From Deltaproteobacteria bacterium (GTDB lineage: Bacteria; Desulfobacterota; B13-G15; RBG-16-54-18), in the NCBI GenBank assembly GCA_003646745.1, contig QMLM01000001.1, positions 1 to 30,486 on the forward strand: a stretch of DNA of 30,486 nucleotides. The letters run 5' to 3'. How positions within the stretch are numbered: position 1 is the first letter of the stretch; each line of letters begins with the position of its first letter. Of this stretch, positions 1-30,486 are shown piece after piece. The notes beneath the pieces were generated by a model, which was given only the letters and a program-made list of their open reading frames with translations, made no database searches and was not told where the DNA came from. The position numbers and the translations under genes are program-made.

Positions 1-263
1 GGCCTACCTTTTAATATGTGTTCCTCAATGATCTCAGGGACATCTTCAGGGGAAACCTGCATGTATATGATTCCCTCGGGGTAGATCACCACGATAGGTC
101 CTTGGGCACAAAACCCGTTACAACCTGTCTCTACTATTTGGACCTCTTCCTTCAGGCCTCTCTTCTCTACCTCAAAGGCAAAGGCCTTCCTCACCTCTGC
201 GCTTCCGGTAGAAAGACACCCTGTCCCGCCACATACCAAGATATGAGAGCGAAATATCTTCAT
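1..263 (-). CDS. NuoF-like (HydB/HndC-type) diaphorase subunit, N-terminal part; continues off the left edge
   Basis: Not in the ORF track. Manual translation from ATG at 263 (GGAGG upstream) gives MKIFRSHILVCGGTGCLSTGSAEVRKAF...VETGCNGFCAQGPIVVIYPEGIIY..EEHILKGR, the thioredoxin-like [2Fe-2S] N-terminal domain typical of HydB/HndC. It follows HndA- and HndB-like genes. Confidence 0.85.
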   Translation of the reverse strand, partial: MKIFRSHILVCGGTGCLSTGSAEVRKAFAFEVEKRGLKEEVQIVETGCNGFCAQGPIVVIYPEGIIYMQVSPEDVPEIIEEHILKGR

Positions 264-291
264 GGAATCCCTTCCTCCCTCTATCTATTTT

Positions 292-666
292 CTATTCCAG
301 CCCCTTGGCAAGGGCGAACTGCCTTTGGATCTCGCCTCCTAAGACATGCCTTTTAAAGACCTGCCTCATCTTATTCTCATCCATATAGCAATAGGTAATG
401 GGCTCCTCCCCTAATACTTCTACGGTAACCAAAGGTTCCTTACTACAGATCCCTATGCAGCCTGATGTGGTCACCATTACATCCTGAACCCCCTCTTCCT
501 CCATGGCACTTACCAAGGCGTTAAGGACCTTCCTGGCCCCTGAGGCAATTCCACAGGTCCCCATGTGAACGGTAACCTTCACCCTTTTTCCCCCCTCTCG
601 CAGGGAAGTGGCCTTCTTCACCTCCTCTTTTATCCTCTTTAAATCCTCGACTTTTATCTTGGGCAT
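292..666 (-). CDS. Thioredoxin-like [2Fe-2S] ferredoxin (HndB/HydD-type subunit)
   Basis: Motifs VHMGTCGIASGA and TSGCIGICSKEP. Start moved to ATG 666 (MPKIK), which has AGGAGG upstream. Confidence 0.85.
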   Translation of the reverse strand: MPKIKVEDLKRIKEEVKKATSLREGGKRVKVTVHMGTCGIASGARKVLNALVSAMEEEGVQDVMVTTSGCIGICSKEPLVTVEVLGEEPITYCYMDENKMRQVFKRHVLGGEIQRQFALAKGLE

Positions 667-711
667 CTCTTCCTCCTTTTTAAAAGACCTCAATATAATT
701 TCAAGAACAAC

Positions 712-1218
712 TTAGTCATATTTGGCCAATATCTCGTATATCTTTTGCACCTTTACCTGTTTATAGGTATCCTCATCTACCACTACCACAGGGGCTAGGC
801 CGCAAGCCCCCAGACAGCGAACAGTATCTAAAGAGAATCTCCTATCTGAGGTAGTCTCCCCGGGCCCGATGCCCAAATCATGTTCCAAGCGATCGAGATT
901 CTTCCTGCCCCCTCGTACGTAACAGGCGGTCCCAAGGCAAACTCGGATGGTGTGCCTCCCTCTCGGAACCATGGTGAAAAACGAATAAAAGGTCACCACG
1001 CCAAATACCTGACTTTGGGGAAGGTTGAGCCCCTCGGCAATTCGCCTTTGAATCTCGTTAGGGAGATATCCTAGTACCCCCTGAACCTCTTCCAACACAG
1101 GGATGAGGGAGCCAGGTTTCCCCTTGTACCTCTCTATGATGGCATCTACTTGCTGGAGTTGTTCCTCAGAAAATTCCTTTAAAAGTTCATTTGAGCTCCT
1201 TTCCTGCCTAAAATTCAT
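712..1218 (-). CDS. NuoE-like [2Fe-2S] subunit (HndA/HydC-type)
   Basis: LIPVLEEVQ, GVVTFYSFF, CLGTAC and CLGACGLAP motifs. Start moved to ATG 1218, which has GGAGG upstream. Confidence 0.9.
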   Translation of the reverse strand: MNFRQERSSNELLKEFSEEQLQQVDAIIERYKGKPGSLIPVLEEVQGVLGYLPNEIQRRIAEGLNLPQSQVFGVVTFYSFFTMVPRGRHTIRVCLGTACYVRGGRKNLDRLEHDLGIGPGETTSDRRFSLDTVRCLGACGLAPVVVVDEDTYKQVKVQKIYEILAKYD

Positions 1219-1249
1219 AGCTTCCCTCCTCTGATCAATGTATCTAAAC

Positions 1250-1825
1250 CTATTCCTCCCCGGCAAGCAAACCCAAGTCTAATTTACATCCCAATTTCGT
1301 TAATCCATTTGTTATTTCATCTCTAATAAATCGAACCACCTTTGGATGATCGATGGGGATATCCCCCAATTCTGTCTTGAGTTCCACGGTATCAAAGACA
1401 AAAGAATCATCGCTCCTGATATGGACATATTTAAAATCCATGTCTGGGTTGCCCACGATGAGGGTCGTTAATGTGCTGGCAATATCTCCCAGAGGTTTAC
1501 GGTCGATATGGTTGTAACGGAAAGTGGCCCTCACCAATGTCCCTTCCCCCTCCCTGGAATGAACCTGGAGATCTCCTTCACACTGTTGGGCTGCTTGTTC
1601 CAACAAAGATAACCCTAACCCTATCTTACGAGTAGAGCGGGTGGTGAAAAAGGGATCGACCACCTTCTCCAATAAATGGGCGGGGATCCCCTCCCCATCA
1701 TCCTCGATTTCTAAAATCATCCTATTCCCTTCCGGATCTTCTTCAATCCGTATCTCCACCCTAGATGCCTTTGCAGCTATGGAGTTCTCCACAATGTCCA
1801 ATATATGCAAGGATAAATCCTGCAT
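1250..1825 (-). CDS. Stand-alone histidine-kinase-like ATPase (HATPase_c), no HisKA or sensor domain
   Basis: N box (DIVENS), G1 (DDGEGI), F box (DPFFTT), G2 (GLGLSL), G3 (GEGT). No phospho-His helix upstream. Confidence 0.8.
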   Translation of the reverse strand: MQDLSLHILDIVENSIAAKASRVEIRIEEDPEGNRMILEIEDDGEGIPAHLLEKVVDPFFTTRSTRKIGLGLSLLEQAAQQCEGDLQVHSREGEGTLVRATFRYNHIDRKPLGDIASTLTTLIVGNPDMDFKYVHIRSDDSFVFDTVELKTELGDIPIDHPKVVRFIRDEITNGLTKLGCKLDLGLLAGEE

Positions 1826-1830
1826 AAAAA

Positions 1831-2562
1831 TTACAGTAGCTCTATTATTCGGCGTCCCCCTTCCCCTTGAAGAGCCCTTTGAATCTCCTCCAAGCTAGGA
1901 GCCTCTAAAGAGAAGAGGGTTTTCTTCGTCCCTATATCTCGTAAAAAATGGGCGTCAGAGGACGTAATCACCTCATATCCCCCTAACTCATCCTCCCTTT
2001 TCGAAGCCGAAGATACTTCCACAGCATCTATCGGTAGACCTCGAGGGATGTACCCCAATTGGCTGATTATGCTGAAGGCCTCTTTGTCCACATGGGAAGG
2101 AATACAAATCCCCCCCAGATCTCTCACCCCATATATAACCTCCTCTAAGGAGAGATCGATGGAGTTTATCAATAATTTTTCCTCAAAACAAAGGACATAC
2201 CCCTCTTCATCTACAAGGGGCTGATGGCCGAATACATCTGGGTCGTTACATACATCAGGAAGATGATCGTAGACAAACGCGTCCCACTCTTCAAGGGACT
2301 CTAAACTTCTAAAGAGGGAGAGAAGGTGCACCTCCTCCCTGCTCTGAACTTCCATCCCTGGAATAACGGCGAGGGGGAAGTCAGATGCCGCCTTCATCAC
2401 CGCACCTACGTTTTTGCCCGAATTGTGGTCTGTAATGGCGATGATATCCAGCTTTGCCTCAACTGCCTTGCGCACGATTTTGGCCGGCGTCATCTCCAAG
2501 TCCGCACAGGGCGAAAGACAAGTATGTATATGGAGATCAGAGGAATATACGCTCAACATCAA
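1831..2562 (-). CDS. PHP-domain phosphoesterase
   Basis: PHP metal-binding motifs DLHIH, TDHN, GME, SHVD and SSDAH. Confidence 0.85.
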   Translation of the reverse strand: MMLSVYSSDLHIHTCLSPCADLEMTPAKIVRKAVEAKLDIIAITDHNSGKNVGAVMKAASDFPLAVIPGMEVQSREEVHLLSLFRSLESLEEWDAFVYDHLPDVCNDPDVFGHQPLVDEEGYVLCFEEKLLINSIDLSLEEVIYGVRDLGGICIPSHVDKEAFSIISQLGYIPRGLPIDAVEVSSASKREDELGGYEVITSSDAHFLRDIGTKKTLFSLEAPSLEEIQRALQGEGGRRIIELL

Positions 2563-2903
2563 CCTTGGCCATATATACCCAAGCGGTATAGTCTGCCTAC
2601 GACCTCAAAGGTCGGCAAAGAGCTACACAAAATAGGGACACCTTCCTCCTCGGCCCGCTGCAGGGTATCGGCATCGGGCTGCCTGCCATTGGCTAAGATT
2701 ATTCCCGCTAGGTCCCGCAGGGTAGCAATCGCCACGATGTTAGGATGACCCTGAATAGTCACCCAGATGTCCCCCTCCCTGCTGTTGGCCATGACGTCGC
2801 TAAGCAGATCGCTGGCATATCCTCCTCTCACCTCCCTATCTAACCCTCCTTGGGCCGCCTTTACGGTCAACTTGAGCTCTTCGACAATCCTTGTAAGTTT
2901 CAT
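2559..2903 (-). CDS. DRTGG-domain protein (HPr-kinase N-terminal-like fold)
   Basis: GGYASDLLSDVM..GDIWVT..LAGIILANGRQPD pattern. Start ATG 2903 overlaps the upstream stop (ATGA). The longer 2987 start lies inside the upstream gene. Confidence 0.8.
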   Translation of the reverse strand: MKLTRIVEELKLTVKAAQGGLDREVRGGYASDLLSDVMANSREGDIWVTIQGHPNIVAIATLRDLAGIILANGRQPDADTLQRAEEEGVPILCSSLPTFEVVGRLYRLGIYGQG

Positions 2904-4246
2904 CTCCCCCTCTTGGGTAGGGAATGGGGCTTTTTCTGCGCCCACTCCATAACCTCTTCCGCCAGATCTTTGACCCTCTCCCTCCACTTAAAGATACAAT
3001 CGGTTATCTCCGCTCTGCCCTGCACAACATCATCAGCCAAGGCGCGACAATTGGGAGCACCACATGCCCCGCAGTCCAAACCGGGCAAAGAGGAGTGAAT
3101 TTCATCTCGCAGCTTCATCTTCTCCACGGCCTTGACAGGATCTGGGTCCAGGCGGCTGGCAAAGGGCTTGGGCTTCAATCCTTTCTCAAAGAAGTAATCC
3201 CCTTGCTTAAAACGTTTTACCACCTCTTCCCGTTCTATCATCGATTTTCTCTCATCCTCCATCATCAACTTCCTTATCCGCCCCCTGGCCACGTAGCGAT
3301 CAACCACTGTCAGGGCCCCTCCTACACAGCCCTCAGGGCAAGCCCTTGCCTCGATGAACTCGATGTTGCGCAGCTTGCCATTTTCTATCTCATCCAAAAC
3401 ATTTATCACGTTCTTGATCCCATCCACCACGATATTCTCCATATCACTGCGCAGGCACCTTTGTCGCTCCAACTCCCTTATCTCCCCTCCCTTTACCGCC
3501 CATCCTATCCCTGTCCCGGTTGCTTTCTGGAGGTTTTCCTCTTCCCTTACCTCCCTCATAGCCGCCAACAATTGTCCATAGATATCGGAGATGGATATGG
3601 CTCCATTTATGTAAGATTTCTCCTTCGTCTCCGTCTTTGCTACCGCCACCATCTTGGCCGGGCAGGGTACCAGATAGAAGATCCCTATCTCCTCCTCCTT
3701 TAAGCTGAGCTGCTGCGCCTTCACCTTTCTAAGTTCCTTCGCCACGATTTCAGCAGGTAACTCAATGGGGTTGATTTGATCCACAAAATTGGGAAATCTG
3801 ATCTGGATCAGCCTGATGATGGCTGGACATAATGAGGAGATAACGGGGTAAGGACCCCTGTAACCCTTGAGATACTCTTGCGTAGCAATACTCGCTATCT
3901 CCGCCCCCACTGCTTCCTCGTAAACATCGTCAAAACCGAGGACCTTGAGGGCACACAACACCTTGTTAGCCACCCCTTCTCCAGGAAATTGGGCATATAA
4001 TGAAGAAGATGGAATGACTACGGTATATTTGTAATTTTTAAGGTCTTCAAGCCCGTGGGTTTTGGCTGTGATGGCATTTTCAGGACAGTCACGAAAGCAC
4101 TTACCACAAATGATGCACCTATTGGTGAGGATCCTGGCTTTGCCTTCGTAGATCCTAATGGCCTCAGTACGGCAGGACATTATGCAGTTTACACAGCCCT
4201 GGCATCTATCCTCATCAATGGTGATGATACCATAAGACCTCTTCAT
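2900..4246 (-). CDS. [FeFe]-hydrogenase large-subunit-like protein (group C/D-like, putatively sensory) with N-terminal 2x[4Fe-4S] and C-terminal FeS domain
   Basis: Two CxxCxxCxxxC motifs; divergent H-cluster motifs SSLCPA, VPCPAK and ACPEGCVGG; C-terminal Cx2Cx4Cx16C (CGACGAPNC...DC). No PAS domain. Confidence 0.8.
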   Translation of the reverse strand: MKRSYGIITIDEDRCQGCVNCIMSCRTEAIRIYEGKARILTNRCIICGKCFRDCPENAITAKTHGLEDLKNYKYTVVIPSSSLYAQFPGEGVANKVLCALKVLGFDDVYEEAVGAEIASIATQEYLKGYRGPYPVISSLCPAIIRLIQIRFPNFVDQINPIELPAEIVAKELRKVKAQQLSLKEEEIGIFYLVPCPAKMVAVAKTETKEKSYINGAISISDIYGQLLAAMREVREEENLQKATGTGIGWAVKGGEIRELERQRCLRSDMENIVVDGIKNVINVLDEIENGKLRNIEFIEARACPEGCVGGALTVVDRYVARGRIRKLMMEDERKSMIEREEVVKRFKQGDYFFEKGLKPKPFASRLDPDPVKAVEKMKLRDEIHSSLPGLDCGACGAPNCRALADDVVQGRAEITDCIFKWRERVKDLAEEVMEWAQKKPHSLPKRGR

Positions 4247-4689
4247 CCAAACTCCCTTATCGATGAAGGTTTAATTAACATATCCACCACAGTCCCCTCC
4301 CCAACAGTGGAGGCGATATTTAATTTATCTACGTTCTTCTTTATGTTAGGCAACCCCATTCCCGCCCCAAAGCCCATCTCCCTGATCTCTGGGGAGGCGG
4401 TTGAATACCCTTCTTGCATCGCCAGCTCTATATCCTGTATCCCTGGTCCCTTGTCCTTAACGACAATCCTCAACTCCTCGGGGCTAATGGTTAAGTGCAA
4501 AACCCCCCTCTCCGCATGACATACCACGTTCATCTCTGCCTCATAAGAAGCAATGGCTACCCTTCTGACGAAATCGGGATCAAAACCTAATTCTTTCAAA
4601 ATCTCCTTGACCTTGCTCGATACCTTCCCCGCATTCCTGAAGTCCTTTCCATTTATCTCATAGTCCCACTCCAGCACCTTTTCTTCCAT
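4243..4689 (-). CDS. RsbT/RsbW-like anti-sigma-type Ser/Thr protein kinase (HATPase_c_2)
   Basis: YEAEMNV, DKGPGI..AMQEGYST, GAGMGLPNIKK and GEGT motifs. Confidence 0.85.
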   Translation of the reverse strand: MEEKVLEWDYEINGKDFRNAGKVSSKVKEILKELGFDPDFVRRVAIASYEAEMNVVCHAERGVLHLTISPEELRIVVKDKGPGIQDIELAMQEGYSTASPEIREMGFGAGMGLPNIKKNVDKLNIASTVGEGTVVDMLIKPSSIREFG

Positions 4690-4699
4690 CTATGCATAC

Positions 4700-5056
4700 T
4701 CACCAGATGGTTCCTAAGCTACCGGGCAACCCTCTCATCCCCAACCTAACACATGCCTCATACATTAACAGTTTTGTGGCCAACAGGGGTATATCTTTGC
4801 TCTTGGCCAGGCCTATGGTCTCTTGATCAGGCCTCTTTCCCCTAACAAAGGCGATGGCCTTGAGCTCTGCCAGCTCCGCTGTCCAGATCACCTGTGAGTT
4901 TACCAATCCCGTTATCAACAGTTCCCCCCCTTGGCTGCGGTTCAAGACATCACTCATCAGATCAGCAGCCCGGGCCATCTCGATCTCCATCTGGAGGTCG
5001 ACGGGCTCCCAGAGAAGTTCTGCCTCCAGTATCCCTTGGATCTCCCAAAGTTGCAT
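4700..5056 (-). CDS. DRTGG-domain protein
   Basis: AADLMSDVL..LLITGL..IAFVRGKRPD..IPLLAT pattern; paralog of 2559-2903. Confidence 0.8.
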   Translation of the reverse strand: MQLWEIQGILEAELLWEPVDLQMEIEMARAADLMSDVLNRSQGGELLITGLVNSQVIWTAELAELKAIAFVRGKRPDQETIGLAKSKDIPLLATKLLMYEACVRLGMRGLPGSLGTIW

Positions 5057-5079
5057 GAAATTAGACTACTCCAACTATT

Positions 5080-5092
5080 TTGACTCTGTCAA
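5080..5092. promoter_or_regulatory. Inverted repeat TTGAC-N3-GTCAA, also a minus-strand TTGACA -35 candidate, upstream of the regulatory cassette
   Basis: Sequence TTGACTCTGTCAA in the 103-bp gap between nuoN and the first DRTGG gene. Function inferred only. Confidence 0.3.
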
Positions 5093-5159
5093 CAAGGATG
5101 ATATGAAGCATGCCGGGGAGAGGATTGTCCTAGAACAGATGCAGATCTTCTAAACACTC

Positions 5160-6626
5160 TTACAGTAAGAACTGAACAGAACGTTGGGCCAAGGCCAAAA
5201 AGGTGGAGGGTAATATCCCAATTTGCAACACACCCCATACAGATATAATTACAGCCAAGACAGCAGATGGTGAAAAGGCACCCACCGCCAGCTCCCTCTC
5301 CGGCTCCCGGAAATACATGTAGATCAGCACCCTGAGGTAGTAATAGGCGGCCACTGCACTATTCAAGACCCCTATGACGGCAAGCCAGTAGTACCTGGCC
5401 TTCACTGCCGCGCTGAACACATAGAACTTGGCCATAAAACCGGCCATGGGGGGCACCCCTGCCAACGAAAGCATAAAGATGGACATGGAGGCCGCCAGTA
5501 GGGGGTGCTTAAATCCGACTCCTGCATAATCCGCTAGCTGGGTATTCTCTTCCCCCTTTTTCCCCAAAAGGATTACCACTGTAAAGGCCCCTATGTTCAT
5601 AAAGACATAGGCCAACAGATAAAACAGAATACTTGATTTGCCCAGCTCGTTTCCGGCCACAAAGGCCACCATGATATAACCGGCATGGGCAATACTGGAA
5701 TAGGCCAGCATCCTCTTTATGTTTGTTTGGGAAAGGGCAATGATGTTGCCCACCGTCATGGTGGCAACAGCTAGTATCCACATAATCTGCGTCCAATAGG
5801 CCTGAAGATTGGGTAAGGCATAGAAAAAGACCCTTACAAAGGCGGCAAATCCTGCAGCCTTGACCCCTGTGGCCATAAAGGCGGTAATGGAGGTTGGTGC
5901 CCCCTCATATACGTCGGGGGTCCACATATGAAAGGGCACCAGGGCTATCTTAAAACCAAACCCAATGATAAGCAGCGCAAGCCCGATGATCACTATGGGG
6001 AGGCTGCTAATCCAAGCCTGCCTTGTGAGGACCTCGCCGATCCCAGCCAGGTCAAGGGTTCCTGTGGAGGCATAGGTAAGAGCGATACCGTAGAGGAGAA
6101 ATGCCGAGGCAAAGGCCCCCAGCAAAAAATATTTAAAAGCTGCCTCCACCGATCTGGTGTCATCGCGCATGATGCCGGCCAACACATAGATGGAGATAGA
6201 CATCACCTCCAACCCCAAGAAGATGATCAGAAGATTAACCCCCGAGGCCATCAACATCATCCCCACGGTGGCAAATAACACAAGAACGTAATACTCCCCT
6301 AGATCTATCCCTTCCCTCTTGGTGTATCCCAGGGAGGCCAAAATGGTCAAAAAGGCAACGATCAAAAACATGACCTTGAAGAAGAGACAGAATGGATCCA
6401 TCGTCACCATGCCGTTGAATGCCTTAATTTCCTTGCCAATTCCTAAAAACAGTGAGAAAAAGGCTATCACTACACCCACCAGGGCGGTATAACCGAGTGG
6501 GCCTCTGCTTTGTCTGCGAACAAACACACTTAGGATCAAGACAAATAGGGCGAAGATGGTCAATACTAACTCAGGGGCGATAACCTTCAGATCTGCCGCT
6601 GAAAACTGGATTTTGAAGATCTCCAT
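5160..6626 (-). CDS. nuoN: NADH-quinone oxidoreductase subunit N
   Basis: GLEVMS, EAAFKYFLLGAFASAFLLYG, GFKIALVPFHMWTPDVYEGAP, KRMLAYSSIAH and FMAKF motifs. Confidence 0.95.
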   Translation of the reverse strand: MEIFKIQFSAADLKVIAPELVLTIFALFVLILSVFVRRQSRGPLGYTALVGVVIAFFSLFLGIGKEIKAFNGMVTMDPFCLFFKVMFLIVAFLTILASLGYTKREGIDLGEYYVLVLFATVGMMLMASGVNLLIIFLGLEVMSISIYVLAGIMRDDTRSVEAAFKYFLLGAFASAFLLYGIALTYASTGTLDLAGIGEVLTRQAWISSLPIVIIGLALLIIGFGFKIALVPFHMWTPDVYEGAPTSITAFMATGVKAAGFAAFVRVFFYALPNLQAYWTQIMWILAVATMTVGNIIALSQTNIKRMLAYSSIAHAGYIMVAFVAGNELGKSSILFYLLAYVFMNIGAFTVVILLGKKGEENTQLADYAGVGFKHPLLAASMSIFMLSLAGVPPMAGFMAKFYVFSAAVKARYYWLAVIGVLNSAVAAYYYLRVLIYMYFREPERELAVGAFSPSAVLAVIISVWGVLQIGILPSTFLALAQRSVQFLL

Positions 6627-6633
6627 CTCCTTC

Positions 6634-8214
6634 TTACTCCTTTATCAACAATTTAACCTTCGACCCCTTCACTCCTTTGACCAAAAATCCGCCTCCCTCC
6701 GGGGCCGTCACCGCAGCCTCATACCTAGCTTTGACGTCATAGAGGAAGTGTTGTACCGAGAGGTCCATCTTCTTAAAGAAGAACTTCGGGAAGATTCCCA
6801 TCCAGAAGATCATGATGATGATGGGTACCAAGGTCACAATCTCCCGGAAGTTGAGATCCTTGAGTCCTCGATTTTCCGGGTGTTTGATATCCCCAAACAT
6901 CACCCGTTGAAACATCCAAAGCATATAGGCCGCCGCCAAAATCACCCCTGTGGCCCCGAAGACCCCGTATACCGGGTTGGCCTTAAAGGTCCCCAAAAGG
7001 ATCAGAAATTCCCCCACAAAGCCGTTGGTCCCAGGCAGGGCGATGGAGGACAGCGCCACGATCATGAAGAAAGTAGCAAATATCGGCATCACCCGCGAGA
7101 GCCCGCCGAAATCGGCGATCAGCCTGGTATGTCTCCTCTCATAGATCATCCCCACGATCAAAAACAGTGCCCCCGTGCTCACCCCATGGTTGAGCATCTG
7201 ATAGATGCTCCCCTGTACCCCTTGCACGTTAAAGGCGAACATCCCCAGCATGACAAAGCCGAGGTGACTTACACTGGAAAAGGCCACCAATTTCTTAAGG
7301 TCATCTTGCATCATGGAGACCAGGGCTCCGTAGATGATCCCGATAAGTGCCAAGACCGATATCACAGGGATGGCCTTGAAGGCAGCGGCGGGGAATAAGG
7401 GAATAGCAAAACGTATGAAACCGTAAGTCCCCAGCTTCAGCAGAATTCCAGCCAGGATTACGGAGCCGGCGGTGGGGGCTTCCACATGGGCATCGGGCAA
7501 CCATGTGTGGAAGGGGAACATAGGTACCTTGATGGCAAAGGCTAGGGCAAAGGCAGCAAACATTATGTATTGCGTCTTTATGGGGAGGCTCACCTGATAG
7601 AGCTTAAGAAGGTCAAAAGTATAAACACCGGTGGCCTTCCCGTGGAGGAAGTAAAGGGCGATGATGGCCACCAACATCAACACACTCCCCGCCATAGTAT
7701 AAAGGAAGAACTTTATGGCGGCATAAATCCTCCTCGGTCCTCCCCAGACCCCGATGATGAGGTACATGGGGATCAACATGACCTCCCAGAATATATAGAA
7801 GAGAATGAGATCCAGGGCGACAAAGGCCCCGATCATACCGGTCTCCAGAAAGAGGAAGGATATCATGTATTCCTTTACACTCTTCTCGACCGCCCTCCAG
7901 GAGCTAAGGATACACAGCACGGTTAGGAAAGTGGTCAATAGAATCAACAGTAGGCTTATCCCATCAACCCCCATGTAATAGGTGACCCCCCATTCCTTAA
8001 TCCATGGGACTTTTTCCACAAACTGCATCCCGGCCTTACCCTCATCAAAATAAATAAAGAGGGGAAGAGAGATGACAAACTCGACCAGCGAGATGATGAG
8101 GGTCACCCACTTGAGGAGTTCTTCCCTCTCCCTGGGGACAAACAATAGCAGTATCGCCCCTGCAAGGGGCAGGAAGGTAATTGTTGTCAAAATGGGAAAA
8201 CCCAATTGGTTCAT
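6634..8214 (-). CDS. nuoM: NADH-quinone oxidoreductase subunit M
   Basis: [41 protein letters not shown] and GFVGEF motifs. Confidence 0.95.
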
Positions 8215-8224
8215 GGAAGACCTC

Positions 8225-10195
8225 TCACTTTATCAAGAATATGATGACCACCACTGCGCCCAACAGTATCCCTAGTGCATAACCCTGCACGTAGCCAGTC
8301 TGGATCTTGCGCAGGACCCTCCCCCACCAGAGCATGAGTCCCGCTACCAAATTTACACTTCGATCCACCACCCCATCGTCGAACTCCCGCCAGAAGAAGG
8401 TTCCTATCTTCTTGGCGCTGCTGACGAAACATGCCTCATATATCTCATCGACATAATATTTATTGAAGACGATAGTATAAAGGGTCCTAAATCTTTGGGC
8501 CAGCCTCTTCGGGACATCAGGCTTCAGAATGTAGAGGTATAGAGCAATGCTGATCCCGATCAGGGCGATGACCACAGAGACCACCATCAGGATGATCTCC
8601 CAGTTAACACTTCCTATCTCCTCCACTGCACCGGCGGCATAGGCAGACTTAATTAGGGATAAGGAGGCATGCCCAGCTCCCTCTGGAAGCCCTCCCAATA
8701 CAGGAGCGAGAAACTCATGAAAGTAATTCCTCCCTCCTAGGACATGGGGTATACCCACATAGCCGCCGATCACCGAAAGGACAGCCAAGATGATCAGCGG
8801 TACGGTCATAATAGGTGGGGACTCATGGATGTGTTTTTTTACCTCTTCCGAGGCCCGACATTGGCCCAAAAAGGTAACGAAGGTGAGCCGAAACATATAG
8901 AAGGCGGTCATCCCTGCCGCAACAGCCCCCACCAACCAGAGAAAGAGATGGCCATGAGGGCTGCTGAAGGCCTGCCAGAGAATCTCATCCTTGCTGAAAA
9001 ACCCCGAAAACCCGGGGATCCCCGCAATGGCCAAAGTGGCCATCAAGAAGGTCCAAAAGGTAATGGGGGTCTTCTTCCACAATCCCCCCATCTTTCTCAT
9101 ATCCAATTCCCCGCTGAGGGCGTGCATCACACTGCCCGCCCCCAAAAACAGAAGGCCCTTGAAGAAGGCATGGGTCATGAGGTGAAAAATCCCCGCGCTG
9201 AAGGCCCCTACCCCCACGGCAAGAAACATATACCCCAGCTGACTAATGGTAGAATATGCAAGAACCCGCTTTATGTCGAATTGCAAAATGCCCATAGAGG
9301 CGGCATAGATGGCCGTGGCAGCGCCGAAAATGGCTACCACCGCCATAGAGACCGGAGCCATGCTGTAAATGACGTGACAGCGAGCGATCATATACACTCC
9401 CGAGGTGACCATGGTGGCAGCATGGATTAAGGAGCTAACGGGGGTGGGACCCTCCATGGCATCGGGTAGCCATACATAGAGAGGGATCTGGGCGGACTTG
9501 CCGGTGGCCCCTACGAAGAGCAACAAGGTGATCATGGTCACAGTCACTGGATCGAGGAGATGGGCCTTGGCGAATACCTCGTTGAACTCCAAGGTGCCAA
9601 GGTGGGCAAAGATCAAAAACATCCCCAGCAAGAAGCCGAAGTCCCCTACCCTGTTGACTACAAAGGCCTTCTTGCCCGCATTGGCGGGGGCATCCCTCTC
9701 AAACCAAAAGCCGATCAACAAATAAGAACAAAGCCCTACCCCCTCCCAACCGACAAACATCAACAGGAAGTTGTTGGCCAAAACAAGGGTGAGCATCATG
9801 AAGACAAAGAGGTTGAGATAGGCAAAATACCTGGTAAATCCTGGATCATCGTGCATATAGCCCACAGAGTAGATATGGATGAAAAAGCTCACCCCGCTGA
9901 CCACCATGGCCATAACGATTGATAGAGGATCGATCTTGTAGCCAATTACCGTTTTGAGCCCTCCGGAGACTATCCAATCGAACAGGACTTTATCGGGTAC
10001 GGCGGCTCGGGCATCAGGGGGGAGTTTCAGCAGGCTGAAAAAGACCAAGATGGAGAAGAAGAAAGAAAGCCCCAGTACTGAACACGCCACCCAACTGACC
10101 ACCCTCTTGTCGAGGTTATACCACCTCCCAATCAGACCGTTGAAGAGAAATCCCACGGCAGGCAATAGAGGTATCAACCAAACATATTCGATCAT
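8225..10195 (-). CDS. nuoL: NADH-quinone oxidoreductase subunit L
   Basis: [49 protein letters not shown] and FSKDEIL motifs; long C-terminal region. Confidence 0.95.
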
Positions 10196-10214
10196 AGGGC
10201 GCTCCTTGCTGCCT

Positions 10215-10526
10215 TCACCATTTTAATAGATTTATCTCATCCACCTTTATAGTCCCCCGCCCCCGGTAAAGGAGGACGAAGATGGCTAAGCCCACCGCCG
10301 CCTCAGCCGCCGCCACTGTCATCACAAAAAAGACCATCAAGACCCCATCTAGGGAATCTAAATAGTGGGAGGCGGTGATCAGACTGAGGTTGACGGCACT
10401 GAGCATCATCTCAATACACATAAAGATGACGATGGCATCTCTTCTGATCAGAACTCCTACCGCCCCAATAGCAAAGATTAGGGCACTCACAATCAGGTAA
10501 CAGACTGGTGGCACATTAGGAAGCAT
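10215..10526 (-). CDS. nuoK: NADH-quinone oxidoreductase subunit K
   Basis: [11 protein letters not shown] and [12 protein letters not shown] motifs. Confidence 0.95.
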
Positions 10527-10531
10527 CTTAC

Positions 10532-11056
10532 CTACCTCTCCTTTTTGCTTAGGATCACTGCTCCAATGATCCCCACCAACAACAGGATGGAGGCCACCTC
10601 AAAGGGGAAGAGGAAGCGGGTAAATAACAGACTCGCCACCGCCTTGATATCGCCCATCTGGGCAATCTTTTCCGGTGTGAACTCCCCCTTTACCCCCGGC
10701 AATACCCTCAGGGCAATCCCATAGACAAGCTCAGCAAAAAGAATTAAGGCCACTACTAGCCCTATTACCTTAGCAGGGGAAAGACGGACCTTATAAGTCC
10801 TCCTCTCCTCCTCCACACTCAACAACATGATGACGAAGATGACCAACATCATGATGGCCCCAGCATAAATCATCACCTGGATGATGGCGATGAACTGGGA
10901 GTTAAGAAGCAAATAGAGGACAGCAATACAAAGAAAATTAAGCACCAAAAACAAAGCCGAGTGGATCGGATTGCGGCGAGTAATTACCATCACCGCAGCA
11001 AATATAGCAGTAAGAGCGGTCAAAATAAAGACGATCCAATGAAAGAGGCTCCCCAT
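10532..11056 (-). CDS. nuoJ: NADH-quinone oxidoreductase subunit J
   Basis: [21 protein letters not shown] and [17 protein letters not shown] motifs. Confidence 0.95.
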
Positions 11057-11062
11057 GATTAT

Positions 11063-11476
11063 CTACCCCTCCTTCGGTGCGTTGGCCAAAAGCCTCTCTT
11101 TGTCTAAGACGAAGTCTTCTCGACGGTAATCCACAAACTCATAGTTTTTGCCCAATTTGATGGCATTTACCGGACAGGCCTCGGCGCAGAACCCGCAGAA
11201 AATACACCTCGTGACATTTATCTCATAGGTCTCGGGGTACCTTTCCCCTGACTCCAACTCTACGGCTACCAGATGGATGCAATTAGAGGGACACACTGCC
11301 ACACAGAGTCCACATGCCACACAACGGGTATCACCTTTTTCATTTCGCTCGAAAAAATGTACTCCCCTCCACCTAGGGGCCACCTCCCGCTTCTGCTCAG
11401 GATACTGGATGGTCACCGGGCGGGAGAAGAACCTCTTTAGGGTAAGCCTCAATCCTCTCAACAGTGGGACGATCAT
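11063..11476 (-). CDS. nuoI: NADH-quinone oxidoreductase subunit I
   Basis: TIQYPE, CVACGLCVAVCP and CIFCGFCAEACP (2x[4Fe-4S]); position after nuoH. Confidence 0.95.
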   Translation of the reverse strand: MIVPLLRGLRLTLKRFFSRPVTIQYPEQKREVAPRWRGVHFFERNEKGDTRCVACGLCVAVCPSNCIHLVAVELESGERYPETYEINVTRCIFCGFCAEACPVNAIKLGKNYEFVDYRREDFVLDKERLLANAPKEG

Positions 11477-11491
11477 CGTATTACACTCCCT

Positions 11492-12487
11492 TTAAAGGAC
11501 CATGATCAAGCCGGTAAAAAATATATTGGCCAAGGTTAAAGGCAAAAGGACCTTCCAACCGAGCTTCATGATCTGGTCATACCTCAACCTAGGGAAAGTC
11601 CCCCTTTCCCAGATACAGAAGTATACAAGTACACCGGTCTTTATCACGAACCAGATCCAGGAAAGTGAAGGGGGTAAGAAAGGACCATGCCATCCCCCAA
11701 GAAATAGCGTAGTGGCAATAGCACATACCGCCACCAAATGGGCGTATTCCGCCATGAAGAAGAGGGAGAACTTCATGCTGCTGTACTCGATGTTAAAACC
11801 ACAGGCCAGCTCTGCCTCCGCCTCAGGCATATCAAAGGGAGTCCGGTTGATCTCAGCAATGGCGCAGACCAGATAAAAGATAAAGGCGAAGGGTTGATAG
11901 AGGACATTCCAATGCCCTCCAGCCTGCCTTTGAACGATCTCCCCTAAATTGAGGGTCCCCGAGATCATCAACACCCCGATCACCGAAAGGCCCAAGGCCA
12001 ACTCATAACTTATCATCTGGGCTGCCGCTCTCAGGGCCCCGATCACCCCATATTTGTTATAACCCGACCAGCCACCAAGCACAACGCCATACTCCCCTAA
12101 GGAAGCAATACCGAAGACATAAAGTAGACCGATATCTAGGTCGGCTATGGTAAGGGAGACAGTCCTGCCAAAGATCTCAATCTTATCCCCAAAGGGGATC
12201 ACGGCAAAGAGGCACAGCGCCGCCACAATACTGATCATGGGGGCGATGATAAAAATGGTTTTATCCGCCTTAGCCGGAACCACTTCTTCTTTAAAGAAGG
12301 CCTTGATCCCATCGGCGATGGGCTGAAGGAGACCAAAAGGCCCCACCCTATTGGGCCCATATCTTACCTGGATATGACCCAACACCTTTCTCTCCACAAG
12401 GGTAAGATAGGCCACCGTACCCATTAGGACGGCAAAGACCACCACCACCTTCACCACGGCCTCAATCAGAAAATAGACTAGCTCCAT
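11492..12487 (-). CDS. nuoH: NADH-quinone oxidoreductase subunit H
   Basis: ERKVLGHIQVRYGPNRVGPFGLLQPIADGIK, AAQMISYE, NRTPFDMPEAEAEL and FPRLRYDQ motifs. Confidence 0.95.
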   Translation of the reverse strand: MELVYFLIEAVVKVVVVFAVLMGTVAYLTLVERKVLGHIQVRYGPNRVGPFGLLQPIADGIKAFFKEEVVPAKADKTIFIIAPMISIVAALCLFAVIPFGDKIEIFGRTVSLTIADLDIGLLYVFGIASLGEYGVVLGGWSGYNKYGVIGALRAAAQMISYELALGLSVIGVLMISGTLNLGEIVQRQAGGHWNVLYQPFAFIFYLVCAIAEINRTPFDMPEAEAELACGFNIEYSSMKFSLFFMAEYAHLVAVCAIATTLFLGGWHGPFLPPSLSWIWFVIKTGVLVYFCIWERGTFPRLRYDQIMKLGWKVLLPLTLANIFFTGLIMVL

Positions 12488-12497
12488 CCTCTACCCC

Positions 12498-15062
12498 TCA
12501 AACCTTCTCTAACCTGGCGGGAATCCTCCCGTAAGCTGGTACTAAAGAAACAGCATCCAATTGCGGACCCACTAGTTGGGAGGCATCCACTTCATAAAAG
12601 GGGAGATAAAGGGAAAGAACACCCTTCCTCATCCCCTCGGATCTCCTTATCTCTACCTGCACCTCACCCCAGGGGGTGGTAACCTTCACCTTGTCTCCAT
12701 CCCCAATACCCATCTCCTCGGCCTGCTCGGCGCTCATCTCTAAATAAGGATAGGAGAAGACCTTTGCCAACCCCTGAGCCCTCCTCTGGGGGCCAGAGCC
12801 TGTGAGGTGATTATAAAATATGCCCTCTACGGAAAGTAAAAAGGGATAGCCCTCCTCTTGCCCCTCCTGGGTGGGTCCTACAGGGCTAAAGACCGCCTTT
12901 TCCAAAAGATTATCCCTACCCCCACCCCGCAATTGGGTATCTGAGGCCTCAAATTCCAGCCCTCCATAGAGGGGATTGACACCTCTGATCTCCTCAAAGG
13001 TCCCTGCTGGAGACTCAGCCTTCATCTCCTTGCCCATGAAGGCCGCCAGATCCGATAAAACCTCACCTTCCCACCTCAGACCATCTGGGGGCTCCAAGGC
13101 CTTGCGCAACCTCTGAACCCTTCCCTCACAATTGGTATATGTACCGTCCAACTCAGCAAAGGATAGGGCCGGTAGGACCACATGGGCCTGCTCGGCCGTC
13201 TCTGAAAAGAACATATCCTGAACTACCAACAGCTCCAGGGCCTTTAGCCCCTCTTCTACGAGAGACCTGGGAAGGGTAATCAGGGGGTTTTCCCCCAAGA
13301 TAAACAAGGCCTTTAATTCCCCCTTGGAAGCTGCCTGAAACATCTCCACTGCCGAAAGCCCCCTTCCATTTCCTGGACGATACCCCGAAAGGAGCAGGGG
13401 AGTTGCCCCCATCTCCACGGCACCTACCATATTGGCCTGAGGTCCGACAAAGTGAAAACCCCCTCCACCGGTAAGGGCCCCGGCAAGAAGCGCCAAGTTG
13501 ACCAACCCCTTCACCTGATCTACCCCGTATGGCTGCTGCCCGAAAGGAGGAGAACAGATAAAGGCGGGCCTTTTCGCCTTGGCAAGGTGCTGTGCCGCCT
13601 CTGTAAGCAGCTCCTGAGAGACGCCAATTAGCTCCTCTACATGCTCAGGCGTAAACTTCTTGGCGGCCTCCTTGAGGGCATCCAAGCCTTCTACTGCCTC
13701 CACCCCCACTGCCCAGGCCTCTGGACCTTTCTCCAATAGGAGGTGGATCAATCCATTTGCCCAGACCAACTCGTCCCCGGGTCGTAGGCAGAACCAACAA
13801 TCTGCCTCTTCGGCCAATCTGACCCGTCTGGGGTGAACCAGTATGAGGTGCGCCCCTTTTCTCCAGAGGGCCTCCCTGACCCGATTGGCGGCGATGAGAT
13901 TATCCCTGTCCAAATCCCCTCCCACTACCACTATACAGTCGGCATCGGCAACATCATCCAAAGTGCTTGGCAGATAATCCCTGCCCAAAACCTCTTTTAT
14001 GGCCAGCCGGTACGGTTCCAGACATAGCCTACCAGTAGTATCTACATTATTGGTCCCCACCACCTCCCTCATGAATTTCTGAAAGAGGTAGACTTCCTCA
14101 TTAGTGCAGCGCGGGGATATCAACCCCCCAACTGTCCCAGGGCCGCTGCTCAAGATGACTTTGTTGATCATCGCTGCAACATAAGAGAGGGCCTCCTCCC
14201 ACGGTACCTCCTTCCAGTTCCCCGCCCCCTTAATCATGGGCCTGGTAATCCTTTCCGTACCATGGAGGAAGTCATATCCAAATCTCCCCCTTACACAGAG
14301 GCTCCCCCTGTTAGCCCCCTTATCGTCCTGGCTCGTCACCCCTATTACCCGGTTCTCGAAGATATTCAGCTCGAGCTGGCAGCCCAGGGAACAGTAGTTG
14401 CAAGTGGTGAGAACCTTTTGTTGTTGCCAGGGGCGTGCCTTGATCCTGCTGACCCTCTCGGTCAAAGCCCCTACAGGGCAGACCCTGAGACATTCCCCAC
14501 AGGAGATACAGGCCGCAGGGTCCCTTATCCCCACCTCCGCCTCATATCCCTTTCCCACCAGCTCTATAGCCCACGCTCTAGCGATCTCGTGGTCGGCCCT
14601 GATGCAACGCAAACACATAACGCAACGGTCCGCCCACTGCCTGATCAGGGGAGTGGCAAACTCCCTCATTCCCTTAGAGGACCTGGTGGCCTGATACTCC
14701 TGCTGATCTATACCGAACTCGAACACCAAATTTTGCAGTTCACATGCACCAGCCGCATCACATTGAGGACAGTCTAAAGGGTGATTAAGCAAAATGAGTT
14801 TGAGGGCATCACGGCGAATGCGCTCCAGCCTCTCCGTCTGGGTGCGAACCACTATTCCATCCTGCACATAGGTAGTACAAGCGGTCATGGGCCTCTCCGC
14901 ACCTTCTATCTCCACCACACAGAGGCGACAAGAACCGATGGGGATCAACCGAGGATGATAGCAGAGGGTAGGTATATAGATCCCGTTCTCCCGCGCCACC
15001 TCCAGGATGGTTTTGTCTGACTCAGCCGTGATCTGCTTGCCATCTATGGTCAATCTAACCAT
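12498..15062 (-). CDS. NuoG/formate-dehydrogenase-alpha-like Fe-S protein resembling Geobacter SfrA (NADPH oxidoreductase alpha subunit)
   Basis: [2Fe-2S] (PTLC..GSCRLC..C), HPLDCPQCDAAGAC, CVMCLRCIRADHEI/CISCGECLRVCP and CNYCSLGC..C motifs, then a degenerate molybdopterin-oxidoreductase body. Start moved to ATG 15062 (GGAGGAG upstream). SfrA similarity is from recall, not a search. Confidence 0.75.
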   Translation of the reverse strand: MVRLTIDGKQITAESDKTILEVARENGIYIPTLCYHPRLIPIGSCRLCVVEIEGAERPMTACTTYVQDGIVVRTQTERLERIRRDALKLILLNHPLDCPQCDAAGACELQNLVFEFGIDQQEYQATRSSKGMREFATPLIRQWADRCVMCLRCIRADHEIARAWAIELVGKGYEAEVGIRDPAACISCGECLRVCPVGALTERVSRIKARPWQQQKVLTTCNYCSLGCQLELNIFENRVIGVTSQDDKGANRGSLCVRGRFGYDFLHGTERITRPMIKGAGNWKEVPWEEALSYVAAMINKVILSSGPGTVGGLISPRCTNEEVYLFQKFMREVVGTNNVDTTGRLCLEPYRLAIKEVLGRDYLPSTLDDVADADCIVVVGGDLDRDNLIAANRVREALWRKGAHLILVHPRRVRLAEEADCWFCLRPGDELVWANGLIHLLLEKGPEAWAVGVEAVEGLDALKEAAKKFTPEHVEELIGVSQELLTEAAQHLAKAKRPAFICSPPFGQQPYGVDQVKGLVNLALLAGALTGGGGFHFVGPQANMVGAVEMGATPLLLSGYRPGNGRGLSAVEMFQAASKGELKALFILGENPLITLPRSLVEEGLKALELLVVQDMFFSETAEQAHVVLPALSFAELDGTYTNCEGRVQRLRKALEPPDGLRWEGEVLSDLAAFMGKEMKAESPAGTFEEIRGVNPLYGGLEFEASDTQLRGGGRDNLLEKAVFSPVGPTQEGQEEGYPFLLSVEGIFYNHLTGSGPQRRAQGLAKVFSYPYLEMSAEQAEEMGIGDGDKVKVTTPWGEVQVEIRRSEGMRKGVLSLYLPFYEVDASQLVGPQLDAVSLVPAYGRIPARLEKV

Positions 15063-15078
15063 CGCTCCTCCCATCTTA

Positions 15079-17034
15079 CTACCCTATGGCCACCATACCG
15101 ACGCGATAACAACGCAGGCAGCGAGCAGCTTCCCGCATGGCCGTATCGACGGGAAAACCTTCCTCCACCTCCTCAAAGCTCCACTTCCTGGTGTCTGCAG
15201 GGAGGGCCTTGAGCTGTTCCCTCTTCCTGCCCGGGATGATCCCAATATGCTCCTCAGGGTCGTAGACCCCTATCTCACCCATCAACTTCTCCAGCCGCTC
15301 GTCATCGCTAGCCTCTACTTTCTCACCCCTTAGGTAAAGGTCTATCATCTCTGCAGCCAATCGACCACTACCCGCCGCCCTTACCAGGACATCAGGGCCG
15401 GTGACGCAATCTCCTGCGGAAAAGATCTCGGGTTGTGAGGTCTCCATAGTCTCATTATTTACCACCACGGTAGACCATTTGGTGGCCTGCACTCCATCCT
15501 TTTCATCCAAAAAGGATAAATCAACACGTTGGCCAATGGCCGGGATTAATATATCCGTGTCAACGACAAACTCTGAGCCCTTGATGGGAACCGGTCTACG
15601 CCTGCCCGATTCGTCCGGCTCCCCCAGTTCCATCCTAATACACTCTACCCCCACTACCTTTCCCTCCTTAGCGATAATCTTAGTGGGAGCACAGAGATAC
15701 TCAAACTTCACCCCTTCTTCTTCAGCAGCATGTATCTCCTCTTCATCGGCGGGCATCTCTCGACGGGTACGACGATAAAAGAGGTTAACGTCCTTCTTCC
15801 CTATCCGGAAGGAGCTGCGCACACAATCTATGGCAACATTACCCCCCCCTACTACCACTACCCTATCCCCATCTGGATAGGGATCTTTCCCCTTATTTAT
15901 GCTAAAAAGGTATTGTACCCCGGGAATAAAACCCTTATATCCTGCATCTTCCCCCTCCACACGCATAGGGGTGGATCCTTGGGCCCCCACCCCAATAAAG
16001 ATGGCGTCGTACTCCTTTTTCATATCGCTGATGCTTATGTCTTTTCCTACTTCGGTATTATATCTGATTTCTACCCCCAAGGAGGTGATGATATCCACCT
16101 CCCGGCGCAGGATGTGACGGGGCAGTCGGTAGTCGGGGATACCTACCGCGGCCATCCCTCCTGGTTCATCCAGCCTTTCAAAGATGGTGATCGGATAACC
16201 CTTAAGGGCTAAGTAATAGGCACAAGTAAGACCGGCTGGGCCTGCTCCAATGACCGCCACCTTTTTGTCCTTTCTGTCCTGAGGGGTGGGGATAAGGGGC
16301 TTTCTCTTTTTCTCTATCTCATAATCGGCCACAAACCTCTTTAGGTGCCTGATGTCGAGGGCCTCATCTACATTGAGCCTGCGGCAGTTGGACTCACAGG
16401 GACGAATGCATACCCTCCCTAAGGTACCTGGCAGACAGGTTCTCTCCCTGATAACCCGAAGGGAGTCGGCGAAATCTCCCTCTGCTATACACTCAATATA
16501 AGTGGGGATGTTCAAATGAGCAGGGCAGGCATTCATACAGGGGGCGGTGAGTTTAACCTTATAATTTCCTCGCGGAACCTTCTTCTTGCCCCTGATCACC
16601 TCCTCAAACTCCTCGCGAAAATACTTCAAGGCCATCAGGAGGGGGAAGGGACCAGTCTGGCCTAGATTGCACTTGGAACCCTCTAAAATGGAGTGCCCCA
16701 AAGACTCCATCAACTCCAGATCCTCCATTCTCCCCTCACCCTGCGTGATCCTGTCCAAGGTCTCGGCGATCACCTTGGTGCCAACCCTGCAGGGGAAACA
16801 TTTCCCGCAGGACTCCTTCTGTACCGCCTCCATATATGCCCGGCACATATCGACAATGCTGACATCTGTGTCGCGCACGGCAAAACCGTTCCAACCCATG
16901 AAGGCCTTTATTCGAACGCCCGGTTTGAATTCAGCGGGCAATTTTAGCCTCTCCGGCTCGGCATATTCCTGCGGGGCCTTCCCCCTGTTATCGGTCAGTT
17001 TTCCTCCCCAATAGCTAAAAACTACATCTGCCAT
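15079..17034 (-). CDS. GltD-like FAD/NAD(P)H oxidoreductase with N-terminal NuoF-type [4Fe-4S] domain, resembling Geobacter SfrB
   Basis: ESCGKCFPCRVG..C (NuoF N3-like), APCMNACP/GRVCIRPCESNCRR (GltD Fe-S), GAGPAG (FAD), GGGNVAIDC with YRRTRREMPA (NADPH-type basic motif), C-terminal EAARCLRC. N-terminus VVFSYWG..DNR..AFMGW resembles SfrB as recalled. Start at ATG 17034. Confidence 0.8.
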   Translation of the reverse strand: MADVVFSYWGGKLTDNRGKAPQEYAEPERLKLPAEFKPGVRIKAFMGWNGFAVRDTDVSIVDMCRAYMEAVQKESCGKCFPCRVGTKVIAETLDRITQGEGRMEDLELMESLGHSILEGSKCNLGQTGPFPLLMALKYFREEFEEVIRGKKKVPRGNYKVKLTAPCMNACPAHLNIPTYIECIAEGDFADSLRVIRERTCLPGTLGRVCIRPCESNCRRLNVDEALDIRHLKRFVADYEIEKKRKPLIPTPQDRKDKKVAVIGAGPAGLTCAYYLALKGYPITIFERLDEPGGMAAVGIPDYRLPRHILRREVDIITSLGVEIRYNTEVGKDISISDMKKEYDAIFIGVGAQGSTPMRVEGEDAGYKGFIPGVQYLFSINKGKDPYPDGDRVVVVGGGNVAIDCVRSSFRIGKKDVNLFYRRTRREMPADEEEIHAAEEEGVKFEYLCAPTKIIAKEGKVVGVECIRMELGEPDESGRRRPVPIKGSEFVVDTDILIPAIGQRVDLSFLDEKDGVQATKWSTVVVNNETMETSQPEIFSAGDCVTGPDVLVRAAGSGRLAAEMIDLYLRGEKVEASDDERLEKLMGEIGVYDPEEHIGIIPGRKREQLKALPADTRKWSFEEVEEGFPVDTAMREAARCLRCYRVGMVAIG

Positions 17035-17127
17035 CGTCACCTCAAATCTATATAACGTATTAAAGTCGCATACAATTCAAACGAAGATTAAATCGCTCTA
17101 CCCTTCGCCACATAATAAAAGGGCTGG

Positions 17128-18819
17128 TCATCGGTCTATCTCCCCCAGGACGATATCAATACTCCCGATGACGGCCACCACATCGGCCACCAGATGCCCT
17201 TTAATCATCTCCGGCAAGGCCGCTAAGTTCACAAAACAAGGGGGTCGAATGCGGTACCGATAAGGGTGATTGCTTCCATCGCTTACCAGATACCAGCCTA
17301 ATTCTCCCTTAGGATTTTCGATACTGGCGTAAACCTCTCCTGGAGGTGGCGATATATCCTCGGACTTGAGCTTGAAGTGACGGATCAGGGCATTGATCTC
17401 CTCCGCTACCAGTTCTTTACTGGGAGGCGTCACCTTGGGGTCATAGTAGTTGACCTCCCCATCAGGGAGCCTGTCTAGGGCCTGATGGATGATTCTGGCA
17501 GACTGCCTCATCTCCTCCAGCCGCACGAGATACCTGTCGTAGACATCTCCCTTCTCGCCGATGGGGATCTCAAAATCAAACTCCTCATAACTAGAATAAG
17601 GAAAGACCTTGCGAATGTCCCACCTGACCCCTGACCCCCTCAGCACTGGACCTGTAAGCCCCCAGTTGATGGCCTCATCCGCCGTGATGACCCCCACATC
17701 TTTGGTCCTCTTCAACCAGATGATGTTCTCAGTAAGCAGCGTCTCATATTCGTGAATGCGTCGGGGAAAATCCTCTAGGAAGGCCCTGATCCTCCCCTCA
17801 ATGCCATCGGGCAAGTCAGCGGCCAGTCCCCCTATGCGCAAAAAGCTGGGGGTGAGCCTGGCACCGGTGACGTGTTCCAGGATGTCAAGGACTGTCTCCC
17901 TTTCCCGGAAGGTGTAAAAGAGCACGGTCATGGCCCCCATGTCCAGGGCATGGGTGGCTAGCCAAAGCAGGTGCGCTGCGATCCTTTGCAGTTCGGCCAG
18001 CATCACCCTAATGTACTGGGCCCTCTTGGGCACCTCTATTCCGAGGAGTTTCTCCACGGCCAGAATATAGGCCAAGTTATTAGATATCCCGGCGGTATAG
18101 TCTAAACGGTCGGTGAGGGTAACAGCTTGTGTATAGGTCATGTTCTCAGCCAATTTCTCCACGCCTCTATGGAGGTGGCCGATGTAGGGGATGGCATCAA
18201 CGATTACCTCCCCATCTAGCTTCAACACCAAACGCAACACCCCATGGGTGGCCGGGTGCTGGGGCCCCATATTTAAGATCATATACCTTTGCCCCTCACC
18301 CGTATCTGGGAACTTCGGTATGACATCGGGGGGCTCTGCCGGCACCTCGTAATGCTCGAAGTCCTCCCCCCGCAACGGAAAGTCCTTCCTCAGGGGATGG
18401 CCCTGGTAACCCTCCCAAGTCAAGATACGGCGCAAATCACTGTGTCCCTCAAAGGGGACCCCTAACATATCGTAAACCTCCCGCTCTAACCAATTGGCCG
18501 CCTTCCAGATCGACTCCACCGTAGAGAGCGCCTCGCCCTCACTTACCGAGGCCTTGATCCTCAACCTCTTATTCCGCCTCATGGAATAGAGGTGGTACAC
18601 TACCTCGAACCTCTCCTCCCTCTGGGGATAATCGACGCCACATATATCGGTGAGGAAATCAAAGGCGAGATCGGGGTCATCACGGAGGAACTTACAGATG
18701 GGGAGGATATCTTCTCGCTTTACCTTAATGGTCATTTCACCCTGAAAGGAGTAGGTCTCCAAGATGGAGTCGGGGAATTGCTCCTTCAGCCTCTTATGGG
18801 CGACCTCCACATCCCACAT
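17128..18819 (-). CDS. nuoCD: Fused NADH-quinone oxidoreductase subunit C/D
   Basis: NuoC part (EREVYDMLG..GHPLRKDFP) fused to NuoD part (NMGPQHPATHGVLRL, DRLDY, SIDIVLGEIDR). No NiFe CxxC motifs. Confidence 0.95.
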   Translation of the reverse strand: MWDVEVAHKRLKEQFPDSILETYSFQGEMTIKVKREDILPICKFLRDDPDLAFDFLTDICGVDYPQREERFEVVYHLYSMRRNKRLRIKASVSEGEALSTVESIWKAANWLEREVYDMLGVPFEGHSDLRRILTWEGYQGHPLRKDFPLRGEDFEHYEVPAEPPDVIPKFPDTGEGQRYMILNMGPQHPATHGVLRLVLKLDGEVIVDAIPYIGHLHRGVEKLAENMTYTQAVTLTDRLDYTAGISNNLAYILAVEKLLGIEVPKRAQYIRVMLAELQRIAAHLLWLATHALDMGAMTVLFYTFRERETVLDILEHVTGARLTPSFLRIGGLAADLPDGIEGRIRAFLEDFPRRIHEYETLLTENIIWLKRTKDVGVITADEAINWGLTGPVLRGSGVRWDIRKVFPYSSYEEFDFEIPIGEKGDVYDRYLVRLEEMRQSARIIHQALDRLPDGEVNYYDPKVTPPSKELVAEEINALIRHFKLKSEDISPPPGEVYASIENPKGELGWYLVSDGSNHPYRYRIRPPCFVNLAALPEMIKGHLVADVVAVIGSIDIVLGEIDR

Positions 18820-18831
18820 ATAATCCCTCTC

Positions 18832-19347
18832 TTATCGAATCTCTTCTGGTTGGAGGGGACGAATCTCATCCTTCCTGTCCAGAAGGCTCTCACCCATGAT
18901 CTTATTCTGCAATTTTATCAAGGCCGTCAAGAGGGCCTCAGGTCTGGGGGGGCAACCTGGCACATAGACATCCACTGGGATGATCTGATCCACCCCTTGC
19001 ACCACATTATAGGTTTGAAATATTCCACCTGAAGAGGCGCAGGCCCCATAAGCGATCACCCATTTAGGCTCAGGCATCTGCTCGTAAATCCTCTTAACCA
19101 TGGGGGCCATCTTTTTGGTAACCGTGCCCGCCACGATCATAAGGTCTGCCTGTCTGGGGGAGGGGCGAAATACCTCAGCGCCAAATCTAGCAATGTCATA
19201 GGCCGCCGAACTGGTGACCATCATCTCCAGGGCGCATCAAGCCAGCCCAAAGGTCACCGGCCAAAGGGAGTTCTTTCGCGCCCAATTGACCAATTTGCTG
19301 AGAGAGGTCGTGATGATGTTATCCCCTAACTTGACCTCTATTCCCAT
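18832..19347 (-). CDS. nuoB: NADH-quinone oxidoreductase subunit B with in-frame TGA at codon 37 (19237-19239); candidate selenoprotein, 171 aa
   Basis: Manual extension upstream of the 130-aa track ORF gives [46 protein letters not shown]..., followed by [16 protein letters not shown] and PGCPPRPEA. The start ATG 19347 overlaps the end of nuoA. Confidence 0.9.
19204..19239 (-). promoter_or_regulatory. Putative bacterial SECIS hairpin directly after the nuoB UGA
   Basis: mRNA UGA-UG-CGCC-CUGG-AGA-UGA-[UGG]-UCA-CCAG-UUC-GGCG folds by hand into CGCC/GGCG, CUGG/CCAG and UGA/UCA stems, with a G-containing apical loop 16 nt after the UGA. Not computed. Confidence 0.6.
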
Positions 19348-19694
19348 TCCAGCGCTCCTTTCCTCCATACATATATAAAACCCAATAATAGAATAAAAAT
19401 GAAAATCATCATCTCCACAAAGCCAAATATCCCTAACTCCCTAAAGACCACCGCCCAAGGGTACAAAAAGACCACCTCTAGGTCAAAGACCAAAAAGAGC
19501 ATGGCGATGATGTAATACTTTATCGGAATGGCCTGATGGGTGGGGCCTAAAGAGATCATCCCACACTCATAGGGAGCAGCTTTTACCGGATGGACCCTCT
19601 TAGGCCCCAACAGATGGGAGAGGAAGACGACAAAGACGGCAAAAAATATAGACAAGGCCAATAAAAACAGAACAGGCACATACTTAATGAGCAT
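19338..19694 (-). CDS. nuoA: NADH-quinone oxidoreductase subunit A
   Basis: [28 protein letters not shown] and WRKGALEWE motifs. Confidence 0.95.
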
Positions 19695-19739
19695 CAGATC
19701 TCCCCCCCTTAAGTTATGACCTGGGCTTGACGCCTAGAT

Positions 19740-19768
19740 CTATTACAACATCGATCTAAATTTGTCAA
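19740..19768 (-). promoter_or_regulatory. Candidate sigma70 promoter of the nuo block
   Basis: Minus-strand TTGACA (19768-19763) followed after 17 nt by a weak -10 (TAATAG). Confidence 0.35.
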
Positions 19769-19937
19769 GGGGAAAATCGTAGTTTTGTGAAAATAGTAGC
19801 TATCTAAATTGACCTCCAAAAACTCCTCTAATAGTGCTATCTTTTGCCTTAAAATCTTTTGTCTATAGTGGTTGAGAGGTCGAAATTCAAGTTAGACTAA
19901 AGATTCTTTTTGAGATAAAATAGGCCATCAATCAGCT

Positions 19938-20918
19938 ATGTTAGATATGTTAGACACGATGTATCTTGGTGTTGATGTAGGTTCCATCACCACTAAAGTG
20001 GTGGCCATTGATGAGGCGGACCAGATCAGGGCCAAGGTCTATCTGCGTAACATCGGCAGGCCCCTAGAGGCGATAAAGAAAGGGCTCCGTATGATAAAGG
20101 ACCAACTCGGGGACAACCTGGAGGTTCAAGGGATAGGGACTACGGGGAGCGCCCGCCACCTAGCGGCTTACCTCTTGGGGGCAGATGTGGTGAAAAACGA
20201 GATCACCGCCCATGCCGTGGCCGTAGTCGACTTCCTCCCCGAGGTCCAAACCATTATCGAGATCGGCGGACAGGACTCCAAGATCATCATCTTACAGGAG
20301 GGGGTGGTGGTGGACTTTGCCATGAACACGGTATGTGCGGCAGGGACTGGCTCCTTTTTGGATCAACAGGCCGCCCGGTTGGGGATATCTGTGGAAGAAT
20401 TCGGTCAGTTGGCCCTAAAGGCGACAAAAAGGGTGAGGATAGCGGGCAGATGCACAGTCTTTGCCGAGACCGATATGATCCACAAACAGCAGCTGGGCTT
20501 TCAAACTGAGGAGATCATTGCCGGGCTCTGCAGCTCCCTGGTCAAGAACTATCTCAACGACGTGGCCAGAGGAAAAGATCTCCTCCCCCCATTGGTATTT
20601 CAGGGCGGCGTGGCTGCCAATCCGGGCATAAGGAAGGCATTCGAAGAGGAGCTAGGGGTGCCCTTGGTGATCCCTCCCCACTTTGAAGTCATGGGGGCCC
20701 TCGGGGCAGCGAAACTTGCCCGCCGAGCTGGTGTATCCAGTAGCAAGTTTAAAGGATTTGATATAGCTCACAGCGAATGTTTCACCCGCAGTATAGAGTG
20801 TGACGGGTGCGGGAACAATTGTGAGGTGATAGAATTGATAGTGAATGGAGAAACCATCGCCTACTGGGGTGACAGGTGCGGTAAGTTCAGCGAGGCCTTC
20901 CGCTCCAAAGAGGGATGA
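19938..20918 (+). CDS. Acyl-CoA dehydratase activase (BadF/BadG/BcrA/BcrD, HgdC-like [4Fe-4S] ATPase) with Cys-rich C-terminal tail
   Basis: GVDVGSITTK, NEITAH, EIGGQDSK, CAAGTGSFLD, RCTVFAE and GGVAAN motifs; tail CDGCGNNC..GDRC. Start uncertain (19938, 19947 or 19959). Confidence 0.85.
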   Translation: MLDMLDTMYLGVDVGSITTKVVAIDEADQIRAKVYLRNIGRPLEAIKKGLRMIKDQLGDNLEVQGIGTTGSARHLAAYLLGADVVKNEITAHAVAVVDFLPEVQTIIEIGGQDSKIIILQEGVVVDFAMNTVCAAGTGSFLDQQAARLGISVEEFGQLALKATKRVRIAGRCTVFAETDMIHKQQLGFQTEEIIAGLCSSLVKNYLNDVARGKDLLPPLVFQGGVAANPGIRKAFEEELGVPLVIPPHFEVMGALGAAKLARRAGVSSSKFKGFDIAHSECFTRSIECDGCGNNCEVIELIVNGETIAYWGDRCGKFSEAFRSKEG

Positions 20919-22276
20919 GGATTTTACTGACAAACCCGGCCAATGCCGGCATCCTCAGGGCAATAGGAGTTCACTTCCCCCCCATGGTGCTGTGGTATCT
21001 AGGCGCATACCTAGAAAAAGAGGGGTATCAGGTGGAGATAAGGGACTTTTGCGTCCCTGGGAAAAGGCCCAACTACTCTCAATATGATCTAGTGGGCATC
21101 TCCACTGATACCACTCGCCACTTCAAGGCCATGGAGATCGCTCGGAGGGCAAAAGAAGCGGGCTGCACGGTGGTGATGGGAGGACCCCATCCATGTTATA
21201 TAGATGAGGAGATGTTCGCCAGCCGATGGGTGGATTTCATCGTCCATGGGGAGGGAGAGATAACCCTTTTGGAACTGGTCAGGGCCCTGGAAAAGGGGGA
21301 AAAGGATCTAGAAAGGATAAAGGGGATCAGCTTTCAAAGGGATGGTGAGGTGGTGAGAACCCCACCTCGCCCTTTTATCCAAGATCTGGATTCTTTGCCT
21401 TTGCCTGCACGCCACCTGATAGATATGGGTCTCTATCGAAGGACCAGATTTGGCAACCGGGCTATCACCCCTGTGGTAACGAGCAGGGGTTGCCCGGCAA
21501 ATTGCAACTTTTGTTCTTCTTCCAGCTTTTTCGGCAGAAAGTGGAGGGCCAGAAGTCCGGAATCGGTGGTGGAAGAATTGGAAGAACTACAATATAAATA
21601 TGGTTTTAGAGCTGTGGCCTTCGTCGACGACAATTTTACCCTCTCCCCTAAAAGGGTAATGGCCATCTCTGAGGGCATCATCAAAAAAGGGCTGGATATC
21701 TGGTGGTGGAATTTCTCTCGGGCAGAGACCATTGTGAAAAACGAGGAGATGCTGAAGGTGATGAAGAGGGCTGGGGCCAAGACCATCTATATCGGGGTGG
21801 AGAGCGCCAGCCCTCAGACCCTCGTCGAACTCGGAAAGAGGATGGACCTGAATACGGTGGTGAAGGCGGTAGAGGTATTAAAAAAACATGGCTTTGAGAT
21901 ATTCGCCAGCTATATTTTGGGAAGTCCCGGCGATAAAGTGAAGGACATCCATGAGACCATTCGCTTTGCCAAAAGACTGGATACCAATGTGGCCCAGTTC
22001 TCCATCCTCACCCCCTATCCAGGCACCTCCCTTTATGAAGAACTGAAGCACAAGATCTGGACACGACACTGGCCCTTCTATGACTCCCAACACTTGGTAT
22101 ATAGACACGATCACATATCCTTTATCAGGATGGAGTGGCTATTGTTGAAAGCCAATCTCCTCTATTACACACGTTCCCGAAAGGCCTTAAAGGATGTTTG
22201 GCGTGTGGCCAAAAGACATAAACTGGGGTGGGGGACACTTTTGAAGTTTCTCCGAGACTACTTCTGGGGTAAGTGA
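20915..22276 (+). CDS. B12-binding-domain radical SAM protein
   Basis: N-terminal cobalamin-binding domain (LVGIS..VVMGGPHP..GEGE), SRGCPANCNFC (CxxxCxxC), FVDDNF and GVES motifs. ATGA overlap with the activase. Confidence 0.9.
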   Translation: MRILLTNPANAGILRAIGVHFPPMVLWYLGAYLEKEGYQVEIRDFCVPGKRPNYSQYDLVGISTDTTRHFKAMEIARRAKEAGCTVVMGGPHPCYIDEEMFASRWVDFIVHGEGEITLLELVRALEKGEKDLERIKGISFQRDGEVVRTPPRPFIQDLDSLPLPARHLIDMGLYRRTRFGNRAITPVVTSRGCPANCNFCSSSSFFGRKWRARSPESVVEELEELQYKYGFRAVAFVDDNFTLSPKRVMAISEGIIKKGLDIWWWNFSRAETIVKNEEMLKVMKRAGAKTIYIGVESASPQTLVELGKRMDLNTVVKAVEVLKKHGFEIFASYILGSPGDKVKDIHETIRFAKRLDTNVAQFSILTPYPGTSLYEELKHKIWTRHWPFYDSQHLVYRHDHISFIRMEWLLLKANLLYYTRSRKALKDVWRVAKRHKLGWGTLLKFLRDYFWGK

Positions 22277-23178
22277 AGATGCGCTCTGGGGGGCGGCTCA
22301 ACAGATTCTTCTTCCTTTTTTGGTTTTATTTCTTCGCCACCATCATTCCCCGTCCTTTACAGAGGGTTTTCACCATCTCCATAGGCACTCTTTTTTACCT
22401 GCTTATGCCCAAGACCAGGCAAGCGGTGAAGGAAAACCTAAAGGTGATCGGGAGGGGAAGGTGGGGTAAAAAGGAGATAGCCGCCCTTGCCAGAAGTACT
22501 TTCCAAAACTACGGGCAATACCTCCTCGACTATATGGTGATGCATCGTCTAAGCTCCAAGAACAAAGGCAAAACGGTTGAGCGGGAACTGGGACATGAAA
22601 ATATGATTGAAGCCCTGGACAGGGGAAAGGGGGTCATCTGCATCACCCCTCACCTAGGCAACTGGGAACTGGGGGGGTTGTTGCTTGCCTTCAAGGGCTG
22701 TGACCTGTACGTCCTCACCCTTGATGAAGTCGATCCCAAGATCAAGGCCTTCCGGGAGCGGATGAGGGCAGCAAAGGGGATCAAAAACATCTACATAGAC
22801 CCCGAAAACCCAACCCCCTCTGCTATCTTGGAGGTGGTGAGGGTCCTTAAGGAAAATAAGGTAGTGGCTATGTTAGGAGACCGTTCAGGAGGGGCCAACA
22901 CCATTGAATTGGACTTTTTCGGGCGCAGGACCCCTTTCCCCACGGGTGCCGCCACCTTGGCCATGACAACAGGAGCAGCGGTTTTGCCCGTCTTCGTCAT
23001 ACTAAAAGGTGGCAAGTACTGGGGGATCATCGAACGTCCTATTTACTTCCATAGCTCTTCTCAGCAAGGCAAAGAGAGCGAGATCAGGCGGGGGATGGAG
23101 AAGCTGGTAAGGACCTTTGAAAGGTACATCGGGGAGTACCCCGACCAATGGTATAATTTCTTCCCCTATTGGTCCTGA
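22273..23178 (+). CDS. LpxL/HtrB-family (lysophospholipid/lipid A) acyltransferase
   Basis: GKGVICITPHLGNWE, MLGDR, FFGRRTPFP, and C-terminal YPDQWY motifs. GTGA overlap with the radical SAM gene. Confidence 0.85.
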   Translation: MKMRSGGRLNRFFFLFWFYFFATIIPRPLQRVFTISIGTLFYLLMPKTRQAVKENLKVIGRGRWGKKEIAALARSTFQNYGQYLLDYMVMHRLSSKNKGKTVERELGHENMIEALDRGKGVICITPHLGNWELGGLLLAFKGCDLYVLTLDEVDPKIKAFRERMRAAKGIKNIYIDPENPTPSAILEVVRVLKENKVVAMLGDRSGGANTIELDFFGRRTPFPTGAATLAMTTGAAVLPVFVILKGGKYWGIIERPIYFHSSSQQGKESEIRRGMEKLVRTFERYIGEYPDQWYNFFPYWS

Positions 23179-23199
23179 GATCTCACCATCAAAGACATA

Positions 23200-23228
23200 T
23201 TGATTTTAAAAAAATTATGGCCTAAAAT
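23200..23228 (+). promoter_or_regulatory. Candidate sigma70 promoter for the UPF0104 gene
   Basis: TTGATT-17 nt-TAAAAT in an AT-rich gap. Confidence 0.5.
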
Positions 23229-23317
23229 GAATGGCTCTTTGAGCTATCTGTTGGCCTCTTAATACCTTAAGGTTCCAATGTAAGAATTAAAGCGGCTTTT
23301 GACGGCAAATAGCGGTC

Positions 23318-24388
23318 ATGGAGCAAGTACCCCTAAAACCCAGACCTCTTATAACGAAAAGGGGAATCATCGCCTTTGTCTCCATCAGCCTAGCGGCTGC
23401 ATGGATCCTGCTATCCATGTCCTCCTCCCCGGAAACCTGGCAAAATCTGCACCATATAAAGGTAGTCCCACTGCTGCTTTTGGTTGCCGCAGTGATTGCG
23501 ATGTGGTGGCTTGATCTGCTGCGGTTGCGGATTCTTACTTGGGGGGCTAACTCCGATTTTAGCACGTGGTTCGGCTTTCAGTTGGTCTGGGTGAACTTAT
23601 TGGTCTGTGCCGTTACTCCCTTTGAGAGCGGGGGAGGACCAGCCCAGATCATGATGATGACAAAAAAGGGAATCCCCGTAGGTAAAGGAATGGCCATTAC
23701 TTCCATTCGCTCGACCATCACCCTGATATTGCTCTCTTGCACCACTTTGCTGGTGCTCAACTTCTGGCCCCAAATGATGCCCCATTGGCCTCTGAGAAGG
23801 CTATTTTTAGGGATCTCCTTCCCTATCCTTCTATCCATCCTTATCCTGGCGGGGGGGTTGTTCTTCCCCGAAAGGTTAAAATCATGGGGGAAAAAGGTAA
23901 CCTCTTTTTTGCAAAGGTACAGGTTCATCAAGCCAGCCTGGACGGAACGATGGAAGGAGTTCCTCTTCAATATAGTGGATGATCTGAGTGACACCTGTAG
24001 GGGATATATAAGGGAAGGAAAAAGACACCTGATTGGAGCGACACTGATTACCATACTGTTCCTTTGCGCCCATTTTTCCATAGCCCCCCTTATCTTCTGG
24101 TCTTTGGGGGCCCACATCTCCTTCCTGCGGACCATCTTGATCCAGGTCGTCTTAACACTAATGATCTACTTCATCCCCACACCCGGAAGCAGCGGTGCGG
24201 CGGAGGGGGGGTTTTTTCTCCTCTTTTCGCCCTTGATACCTGGCCCAATATTGGGTATATCTGTCCTGCTGTGGCGCTTCTTTACCGTCTATCTTGGGGT
24301 ATTGCTGGGGGCCTTTTCCATCACCCATATCACCCCTTTTTGGACGAAATTGACGGCTCCGGAAAAAATTGTATCCGGGAGGTCTTGA
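23318..24388 (+). CDS. UPF0104 / lysylphosphatidylglycerol-synthase-TM (flippase-like) membrane protein
   Basis: Multiple hydrophobic segments; VTPFESGGGPAQ, IPTPGSSGAAEGGF and LLWRFFT motifs. Confidence 0.75.
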   Translation: MEQVPLKPRPLITKRGIIAFVSISLAAAWILLSMSSSPETWQNLHHIKVVPLLLLVAAVIAMWWLDLLRLRILTWGANSDFSTWFGFQLVWVNLLVCAVTPFESGGGPAQIMMMTKKGIPVGKGMAITSIRSTITLILLSCTTLLVLNFWPQMMPHWPLRRLFLGISFPILLSILILAGGLFFPERLKSWGKKVTSFLQRYRFIKPAWTERWKEFLFNIVDDLSDTCRGYIREGKRHLIGATLITILFLCAHFSIAPLIFWSLGAHISFLRTILIQVVLTLMIYFIPTPGSSGAAEGGFFLLFSPLIPGPILGISVLLWRFFTVYLGVLLGAFSITHITPFWTKLTAPEKIVSGRS

Positions 24389-24413
24389 CAAAGAAAAATA
24401 AAGTTGATATTAA
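24385..24413 (+). promoter_or_regulatory. Candidate sigma70 promoter of the str operon
   Basis: TTGACA (24385-24390), 17 nt, TATTAA with a TG extension, followed by an AT-rich tract. Confidence 0.55.
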
Positions 24414-24591
24414 TATAAAGTTTTACAAAAATTTCATACAAAAGAAGGGCCCGAGGAAATTCTATGAGCGCAGGATAGCTAAGAACAAAAGAAATAGATA
24501 ATTTAAGAAGGGGATTTCCGCGGGCTGCGGCGAAGGAGAATATTTTTGCCCTTTTTAAAAGGGTTTTCTTTTATGGTCTGGGAGGTTGCTG

Positions 24592-24963
24592 ATGCCTACC
24601 ATTAATCAATTGGTGAGAAAAGGCAGGGAGATAATCAAGAAAAAGACTTCTTCTCCGGCCCTGCGGGGGTGCCCTCAAAAACGGGGGGTGTGCGTGAGGG
24701 TCTACACCACCACCCCTAAGAAACCAAACTCAGCCCTGAGGAAGGTGGCCAGGGTCCGCCTTACCAATGGGATGGAGGTAACCGCCTACATCCCCGGTAT
24801 CGGCCATAACCTCCAAGAACATTCGGTGGTGCTGGTGAGGGGAGGAAGAGTAAAGGACTTGCCAGGAGTTCGTTACCATATCATCAGGGGAGCCCTGGAT
24901 GCCCTTGGTGTCGAAGATAGAAGAAAATCTCGTTCTAAATATGGAACGAAAAAGCCCAAATAA
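24592..24963 (+). CDS. rpsL: 30S ribosomal protein S12
   Basis: [34 protein letters not shown]; GGAGG upstream of ATG 24592. Confidence 0.99.
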
Positions 24964-24977
24964 AATGGGAGATTAAG

Positions 24978-25448
24978 ATGCCGAGAAGAGGGGTAGTAAA
25001 AAAGAGACAGATCCAGCCTGATCCTAAATATAAAGATGTCTTGGTGGCCAAGTTCATCAACTGCATCATGCGAGACGGGAAAAAGAGCCTGGCCGAGAGG
25101 ATATTCTATAATTCTTTGGAAATCTTAAGGGATAGGATAAAGGATGATCCCCTCAAGGTCTTCAAACAGGCAGTGGACAATGTAAAGCCTGTGCTGGAGG
25201 TGAAGCCGCGGCGGGTAGGAGGGGCAACCTATCAAGTCCCAGTGGAAGTGAGGCCAGATCGTCGAACGAGTTTGGCCATTCGCTGGATAATCCAGTTCGC
25301 TAAGTCCCGTCCAGAAAAGACAATGCAGGAGAGACTGGCTGCAGAGCTCTTAGATGCCGCCAATAACAGGGGGGCATCCATTAAAAAGAAAGAGGATACC
25401 CATAGGATGGCTGAGGCCAATAAGGCCTTTGCCCACTATCGCTGGTAG
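24978..25448 (+). CDS. rpsG: 30S ribosomal protein S7
   Basis: [34 protein letters not shown]. Confidence 0.99.
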
Positions 25449-25463
25449 GGAGGACTTCAAAGA

Positions 25464-27578
25464 TTGGCTAGATTGATACCATTGGAAAGGGTCAGAAATA
25501 TCGGGATTATGGCCCATATAGACGCCGGCAAGACCACTACCACCGAGCGAATACTCTATTACACTGGTGTCTCTTATAGGATGGGCGAGGTACATGAAGG
25601 TTCGGCGATAATGGACTGGATGCAGCAAGAGCAAGAAAGGGGTATCACCATCACCTCTGCAGCGACCACCTGTTTCTGGCGCGAGCATCGCATCAATATT
25701 ATAGATACCCCTGGTCATGTAGACTTCACCATGGAAGTGGAAAGGTCGCTGCGGGTACTGGATGGAGCTATCGCCATCTTCTGCGCGGTGGCTGGAGTCG
25801 AGCCCCAATCCGAGACCGTCTGGCGGCAGGCAGAAAAATATGGAATCCCCCGAATCGCCTTCGTCAACAAGATGGATAGGGTGGGTGCGGACTATTGGAG
25901 GACCATCCAGATGATGAAGGATCGATTAAATGCTCGCCCTCTCCCCCTGCAGCTCCCCTTGGGGAAAGAGGAGGATTTCGTCGGGATCATCGACTTGGTA
26001 GAGATGAGGGCTGTTGTCTACGATGCCACCACCTTGGGGGCTCGATACCACTTTATAGAGATACCTGCGGATATGAAGGATGAGGCCTTGAGGCATCGGG
26101 AGCTGATCTTGGAGGTGGCGGCAGAGGTGGATGAATCTTTAATGGAAAAATACGTGGATGGCTCAGAAATCACCCCGGCGGAGATCAAGGGGGCCATCAG
26201 ACAGGCCACATTGAGGCTTGAGGTGGTACCGGTGCTGTGTGGGGCGGCCTTCAAGAACCGAGGGGTTCAACCCCTGCTTGACGCAGTGGTTGACTATCTC
26301 CCCTCTCCCCTGGATGTCCCCGAGATTGAGGGAAGCAGACCCGATAGAGGGGTGGAAAGAAGGCGTCCTGCTGACGATGAGCCTTTCTCCGCCTTGGCCT
26401 TTAAGCTCATGAACGATCCTTTTGTGGGGCATCTCACCTATCTGAGAATCTACTCGGGCTCTCTACGGGCAGGCAGTACTGTATACAACGCCACCCGTGC
26501 AAGGCAGGAGAGAATAGGAAGACTCCTTAAGATGCACGCCAACAAAAGAGAGGAGATCAAGGAGGTATACGCCGGAGATATCGTGGCTGCAGTCGGCTTG
26601 AAGAATACCTCCACCGGCGATACCCTCTCAGACAAGGAACATCCCATCATCTTAGAGGCCATTGAATTCCCGGAGCCGGTCATTTCGGTCTCCATAGAGC
26701 CCAAGACTAAGGCAGACCTGGACAAACTAGCAGCGGCGTTGCATAAACTGGCCTTAGAAGATCCCTCCTTTCGAGTCAAGACCGATGAGGAGACAGGACA
26801 AACCTTAATCTCAGGAATGGGGGAGTTGCACCTGGAGGTCATCGTAGACCGACTCCTTCGTGAGTTTAAGGTAGATGCACGTGTAGGAACCCCTGAGGTT
26901 AGCTATCGAGAGGCCATCACGAAGACTGTAGAGGGAGAGGGAAGATATATCAAACAGACAGGGGGGCGTGGACAGTACGGGCATGTGGTACTGAGATTAG
27001 AACCCCTTGAACCTGGAGCTGGATTTGAGTTTATAAACAAGGTGACGGGAGGGGCCATACCCAAGGAATTTATCCCCGCCGTGGAACAAGGCCTCAGAGA
27101 GGCGATGCAACGAGGGGTCCTTGCCGGCTATCCCTTAATTGATTTGAGGGTCACCCTCCTGGATGGTTCTTATCACGAAGTGGACTCCTCAGACCTCGCC
27201 TTTAAGATAGCGGCCTCTGTAGGCCTCAAAGATCTTGCCCTTAAAGCGAACCCCATCATATTGGAACCCATTATGTCGCTGGAGGTCGTCTTACCTGAGG
27301 AGTTCCTGGGAGAGGTAATAGGCGATCTCAACGCCAGGAGAGGCAAGATCTGTGGTATTGACGCCCGCAAGGGGATCCAAGTAATAGAGGCGGAGGTCCC
27401 CTTGGCTGAGATGTTCGGTTATGCAACCGATCTGCGCTCCCTGACCCAGGGCAGGGCCAACTACACTATGCAGTTTTCCCAATACAAACCCTTGTCCCCT
27501 GCTATAATGGAGGCGATAATTGCCCACCGAAGGGGCGTTGGATTACCCTTAATTTCAAAAAGGAAGGAGGTCATCTGA
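25464..27578 (+). CDS. fusA: Elongation factor G
   Basis: [32 protein letters not shown] and DTPGHVDF motifs; TTG start; stop overlaps the tuf start. Confidence 0.99.
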
Positions 27579-28777
27579 TGTCGAAGCCTAAGTTTGAGCG
27601 TCGTAAGCCTCATGTGAACATAGGGACTATTGGGCATGTGGATCATGGTAAGACTACTTTGACGAGTGCGATAACGAAGGTATTGAATTTGCGTCAGTTG
27701 GCGGATTATATGCCGTTTGATCAGATTGACAAGGCGCCGGAGGAGAAGGAGCGGGGTTTGACGATAGCGATTGCGCATGTGGAGTATGAGACTGAGAAGC
27801 GTCATTATGCGCACATAGATTGTCCTGGTCATGCGGATTATATTAAGAATATGATCACGGGGGCGGCGCAGATGGATGGTACTATTTTGGTGGTTTCGGC
27901 GGCGGATGGTCCGATGCCGCAGACCAGGGAGCATGTGTTGTTGGCCAAGCAGGTGAGGGTTCCTTCTGTAGTGGTTTTTTTGAACAAGGTGGACATGGTG
28001 GATGATGTGGAGTTGTTGGATTTGGTGGAGTTGGAGGTGCGGGAGTTATTGAGTGGTTATGATTTTCCTGGGGATGAGGTGCCTGTGGTGCGGGGTAGTG
28101 CTTTGCGGGCTTTGGAGAGTGATTCTAGGGATCCTGATGCGCCGGAGTATGAGTGTATATGGGAGTTGTTGAGGGCGGTGGATGAGTTTATACCTGAGCC
28201 GGTGCGGGATGTGGAGAAGGATTTTTTGATGCCGATAGAGGATGTCTTTAGTATATCTGGTCGGGGTACGGTGGTTACTGGTCGTGTGGAGCGTGGTGTG
28301 GTGAAGGTGGGAGATGAGGTGGAGATAGTGGGTATACGTCCTACGGCCAAGACGGTGGTCACGGGTGTGGAGATGTTTCGTAAGGTGTTGGATGAGGGGC
28401 GTGCTGGTGACAACATAGGGGTGTTGTTGCGGGGTATCAAGCGTGATGAGGTGGAGCGTGGTCAGGTCTTGGCTCGGCCTGGCAGTATTACTCCTCATCG
28501 TAACTTTAGGGGTGAGGTCTATGTATTGACGAAGGAGGAGGGTGGTCGTCATACGCCCTTTTTCAGTGGGTATCGTCCTCAGTTTTATTTTCGTACTACT
28601 GATGTCACGGGGGTGGTGACCTTGCCTGAGGGTGTGGAGATGGTGATGCCTGGGGACAATGTGAATTTGCAGGTGGAGTTGATCACCTCTATCGCCTTGG
28701 AGAGGGAGTTGAGGTTTGCCATCCGGGAGGGCGGCCGCACAGTAGGGGCAGGCGTGGTCACCGAAATCCTGGAATAA
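27578..28777 (+). CDS. tuf: Elongation factor Tu
   Basis: [21 protein letters not shown] and [13 protein letters not shown] motifs. Confidence 0.99.
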
Positions 28778-28789
28778 AAGGCAAAAGAG

Positions 28790-28939
28790 ATGAGGATAAT
28801 CGTAACCCTTGCGTGCACAGAATGTAAAAGGAGGAATTATACTACCACGAAAAATAAAAAGACTAAGCCGGATAAGTTAGAGTTTAGAAAATATTGTCGT
28901 TTTTGCCAAAAGCATACACTTCACAGAGAGATAAAATAG
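28790..28939 (+). CDS. rpmG: 50S ribosomal protein L33 (Zn-binding, C+ form)
   Basis: Not in the ORF track. Manual translation [49 protein letters not shown], with two CxxC pairs. Confidence 0.97.
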
Positions 28940-28992
28940 ACTCAGGGACTTTACAAAGGAAGGTCTCTCTGCCTTCTAATCTAAATAACTGT

Positions 28993-29069
28993 AGGCCAGT
29001 AGCTCGAACGGCTAGAGCACCGGACTCCAAATCCGGGGGTTGGGGGTTCGAATCCCTCCTGGCCTGCCA
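28993..29069 (+). tRNA. tRNA-Trp (CCA)
   Basis: Acceptor stem AGGCCAG/CTGGCCT, anticodon arm CCGGA-CTCCAAA-TCCGG, TTCGAAT T-loop, encoded CCA end; usual rpmG-secE position. Confidence 0.97.
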
Positions 29070-29137
29070 GTGTTCCTTTTTTATTCTTTCCGAGTACCTT
29101 TTTATTCCTGGGTCAGGAGTTGAAGGAAGGGTATTTG

Positions 29138-29335
29138 ATGGCTGTTGATATAAAAAAATTCATTCAATTCCTAAAGGAGGTCAAGATTGAGCTCAAGCGG
29201 GTTACTTGGCCTTCCCGTAAAGAGACGTTGGCGGGGACAGCGGTGGTGCTGGTCATCGTCTTCATCACAGCCTTCTTTTTAGGGATTGTGGACTTGGGGC
29301 TTTCCAAGTTGATCAAAATAATCCTCAGTGGTTGA
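29138..29335 (+). CDS. secE: Preprotein translocase subunit SecE
   Basis: FLKEVKIELKRVTWPSRKET followed by one TM helix. Confidence 0.97.
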   Translation: MAVDIKKFIQFLKEVKIELKRVTWPSRKETLAGTAVVLVIVFITAFFLGIVDLGLSKLIKIILSG

Positions 29336-29371
29336 TCTCAAAATAGCATCGGTTGTAGGAAGGTATTTGTT

Positions 29372-29935
29372 ATGGCCCAAAGGTGGTATATCGTCCATAC
29401 CTATTCTGGATATGAGAATAAGGTGAAGGCCTCTCTGGAGGAGAGGATCAGGAAGTTTGAGGAGGAAAAGGAGAAACAAGGGGAGAAAGGTGCACGAGGT
29501 AAATATTTCTCTGAGATCTTGGTTCCCACGGAGACGGTAATAGAGCTGGTTAAAGGGAAAAAGAAGACCTCCTCCCGCAAGATTTTTCCCGGCTATGTCT
29601 TGGTAAAGATGGAGCTAAATGACGAGACCTGGCATGTGGTGAAAGATACACCAAAGGTAACAGGGTTTGCAGGCAGTCGAACCAACCCAACCCCCCTTTC
29701 CGATAAGGAGGCGGAGGAGCTCATAGCCCAAATTACAGAAGGCGCCTATACCCCCAAACCGAAGGTCACCTTCAACGAGGGGGAGAGCGTGCGGGTGATC
29801 GATGGTCCGTTTACCAACTTTGTGGGGACTGTTCAGGAGGTAAGGCCAGATAAGAGGAAGGTGAAGGTTCTGATCAGCATCTTCGGCAGAGCGACTCCCA
29901 TAGAATTGGACTTTATTCAGATAGAACGCAATTGA
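29372..29935 (+). CDS. nusG: Transcription termination/antitermination factor NusG
   Basis: [22 protein letters not shown] motif VRVIDGPF, and [12 protein letters not shown]. Confidence 0.99.
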
Positions 29936-29948
29936 TGACGGAGGCATT

Positions 29949-30377
29949 ATGGCGAAAAAAAAGGAGGTAATGGGTTCTATAAAGCTCCAGATCCCGGCTG
30001 GACAGGCCACCCCCTCTCCCCCCGTGGGTCCTGCCCTGGGGCAGTATGGCCTTAACATTATGGAATTTTGCAAGGCCTTTAACGAAAAGACAAAAGGCCA
30101 AGAGGGGACCATTATTCCTGTGGTCATTACGGTCTATACCGATAGAACATATAGCTTTGTTACCAAGACTCCACCCACTCCGATCCTTTTAAAACAAGCC
30201 GCCAAGATCGCTAAGGGATCTGGAGAGCCCAACAGGAACAAGGTGGGCAAAGTTACCAAGGATCAGATCAGAGAGATTGCTCAGATCAAGATGCCTGATC
30301 TCAACGCCAATGATCTGGAAGGGGCCATTAAGATGATCGAGGGGACGGCCAAGAGTATGGGAATAGAGATTGTGTGA
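29949..30377 (+). CDS. rplK: 50S ribosomal protein L11
   Basis: [31 protein letters not shown]. Confidence 0.99.
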
Positions 30378-30388
30378 GGTAAGGGACA

Positions 30389-30486
30389 ATGGGCAAGAGG
30401 GGTAAAAAATACGAAGAGGCCAGAAAGAAGGTCGATAGGACTAAAAGGTATGACTTGGAGGAGGCCTTACATCTACTGCCAGAAAC
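30389..30486 (+). CDS. rplA: 50S ribosomal protein L1, N-terminal part; runs off the right edge
   Basis: MGKRGKKYEEARKKVDRTKRYDLEEAL immediately after rplK. Confidence 0.93.
   Translation, partial: MGKRGKKYEEARKKVDRTKRYDLEEALHLLPE

Follow-up and report, generated by a model that had tools for sequence, protein, structure and literature searches.

The nuo operon in the window (by which we mean the whole stretch of 30,486 nucleotides that was analysed) carries a single iron-sulfur flavoprotein of the SfrB/FdhB type and a NuoG/Fdh-alpha-like subunit between nuoCD and nuoH. Its product would be a 13-protein complex I in which the flavoprotein stands in for both NuoE and the FMN-bearing NuoF. We consider it somewhat better than an even bet that this complex works as a proton-pumping NADPH:menaquinone oxidoreductase, or in the reverse direction, with the flavoprotein replacing the NADH-oxidising head.

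Gene order and the proton-pumping core

All genes of the operon lie on the minus strand, in the order nuoA-B-CD-[flavoprotein, 653 aa]-[NuoG/Fdh-alpha-like subunit, 858 aa]-nuoH-N (Table 1), as an earlier note on this DNA had given it and as the Pfam domains reproduce. From nuoA to nuoN the intergenic gaps range from -10 to 19 nt (nuoA and the start of nuoB overlap by 10 nt), the one exception being the 87 nt ahead of the flavoprotein gene, and the genes for the flavoprotein and the G-like subunit fill the nuoE-F-G slot exactly, with gaps of 4-87 nt. The earlier note also held that nuoE and an FMN-binding nuoF are missing between nuoCD and nuoH; this was borne out by a Pfam scan, which found no gene with PF01257 or PF01512 from nuoA to nuoN and hence no canonical NuoE and NuoF there. 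The flavoprotein gene that it had outlined is kept except for its end at 17034, which marks an ATG two codons inside the frame; the start is a GTG at 17040. A promoter scan of the region gave fewer promoter-like sites than shuffled sequences, and a terminator scan from nuoN to the block downstream found no convincing terminator, which is compatible with one transcript or with separate ones.

The subunits of the Q-module and the P-module are present with their functional residues, as judged from Pfam matches and residue comparison. NuoD keeps the His and Tyr of the quinone site, as had been claimed, in the form of His192 and Tyr241, which we take from the Thermus numbering to be the known quinone-site residues. 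The charged residues of the pump subunits are likewise kept, at 93 of 98 positions across NuoA, H, J, K, L, M and N, the reference positions being those that do not vary among the complex I operons with NuoEFG in the same phylum. The best solved relative of NuoCD is Aquifex NuoCD2 (7q5y_B, E 2.7e-165). This NuoD is the only one in the assembly, and the operon encodes the organism's only respiratory complex I. The source organism, which is uncultured and of the sulfate-reducer type, carries dsrAB.

Table 1 Features of the nuo operon and its downstream neighbours, in window coordinates.
Feature	Position	Strand	Basis or remark
nuoA	19338-19694	-	PF00507, E 2.9e-38
nuoB	18832-19347	-	171 codons, in-frame TGA at codon 37
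SECIS-like hairpin	19192-19225	-	15-48 nt past the U of UGA
nuoCD fusion, Q-module	17128-18819	-	PF00329 + PF00346
SfrB/FdhB-type flavoprotein	15079-17040	-	653 aa, Pfam domains
NuoG/Fdh-alpha-like subunit	12498-15074	-	858 aa, Pfam + NCBIfam
nuoH-N block	5160-12487	-	full-length Pfam matches
nuoH	11492-12487	-	full-length Pfam match
nuoI	11063-11476	-	full-length Pfam match
nuoJ	10532-11056	-	full-length Pfam match
nuoK	10215-10526	-	full-length Pfam match
nuoL	8225-10195	-	full-length Pfam match
nuoM	6634-8214	-	full-length Pfam match
nuoN	5160-6626	-	full-length Pfam match
Co-oriented neighbour block downstream of nuoN	3-5056	-	Pfam
NuoE-like gene	712-1266	-	~4 kb downstream of nuoN; missed by the earlier note
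Trx-like 2Fe-2S	292-693	-	Pfam
NuoF::GltD fusion, N-terminus	3-263	-	cut by contig end

The flavoprotein combines a NuoF C-terminal domain with a GltD fold

The flavoprotein matches NADH_4Fe-4S (PF10589, residues 64-147, E 4.7e-28), Fer4_20 (residues 166-245, E 3.4e-23) and Pyr_redox_2 (residues 259-559, E 8.2e-32), and the Pfam scan found no Complex1_51K FMN domain in it. Residues 1-160 correspond to the C-terminal domain of NuoF with its N3-type [4Fe-4S] cluster (Cys78/81/84/124), so that the N3 domain which the earlier note had called borrowed is real. This is followed by a GltD/DPD-type two-cluster domain in the Fer4_20 segment, by the FAD and NADPH Rossmann folds in the Pyr_redox_2 segment and by a C-terminal extension (residues 575-653) with an invariant terminal CxxC (641/644). 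These Cys residues are conserved at 98-100% among 121 sequences, those of the N3-type cluster at 100%.

The motifs that had been read from the letters were all found, as GAGPAG (265-270), GGGNVAID (398-405) and YRRTRR (422-427), and Tyr422, Arg423 and Arg424 are invariant in a 40-sequence alignment. The YRR motif is, in fact, invariant throughout our sample of the GltD superfamily and is thus by itself no bar to the use of NADH. The AlphaFold2 model (mean pLDDT 92, pTM 0.90) is closest in fold to NfnA (9bov_A, 9n5u_A) and StnC (8oh5_C), then to NfnL, NfnB, GltD and DPD, with a match probability of 1.00 for NfnA, StnC, NfnB and GltD; the NfnB/NfnL matches include 4ylf_B and 5jca_L. These top relatives in sequence and fold (NfnA/StnC, NfnB, GltD and DPD) all bind NADPH, which, together with the GGGNVAID and YRRTRR motifs, agrees with the NADPH-type features previously ascribed to the protein. 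By its domains, folds and place in the tree, the flavoprotein is a member of the SfrB/FdhB family, and its homologues are named 'formate dehydrogenase (NADP+) beta subunit' by JGI.

The pair occupies the same slot in many Desulfobacterota genomes

We surveyed 401 evenly sampled genomes of the same phylum. Since a clade threshold of E <= 1e-225 also took in the free-standing FdhAB pairs of family f47, adjacency to nuoD was counted by coordinates instead. The flavoprotein gene adjoins nuoD in 51 of the genomes, from 15 families, which corresponds to ~1 in 8 of the sample and to a third of those 153 in which NuoD was matched at E <= 1e-140; the pair is thus embedded in the nuo operon, unlike free sfrAB, as the earlier note had it. 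In the window's own family this layout was found in all 11 genomes having both genes, each with a single NuoD. A literature search for such a layout in Desulfobacterota returned no description.

In the flavoprotein tree the complex-I-associated copies form one clade (100/99), whose sister is the free-standing SfrB type (97/93), and the SfrB/FdhB clade of 15 rows (100/99) lies apart from NfnB/GltD and from NuoF::GltD fusions. The NuoDs that accompany these copies also group together, apart from the canonical and the E-F-upstream types, with a value (89/94) that falls short of strong support. Operon membership is not obligatory for the family, because in close relatives the flavoprotein gene follows nuoN (G014, G016) or, in f47, is located outside nuo and next to a live Sec-FdhA. 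In the intermediate layouts of relatives, the complex-I-associated alpha subunits still have Sec-His and Arg and would be live.

The NuoG-like subunit resembles a formate dehydrogenase without its active site

The 858-aa subunit retains all the NuoG-type Fe-S ligands, namely those of N1b (Cys38/49/52/66), N5 (His98/Cys102/105/111), N4 (Cys151/154/157/199) and an N7-type cluster (Cys225/228/232/260), and has an extra cluster formed by Cys189/192/195 with Asp161 at the fourth position. It scored below the cut-offs of both the Fdh-alpha model TIGR01591 (447 bits, cut-off 666) and the NuoG model TIGR01973 (407 bits, cut-off 470), and its residues 3-831 align to FdsA of R. capsulatus (6tg9_A). In the tree, a split with 100/99 support separates it from canonical NuoG and puts it with FdhA. 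Its N5 motif, HPLDCPxCD, is of the complex I type; in the same genomes, the soluble FdhA of the Bfu type has GDHNCL instead.

At the active site, Cys351-Leu352 stands where live relatives have Sec-His, and Gly544 occupies the site of the catalytic Arg. Both the catalytic His and Arg are missing in all seven in-slot subunits of this dead clade, in which C, N, H or D is found at the Mo-ligand position; these subunits hence lack the hallmarks of an Fdh-alpha, and formate was rejected as a substrate of the module. The sequence fits a dead descendant of a Sec-containing FdhA better than a canonical NuoG, which would mean that the module derives from an NADP-dependent formate dehydrogenase (FDH). 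The kinship with SfrA and SfrB that had been proposed for the pair therefore stands in part: the flavoprotein goes with SfrB, and the large subunit is not specifically SfrA. Among the free SfrA-like genes in the tree, that of L012 groups with NuoG and that of L118 with Sec-FdhA, the FDH catalytic residues being fully lost in the former and partly in the latter.

A probable selenocysteine codon at the N2 ligands of NuoB

The nuoB gene contains an in-frame TGA at codon 37 (19237-19239), missed by the earlier note, so that its translation reads ...FGLA-U-CALEMM.... The codon takes the place of the first Cys in the tandem Cys-Cys pair that ligates cluster N2, and NuoB is therefore predicted to be a selenoprotein. 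The same codon is TGA in eight distinct orthologous sequences and TGC or TGT (Cys) in 15. The genome encodes the machinery for selenocysteine insertion, with a tRNA-Sec (contig C41) and matches above cut-off for selB (394 bits), selA (640 bits) and selD (386 bits).

Downstream of the UGA lies a SECIS-like hairpin whose lower stem has 4 bp, whose upper stem is GGUCACC/GGCGGCC and whose apical loop reads AGUUC. All 10 of its 10 pairs can form in seven of the eight distinct UGA-bearing sequences, as against one of the 15 Cys-bearing orthologues (Fisher p 2.5e-4, for sequences that are related and hence non-independent), and L120 shows a compensatory change from G-C to C-G. The hairpin had no Rfam match and the 60 nt after the UGA did not fold with a lower minimum free energy than shuffled sequences, so the case for a SECIS rests on the comparison between UGA- and Cys-bearing sequences. 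Cluster N2 thus probably has one selenocysteine ligand, and a literature search for selenocysteine in NuoB gave nothing relevant.

A neighbouring block with NuoE- and NuoF-type genes

The co-oriented block downstream of nuoN begins with DRTGG and HATPase genes and a homologue of HydS-like sensory [FeFe]-hydrogenases; DRTGG, PHP, HATPase and NuoE-like genes come next, then the Trx-like 2Fe-2S gene and the truncated NuoF::GltD fusion. The order is shared with family members L091-L093, in which the block goes on to a ~1010-aa fusion of Trx-like, NuoF(FMN) and GltD parts and then to an FdhA with Sec-His and Arg. In the tree, the NuoF::GltD flavoprotein of this block groups with soluble Bfu-type enzymes, and the block probably encodes a soluble module of its own together with regulators. 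We judged it unlikely that its NuoE and NuoF::GltD are the missing N-module, since in relatives these genes are accompanied by a live Sec-FdhA and regulators of their own. The assembly yielded only one FMN-type NuoF (PF01512), which is encoded on another contig (C247, 2.2 kb) beside its own NuoE-like gene.

Proposed electron path and alternative explanations

If the flavoprotein is the input module, the FAD of its GltD-like domain would take hydride from NADPH, and electrons would pass through the two [4Fe-4S] clusters of that domain to the N3-type cluster of the NuoF C-terminal domain, which would double as the docking piece on the NuoG-like subunit. They would then follow the N1b/N4/N5 chain to NuoI, NuoB (N2) and menaquinone at NuoD/NuoH, while NuoL, M and N would pump protons. 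The NuoG-like subunit, presumably a former FDH alpha subunit that has lost catalysis, would serve only as wire and scaffold. NADPH electrons would thereby reach the menaquinone pool that serves sulfate reduction, or, in the reverse run, the proton motive force would drive the formation of NADPH. An unbroken electron chain is supported by the conservation of all the Fe-S ligands that it needs; from the sequence, we infer assembly, docking on NuoBCDI, NADPH specificity, direction and pumping. Since an 11-subunit complex I is functional in other organisms without any NuoG, the pump would not depend strictly on the module.

The pair could, alternatively, form a soluble SfrAB-type NADPH oxidoreductase (e.g. 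NADPH:ferredoxin) that is merely co-transcribed with an 11-subunit, ferredoxin-fed membrane complex. Such complexes are common in anaerobes (PMC11238625, PMC13040438), the characterised members of the family are soluble (Geobacter SfrAB, Moorella FDH; cited in PMC3543383 and PMC13040438), and relatives have the pair after nuoN or elsewhere. We regard this as unlikely, because the pair fills the nuoEFG slot precisely in 51 genomes from 15 families, the flavoprotein lineage tracks a single NuoD lineage in the trees, the N5 motif of the G-like subunit is of the complex I rather than the soluble Bfu type, and the loss of FDH catalysis leaves no evident site for a second substrate. That the module is still an FDH, and the complex a formate:quinone oxidoreductase, would fit the end-to-end alignment with FdsA, the Cys kept at the Mo-ligand position and the sister lineages that carry a live Sec-FdhA with complex I; with the catalytic His replaced by Leu, the catalytic Arg by Gly and a Mo-ligand Cys that is not conserved (C, N, H or D), this reading appears close to refuted and has hardly any chance.

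Two other explanations concern the electron donor and acceptor. The NfnB/GltD-like FAD might bifurcate, with one electron of NADPH going downhill through complex I to menaquinone and the other uphill to ferredoxin, or confurcate, in which case reduced ferredoxin and menaquinol, the latter aided by the proton motive force, would together reduce NADP+. In fold and sequence the protein is near bifurcating NfnB/NfnL (4ylf_B, 5jca_L), the two GltD-type clusters plus the extra N3-type cluster could provide two exits, and the idea has been published for Suden_1824 of Sulfurimonas (bioRxiv 10.1101/717884). No ferredoxin-binding element was identified, however, and no sequence feature marks a bifurcating FAD. 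The closest relatives are NfnA/StnC and GltD/DPD, and in these the GltD-like domain is a plain entry for NADPH whose clusters act as a wire, so we hold bifurcation to be improbable. Quite improbable, too, is NADH as the donor, either at the GltD-like site, for which the YRR motif is non-discriminating, or through an N-module formed by NuoE- and NuoF-type proteins from downstream (the NuoE-like gene with, next to it in relatives, the NuoF::GltD fusion) or from contig C247. The downstream pair is flanked by a regulator cassette before it and a live Sec-FdhA after it, its flavoprotein belongs with the soluble Bfu-type enzymes, and the in-slot flavoprotein would itself occupy the contact site on NuoG, its N-terminal domain being apparently homologous to the segment of NuoF that makes this contact.

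Comparison with known systems

Geobacter sulfurreducens SfrAB, a soluble NADPH oxidoreductase (Kaufmann and Lovley 2001; Coppi et al. 2007; both as cited in PMC3543383 and PMC7483475), likewise has two subunits, a GltD-like Fe-S flavoprotein and an Fdh-alpha/NuoG-like Fe-S subunit. Free SfrB-type genes of Desulfuromonadales-type genomes (L010, L012, L118) encode proteins 50-51% identical to the flavoprotein and form its sister group, and their SfrA-like partners have also lost all (L012) or some (L118) of the FDH catalytic residues. SfrAB is free-standing and soluble, whereas the pair described here lies between nuoCD and nuoH, and its G-like subunit is not orthologous to all SfrA-like genes. 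The NADP-dependent FdhAB of Moorella thermoacetica (beta, sfrB2; alpha, sfrA2 + fdhF3; PMC13040438) shares the beta-subunit family and an alpha subunit with a NuoG-like N-terminus followed by a Mo/W-bisPGD fold; in our operon the alpha subunit is without the catalytic His and Arg, and so without formate chemistry, and the pair is embedded in a membrane-complex operon. Both characterised members, SfrAB and the Moorella FDH, are NADPH-dependent, as cited in PMC3543383, PMC7483475 and PMC13040438.

The canonical 14-subunit complex I of T. thermophilus, E. coli and Aquifex shares with this operon NuoA, B, CD and H-N with their quinone-site and pump residues, the N1b, N4, N5 and N7-type ligands at the G position and a domain for an N3-type cluster. 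The operon differs from it in that NuoE (N1a) is missing, FAD/NADPH-type Rossmann folds replace the FMN/NADH domain of NuoF, and NuoB has a TGA for one N2 cysteine. NfnABC and StnABC of the Bfu family (9bov, 9n5u, 8oh5), the top matches for the GltD-like part and the C-terminal extension, use the same NuoF-like, GltD-like and NuoG/Fdh-like building blocks. They are, however, soluble and have NuoE-like and complete FMN-bearing NuoF-like subunits, and their GltD-like domain is inserted in the NuoG-like chain rather than fused to a NuoF C-terminal stub. None of the Nfn-Bfu/Stn components (NuoE-like, FMN NuoF-like and GltD-bearing NuoG-like) is encoded in the nuoA-N operon; the downstream block of the relatives has NuoE-like, NuoF::GltD and Sec-FdhA.

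The nearest precedent that we found is the non-canonical complex I of Sulfurimonas denitrificans (Campylobacterota), with Suden_1824 as a 'NuoF replacement' and two NuoG copies (bioRxiv 10.1101/717884, 2019). Both cases have an NfnB/GltD-like NADPH flavoprotein at the NuoE/F position of a nuo operon, and the biochemistry of both is predicted. Sulfurimonas belongs to another phylum and is reported to have two NuoG copies where we found one NuoG-like copy, and its description, on which our comparison of the flavoproteins relies, includes neither the FDH-derived dead G subunit nor the fusion to a NuoF C-terminal domain that are present here.

Implications for Desulfobacterota and for complex I

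Complex I is usually viewed as NADH-specific, or as fed by ferredoxin or F420 when 'headless'. A broader proposal, which we put forward tentatively and with the balance tilted somewhat against it, is that Desulfobacterota have a widespread and undescribed complex I that would be an NADPH:menaquinone pump, with an input module taken from an NADP-dependent Sec-FDH that then became formate-dead, and with an N2 cluster ligated by selenocysteine in many lineages, including the source of this window. An NADPH-fed complex I would change the models of electron flow, energy yield and NADPH balance for sulfate reducers and syntrophs. If the selenocysteine is on N2, which reduces quinone and is linked to the coupling mechanism, nature would have provided a test of what the tandem cysteines do, and N2 would be a selenium-tuned quinone-reducing cluster. 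The gene orders form a series in which the Sec-FDH is first live and beside nuo, then live but within it, and finally dead within it. Such a series, rarely available, shows step by step how complex I can gain its N-module from a soluble dehydrogenase, and it bears on the origin of NuoEFG.

Gene content of the contig

The window spans an entire contig (30.5 kb) of a metagenome-assembled genome that is 1.78 Mb in size and 86.6% complete. Its nuo genes lie in a run of 12 closely packed minus-strand genes, with gaps of −10 to 19 nt and a single exception of 87 nt. The earlier note had placed a flavoprotein and a NuoG/Fdh-alpha-like protein inside this operon, and the gene order, domains and motifs bear that observation out.

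Features of the contig, with positions in nucleotides
Feature	Position	Strand	Basis or remark
nuoA, nuoB, nuoCD fusion, flavoprotein (653 aa, 72 kDa), NuoG/Fdh-alpha-like (858 aa, 94 kDa), nuoH-I-J-K-L-M-N	19694-5160	-	gene calls and domains
True start of nuoB	19347	-	
In-frame TGA of nuoB (codon 37)	19237-19239	-	
Hairpin in nuoB	19192-19225	-	
Flavoprotein gene	15079-17040	-	
Large-subunit gene	12498-15074	-	
Codon 161 of the large subunit	14592-14594	-	
DRTGG, HATPase, HydS-like sensory [FeFe]-hydrogenase homologue, DRTGG, PHP, HATPase, NuoE-like, Trx-like 2Fe-2S, cut N-terminus of fusion gene	3-5056	-	domains; downstream of nuoN
BcrAD/BadFG-type ATPase, B12-binding radical SAM protein, lipid A acyltransferase homologue, LPG-synthase-TM protein	19938-24388	+	divergent from nuoA
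rpsL, rpsG, fusA, tuf, tRNA (28993-29066), nusG, rplK	24586-30377		after LPG-synthase-TM gene

NuoD is present in a single copy in the whole assembly. NuoCD has Aquifex NuoCD2 as its closest match and keeps His192 and Tyr241, which we map by Thermus numbering to the quinone-site His and Tyr. Six same-phylum complex I operons bearing NuoE and NuoF served as the reference for charged residues, and 93 of the 98 that are invariant there are kept in the window subunits A, H, J, K, L, M and N. Judged by sequence, the remainder of the complex (Q-module and membrane subunits) looks functional. The genome also carries dsrAB; no Rnf was found in it, and on the menaquinone side the sole find was a weak MenA-like prenyltransferase.

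The flavoprotein belongs with SfrB-type proteins

The flavoprotein is tripartite, joining a NuoF iron-sulfur domain (PF10589, E 4.7e-28) to a GltD/DPD-family two-cluster domain and FAD/NAD(P)H Rossmann folds; the domain search found no FMN-binding Complex1_51K domain in it. NCBIfam places it among models of the "NADPH-dependent glutamate synthase small subunit" type, and the nuoF model covers its first 150 residues only. The motifs reported earlier are present as GAGPAG (265-270), GGGNVAID (398-405) and YRRTRR (422-427). Among 121 sequences, conservation is 98-100% for the N3-type cysteines (78, 81, 84 and 124), for six more in the GltD-type cluster domain and for a CxxC at the C-terminus (641, 644).

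More than 8000 homologues were found, the closest coming from metagenome-assembled genomes of Deltaproteobacteria, Thermodesulfobacteriota, Desulfobacterales and Syntrophaceae and carrying the JGI label "formate dehydrogenase (NADP+) beta subunit". All 11 complex-I-associated copies in the tree form one clade (branch supports 100/99). Its sister group (97/93) consists of free-standing SfrB-type genes, and a Geothermobacter SfrB-like gene occupies the basal position; the tree places NuoF::GltD fusions and proteins of the NfnB/GltD type outside this grouping. A confident AlphaFold2 model (pLDDT 92, pTM 0.90) had NfnA (from NfnABC) and StnC as its best structural matches, with NfnL, NfnB, GltD and DPD next; all of these are known as NADPH-binding flavoproteins. 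The family members that have been characterised depend on NADPH: SfrAB from G. sulfurreducens, and the Moorella formate dehydrogenase, whose beta subunit comes from sfrB2 (PMC3543383, PMC7483475, PMC13040438).

The large subunit resembles an inactivated formate dehydrogenase

Residues 3-831 of the large subunit align with Rhodobacter capsulatus FdsA (E about 1e-128); the match to true NuoG is confined to the ~400 N-terminal residues, and the protein scores under the curated cut-off of the Fdh-alpha model as well as that of the NuoG model. Its NuoG-type ligands are complete (N1b, His-ligated N5, N4 and an N7-type cluster), and it has an additional ferredoxin-type cluster. The fourth-ligand position of the latter, codon 161, is Asp in the window and in three related loci (L003, L005 and L117) and Cys in three others (L008, L111 and L112) and in every FdhA relative, which suggests that the extra cluster is Asp-ligated or of the 3Fe type.

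At the active site, the window has Cys351-Leu352 and Gly544, whereas live relatives have Sec-His and a catalytic Arg. Seven subunits encoded in the slot, that is, the nuoE-F-G place between nuoCD and nuoH, form one maximum-likelihood clade (100/99), which lies with FdhA and is divided from canonical NuoG by a 100/99 split; at the ligand position they carry C, N, H or D, and the His and Arg are missing from all seven. By these residues, the large subunit is a formate dehydrogenase that has become catalytically dead.

A probable selenocysteine codon in nuoB

A plain ORF list gives nuoB as 130 aa. Read from its true start, the gene has an in-frame TGA at codon 37 (FGLA-U-CALEMM), at the place of the first cysteine in the tandem pair that ligates cluster N2. 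Eight distinct orthologous sequences, every one from a flavoprotein-associated operon, share this TGA, and fifteen other distinct orthologues have TGC or TGT there. Cys-bearing orthologues are found even inside the same family. A hairpin with the apical loop AGUUC lies 15-48 nt past the UGA; it pairs fully in 7 of the 8 UGA sequences versus 1 of the 15 Cys sequences, its synonymous sites do not vary in most of the UGA-bearing sequences, and in one relative a G-C pair has become C-G, a compensatory change. The genome encodes tRNA-Sec, selA, selB and selD. The selD gene (contig C168 of the same assembly, 1084-2004) itself contains one in-frame TGA, and SelD is probably a Sec-containing protein. 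Selenocysteine in NuoB was not found in our literature search.

Distribution and layouts

Our survey covered 401 genomes sampled evenly across the phylum, with adjacency to nuoD taken from coordinates. A close flavoprotein homologue was present in 70 and a close NuoD match in 153; in 51 of the 70, over 15 families, the flavoprotein gene directly adjoins nuoD. Within the window's own family, the pair is present in 11 of 12 other genomes, each with a single NuoD.

The gene maps of relatives form a graded series: the canonical A-B-CD-E-F-G-H..N (genomes G023, G026 and G040); E-F ahead of nuoA and G in the slot (nuoE-nuoF-nuoA-B-C/D-nuoG-nuoH..., loci L113 of G024 and L114 of G030); A..N and then the flavoprotein and Sec-FdhA (G014, G016); Sec-FdhA ahead of nuoA and the flavoprotein gene placed between nuoD and nuoH (G032 and locus L007); both in the slot (G031); and the slot occupied by the flavoprotein together with the dead subunit (the window, its family, G013, G015 and G035). 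In the NuoD tree, all flavoprotein-associated operons group at 89/94, under the strong-support threshold.

Several loci showed further peculiarities. NuoG of L113 and L114 groups with a Geothermobacter "SfrA-like" gene (L012). G013 and G016, both of genus g11, differ in module layout, yet their NuoD sequences are sisters (100/99). The G013 operon (L111, contig C9), with its slot already filled by the flavoprotein and the dead subunit, carries a second, StnC-resembling pair (GltD-like and NuoG-like) directly after nuoN (16447-19860). In family f47 (L137, G103:C79; L139, G066:C7), nuoA-B-C-D is followed by ~9 kb without a nuoH-N match, beyond which lies a second GltD-like gene. The flavoprotein of this family, 60% identical, is encoded away from nuo and next to a live Sec-FdhA, so the nearest free-standing relatives are real formate dehydrogenase pairs.

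Proposed function

The building blocks, SfrAB, NADP-dependent formate dehydrogenase, Nfn/Stn and complex I, are already known, and an NfnB-like protein in place of NuoF has been proposed for Sulfurimonas (bioRxiv 10.1101/717884). Our literature search found no description of a formate dehydrogenase-derived form of complex I in Desulfobacterota, or of its prevalence.

We consider it somewhat probable that the operon encodes a complex I whose N-module consists of a formate dehydrogenase-derived, NADPH-type flavoprotein and a dead Fdh-alpha scaffold. The main rival, to which we give a limited but real chance, sees in the pair a soluble enzyme of the SfrAB kind that is just co-transcribed with nuo. 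Electron bifurcation to ferredoxin seems improbable. We give still less credence to NADH as the donor, or to NuoEF supplied in trans, and retention of formate oxidation by a subunit with this active site is very improbable.

The genes downstream of nuoN are conserved in three family members (L091, L092 and L093), where the block extends into a ~1010-aa fusion (Trx-like, complete FMN-type NuoF and GltD-like) and then a live Sec-FdhA. The block probably encodes a separate formate dehydrogenase of the Bfu type, which would be soluble, NAD(P)-linked and regulated. The contig continuing the window's left end was looked for in the assembly and not found. The assembly's only FMN-type NuoF domain lies on a 2.2-kb contig (C247, L001), next to a second NuoE-like gene and a Trx-like gene; this is probably another Bfu-type module.

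In the proposed NADPH-type complex I, electrons would pass from NADPH to FAD, two 4Fe-4S clusters and the N3-like cluster, and onward through the NuoG-type chain and NuoI to N2, with its probable Sec ligand, and menaquinone. The forward reaction would be coupled to proton pumping, and the reverse would be possible. Speculatively, the downstream formate dehydrogenase could feed NADPH to the flavoprotein-bearing complex I.

What the first reader, a model, noticed from the sequence alone, without database searches (positions are those of the whole stretch)
12498..17034. Complex I whose NuoEFG slot holds an SfrB/SfrA-like pair: probable NADPH-input module
Seen: the order is nuoA-B-CD-[GltD-like flavoprotein with an N-terminal NuoF-N3-like Fe-S domain]-[NuoG/Fdh-alpha-like protein]-nuoH-N, with no nuoE or FMN-binding nuoF between nuoCD and nuoH. 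The flavoprotein has GxGPAG, GGGNxAxD and a YRR-x-R motif. NuoD keeps the quinone-site His and Tyr, and the antiporter subunits keep their charged residues. Established: GltD-family proteins use NADPH, and Geobacter SfrAB is an NADPH oxidoreductase made of a GltD-like and an Fdh-alpha-like subunit. Inference: this is a proton-pumping NADPH:quinone oxidoreductase, or the reverse, in which a GltD fold is wired to the NuoG-like chain through a borrowed N3-type cluster. It is physically encoded in the nuo operon, unlike free-standing sfrAB as I recall it.
Basis: partly seen in the sequence, partly recalled or inferred. Interest (0 to 1): 0.8.

Follow-up and report, generated by a model that had tools for sequence, protein, structure and literature searches.

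The report
Complex I with an NADPH-type input module
This bacterium's only respiratory complex I operon carries, in place of the usual NADH-binding subunits, an NADPH-type flavoprotein and a decayed formate dehydrogenase subunit, and one cysteine holding its last iron-sulfur cluster is encoded as selenocysteine; this variant is common in its phylum but I found no description of it.

Summary
The minus-strand operon reads nuoA-B-CD-[SfrB/FdhB-like flavoprotein]-[FdhA/NuoG-like protein]-nuoH-N, with no nuoE or nuoF inside. It is the only nuo set found in this 87%-complete MAG.

The arrangement is not a one-off. At least 44 of 400 sampled genomes of the same phylum carry the flavoprotein gene inside a nuo operon.

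The pair belongs to the NADP-type formate dehydrogenase/SfrAB family. Several nuo-embedded relatives keep an intact selenocysteine FDH active site. In the window the catalytic His and Arg are lost, so the flavoprotein's conserved NAD(P)H/FAD site is the only substrate site recognised.

A predicted complex places the alpha subunit's N5-type cluster loop against NuoI, as in solved complex I (0.73, best control 0.00).

Best reading: a proton-pumping NADPH:menaquinone oxidoreductase, possibly reversible. This is inferred, not shown.

The N3-like domain is a feature of the whole SfrB family, not borrowed for this operon. NuoE/F homologues exist elsewhere, in hydrogenase-type contexts.

Sec/Cys alternate among relatives, and the Sec machinery is present.

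Ten literature searches found no description of either feature.

The parts
19338..19694 (-). nuoA
   Evidence: PF00507, E 3e-38
18832..19347 (-). nuoB, 171 codons, with an in-frame TGA (codon 37) at the first Cys of the tandem-Cys motif of cluster N2. The four ligand positions are U37, C38, C103, C132.
   Evidence: The sequence reads GLA-TGA-CALEMM. The ligand spacing of 65 and 29 residues matches T. thermophilus Nqo6 C45/C46/C111/C140 (own knowledge). NuoB models match residues after the TGA.
19237..19239 (-). TGA read as selenocysteine in nuoB
   Evidence: TGA stands at the same codon in 23 distinct relatives, TGT/TGC in 13 others. The genome has selA, selB, selD and tRNA-Sec.
19201..19219 (-). 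SECIS-like hairpin starting 20 nt after the UGA: GGUCACC-AGUUC-GGCGGCC
   Evidence: Every TGA-bearing nuoB folds into a hairpin at this place with a GU-containing apical loop. Stems differ by paired changes. Mean dG is -9.0 kcal/mol against -6.2 for the Cys forms.
17128..18819 (-). nuoCD fusion; quinone-site His192 and Tyr241 are kept
   Evidence: PF00329 and PF00346, E 1e-120; motifs
15079..17040 (-). SfrB/FdhB-like flavoprotein (P0001): NuoF-C-terminal N3-type [4Fe-4S] domain (Cys78/81/84/124), then a GltD/NfnB-type core with two [4Fe-4S] sites, FAD and NAD(P)H folds, then a C-terminal tail ending in CxxC
   Evidence: Closest solved chains are NfnA 9n5u_A, 9bov_A and StnC 8oh5_C (E 1e-107 to 1e-118, residues 164-644). 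Residues 1-165 match the C-terminus of HydB/StnB/NuoF-type subunits.
12498..15074 (-). FdhA-derived NuoG-like subunit (P0002). Ligands for the 2Fe-2S, the His-ligated cluster, the ferredoxin-type clusters (one Cys replaced by Asp161) and the N7/FeS-0 type cluster are present. The Mo-site Cys351 is kept, but the catalytic His is Leu, the Arg is Gly and the Lys is Arg.
   Evidence: Full-length match to R. capsulatus FdsA (431 bits); only the N-terminal half matches NuoG (237 bits).
11492..12487 (-). nuoH
   Evidence: PF00146, E 1e-123
11063..11476 (-). nuoI (two CxxCxxCxxxCP motifs)
   Evidence: TIGR01971, 161 bits, above cut-off. Predicted to contact P0002.
10532..11056 (-). nuoJ
   Evidence: PF00499
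10215..10526 (-). nuoK
   Evidence: PF00420
8225..10195 (-). nuoL
   Evidence: ORF of 656 aa. 90% identical to the nuoL-position ORF of L005. GWE150 and K233 motifs.
6634..8214 (-). nuoM
   Evidence: ORF of 526 aa. FWE143, K229 and K260 motifs.
5160..6626 (-). nuoN
   Evidence: ORF of 488 aa. K226 motif. Conserved in position in relatives.

Best explanation
The operon encodes a 13-gene complex I. The 11 core Nuo subunit functions come from 10 genes because nuoC and nuoD are fused. The NADH module NuoE/NuoF/NuoG is replaced by two subunits derived from an NADP-type formate dehydrogenase.

Proposed path:
1. NADPH is oxidised at the FAD of the GltD-type flavoprotein.
2. Electrons pass through its two [4Fe-4S] clusters and its N3-type cluster into the Fe-S chain of the FdhA-derived, NuoG-like subunit.
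3. That subunit's His-ligated (N5-type) cluster hands them to NuoI.
4. From NuoI they reach cluster N2 in NuoB, here with one selenocysteine ligand, and then menaquinone.
5. NuoH and NuoJ-N pump protons.

The reaction may also run backwards, with the proton gradient driving NADP+ reduction from menaquinol.

Shown here: gene content, domain and ligand anatomy, loss of the FDH catalytic residues, conserved linkage to nuo genes across many families, and a predicted NuoG-like/NuoI interface. Inferred: NADPH specificity, physical assembly, direction and pumping.
For: 1. The pair sits inside the only nuo operon found in the genome.
2. Linkage is conserved although gene order shuffles. All 29 loci other than the window's own among the 30 best with 62-87% identity have nuoD directly upstream. 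15 of 20 places at 50-61% identity lie in nuo operons. The alpha gene may sit after the flavoprotein gene, before nuoA, or the pair after nuoN.
3. The flavoprotein core is as conserved as the core Nuo subunits: 88% against NuoCD 87% and NuoH 91% versus L005. The alpha Fe-S part is 87% and the alpha Mo domain 76%.
4. The YRRTRREMPA stretch matches the same stretch in the two solved chains aligned (NfnA 9n5u_A and 9bov_A). The related StnC (8oh5_C, same family, not aligned residue by residue here) has an NADPH site seen by cryo-EM and a linear, non-bifurcating Fe-S path into a NuoG-like domain whose FdhF part is inactive (PMC10482914).
5. In the window's alpha subunit the FDH catalytic His, Arg and Lys are replaced. 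No formate site remains.
6. Predicted complex of alpha with NuoI: score 0.73, best of 3 controls 0.00. The mark was reached by 51 of 78 solved complexes and 2 of 108 mismatched pairs. Runs agree in at least 97% of contacts and partner pLDDT is at least 83. The contacts are alpha 102-108 (His/Cys cluster loop) with NuoI 53-60 (first CxxCxxC motif), the N5-N6a junction of complex I. Complex I is solved, so this pass may reflect likeness only.
7. NuoD His/Tyr and the antiporter Lys/Glu motifs are intact.
8. The genome has dsrAB and CODH/ACS, and no rnfC was found, so a quinone-linked entry for Wood-Ljungdahl reducing equivalents fits.
Against: - There are no biochemical data of any kind.
- NADPH versus NADH specificity rests on homology and a motif.
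- Free-standing homologues are nested among the nuo-embedded ones in the tree, so the pair can work without Nuo.
- NuoE and NuoF homologues exist on contig C247 and directly downstream of nuoN. They could in principle dock on the alpha subunit.
- The MAG is 86.6% complete, so a second nuo set or an rnf cluster could be missing.
Confidence: 0.6

Rival explanations
1. The two proteins form a soluble SfrAB-like NADPH oxidoreductase (for example NADPH:ferredoxin) that is only co-transcribed with an 11-subunit, ferredoxin-dependent Nuo. They are metabolically linked to the membrane complex but are not subunits of it.
For: Free-standing sfrBA-like pairs exist and are nested in the same tree. The position of the pair within the operon varies. 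Eleven-subunit complexes without any NuoG are common in this phylum, according to PMC4911364 and PMC12142623.
Against: The alpha subunit keeps the full NuoG-type N-terminal cluster set. It is predicted to dock on NuoI at the N5/N6a junction (0.73, best control 0.00). Linkage to nuo genes survives several rearrangements across at least 14 families. No other NuoG-like gene accompanies the operon.
Confidence: 0.17
2. NADH is the real donor. A NuoE/NuoF pair encoded elsewhere (contig C247, or the cluster downstream of nuoN) docks on the alpha subunit, and the flavoprotein is an accessory or regulatory NADPH branch.
For: NuoE- and NuoF-family genes are present. One NuoE-like gene (712-1266) and the start of a NuoE-domain protein (3-263) lie on the same strand about 4 kb downstream of nuoN.
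Against: Those genes sit next to a sensory [FeFe]-hydrogenase-like gene with DRTGG, PHP and histidine-kinase-type ATPase genes. That is a HydABC-type context, not a nuo context. The flavoprotein's N-terminal domain is homologous to the C-terminal, N3-binding domain of NuoF; that this part of NuoF is what faces NuoG is from my own knowledge. If so, the two would compete for one site. Relatives keep the flavoprotein/nuo linkage regardless of neighbours.
Confidence: 0.08
3. The complex is a formate:menaquinone oxidoreductase. The alpha subunit still oxidises formate and the flavoprotein only balances NADP(H).
For: Nuo-embedded relatives (L098, L131, L132, L136, L138, L140, L144) keep the Lys, Sec(TGA)-His and Arg of active formate dehydrogenases. 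L139 keeps Cys-His. The Mo-ligand Cys351 is retained in the window.
Against: In the window the catalytic His is Leu, the Arg is Gly and the Lys is Arg. The whole f1 family shares this state. The Mo domain is the least conserved part of the module. The TIGR01591 score of 447 is well under the cut-off of 666.
Confidence: 0.05
4. The flavoprotein FAD bifurcates. NADPH electrons split between the high-potential Nuo chain to menaquinone and a low-potential branch to ferredoxin, as in NfnB or FixABCX-type logic.
For: The GltD core is homologous to the bifurcating NfnB (4ylf_B and 5jca_L, E about 1e-95). The protein has two separate Fe-S exits: the N3-type domain and the Fer4_20 clusters.
Against: The same fold in StnC is non-bifurcating and feeds a linear chain. 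No ferredoxin-docking element was identified. Bifurcation plus proton pumping is energetically demanding (inference).
Confidence: 0.05

Closest known systems
Geobacter sulfurreducens SfrAB (soluble NADPH oxidoreductase; Kaufmann & Lovley 2001 and Coppi et al. 2007, cited from memory and from the reference lists seen)
   Same: Two-subunit design: a beta subunit with a GltD-type FAD/NADPH core plus an N-terminal NuoF-like Fe-S domain, and an alpha subunit that is Fdh-alpha-like with a NuoG-type N-terminus. Free-standing Desulfuromonadales pairs are 51% (beta) and 32% (alpha) identical and fall in one clade with the window's beta. The Geothermobacter alpha is also catalytically degenerate.
   Different: SfrAB is free-standing and soluble. 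Here the genes are embedded in a nuo operon, and the alpha is predicted to dock on NuoI. GSU0509/0510 themselves were not compared, because no sequence was available through the tools.
NADP-dependent formate dehydrogenase FdhAB of Moorella type (KEGG K15022 'formate dehydrogenase (NADP+) beta subunit', the name JGI gives many close homologues)
   Same: The same beta family. Nuo-embedded relatives keep a complete Sec-His/Arg/Lys FdhA active site.
   Different: The window's alpha has lost His, Arg and Lys. The enzyme is membrane-complex-linked rather than soluble.
Canonical 14-subunit complex I (NuoA-N with the NuoEFG N-module)
   Same: All Q- and P-module subunits are present. There is a NuoG-like cluster chain, an N3-type cluster domain, and the quinone-site His/Tyr.
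   Different: There is no NuoE and no FMN-binding NuoF fold (PF01512 is absent from the operon). The flavin site is a GltD-type FAD/NADPH fold. The alpha is closer to FdsA than to NuoG. A Sec codon stands at an N2 ligand.
StnABC / NfnABC transhydrogenases (StnC, PDB 8oh5; PMC10482914)
   Same: A GltD-type NADPH/FAD domain wired through [4Fe-4S] clusters to a NuoG-like domain with an inactive FdhF-like part. These are the best solved matches for the flavoprotein core.
   Different: In StnC the two parts are fused and deliver electrons to a soluble NuoEF-like bifurcating module. Here they are separate proteins, the beta carries its own N3-type domain, and the acceptor is the Nuo Q-module.
Complex I with other replaced input modules: Campylobacter/Helicobacter (NuoG kept, NuoE/F replaced) and archaeal Fpo with FpoF (PMC3144371)
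   Same: The same principle: the Q- and P-modules are kept and the electron-input subunits are exchanged.
   Different: The donor module differs: flavodoxin-linked proteins or the F420H2 dehydrogenase FpoF in those systems, against a GltD-type NADPH flavoprotein plus an FDH-derived alpha here.

Membership tests
SfrAB / NADP-type FdhAB two-subunit family | Beta subunit: GltD-type FAD and NAD(P)H folds, two [4Fe-4S] sites (Fer4_20) and an N-terminal NuoF-type 4Fe-4S domain | tested here: met
   PF10589, PF14691 and PF07992. PRK12771 scores 477 bits and PRK12814 489 bits, both below their cut-offs.
SfrAB / NADP-type FdhAB two-subunit family | Beta subunit clusters phylogenetically with free-standing SfrB-type proteins | tested here: met
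   One clade (SH-aLRT 100) holds 47 nuo-embedded and 8 free-standing rows, including Desulfuromonadales MAGs. G. sulfurreducens SfrB itself is not included.
SfrAB / NADP-type FdhAB two-subunit family | Free-standing two-gene locus giving a soluble heterodimer | tested here: not met
   The genes lie between nuoCD and nuoH. Solubility is not testable here.
SfrAB / NADP-type FdhAB two-subunit family | NADPH-dependent activity | not testable with these tools
   Only the YRRTRREMPA stretch, shared with the two solved NfnA/Stn-type chains aligned; StnC of that family binds NADPH.
Active formate dehydrogenase alpha (TIGR01591) | Sec/Cys-His pair, catalytic Arg, and the Lys next to FeS-0 | tested here: not met
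   Cys351 is followed by Leu352. Arg is replaced by Gly544 and Lys by Arg262. The score is 447 against a cut-off of 666. The feature is met in relatives L098, L131, L132, L136, L138, L140 and L144.
NuoG (TIGR01973) | N-terminal 2Fe-2S, His-ligated 4Fe-4S and ferredoxin-type 4Fe-4S ligands, and position next to NuoI in the peripheral arm | tested here: inconclusive
   The ligand motifs are present. The score is 407 against a cut-off of 470. The predicted NuoI interface scores 0.73 against 0.00. The protein is closer to FdsA than to any solved NuoG.
Respiratory complex I (NuoA-N) | Q-module (NuoB, C, D, I) and P-module (NuoA, H, J-N) complete and with functional residues | tested here: met
Respiratory complex I (NuoA-N) | NuoE and FMN-binding NuoF as the NADH site | tested here: not met
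   Neither is in the operon. PF01512 is found only on contig C247. PF01257 is found on C247 and at window 712-1266 and 3-263.
Bacterial selenoprotein (for NuoB) | In-frame UGA aligned with Cys in homologues, a downstream SECIS hairpin, and selA, selB, selD and tRNA-Sec in the genome | tested here: met
   Sec/Cys pairs and the hairpin; machinery. Selenium incorporation itself is not testable here.

The most novel reading that the evidence does not exclude
A whole clade of Desulfobacterota complex I enzymes captured a selenocysteine-containing NADP-type formate dehydrogenase as its input module. In some lineages it would still couple formate and/or NADPH oxidation to proton-pumping menaquinone reduction. 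In others, including this window, the formate site has decayed at least six separate times into a pure Fe-S wire. That would be a living replay of how NuoG is thought to have arisen from a formate dehydrogenase. In about half of these enzymes the terminal cluster N2 would be ligated by selenocysteine, a so far undescribed selenoprotein that would retune the cluster donating electrons to quinone.
Probability: 0.45. Interest if true: 0.85.

Novelty: new variant of a known kind. Interest (0 to 1): 0.74.

Why it matters
Genome papers on sulfate reducers, sulfur disproportionators and syntrophs repeatedly report 'Nuo without NuoEFG, electron donor unknown' (for example PMC4911364 and PMC12142623). 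For more than a tenth of the sampled genomes of this phylum the operon itself names a candidate donor module.

If confirmed, this would be the first proton-pumping complex I I know of that runs on NADPH (own knowledge). In relatives it would run on formate. That would change energy-yield estimates for Wood-Ljungdahl-dependent anaerobes.

The series from intact Sec-FDH to decayed NuoG-like subunit gives a testable model for the origin of the N-module.

A selenocysteine ligand on cluster N2 would give a natural probe of the step that couples electron transfer to proton pumping. Gene callers miss it at present: nuoB was not called in the NCBI record behind L096.

Tried and rejected
- nuoB as a truncated gene or pseudogene. 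Rejected: the frame is open on both sides of one TGA, and 23 distinct relatives keep TGA at the same codon.
- A fold of 67 nt after the TGA gave an unremarkable z-score of -1.18. The local 36-nt window was more informative.
- The Rfam gathering scan found only a tRNA and no SECIS family.
- The G. sulfurreducens '12-subunit' complex I as the same thing. Rejected: NUO12 denotes a BCD fusion with E, F and G present.
- An active FDH in the window. Rejected by the catalytic residues.
- G290 and G133, flagged '1 TGA' in the nuoB search, turned out to be Cys forms.
- Ten literature searches were run: nuoEFG with glutamate synthase, SfrAB with complex I, nuoABCDHIJKLMN with GltD, selenocysteine with NuoB, NuoEFG with sulfate reducers, gene-order phrases, GltD with NuoG, NuoEF with FDH and syntrophs, coined names, and N-module with FDH. 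None found a description of either feature. Pereira et al. 2011 (PMC3119410) is not held.
- An exact look-up of the post-TGA nuoB fragments of three relatives found them not in the collection.
- Sequencing runs: no RNA holder was listed for the operon or for the flavoprotein gene, so no reads were laid.
Full report
**The observation.** The window is a whole contig of a MAG (1.78 Mb, 278 contigs, 86.6% complete). On the minus strand lies a tight operon:
- nuoA 19338-19694
- nuoB 18832-19347
- nuoCD 17128-18819
- a 653-aa flavoprotein, 15079-17040 (P0001)
- an 858-aa FdhA/NuoG-like protein, 12498-15074 (P0002)
- nuoH, I, J, K, L, M, N down to 5160

No terminator-like site falls in any intergenic gap. 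NuoD keeps His192 and Tyr241.

**Anatomy of the flavoprotein.**
- Residues about 35-150 match the C-terminal Fe-S domain of NuoF (PF10589, E 5e-28; TIGR01959 positions 296-410 of 410), with Cys78/81/84/124.
- Residues 165-575 are a GltD/NfnB core, with Fer4_20, GAGPAG, GGGNVAID and YRRTRREMPA.
- A tail runs to residue 644 and ends in CxxC.
- The best solved matches for residues 164-644 are NfnA 9n5u_A, 9bov_A and StnC 8oh5_C (E 1e-107 to 1e-118).
- Residues 1-165 match the C-termini of StnB, HydB and NuoF-type subunits.

The Stn cryo-EM paper shows that this fold binds FAD and NADPH. It passes electrons linearly through two [4Fe-4S] clusters into a NuoG-like domain whose FdhF-like part is inactive, and its FAD does not bifurcate (PMC10482914).

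**Anatomy of the alpha subunit.**
- It aligns over its full length with R. capsulatus FdsA (431 bits). Only its N-terminal half aligns with NuoG (237 bits).
- It falls below the cut-offs of both TIGR01591 (447 against 666) and TIGR01973 (407 against 470).
- Ligands for the 2Fe-2S, the His-ligated cluster, the ferredoxin-type clusters (one Cys is Asp161) and the FeS-0/N7-type cluster are present.
- At the formate site, FdsA Cys386-His387 corresponds to Cys351-Leu352. The catalytic Arg is Gly544, and the Lys next to FeS-0 is Arg262.

The formate site therefore looks dead, and the Fe-S wire looks intact.

**Genome context.**
- tblastn with the window's own Nuo proteins finds no second nuoA, B, CD, H, J or K in the genome.
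- NuoF-family sequence occurs only on the 2.9-kb contig C247, next to a NuoE.
- A NuoE-like gene (712-1266) and the start of a protein with a NuoE-type domain (3-263) lie downstream of nuoN. They sit next to a sensory [FeFe]-hydrogenase-like gene with DRTGG, PHP and histidine-kinase-type ATPase genes, which is a HydABC-type setting.
- The genome has dsrAB and CODH/ACS, and no rnfC was found.
- DNA runs that hold the operon are labelled as sediment, seawater and hydrothermal vent metagenomes.

**Distribution.** The flavoprotein has thousands of close homologues, often named 'formate dehydrogenase (NADP+) beta subunit' or 'FAD-dependent oxidoreductase', from Deltaproteobacteria/Thermodesulfobacteriota MAGs. 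I sampled 400 further genomes of the window's phylum.
- Among the 30 best loci, which include the window's own, all 29 with 62-100% identity have nuoD directly upstream.
- Of 20 further places at 50-61% identity, 15 lie in complete nuo operons.
- That makes 43 verified genomes, plus G025 (identified with L008 by its matching contig length and coordinates): at least 44, in at least 14 families. Probably about 56 carry it.
- Gene order varies. The commonest order is A-B-C(D)-beta-alpha-H..N. The alpha gene lies before nuoA in L098 and L136, the pair lies after nuoN in L140, and the alpha is not nearby in four loci.
- Free-standing pairs occur in Desulfuromonadales MAGs (51% identity; L007, L009, L013) and in a few other families.
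- In a tree of the beta subunit they are basal or nested, and well-supported branches force at least three changes of context.
- The window sits in an all-nuo clade of 33 rows (SH-aLRT 95).

Linkage that survives rearrangement is the main genomic argument for a functional tie to Nuo.

**The formate dehydrogenase connection.**
- In nuo-embedded relatives L098, L131, L132, L136, L138, L140 and L144 the alpha subunit reads CVKGRFG, HCARL-TGA-HSSTVAGL and NPLRGQNNVQG. That is a complete selenocysteine FDH active site.
- L139 has Cys-His. L137 has lost only the His.
- The window's family and several others are degenerate in different ways: C-L, N-L, D-L, S-S, A-N.
- On the beta tree, active and degenerate states change at least six times.
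- Against L005, the GltD core (88%) and the alpha Fe-S part (87%) are as conserved as NuoCD (87%). The Mo domain is the least conserved part: 76%, falling to 38% in L096.

The module is thus an NADP-type FdhBA attached to complex I. Its formate site has repeatedly decayed, leaving the flavoprotein as the only substrate site in the window's lineage.

**Docking.** A predicted complex of the alpha subunit with NuoI scored 0.73, and the best of 3 controls scored 0.00. The mark was reached by 51 of 78 solved complexes and 2 of 108 mismatched pairs. Runs agree in at least 97% of contacts, and partner pLDDT is at least 83. The interface joins alpha residues 102-108 (the HxxxCxxC cluster loop) and 207-217 to NuoI residues 53-60 and 70-79, next to its first CxxCxxC motif. 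This is the N5-N6a junction of complex I. Complex I structures are solved, so the pass shows likeness to NuoG-NuoI and does not prove binding.

**Selenocysteine in NuoB (noticed in passing).**
- nuoB reads GLA-TGA-CALEMM. The TGA (19237-19239) stands at the first Cys of the tandem-Cys pair. By spacing, the ligand positions U37, C38, C103 and C132 correspond to Nqo6 C45, C46, C111 and C140 of cluster N2 (the Nqo6 numbering is from my own knowledge).
- The same codon is TGA in 23 distinct sequences from seven families, and TGT/TGC in 13 others.
- Every TGA form folds into a hairpin starting 20-21 nt after the UGA, with a GU-containing apical loop.
- The stems differ by paired changes: GGUCACC/GGCGGCC, GGUUGCC/GGCAACC, GCUACU/AGUAGC and GUUGCU/AGCAAC.
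- Mean dG is -9.0 kcal/mol, against -6.2 for the Cys forms.
- The genome has selA, selB, a TGA-containing selD and tRNA-Sec.
- In the sample, all verified TGA forms belong to operons of this flavoprotein type, but 309 weaker nuoB matches were not listed, so exclusivity is not shown.
- In the NCBI record behind L096 no nuoB was called.
- I found no paper describing a Sec-containing NuoB.

**Mechanism and rivals.** The best-supported reading is an NADPH:menaquinone oxidoreductase with proton pumping, possibly reversible (confidence 0.6). Four rivals remain:
- a soluble SfrAB-like enzyme that is merely co-transcribed (0.17);
- NADH input through NuoEF encoded elsewhere (0.08);
- residual formate oxidation (0.05);
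- a bifurcating FAD (0.05).

**Novelty.** Exchanging the input module of complex I is a known theme, as with FpoF or the Campylobacter NuoE/F replacement (PMC3144371). A GltD-type NADPH flavoprotein plus an FDH-derived alpha in that role, and a Sec codon at an N2 ligand, were not found in ten full-text searches. I rate this a new variant of a known kind.

Noticed in passing
window 19237-19239 (TGA) and 19201-19219 (hairpin), minus strand, inside nuoB 18832-19347: nuoB has an in-frame TGA at the first Cys of the tandem-Cys motif that ligates cluster N2, followed by a SECIS-like hairpin. TGA and TGT/TGC alternate at this codon among relatives. The genome has selA, selB, selD and tRNA-Sec. This is a candidate undescribed selenoprotein.
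   Followed up: yes
L098 4536-7244; L131, L132, L136, L138, L140, L144 (alpha genes in nuo operons): Nuo-embedded alpha subunits of relatives keep a complete Sec(TGA)-His/Arg/Lys formate dehydrogenase active site. These operons may encode a formate-oxidising complex I. In L098 the gene caller split the gene at the TGA.
   Followed up: yes
window 3-5056, minus strand: Directly downstream of nuoN lie DRTGG-domain genes, two histidine-kinase-type ATPase genes, a PHP-domain gene, a sensory [FeFe]-hydrogenase-like gene (Fe_hyd_lg_C plus a putative Fe-S domain), a NuoE-like gene, and the start of a protein with a NuoE-type domain that runs off the contig. This looks like a HydABC-type hydrogenase cluster with its regulators.
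   Followed up: partly
window 14592-14594 (codon for Asp161 of P0002): The fourth Cys of the first ferredoxin-type CxxCxxCxxxC motif is Asp in the window and most close relatives, but Cys in L005, L100 and L101. This suggests a [3Fe-4S] or Asp-ligated cluster in some members.
   Followed up: partly
window 15109-15120 (Cys641-x-x-Cys644 of P0001): The flavoprotein ends with a lone CxxC (RCLRCYRVGMVAIG). In the fused StnC-type proteins the alignment ends at the same CxxC. Whether these two Cys bind a cluster, perhaps shared with the alpha subunit, is unexplained.
   Followed up: no
window 19938-24388, plus strand: Divergent from the nuo operon lie a BadF/BcrA-type ATPase, a B12-binding radical SAM protein, a lipid A acyltransferase-family protein and an LPG-synthase-TM-family protein. 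The str operon follows (rpsL, rpsG, fusA, tuf), then a tRNA at 28993-29066, nusG and rplK.
   Followed up: no
G000 contigs C252, C34, C168: The genome encodes dsrAB, CODH/ACS and a TGA-containing selD. No rnfC was found. Runs that hold the operon are labelled as sediment, seawater and hydrothermal vent metagenomes.
   Followed up: partly

Follow-up and report, generated by a model that had tools for sequence, protein, structure and literature searches.

A complex I operon in which a two-gene SfrB/SfrA-type module occupies the nuoEFG slot was found in the DNA of a Deltaproteobacteria bacterium (GenBank assembly GCA_003646745.1, contig QMLM01000001.1). The whole stretch that was analysed, called the window here, is 30,486 nucleotides long. 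The operon would encode a 13-protein complex I whose NuoE-NuoF-NuoG are replaced by a two-subunit module of the SfrAB/NADP-dependent FdhAB family, so that the quinone pool is most likely connected through this pump to NADPH and not to NADH. We consider it rather probable that the complex is a proton-pumping NADPH:menaquinone oxidoreductase, or works in reverse; docking, activity and direction are inferred. Our observations concern gene content, conservation of domains and ligands, family placement, synteny and the loss of formate dehydrogenase residues.

Results

Gene content of the operon

All operon genes lie on the minus strand. The fused nuoCD (17128-18819; PF00329 and PF00346) is preceded by nuoA (19338-19694; PF00507, E 3e-38) and nuoB (18832-19347; 171 codons, with an in-frame TGA at 19237-19239). 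It is followed by the gene of a GltD-like, SfrB/FdhB-type flavoprotein (15079-17034), identified by Pfam and NCBIfam, PDB sequence matches, motif conservation and a tree, and by the gene of a NuoG/Fdh-alpha-like protein (12498-15074; the G-like protein below), identified by Pfam and NCBIfam, alignment to FdsA (6tg9_A) and family alignments. Then come nuoH (11492-12487; PF00146, E 1e-123), nuoI (11063-11476; 2x[4Fe-4S] ferredoxin families), nuoJ (10532-11056; PF00499), nuoK (10215-10526; PF00420), nuoL (8225-10195; PF00361 and PF00662), nuoM (6634-8214; PF00361 and PF01059) and nuoN (5160-6626; PF00361). The Q and P modules of complex I (NuoA, B, C, D, H, I, J, K, L, M and N) are complete in this single operon. 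Among the 13 genes scanned, each one other than the flavoprotein gene matched a Nuo subunit family, and no NfnA-like gene (FAD plus [2Fe-2S]) was found.

The flavoprotein gene and the G-like gene are separated by 4 nt, and the G-like gene and nuoH by 10 nt. In the Pfam search, neither PF01257 (NuoE) nor PF01512 (the FMN/NADH-binding domain of NuoF) was detected between nuoCD and nuoH, and no protein of the operon, the flavoprotein included, had a PF01512 domain. NuoD retains the quinone-site His (GPQHPATHG) and Tyr (MTYTQA) and aligns to solved 49-kDa subunits (E 8e-136). These results bear out the sequence-only reading, a model's earlier note on this DNA, as to the gene order, the location of the pair within the nuo operon, the lack of nuoE and FMN-type nuoF from nuoCD to nuoH, and the two NuoD residues. 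The antiporter subunits gave strong Pfam matches; their charged residues were not gone through singly. A scan of 4200-20000 was uninformative, with fewer promoter-like sites than in shuffled sequences and no convincing internal terminator.

The source genome is a MAG (86.5% complete), and the single NuoD in it is that of this operon. No canonical NuoEFG that could act as a substitute was found in this genome. The sole PF01512 match of the assembly is located on a separate 2.9-kb contig without context, C247, which carries a NuoE-like and NuoF-like pair. PF01257 matched only on C247 and, downstream of nuoN, at window positions 712-1266 and 21-251. A NuoE-like gene lies at the left end of the window, and a second NuoF-like gene begins there and runs off the contig; relatives of the latter encode a 1022-aa NuoF-GltD fusion. 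In five genomes carrying the arrangement, no NuoF of canonical size was detected. The NuoF-like ORFs of relatives are 546-1022 codons long, as is typical of subunits of hydrogenases, formate dehydrogenases or transhydrogenases. A PF01512 match 3 kb upstream of nuoA in Deferrisoma camini, considered as a hidden nuoF, is actually RnfC of an rnf cluster and is the only PF01512 match near that operon.

The flavoprotein and its family

The flavoprotein ORF spans 15079-17040 with a GTG start (653 codons); the probable ATG start at 17034, where the sequence-only reading also placed the end of the gene, gives 651 aa. Residue numbers refer to the 653-codon ORF and are reduced by 2 for the ATG start. 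The Pfam domains are, in order, PF10589 NADH_4Fe-4S (residues 64-147, E 5e-28), PF14691 Fer4_20 and PF07992 Pyr_redox_2. The protein is built from the C-terminal N3 [4Fe-4S] domain of NuoF fused to a GltD/NfnB body, which has two GltD-type [4Fe-4S] clusters, FAD and an NADPH site (YRR). Its motifs GAGPAG (263-268), GGGNVAID (398-405) and Y422-R423-R424-T-R426 match the GxGPAG, GGGNxAxD and YRR-x-R named in the sequence-only reading. The N-terminal NuoF-N3-like domain described there is also present. Its extent had to be corrected to 165 residues, about the last third of NuoF/HoxF, which align beyond the cluster-binding helix bundle in a PDB sequence search. That search matched residues 1-165 to NuoF/HoxF, and the flavoprotein to NfnA 9n5u_A, 9bov_A, StnC 8oh5_C and NfnB 4ylf_B. 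For the GltD part, StnABC and NfnABC (8oh5, 9n5u) were the best matches, and among characterised solved enzymes the bifurcating NfnB is a close relative (4ylf_B, E 3e-96; 5jca_L).

In 31 nuo-linked flavoproteins, the N3 ligands C78/C81/C84/C124 and those of the GltD clusters were invariant, and the FAD motif and YRR were 100% conserved. YRR is the 2'-phosphate-binding motif of NfnB and marks NADP(H) users (PMC7596348). Only this motif speaks to an NADPH-dependent oxidoreductase activity of the pair, which is inferred.

The spread of the arrangement was surveyed in 400 evenly sampled genomes of the phylum by a phylum-wide flavoprotein search with the contexts fetched. This search replaced a public genome scan with the single flavoprotein, which returned mostly distant GltD-only proteins, its peptide patterns being too specific or too generic. 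The flavoprotein gene lay within a nuo operon or at its end in at least 57 of the 400 genomes, representing at least 16 GTDB families and including the cultured Deferrisoma camini; these nuo-linked proteins are 49% to 87% identical to the window's. The pair keeps its place in the nuoEFG slot in at least 16 families. The gene order is somewhat flexible: some members of one family have the pair after nuoN, and another family has the G-like gene upstream of nuoA. Both genes also have many free-standing homologs in the phylum, and in the tree these are interspersed with the nuo-linked ones. The tree requires at least 4 switches between the two contexts, suggesting that the module is not obligatorily tied to complex I.

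Nuo-linked and free-standing flavoproteins form one clade with 100/100 support, outside of which the NuoF-fused forms fall. The window's flavoprotein is 49-51% identical to those of free-standing pairs. The clade includes a Geothermobacter ehrlichii protein named NADPH-Fe(3+) oxidoreductase beta in UniRef (49% identical to the window's), and JGI names close homologs 'formate dehydrogenase (NADP+) beta subunit'. By this placement, the pair is a member of the family that comprises SfrB/SfrA and the NADP-dependent FdhB/FdhA of Moorella. The SfrB/SfrA-like identity proposed by the sequence-only reading is therefore supported by the tree, in which the flavoprotein groups with SfrB/FdhB rather than away from SfrAB, and by the shared domain architecture; the frequency of sfrBA inside nuo operons, which that reading had suggested surveying, is given by the counts above.

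The G-like subunit and its formate site

The G-like protein has 858 aa and matches PF13510, PF10588, PF22117, PF04879, PF00384 and PF01568. It falls below the NuoG equivalog cut-off (TIGR01973, 407.4 vs 470 bits) and below the Fdh-alpha cut-off (TIGR01591, 447 vs 666 bits). Among solved structures, R. capsulatus FdsA (E 1e-128) is closer than any NuoG (E 2e-69). The NuoG-type N-terminal ligands for the [2Fe-2S] cluster N1b, the His-ligated [4Fe-4S] cluster N5 and N4 (C38/49/52/66, H98/C102/105/111 and C151/154/157/199) were invariant in 29 nuo-linked copies. The ferredoxin-type clusters were conserved in these copies, and the ligands of the molybdopterin-adjacent [4Fe-4S] cluster (C225/228/232/260) were invariant. 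On the branch toward the molybdopterin site, one cluster ligand is Asp instead of Cys in the window's lineage. An apparent absence of the N5 His98 in half of the free-standing alpha subunits turned out to be an alignment register effect (GDHNC instead of NHPLDC) and was given no weight.

In the alignment to 6tg9_A, C351-L352 and G544 of the window's protein stand at FdsA C386, H387 and R587. We take His387 and Arg587 to be the conserved catalytic His and Arg of formate dehydrogenases, and C386 the catalytic Cys. The triad (Sec or Cys, His, Arg) is intact in 8 of the 29 nuo-linked alpha subunits. In the window's lineage His has become Leu and Arg has become Gly, and the sister family f2 has also replaced the Cys, by Asn. 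The window's family does retain Cys351, the counterpart of the Mo ligand Cys386, and chemistry of some kind at this position is therefore not excluded. At equal flavoprotein divergence, the molybdopterin domain showed 29-49% identity in degenerate copies versus 56-74% in intact ones, and the N-terminal Fe-S domain was equally conserved in both groups. These comparisons indicate relaxed constraint on the molybdopterin domain in the window's lineage, with about 2-fold faster evolution than in intact copies.

Judged from these residues, the module is ancestrally a formate dehydrogenase and the formate site of the window's copy is dead, whereas the nuo-linked relatives with Sec-His-Arg probably use formate. 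With His and Arg lost, no substrate site other than that for NADP(H) is recognisable, and the NADPH-only reading of this locus gains support.

An in-frame TGA in nuoB

The TGA in nuoB, which the sequence-only reading did not mention, takes the place of the first Cys in the N2-ligating motif FGLA-C-C-ALEMM (translated with TGA as U). One ortholog (L006) has CC at this site. The nuoB relatives alternate between TGA and TGY there, and TGA recurs in at least 6 families. Folding of the local 33 nt after the TGA gave a SECIS-like hairpin (GGUCACC-AGUUC-GGCGGCC; 19201-19219, minus strand) that begins 18 nt 3' of the UGA. Every unique TGA copy that was folded has it, two of them (L102, L107) with compensatory changes, and in Cys orthologs it was not predicted or folded more weakly. 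A long-range hairpin suggested by RNAalifold in the 70 nt after the TGA was discarded as too far from the UGA. SelA, SelB and tRNA-Sec are present. The recurrence of the TGA together with the hairpin suggests that NuoB is probably a selenoprotein with Sec at the first tandem-Cys ligand position of N2. No description of a Sec-containing NuoB was found in a full-text literature search; an earlier mention cannot be excluded.

Discussion

In the mechanism that we propose, a hydride from NADPH would be passed to FAD in the GltD-like body, and single electrons would then travel by way of the two [4Fe-4S] clusters of this body to the N3-type cluster of the NuoF-derived N-terminal domain. This domain would dock on the N-terminal Fe-S domain of the G-like subunit as NuoF does on NuoG. 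From the G-like subunit, electrons would move on to NuoI and the N2 cluster of NuoB and finally reduce menaquinone at the NuoD/NuoH site, and this reduction would drive proton pumping by NuoL, M and N. In the reverse mode, proton-motive force and menaquinol would yield NADPH. The predicted ligands for a continuous chain are all invariant in the 31 flavoproteins and 29 G-like proteins. It remains an inference that the module is physically attached, that electrons take this path and that NADPH is the specific substrate in vivo; the direction of operation is likewise inferred.

A structural precedent is StnABC, in which a GltD-like NADPH/FAD domain delivers electrons through [4Fe-4S] clusters to a NuoG-like Fe-S chain and the FdhF-like domain is catalytically inactive, an organisation shared with NfnABC (PMC10482914). 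Both of these are soluble complexes in which GltD forms part of the NuoG-like polypeptide and full bifurcating subunits of the NuoE/NuoF type are present. In contrast, the window's GltD is fused only to the NuoF N3 domain, the G-like protein has its own gene and the proposed partner is a membrane complex. NfnAB differs further, as the N3 domain is foreign to NfnB and the window's operon has no NfnA-like gene.

Geobacter sulfurreducens SfrAB, for whose sequences Geothermobacter served as proxy, has the same build: a beta subunit with NuoF-type [4Fe-4S] and a GltD-like FAD/NADPH body, and an alpha subunit with NuoG-like N-terminal clusters and a molybdopterin-type domain. The SfrA-like protein of Geothermobacter likewise has a degenerate formate dehydrogenase triad. 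SfrAB is a soluble enzyme of free-standing genes, whereas the window's pair lies within the only complex I operon, flanked by nuoCD and nuoH. The NADP-dependent FdhAB of Moorella thermoacetica (genes sfrB2, sfrA2 and fdhF3), whose beta subunit is annotated sfrB2 (PMC13040438), is of the same protein family. The nuo-linked alpha subunit of D. camini keeps Sec-His and Arg like true FdhA, but the window's alpha, embedded in nuo, lacks His and Arg and is thus predicted not to be a formate dehydrogenase. With canonical NuoEFG the module shares operon position, the N3-type domain, NuoG-type N-terminal clusters and, as in NuoG, a degenerate molybdopterin-like C-terminal domain. It lacks NuoE and the FMN/NADH domain, and its hydride acceptor would be FAD in a GltD fold with the NADPH-type YRR. 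A conserved Q/P core with exchanged input is also known from Fpo with FpoF (F420H2), the Campylobacter/Helicobacter enzyme and cyanobacterial NDH-1 (ferredoxin) (PMC3144371, PMC12361115). The Campylobacter/Helicobacter enzyme has 12 subunits, with a NuoG-like subunit and no NuoEF. The principle is the same in all of these and the donor module differs. A full-text literature search gave no description of a GltD/SfrB-like gene in nuo operons, though an earlier mention cannot be ruled out, and we found no described case of complex I with a GltD-like NADPH flavoprotein or an FdhAB-type module.

Against attachment stands the lack of biochemical, proteomic and structural data and of a multimer model. 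Geobacter SfrAB and Moorella NADP-FDH, purified as alpha2beta2 (PMC13040438), are soluble and work without any partner in the membrane, so the pair could be co-transcribed with nuo and yet remain unattached. The pair might then be a soluble SfrAB-like NADPH oxidoreductase merely co-transcribed with a 'headless' 11-subunit, ferredoxin-fed complex, an enzyme type well known among complexes I (PMC3144371), and would co-regulate the NADPH, ferredoxin and quinone pools. The interleaved free-standing homologs fit such an arrangement. However, the pair occupies the nuoEFG slot and not arbitrary sites across the at least 16 families, and the G-like subunit retains the full NuoG-type N-terminal cluster set. 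Transfer from NADPH to ferredoxin would be uphill without bifurcation, and because the formate site on which the function of free-standing FdhAB rests is dead here, the soluble enzyme would have no evident second substrate. We regard this explanation as unlikely, while keeping it in consideration. Alternatively, the GltD-like FAD might bifurcate or confurcate electrons as in NfnB, coupling NADPH, ferredoxin and quinone, e.g. by splitting NADPH electrons between menaquinone and ferredoxin, or the reverse. The close relationship to NfnB and the two conserved NfnB-type N-terminal clusters are compatible with this, but the same fold is non-bifurcating in StnC (PMC10482914) and the operon offers no second exit branch (an NfnA-like subunit or extra ferredoxin-binding domain); we give it little credence. 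The FAD N5-contacting Arg was dropped as a marker of bifurcation: it is present in both NfnB and StnC with a difference that is geometric (PMC10482914), so sequence cannot decide this point.

The donor may also be questioned. If the molybdopterin domain were still catalytic via Cys351, with formate or another small substrate, the complex would be a substrate:quinone oxidoreductase and NADPH a side branch. The alignment of Cys351 to the FdsA Mo ligand, the invariant cofactor-adjacent cluster and the 8 probably formate-linked relatives with a full triad leave room for this. Yet the window has Leu and Gly at the FdsA His387 and Arg587 positions, f2 has Asn for the Cys, the domain evolves about twice as fast as intact copies and the branch cluster carries Asp for a Cys, which makes such catalysis very unlikely. 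As for NADH, the genome is incomplete and holds NuoE/NuoF-like genes elsewhere, which counts against the NADPH-only reading. The pair on C247 or the genes at the window's left end could supply proteins that dock on the G-like subunit, leaving the flavoprotein accessory. But the N3 domain of the flavoprotein, homologous to the NuoG-contacting part of NuoF, would by inference fill that site, none of the relatives' NuoF-like ORFs is of canonical NuoF size, and the candidate near the D. camini operon is RnfC. NADH as donor appears even slightly more improbable than a catalytic molybdopterin site, and NADPH:menaquinone oxidoreduction by an attached module remains our preferred reading.

A broader interpretation, which we offer tentatively and at a little under even confidence, is that Thermodesulfobacteriota harbour a widespread complex I lineage with an FdhAB-type NADP-formate dehydrogenase input, caught at successive stages from a Sec-containing, probably formate-oxidising alpha subunit (e.g. 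in Deferrisoma camini) to an inactivated NuoG-like scaffold (in the window). This would replay the origin of NuoG and the N-module. Many members would also have a Sec ligand on N2, and the enzymes would be proton-pumping formate/NADPH:menaquinone oxidoreductases, or NADPH-producing or CO2-reducing machines driven by proton-motive force. Descent of NuoG from a formate-dehydrogenase-like enzyme is a long-standing idea, and a series from intact to degenerate formate dehydrogenase alpha subunits at one operon position makes it directly testable. D. camini is cultured and carries the arrangement, so biochemistry is feasible.

The genes are currently annotated as 'FAD-dependent oxidoreductase', 'formate dehydrogenase beta' or 'dihydropyrimidine dehydrogenase', and metabolic reconstructions may consequently score such operons as 'nuo lacking EFG'. 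About one seventh of the genomes sampled from the phylum have the arrangement. The usual partner of complex I is NADH. An enzyme connected to NADPH instead, or to formate in relatives, would recast the coupling between NADPH, menaquinone and proton-motive force, and would offer a route to NADPH supply driven by the latter. Such a change would concern sulfate reducers, iron reducers and syntrophs, which live near the thermodynamic limit.

Organization of the nuo operon

The nuo genes form a single closely spaced operon on the minus strand, which runs from 19694 to 5160. It opens with nuoA (19338-19694), nuoB (18832-19347, with an in-frame TGA) and a fused nuoCD (17128-18819). A flavoprotein gene follows, which can be read as a GTG-initiated ORF at 15079-17040 or from an ATG at 17034, the start used in the database copy and in the earlier sequence-only reading. 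The next gene encodes a NuoG/Fdh-alpha-like protein (12498-15074, the G-like subunit), and nuoH, I, J, K, L, M and N come after it. Only 4 nt separate the flavoprotein gene from the G-like gene, and 10 nt separate the latter from nuoH. No gene for a NuoE fold (PF01257) or a NuoF FMN/NADH domain (PF01512) was found in the nuoCD-nuoH interval. NuoD aligned over its full length with solved 49-kDa subunits (E 8e-136) and retains the quinone-site His (GPQHPATHG) and Tyr (MTYTQA). The sequence-only reading had proposed this order, without nuoE or an FMN-binding nuoF, as well as the two quinone-site residues, and the gene and domain scan and the NuoD alignment bore it out. A 118-aa ORF without a Pfam match lies directly 3' of nuoN (4700-5056, minus strand).

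The flavoprotein and its family

Pfam assigns the flavoprotein an NADH_4Fe-4S domain (residues 64-147, E 5e-28), the one that carries cluster N3 in NuoF, followed by Fer4_20 and Pyr_redox_2. In a search of solved structures, residues 1-165 matched the C-terminal third of NuoF/HoxF/HydB, and residues 164-644 matched NfnA of NfnABC (9n5u_A, E 3e-118), 9bov_A, StnC (8oh5_C), NfnB (4ylf_B, 5jca_L) and GltD. We aligned 31 distinct nuo-linked flavoproteins with 9 free-standing relatives, numbering by the 653-codon ORF. The N3 ligands (C78, C81, C84 and C124), the GltD-type cluster cysteines (168, 172, 184, 211, 215 and 219), the FAD motif GAGPAG and the NADPH motif GGGNVAID with Y422-R423-R424 were conserved with essentially no exceptions. 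In T. maritima NfnB, the 2'-phosphate of NADPH is bound by the YRR triplet, which in the related DsrL enzymes distinguishes the NADP(H)-dependent from the NAD(H)-dependent members (PMC7596348). A further motif, VFSxWxG...DNRGK, is strongly conserved within residues 1-60 of nuo-linked and free-standing members alike; this segment lies upstream of the N3 domain and aligns with the NuoF/HoxF region ahead of the cluster-binding helices.

In a maximum-likelihood tree, the proteins combining N3 and GltD parts formed one clade (100/100) versus the NuoF-fused forms. Nuo-linked and free forms interleave within it, and well-supported branches force at least 4 changes of context. This topology places the flavoprotein and the G-like subunit in the SfrAB family. 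The kinship with SfrB/SfrA that had been read from the DNA alone is supported, and the flavoprotein motifs noted in that reading (GxGPAG, GGGNxAxD, YRR) are conserved among the relatives. The SfrAB family is the same family as the Moorella NADP-dependent formate dehydrogenase, whose genes are annotated sfrB2/sfrA2/fdhF3 (PMC13040438).

The G-like subunit and the inferred decay of its formate site

The G-like subunit fell under both curated cut-offs (Fdh-alpha, 447 versus 666 bits; NuoG, 407 versus 470 bits). Its best solved relative was the alpha subunit of the Rhodobacter capsulatus NAD-dependent formate dehydrogenase (6tg9_A, E 9e-128, residues 3-831), and any NuoG was far weaker (2e-69). 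Across 29 nuo-linked copies, the [2Fe-2S] ligands C38/49/52/66, the His-ligated cluster H98/C102/105/111 and the cluster adjoining the molybdopterin site (C225/228/232/260) were invariant. The two ferredoxin-type motifs of the NuoG-type N-terminal set are also present. In the window, Asp161 (codon 14592-14594) replaces the fourth Cys ligand of one of these [4Fe-4S] motifs, and the cluster concerned is part of the branch leading to the former molybdopterin site. Of the 29 copies, 6 have this variant, namely those from the window's family and some from its sister family f2 (L091, L092); the count leaves out the f2 copy L111.

The active-site segment varies among the nuo-linked copies. The formate dehydrogenase triad (Sec or Cys, His, Arg) is intact in 8 of the 29, which carry the full signature VDHCARL-[TGA or Cys]-HS plus NPLRGQNNVQG. 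These are L102, L107, L108, L109, L113, L114, L123 and L124, the last from Deferrisoma camini; Sec is encoded by TGA in all except L108, which has Cys. The D. camini site (L124:5900-8572) reads CGT CTC TGA CAC AGC, that is, R-L-U-H-S. Two copies (L106 and L125) have each lost one triad residue. The remainder, including the window's family f1 and f2, are degenerate, with His and Arg gone and, in f2, Cys too. In the window's subunit, Cys386, His387 and Arg587 of 6tg9_A correspond to Cys351, Leu352 and Gly544; we take FdsA Cys386 to be the Mo ligand and His387 and Arg587 to be catalytic residues.

At equal flavoprotein divergence, the molybdopterin domain was 56-74% identical among intact copies versus 29-49% among degenerate ones, and the N-terminal Fe-S domain was conserved to the same degree in both groups. 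From the triad states and this contrast in identity, the ancestor of the nuo-linked module was most likely a true NADP-type formate dehydrogenase, whose formate site was most likely lost repeatedly, so that a NuoG-like scaffold for electron transfer was left. In the window's copy this loss takes formate away as donor, and NADP(H) is what remains. Nuo-linked complexes with an intact triad may be formate-linked complex I enzymes.

A probable selenocysteine in NuoB

The in-frame TGA of nuoB (19237-19239, minus strand) falls on the first Cys of the tandem-Cys N2 motif, so that the window has FGLA-U-CALEMM versus FGLACCALEMM in the Cys-type ortholog L006. The fetched loci include at least 17 with this TGA, spread over at least 6 families, and sister genomes have TGC or TGT (examples of the alternation are L088, L091-L093, L102, L107, L134-L136, L150, L156, L162 and L164). 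A SECIS-like hairpin with a GU-containing loop (GGUCACC-AGUUC-GGCGGCC; 19201-19219, minus strand) lies 18 nt 3' of it. The hairpin was found in every unique TGA copy folded, with compensatory changes in L102 and L107; for Cys-type orthologs with an identical peptide it was not predicted or folded more weakly. SelA, SelB and tRNA-Sec are encoded in the genome. Given the recurrent TGA, the hairpin and this machinery, NuoB is probably a selenoprotein with Sec as a ligand of cluster N2. Our literature search found no published description of a Sec-containing NuoB.

Proposed electron path and alternative explanations

The gene inventory, the conservation of ligands and of synteny, the NADPH marker and the inactivated formate site are established observations; the electron path is inferred. 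NADPH would reduce FAD in the flavoprotein, from which electrons would reach the N3-type cluster by way of two [4Fe-4S] clusters and continue along the G-like chain, NuoI and N2 to menaquinone, with protons being pumped. The complex could equally well run in reverse. StnC offers a precedent: its GltD-like NADPH/FAD domain feeds a NuoG-like chain linearly, without bifurcation, beside a catalytically inactive FdhF-like domain (PMC10482914). Less likely, the FAD of the flavoprotein could be bifurcating, or some chemistry could remain at Cys351 of the G-like subunit, in which His and Arg of the triad are absent. Another less likely reading is that the pair is a soluble enzyme merely co-transcribed with a headless complex. 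The commonest order among relatives is nuoA-B-C/D, flavoprotein, G-like gene, nuoH; in part of f2 (L109, L114, L167) the pair lies 3' of nuoN instead of in the nuoCD-nuoH interval, and in part of family f13 (L094, L139, L145, L149, L157) the flavoprotein gene lies between nuoCD and nuoH with the G-like gene 5' of nuoA. A second G-like gene occurs in some f13 genomes.

A further, less likely alternative is that NuoEF-like proteins from elsewhere are recruited to the complex. The NuoD of this operon is the only one in the genome, a 1.78-Mb MAG of 278 contigs that is 86.5% complete, and the sole PF01512 match is on a 2.9-kb contig, adjoining a NuoE-like gene. A separate minus-strand cluster downstream of nuoN (3-4689) encodes a HATPase-like (histidine-kinase-like ATPase) protein (4243-4689), an [FeFe]-hydrogenase-like protein with extra Fe-S domains (2900-4246), DRTGG (2559-2987), PHP (1831-2562), HATPase (1250-1825) and NuoE-like (712-1266) proteins, a 133-aa ORF (292-693) and the first 87 codons (3-263) of a gene whose counterpart in relatives (G013, G126) encodes a 1022-aa NuoF-GltD fusion. 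The last ~640 residues of this fusion are homologous to the entire nuo-linked flavoprotein. The cluster is syntenic with the nuo operon throughout the family; it is a different, soluble system and looks like a regulated hydrogenase or transhydrogenase-type one. No canonical-size NuoF was found in five genomes that have the flavoprotein and G-like pair in the nuo operon, where NuoF-like ORFs have 546-1022 codons.

Distribution and significance

Homologs of more than 65% identity are plentiful in Deltaproteobacteria/Thermodesulfobacteriota metagenomes, annotated as 'FAD-dependent oxidoreductase', 'dihydropyrimidine dehydrogenase subunit A' or 'formate dehydrogenase (NADP+) beta subunit', and one 78%-identical homolog has an operon identical to the window's. 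Among 400 genomes of the phylum drawn evenly, with the neighbourhoods of 80 matches fetched, nuo linkage was found in at least 57 genomes of at least 16 GTDB families. Carriers with a species name are Deferrisoma camini, whose genome is complete, and 'Candidatus Anaeroferrophillus wilburensis'. The surveyed contexts also include those of an SfrB, of Desulfarculus baarsii and of family f47. In D. camini, nuoA is directly preceded, on the same strand, by an rnf cluster (RnfA/E, D, C, B-like; L124:13713-19007), which sets two ion-pumping redox complexes side by side. A PF01512 match next to this nuo operon was considered as a hidden nuoF and rejected, being RnfC.

Swapped input modules have precedents among complex I relatives, in FpoF, NDH-1 and the Campylobacter type (PMC3144371), and the window's complex is therefore of a known kind. 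The literature search, which was incomplete in coverage, turned up no account of an SfrAB/FdhAB-type module within nuo operons. What makes the finding of high interest is the wide distribution of the arrangement, the existence of a cultured carrier and the bearing on how NuoG originated.

What the first reader, a model, noticed from the sequence alone, without database searches (positions are those of the whole stretch)
18832..19347. Candidate selenocysteine-containing NuoB: UGA at a ligand of Fe-S cluster N2, with a SECIS-like hairpin
Seen: nuoB reads without frameshift from ATG 19347, with one in-frame TGA (19237-19239) in FGLA-TGA-C-ALEMM. The other ligand positions are intact (C38, C103, C132; spacings of 65 and 29). 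The bases just after the UGA fold by hand into a three-stem hairpin with a UGG loop 16 nt downstream. All other core nuo genes look intact. Established: NuoB binds N2, the electron donor to quinone, through tandem cysteines (E. coli C63/C64, C129, C158, the same spacings). Bacterial SECIS elements lie immediately 3' of the UGA and have a G near the start of the apical loop. Inference: the organism places Se in the N2 ligand sphere, which could shift the N2 potential or its coupling. I do not know of a characterised Sec-NuoB, but prior mention in computational selenoprotein surveys should be checked. Automatic annotation would call this gene truncated or a pseudogene.
Basis: partly seen in the sequence, partly recalled or inferred. 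Interest (0 to 1): 0.92.

Follow-up and report, generated by a model that had tools for sequence, protein, structure and literature searches.

The report
Selenocysteine codon in complex I NuoB
The apparent stop codon inside this bacterium's nuoB gene is almost certainly a conserved selenocysteine codon, which would put selenium in place of sulfur at one of the four ligands of the iron-sulfur cluster (N2) that passes electrons to quinone in respiratory complex I; I found no selenoprotein catalogue or paper that lists this.

Summary
The in-frame TGA (19239-19237, minus strand, codon 37 of nuoB) is real. It aligns with the first of the tandem cysteines that bind cluster N2 (T. thermophilus Nqo6 Cys45, E. 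coli NuoB Cys63, Y. lipolytica NUKM Cys85).

It is not a private nonsense mutation:
- The same codon is TGA in 26 distinct nuoB sequences from seven families of Thermodesulfobacteriota, and in two nuoB copies of one genome from a second phylum. Close relatives have TGC or TGT there.
- Codons on both sides are under purifying selection.
- The genome has selA, selB, tRNA-Sec and a UGA-containing selD, plus three more UGA genes of known selenoprotein families. TGA is otherwise an ordinary stop.

The conserved element is an overlapping hairpin (19219-19201). Its apical-loop G and U sit at a fixed distance from the UGA in every Sec-type sequence, and the stems show compensatory changes.

The most complete catalogue I could read (2026, 119 families) lacks NuoB.

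This scan noted the same feature earlier on other DNA.

Selenium in the protein and on N2 is inferred, not shown.

The parts
18832..19347 (-). nuoB coding sequence, 171 codons plus TAA stop, read with UGA37 as selenocysteine
   Evidence: Translation. NCBIfam NuoB models score over their cut-offs. About 65% identity to solved Nqo6. It is the only nuoB found in the 86.6%-complete genome.
19237..19239 (-). UGA codon 37, the proposed Sec codon, at the first of the tandem N2 ligands
   Evidence: It aligns with Nqo6 Cys45, E. coli Cys63 and NUKM Cys85. The same codon is TGA in 26 unique related sequences and TGC/TGT in 115 others.
19234..19236 (-). TGC, Cys38, the second tandem N2 ligand
19039..19041 (-). 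Cys103 codon, third N2 ligand (Nqo6 Cys111)
   Evidence: Position counted from the translation; ungapped alignment.
18952..18954 (-). Cys132 codon, fourth N2 ligand (Nqo6 Cys140)
   Evidence: Position counted from the translation; ungapped alignment.
19201..19219 (-). Proposed SECIS upper stem-loop (hairpin B): 7-position stem with one A.C mismatch and apical loop AGUUC (19212-19208). The invariant G is at 19211 and the invariant U at 19210, which are nt 29 and 30 counted from the U of UGA.
   Evidence: Present in 26 of 26 Sec-type sequences at -5.4 kcal/mol or better (mean -8.6), with different stem sequences. Covariation score 0.330 against 0.183 in shuffles, 0 of 500 as high. G29 and U30 are invariant. 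The same position and the same GU occur in the two Sec-type copies of a second phylum. The loop resembles the Prx and MvhD SECIS loops of the same genome.
19192..19225 (-). Possible extended SECIS: a 4-bp lower helix (19225-19222 with 19195-19192) under hairpin B
   Evidence: The lower helix is 97% paired in 25 sequences, with GC, GU and AU at the outer pair. Most of it is also fixed by conserved amino acids, so the support is weaker.
19204..19234 (-). It is mutually exclusive with hairpin B.
   Evidence: It is the minimum-energy fold, but z = 0.09 against shuffles, covariation is 0.198 against 0.169, and it is broken in family f12 and in the second phylum.
19338..19694 (-). nuoA; its stop overlaps the start of nuoB
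   Evidence: sequence.
17128..18819 (-). nuoCD fusion. NuoD forms the N2 and quinone pocket together with NuoB.
   Evidence: TIGR01962 scores 581 bits over its cut-off.
15079..17040 (-). 653-aa fusion protein in the place of nuoE/nuoF: NuoF-type N3 4Fe-4S domain + Fer4_20 + GltD-like FAD/NAD(P) domain
   Evidence: The same gene follows nuoCD in 20 related loci, Sec-type and Cys-type alike.
5160..15074 (-). nuoG-like (12498-15074), nuoH, nuoI, nuoJ, nuoK, nuoL, nuoM, then a 488-aa antiporter-like ORF (5160-6626) that is nuoN by position only: the rest of the operon
   Evidence: nuoG to nuoM match their NCBIfam families. The 488-aa ORF matches only the general Proton_antipo_M domain PF00361, which also covers NuoL, NuoM and Mrp subunits; its identity as nuoN is inferred from its place in the operon.

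Best explanation
nuoB encodes a full-length 171-residue NuoB in which UGA37 is read as selenocysteine. While the ribosome translates nuoB, SelB carrying Sec-tRNA(Sec) binds an mRNA hairpin inside the coding sequence, most probably the stem-loop at 19219-19201. The apical-loop G and U of that hairpin lie 29 and 30 nt from the U of the UGA. SelB then delivers Sec to the UGA. The product assembles into a complex-I-type enzyme in which cluster N2, the [4Fe-4S] cluster that reduces quinone, is held by Sec37, Cys38, Cys103 and Cys132. Selenium therefore replaces sulfur at the first, strained and mobile, tandem ligand next to the quinone site.

Shown here: the conserved UGA at the ligand codon, Sec/Cys alternation among relatives, selection on both flanks, the Sec machinery, and the conserved hairpin.

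Inferred: that the inserted residue is Sec, that it ligates N2, and any change this makes to the cluster's potential, protonation or stability.
For: (1) Position. Codon 37 aligns without gaps to Nqo6 Cys45, E. coli NuoB Cys63 and NUKM Cys85. PMC8042128 describes these as an unusual, strained tandem pair ligating N2, with the first Cys the most mobile and close to the quinone-ligating Tyr.

(2) Recurrence. TGA sits at exactly this codon in 26 of 141 unique nuoB sequences. These come from at least 24 of 401 sampled genomes in 7 families of the phylum. It also occurs in both nuoB copies of one genome among 151 sampled from a second phylum. All the others have TGC or TGT.

(3) Gene tree, built without the site and hairpin columns. 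The Sec state is clustered (0 of 500 shuffles as low). It needs at least 8 switches, of which at least 6 are forced by well-supported branches. The window's gene lies in a clade of 7 Sec-type sequences that are only 78-93% identical in DNA.

(4) Selection. pN/pS is 0.30 in the 25 codons upstream and 0.15 in the 114 codons downstream of the UGA. Cys-type genes give 0.33 and 0.25.

(5) Machinery. selA scores 640 bits and selB 394 bits. selD has its own UGA at the known Sec site. There is one tRNA-Sec with anticodon UCA. UGA-containing MvhD (two genes) and Prx genes are present.

(6) TGA ends 293 of 762 long open frames, so there is no global recoding.

(7) Hairpin B. It is present in all 26 Sec-type sequences, with invariant G29 and U30 and compensatory stem changes. 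It has the same geometry in the second phylum.

(8) This is the only nuoB detected in the genome.
Against: - There is no direct evidence that selenium is in the protein or that full-length NuoB is made.
- The organism is an uncultured MAG, 86.6% complete.
- Which hairpin is the SECIS is not settled. RNAalifold finds no strong consensus. Hairpin B needs a register shift or a bulge in some clades, so only 73% of cells pair in a single register.
- Cys-type sisters often still carry the hairpin. A phylogenetically independent contrast of Sec state against hairpin stability has only 6 pairs and no power.
- selA is present in 92% of the phylum sample, so its co-occurrence with Sec-type nuoB (24 of 24) says little.
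- The operon is a non-canonical complex I variant whose electron donor is unknown.
Confidence: 0.88

Rival explanations
1. The UGA is read through without the Sec machinery, or facultatively. A near-cognate tRNA, or Cys-charged tRNA(Sec), inserts Cys or Trp, so the mature protein carries an ordinary ligand at least under selenium limitation. The UGA would then mainly act as a selenium- or growth-dependent throttle on complex I synthesis.
For: The neighbouring state in evolution is always Cys, and Sec and Cys interchange at least 6-8 times, so Cys clearly works at this site. Nothing here measures which residue is inserted.
Against: A hairpin with an invariant apical GU at a fixed distance is conserved in all 26 Sec-type sequences and in a second phylum. 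That is what SelB-dependent decoding needs and what simple read-through does not. All 24 Sec-type genomes in the phylum sample carry selA, and the three family-f1 genomes without detectable selA are all Cys-type. Keeping a leaky stop in an essential ligand codon over this much divergence would be costly.
Confidence: 0.06
2. The gene is broken: a nonsense mutation or base-call error makes nuoB a pseudogene, or it yields a 130-residue protein from the ATG at 19224.
For: Gene callers treat it this way. 90 of the best 120 database clusters matching the downstream ORF are 125-135 aa long.
Against: The same TGA is found in 26 independently assembled, diverged sequences and in a second phylum. The 25 codons upstream of the stop are under the same purifying selection as in Cys-type genes (pN/pS 0.30 against 0.33). 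There are no frameshifts. It is the only nuoB in the genome, and it sits in an otherwise intact operon. A product starting at Met42 would lack two of the four N2 ligands.
Confidence: 0.02
3. Sec is inserted but is not an N2 ligand in this enzyme. In this non-canonical, GltD-linked complex the first tandem position would act as a redox-active or substrate-facing selenol near the quinone pocket, with N2 bound by three Cys plus another ligand.
For: The first tandem Cys is described as the most mobile ligand, adjacent to the quinone-binding Tyr (PMC8042128). The operon's input module is unusual.
Against: The surrounding motif and the other three ligand positions are identical to those of canonical NuoB, at about 65% identity to Nqo6. 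Cys-type and Sec-type genes sit in the same operon type. There is no sign of an alternative ligand.
Confidence: 0.04

Closest known systems
Canonical Cys-type NuoB / Nqo6 / NDUFS7 (PSST, NUKM), Pfam PF01058, TIGR01957
   Same: Same family, length, fold-defining motifs and operon position. About 65% identical to T. thermophilus Nqo6. Three of the four N2 ligands are identical.
   Different: The first tandem cysteine (Nqo6 Cys45) is encoded by UGA followed by a conserved hairpin. All 41 distinct solved NuoB-family sequences matched by my search are Cys-type proteins as far as I know; their ligand residues were inspected only in the two printed alignments.
[NiFeSe] hydrogenases and other metal-ligating selenoproteins (FdhA, FrhA/VhuA, MvhD/VhuD, HdrA)
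   Same: Sec replaces a metal- or cluster-binding Cys in a redox enzyme of anaerobes, with Sec/Cys pairs among close relatives. The 2026 review notes that about 20% of selenoprotein families are predicted to bind ligands, mostly metals and Fe-S clusters. From established knowledge, NuoB and NuoD are homologues of the [NiFe]-hydrogenase small and large subunits.
   Different: In [NiFeSe] hydrogenases the Sec is in the large subunit and binds Ni. Here it is in the small-subunit homologue and would bind the cluster equivalent to the proximal [4Fe-4S]. No listed family is a complex I subunit of the Nuo type.
Catalogued selenoprotein 'NADH:ubiquinone oxidoreductase (subunit E)', COG2209 / PF02508, motif TxxU, one Sargasso Sea sequence
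   Same: Similar name; also linked to NADH:quinone oxidoreduction.
   Different: A different protein family. From my own knowledge, COG2209/PF02508 is the membrane subunit NqrE/Rnf of the Na+-pumping enzyme. It has a different motif (TxxU against U-C) and no Fe-S ligand role. The protein here is PF01058 and matches NuoB models only.
Bacterial SECIS elements (E. coli fdhF type; bSECISearch model)
   Same: A stem-loop inside the coding sequence just 3' of the UGA, with G (and U) in the apical loop. The loop distance is within the accepted range. The loop AGUUC resembles the AGUU and GUU loops of the Prx and MvhD SECIS elements in the same genome.
   Different: The apical GU lies at nt 29/30 from the U of UGA. 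From memory it is at nt 23/24 in fdhF, and the apical loop starts at about nt 24 in this genome's selD. There is an A.C mismatch instead of a bulged U in this clade. SelB binding has not been tested.

Membership tests
NuoB / Nqo6 / NDUFS7 (PF01058, TIGR01957) | Scores above the curated family cut-offs | tested here: met
   TIGR01957 scores 246.1 bits (cut-off 142.7) and NF005012 scores 254.3 bits (cut-off 116). PF01058 is precomputed for the downstream ORF.
NuoB / Nqo6 / NDUFS7 (PF01058, TIGR01957) | Four N2 ligand positions: a tandem pair plus two single Cys at the canonical spacing | tested here: met
   U37-C38, C103 and C132 align without gaps to Nqo6 C45, C46, C111 and C140. The first position is Sec-coded instead of Cys.
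NuoB / Nqo6 / NDUFS7 (PF01058, TIGR01957) | Encoded between nuoA and nuoC/D in a nuo-type operon with membrane subunits H and J to N | tested here: met
   nuoA, nuoCD and nuoG to nuoM match their families; nuoN is assigned by position and a general domain match only. nuoE and nuoF are absent and replaced by a fusion protein.
Bacterial selenoprotein gene (SelB/SECIS-decoded UGA) | In-frame UGA aligned with Cys in homologues, recurring in independent lineages | tested here: met
   26 unique Sec-type against 115 Cys-type sequences at the same codon. At least 6-8 switches on the tree. A second phylum carries it too.
Bacterial selenoprotein gene (SelB/SECIS-decoded UGA) | The genome encodes selA, selB, selD and tRNA-Sec | tested here: met
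Bacterial selenoprotein gene (SelB/SECIS-decoded UGA) | Coding constraint on both sides of the UGA | tested here: met
   pN/pS is 0.30 upstream and 0.15 downstream.
Bacterial selenoprotein gene (SelB/SECIS-decoded UGA) | A stem-loop just 3' of the UGA with a conserved G in the apical loop, supported by covariation | tested here: met
   Hairpin B. Caveat: a competing fold exists and RNAalifold gives no consensus.
Bacterial selenoprotein gene (SelB/SECIS-decoded UGA) | Selenium is actually incorporated, and the hairpin binds SelB | not testable with these tools
   This needs 75Se labelling, mass spectrometry or a reporter assay.
Catalogued selenoprotein 'NADH:ubiquinone oxidoreductase' (COG2209 / PF02508, TxxU) | Membership of PF02508/COG2209 and a TxxU motif | tested here: not met
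   The protein is PF01058/NuoB with an A-U-C-A motif. The catalogue entry is COG2209 with TxxU.

The most novel reading that the evidence does not exclude
Selenium at the first tandem ligand of N2 is an adaptive, repeatedly gained or lost tuning of the terminal electron-transfer step of complex I. The selenolate's lower pKa, longer Fe-Se bond and greater polarisability would change the potential, the redox-linked protonation or the ligand on/off behaviour of N2. That would suit a low-potential, menaquinone-linked or reversible enzyme in anaerobes. The natural Sec/Cys pairs, often more than 90% identical, would then be ready-made isosteric probes of what the conserved tandem-cysteine motif does in energy coupling.
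Probability: 0.35. Interest if true: 0.9.

Novelty: new variant of a known kind. Interest (0 to 1): 0.8.

Why it matters
Cluster N2 is the last electron carrier of complex I, and its odd tandem-cysteine ligation is conserved from bacteria to humans. Its role in setting the cluster's high, pH-dependent potential and in coupling has been debated for decades. It has been probed only by destructive mutations.

A natural enzyme with selenium at that ligand, alongside near-identical cysteine versions in sister genomes, would give a one-atom substitution to compare by EPR (with 77Se as a spin label), electrochemistry and cryo-EM. It would also be a selenoprotein in the core respiratory chain that current catalogues do not list.

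It shows that many public NuoB entries are truncated gene calls, so complex I would be scored as defective in these genomes. It also ties respiration in a set of uncultured sediment and groundwater anaerobes to selenium supply.

Tried and rejected
It folds no better than shuffles, has little covariation and is broken in family f12 and in the second phylum. I kept it only as a competing fold.
- RNAalifold on 25 Sec-type sequences gave a trivial 3-pair consensus, because two folds compete and the 3' arm shifts register between clades.
- A raw Sec-against-Cys comparison of hairpin energy is significant (Mann-Whitney p about 7e-7) but is not phylogenetically independent. The independent-pairs test has 6 pairs and no power, so I do not use the p-value as evidence.
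- selA presence or absence as a discriminator. selA is in 369 of 401 genomes, so finding it in 24 of 24 Sec-type genomes is uninformative.
- Global TGA reassignment (codes 4 and 25) is rejected, because TGA ends 293 of 762 long frames.
- Other in-frame TGAs in the window: none lies in a plausible gene.
- FdhA-type Sec gene: no TIGR01553 match over the cut-off in the genome.
- Of 9 TGA-flagged matches in the second phylum, 7 were ordinary C-terminal stops. Likewise 2 of 18 in the home phylum.
- Eight literature searches found no paper that describes a Sec-NuoB. Subscription-only papers are not covered.

Full report
THE OBSERVATION

On the minus strand an ORF runs from ATG 19347 to TAA 18834-18832. 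It has one in-frame TGA at 19239-19237, which is codon 37. Read through, the 171-residue product is an unambiguous NuoB: TIGR01957 scores 246 bits against a cut-off of 142.7, and NF005012 scores 254 against 116.

Ungapped alignments to solved structures place codon 37 on Cys45 of T. thermophilus Nqo6, Cys63 of E. coli NuoB and Cys85 of Y. lipolytica NUKM. Cys38, Cys103 and Cys132 fall on the other three ligand positions. [quoted passage not shown] The first tandem Cys is described as the more mobile one and lies close to the quinone-ligating tyrosine of NDUFS2.

IS IT A REAL, MAINTAINED CODON?

A six-frame search of 61 related genomes found nuoB with one TGA inside the match in several of them. 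Translation shows the TGA at exactly the same codon, in the context FGLA-TGA-C-A, in nine of the 30 best loci. The rest have TGC or TGT.

A sample of 401 genomes of the phylum gave more such matches, and 16 of the 18 newly fetched ones have the TGA at this codon. The record titles of named relatives point to Thermodesulfobacteriota, the former Deltaproteobacteria. In all, 26 of 141 unique sequences are Sec-type. They come from at least 24 sampled genomes in seven families.

I built a gene tree without the codon and without the hairpin columns. On it the Sec state is clustered (0 of 500 label shuffles as low) and needs at least 8 changes, at least 6 of them forced by well-supported branches. 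The window's gene sits in a clade of seven Sec-type sequences (SH-aLRT 97) that are only 78-93% identical in DNA.

Among Sec-type genes, pN/pS is 0.30 for the 25 codons before the UGA and 0.15 for the 114 codons after it. Close Cys-type genes give 0.33 and 0.25. The stretch upstream of the 'stop' is therefore still protein-coding.

In a sample of 151 genomes from a second phylum, one genome has two nuoB copies with TGA at codon 37. That phylum is the one holding a genome titled Anaerolineae bacterium. The copies are about 60% identical to the query.

A private nonsense mutation or a base-call error cannot produce this pattern.

CAN THE ORGANISM DECODE IT?

The 1.78-Mb, 86.6%-complete genome has:
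- selA (640 bits);
- selB (394 bits);
- selD, which itself carries a UGA at the known Sec/Cys site (GAG-U-ASK);
- one tRNA-Sec with anticodon UCA.

Two MvhD homologues and a peroxiredoxin also carry single in-frame UGAs at the sites typical of those selenoprotein families. TGA ends 293 of 762 long open frames, so it is a normal stop elsewhere. No second nuoB was found, so complex I in this organism depends on reading this UGA.

THE HAIRPIN

However, the region folds no better than shuffled sequence (z = 0.09). Across 25 Sec-type sequences this fold is well paired (86%) but barely covaries (0.198 against 0.169 in shuffles). Most of it is fixed by the conserved residues LEMM.

A second, mutually exclusive stem-loop lies at 19219-19201. 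It occupies nt 21-39 counted from the U of UGA and has the loop AGUUC. The evidence for it is as follows.
- It is present in every one of the 26 Sec-type sequences at -5.4 kcal/mol or better, with a mean of -8.6.
- Its stem sequences differ between clades: GGUC..GGCC, CGUC..GACG, GGUUGCC..GGCAACC, GGCUACU..AGUAGC and UUGCUG..CAGCAA.
- Pairs 21-39, 24-36 and 27-33 show changes on both sides. The covariation score is 0.330 against 0.183 in shuffles, with 0 of 500 as high.
- G29 and U30 in the apical loop are invariant. Only 21 of 49 close Cys-type genes have GU there, and 25 of 26 Sec-type genes use AGT for that codon.
- A 4-bp lower helix (nt 15-18 with 45-48) may extend it.
- The two Sec-type copies in the second phylum have a different stem (GGCGGCCG..CGGC-CGCU).
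- The loops of the Prx (AGUU) and one MvhD (GUU) SECIS in the same genome look alike.

I therefore take 19219-19201 as the probable SECIS.

Caveats:
- RNAalifold gives no consensus.
- Some clades need a shifted register or a bulge.
- Cys-type sisters in the same family have a weaker hairpin in this sample (-0.4 to -5.4 kcal/mol), but a test on phylogenetically independent pairs has only six pairs and no power.

MECHANISM

Shown: a conserved UGA at an N2 ligand codon, the decoding machinery, and a conserved downstream hairpin.

Inferred from established knowledge of bacterial Sec insertion: SelB carrying Sec-tRNA(Sec) binds the hairpin as the ribosome approaches and inserts Sec at codon 37.

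Inferred from homology: Sec37 ligates N2 together with Cys38, Cys103 and Cys132.

What selenium does there is open. A selenolate is more acidic, softer and forms a longer bond than a thiolate. That could relieve the strain of the tandem ligation, or alter the potential, the protonation or the on/off behaviour of this mobile ligand. I did not test any of this.

CONTEXT

The operon reads nuoA, nuoB, nuoCD, a 653-aa fusion protein, a nuoG-like gene with an Fdh-alpha-like domain, nuoH to nuoM, and a final 488-aa antiporter-like ORF. That last ORF matches only the general Proton_antipo_M domain and is nuoN by position. The fusion protein combines the NuoF N3 4Fe-4S domain, Fer4_20 and a GltD-like flavoprotein domain. 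There is no nuoE and no true nuoF. The only other NuoF-like match in the genome is a partial one at a contig end. The same fusion gene follows nuoCD in 20 related loci of both Sec and Cys type. It therefore marks the clade, not the Sec state.

COMPARISON WITH WHAT IS KNOWN

The most complete catalogue I could read is Zhang et al., AEM 2026 (PMC13188914), with 119 families and subfamilies. It has no NuoB, PF01058 or complex I entry. Its 'NADH:ubiquinone oxidoreductase subunit E' entry is PF02508/COG2209 with a TxxU motif, from one Sargasso Sea sequence. That is a different protein.

Searches pairing selenocysteine or selenoprotein with NuoB, NDUFS7, cluster N2 and subunit B found nothing relevant. 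Subscription journals are not covered.

NCBIfam has no selenoprotein-type NuoB model among the hits.

Public gene calls truncate the gene. 90 of the best 120 database clusters matching the downstream ORF are 125-135 aa long, and JGI names them NuoB without comment.

EARLIER NOTES OF THIS SCAN

Earlier notes of this scan report the same feature on other DNA. Some add claims about more than 100 genomes, eukaryotic algae, and a variant at the fourth Cys. My own data reproduce the recurrence in bacteria and the absence from catalogues. I did not test the other claims.

VERDICT

This is a well-supported, apparently uncatalogued selenoprotein form of a core complex I subunit. Confidence is high for recoding and good but indirect for Se-N2 ligation. 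The functional consequence is unknown.

Noticed in passing
window 15079-17040 (-), with 12498-15074 (-): The nuo operon has no nuoE and no true nuoF. A 653-aa fusion protein lies between nuoCD and a nuoG-like gene that has an Fdh-alpha-like domain. The fusion combines the NuoF N3 4Fe-4S domain, Fer4_20 and a GltD/NfnB-like Pyr_redox_2 domain. The same arrangement occurs in 20 related loci, Sec-type and Cys-type alike. The electron donor of this complex is therefore probably not NADH via the usual FMN site.
   Followed up: partly
L024, L025, L026 (family f2) against L014-L016, L020 (family f1): The Sec-type nuoB genes of a second family nest inside the window's Sec clade (SH-aLRT 97), away from that family's own Cys-type copies. 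This suggests transfer of the Sec-type gene or operon between families. The f2 genomes also carry a second, more distant Cys-type nuoB.
   Followed up: partly
L183 and L184 (genome G550, second phylum): One 5.7-Mb genome of the phylum that holds an 'Anaerolineae bacterium' MAG has two nuoB copies. Both have TGA at codon 37 and a hairpin with GU at nt 29/30 after the UGA.
   Followed up: partly
genome G000: C168:1084-2004 (+), C16:7104-7472 (-), C4:7321-7692 (-), C71:6050-6448 (-): Four further genes have a single in-frame UGA at known selenoprotein sites: SelD, two MvhD/FlpD homologues and a peroxiredoxin. Each is followed by a hairpin.
   Followed up: partly
public protein database, hits P0002-P0121: 90 of the best 120 clusters matching the ORF downstream of the UGA are 125-135 aa long. 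Sec-type NuoB genes are therefore widely deposited as truncated 'NADH-quinone oxidoreductase subunit B'.
   Followed up: partly
window 2900-4246 (-) and 4243-4689 (-): Just downstream of the nuo operon lie a [FeFe]-hydrogenase-like protein (Fe_hyd_lg_C plus a C-terminal 'putative Fe-S cluster' domain and an N-terminal ferredoxin domain) and a small HATPase_c_2 (anti-sigma-kinase-like) protein. They may form a sensory hydrogenase module.
   Followed up: no
family f1 genomes G005, G008, G010: The three family members with no detectable selA all have Cys-type nuoB. This is consistent with Sec-to-Cys replacement accompanying loss of the Sec trait. The genomes are 85-93% complete, so absence of selA is not proven.
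   Followed up: no
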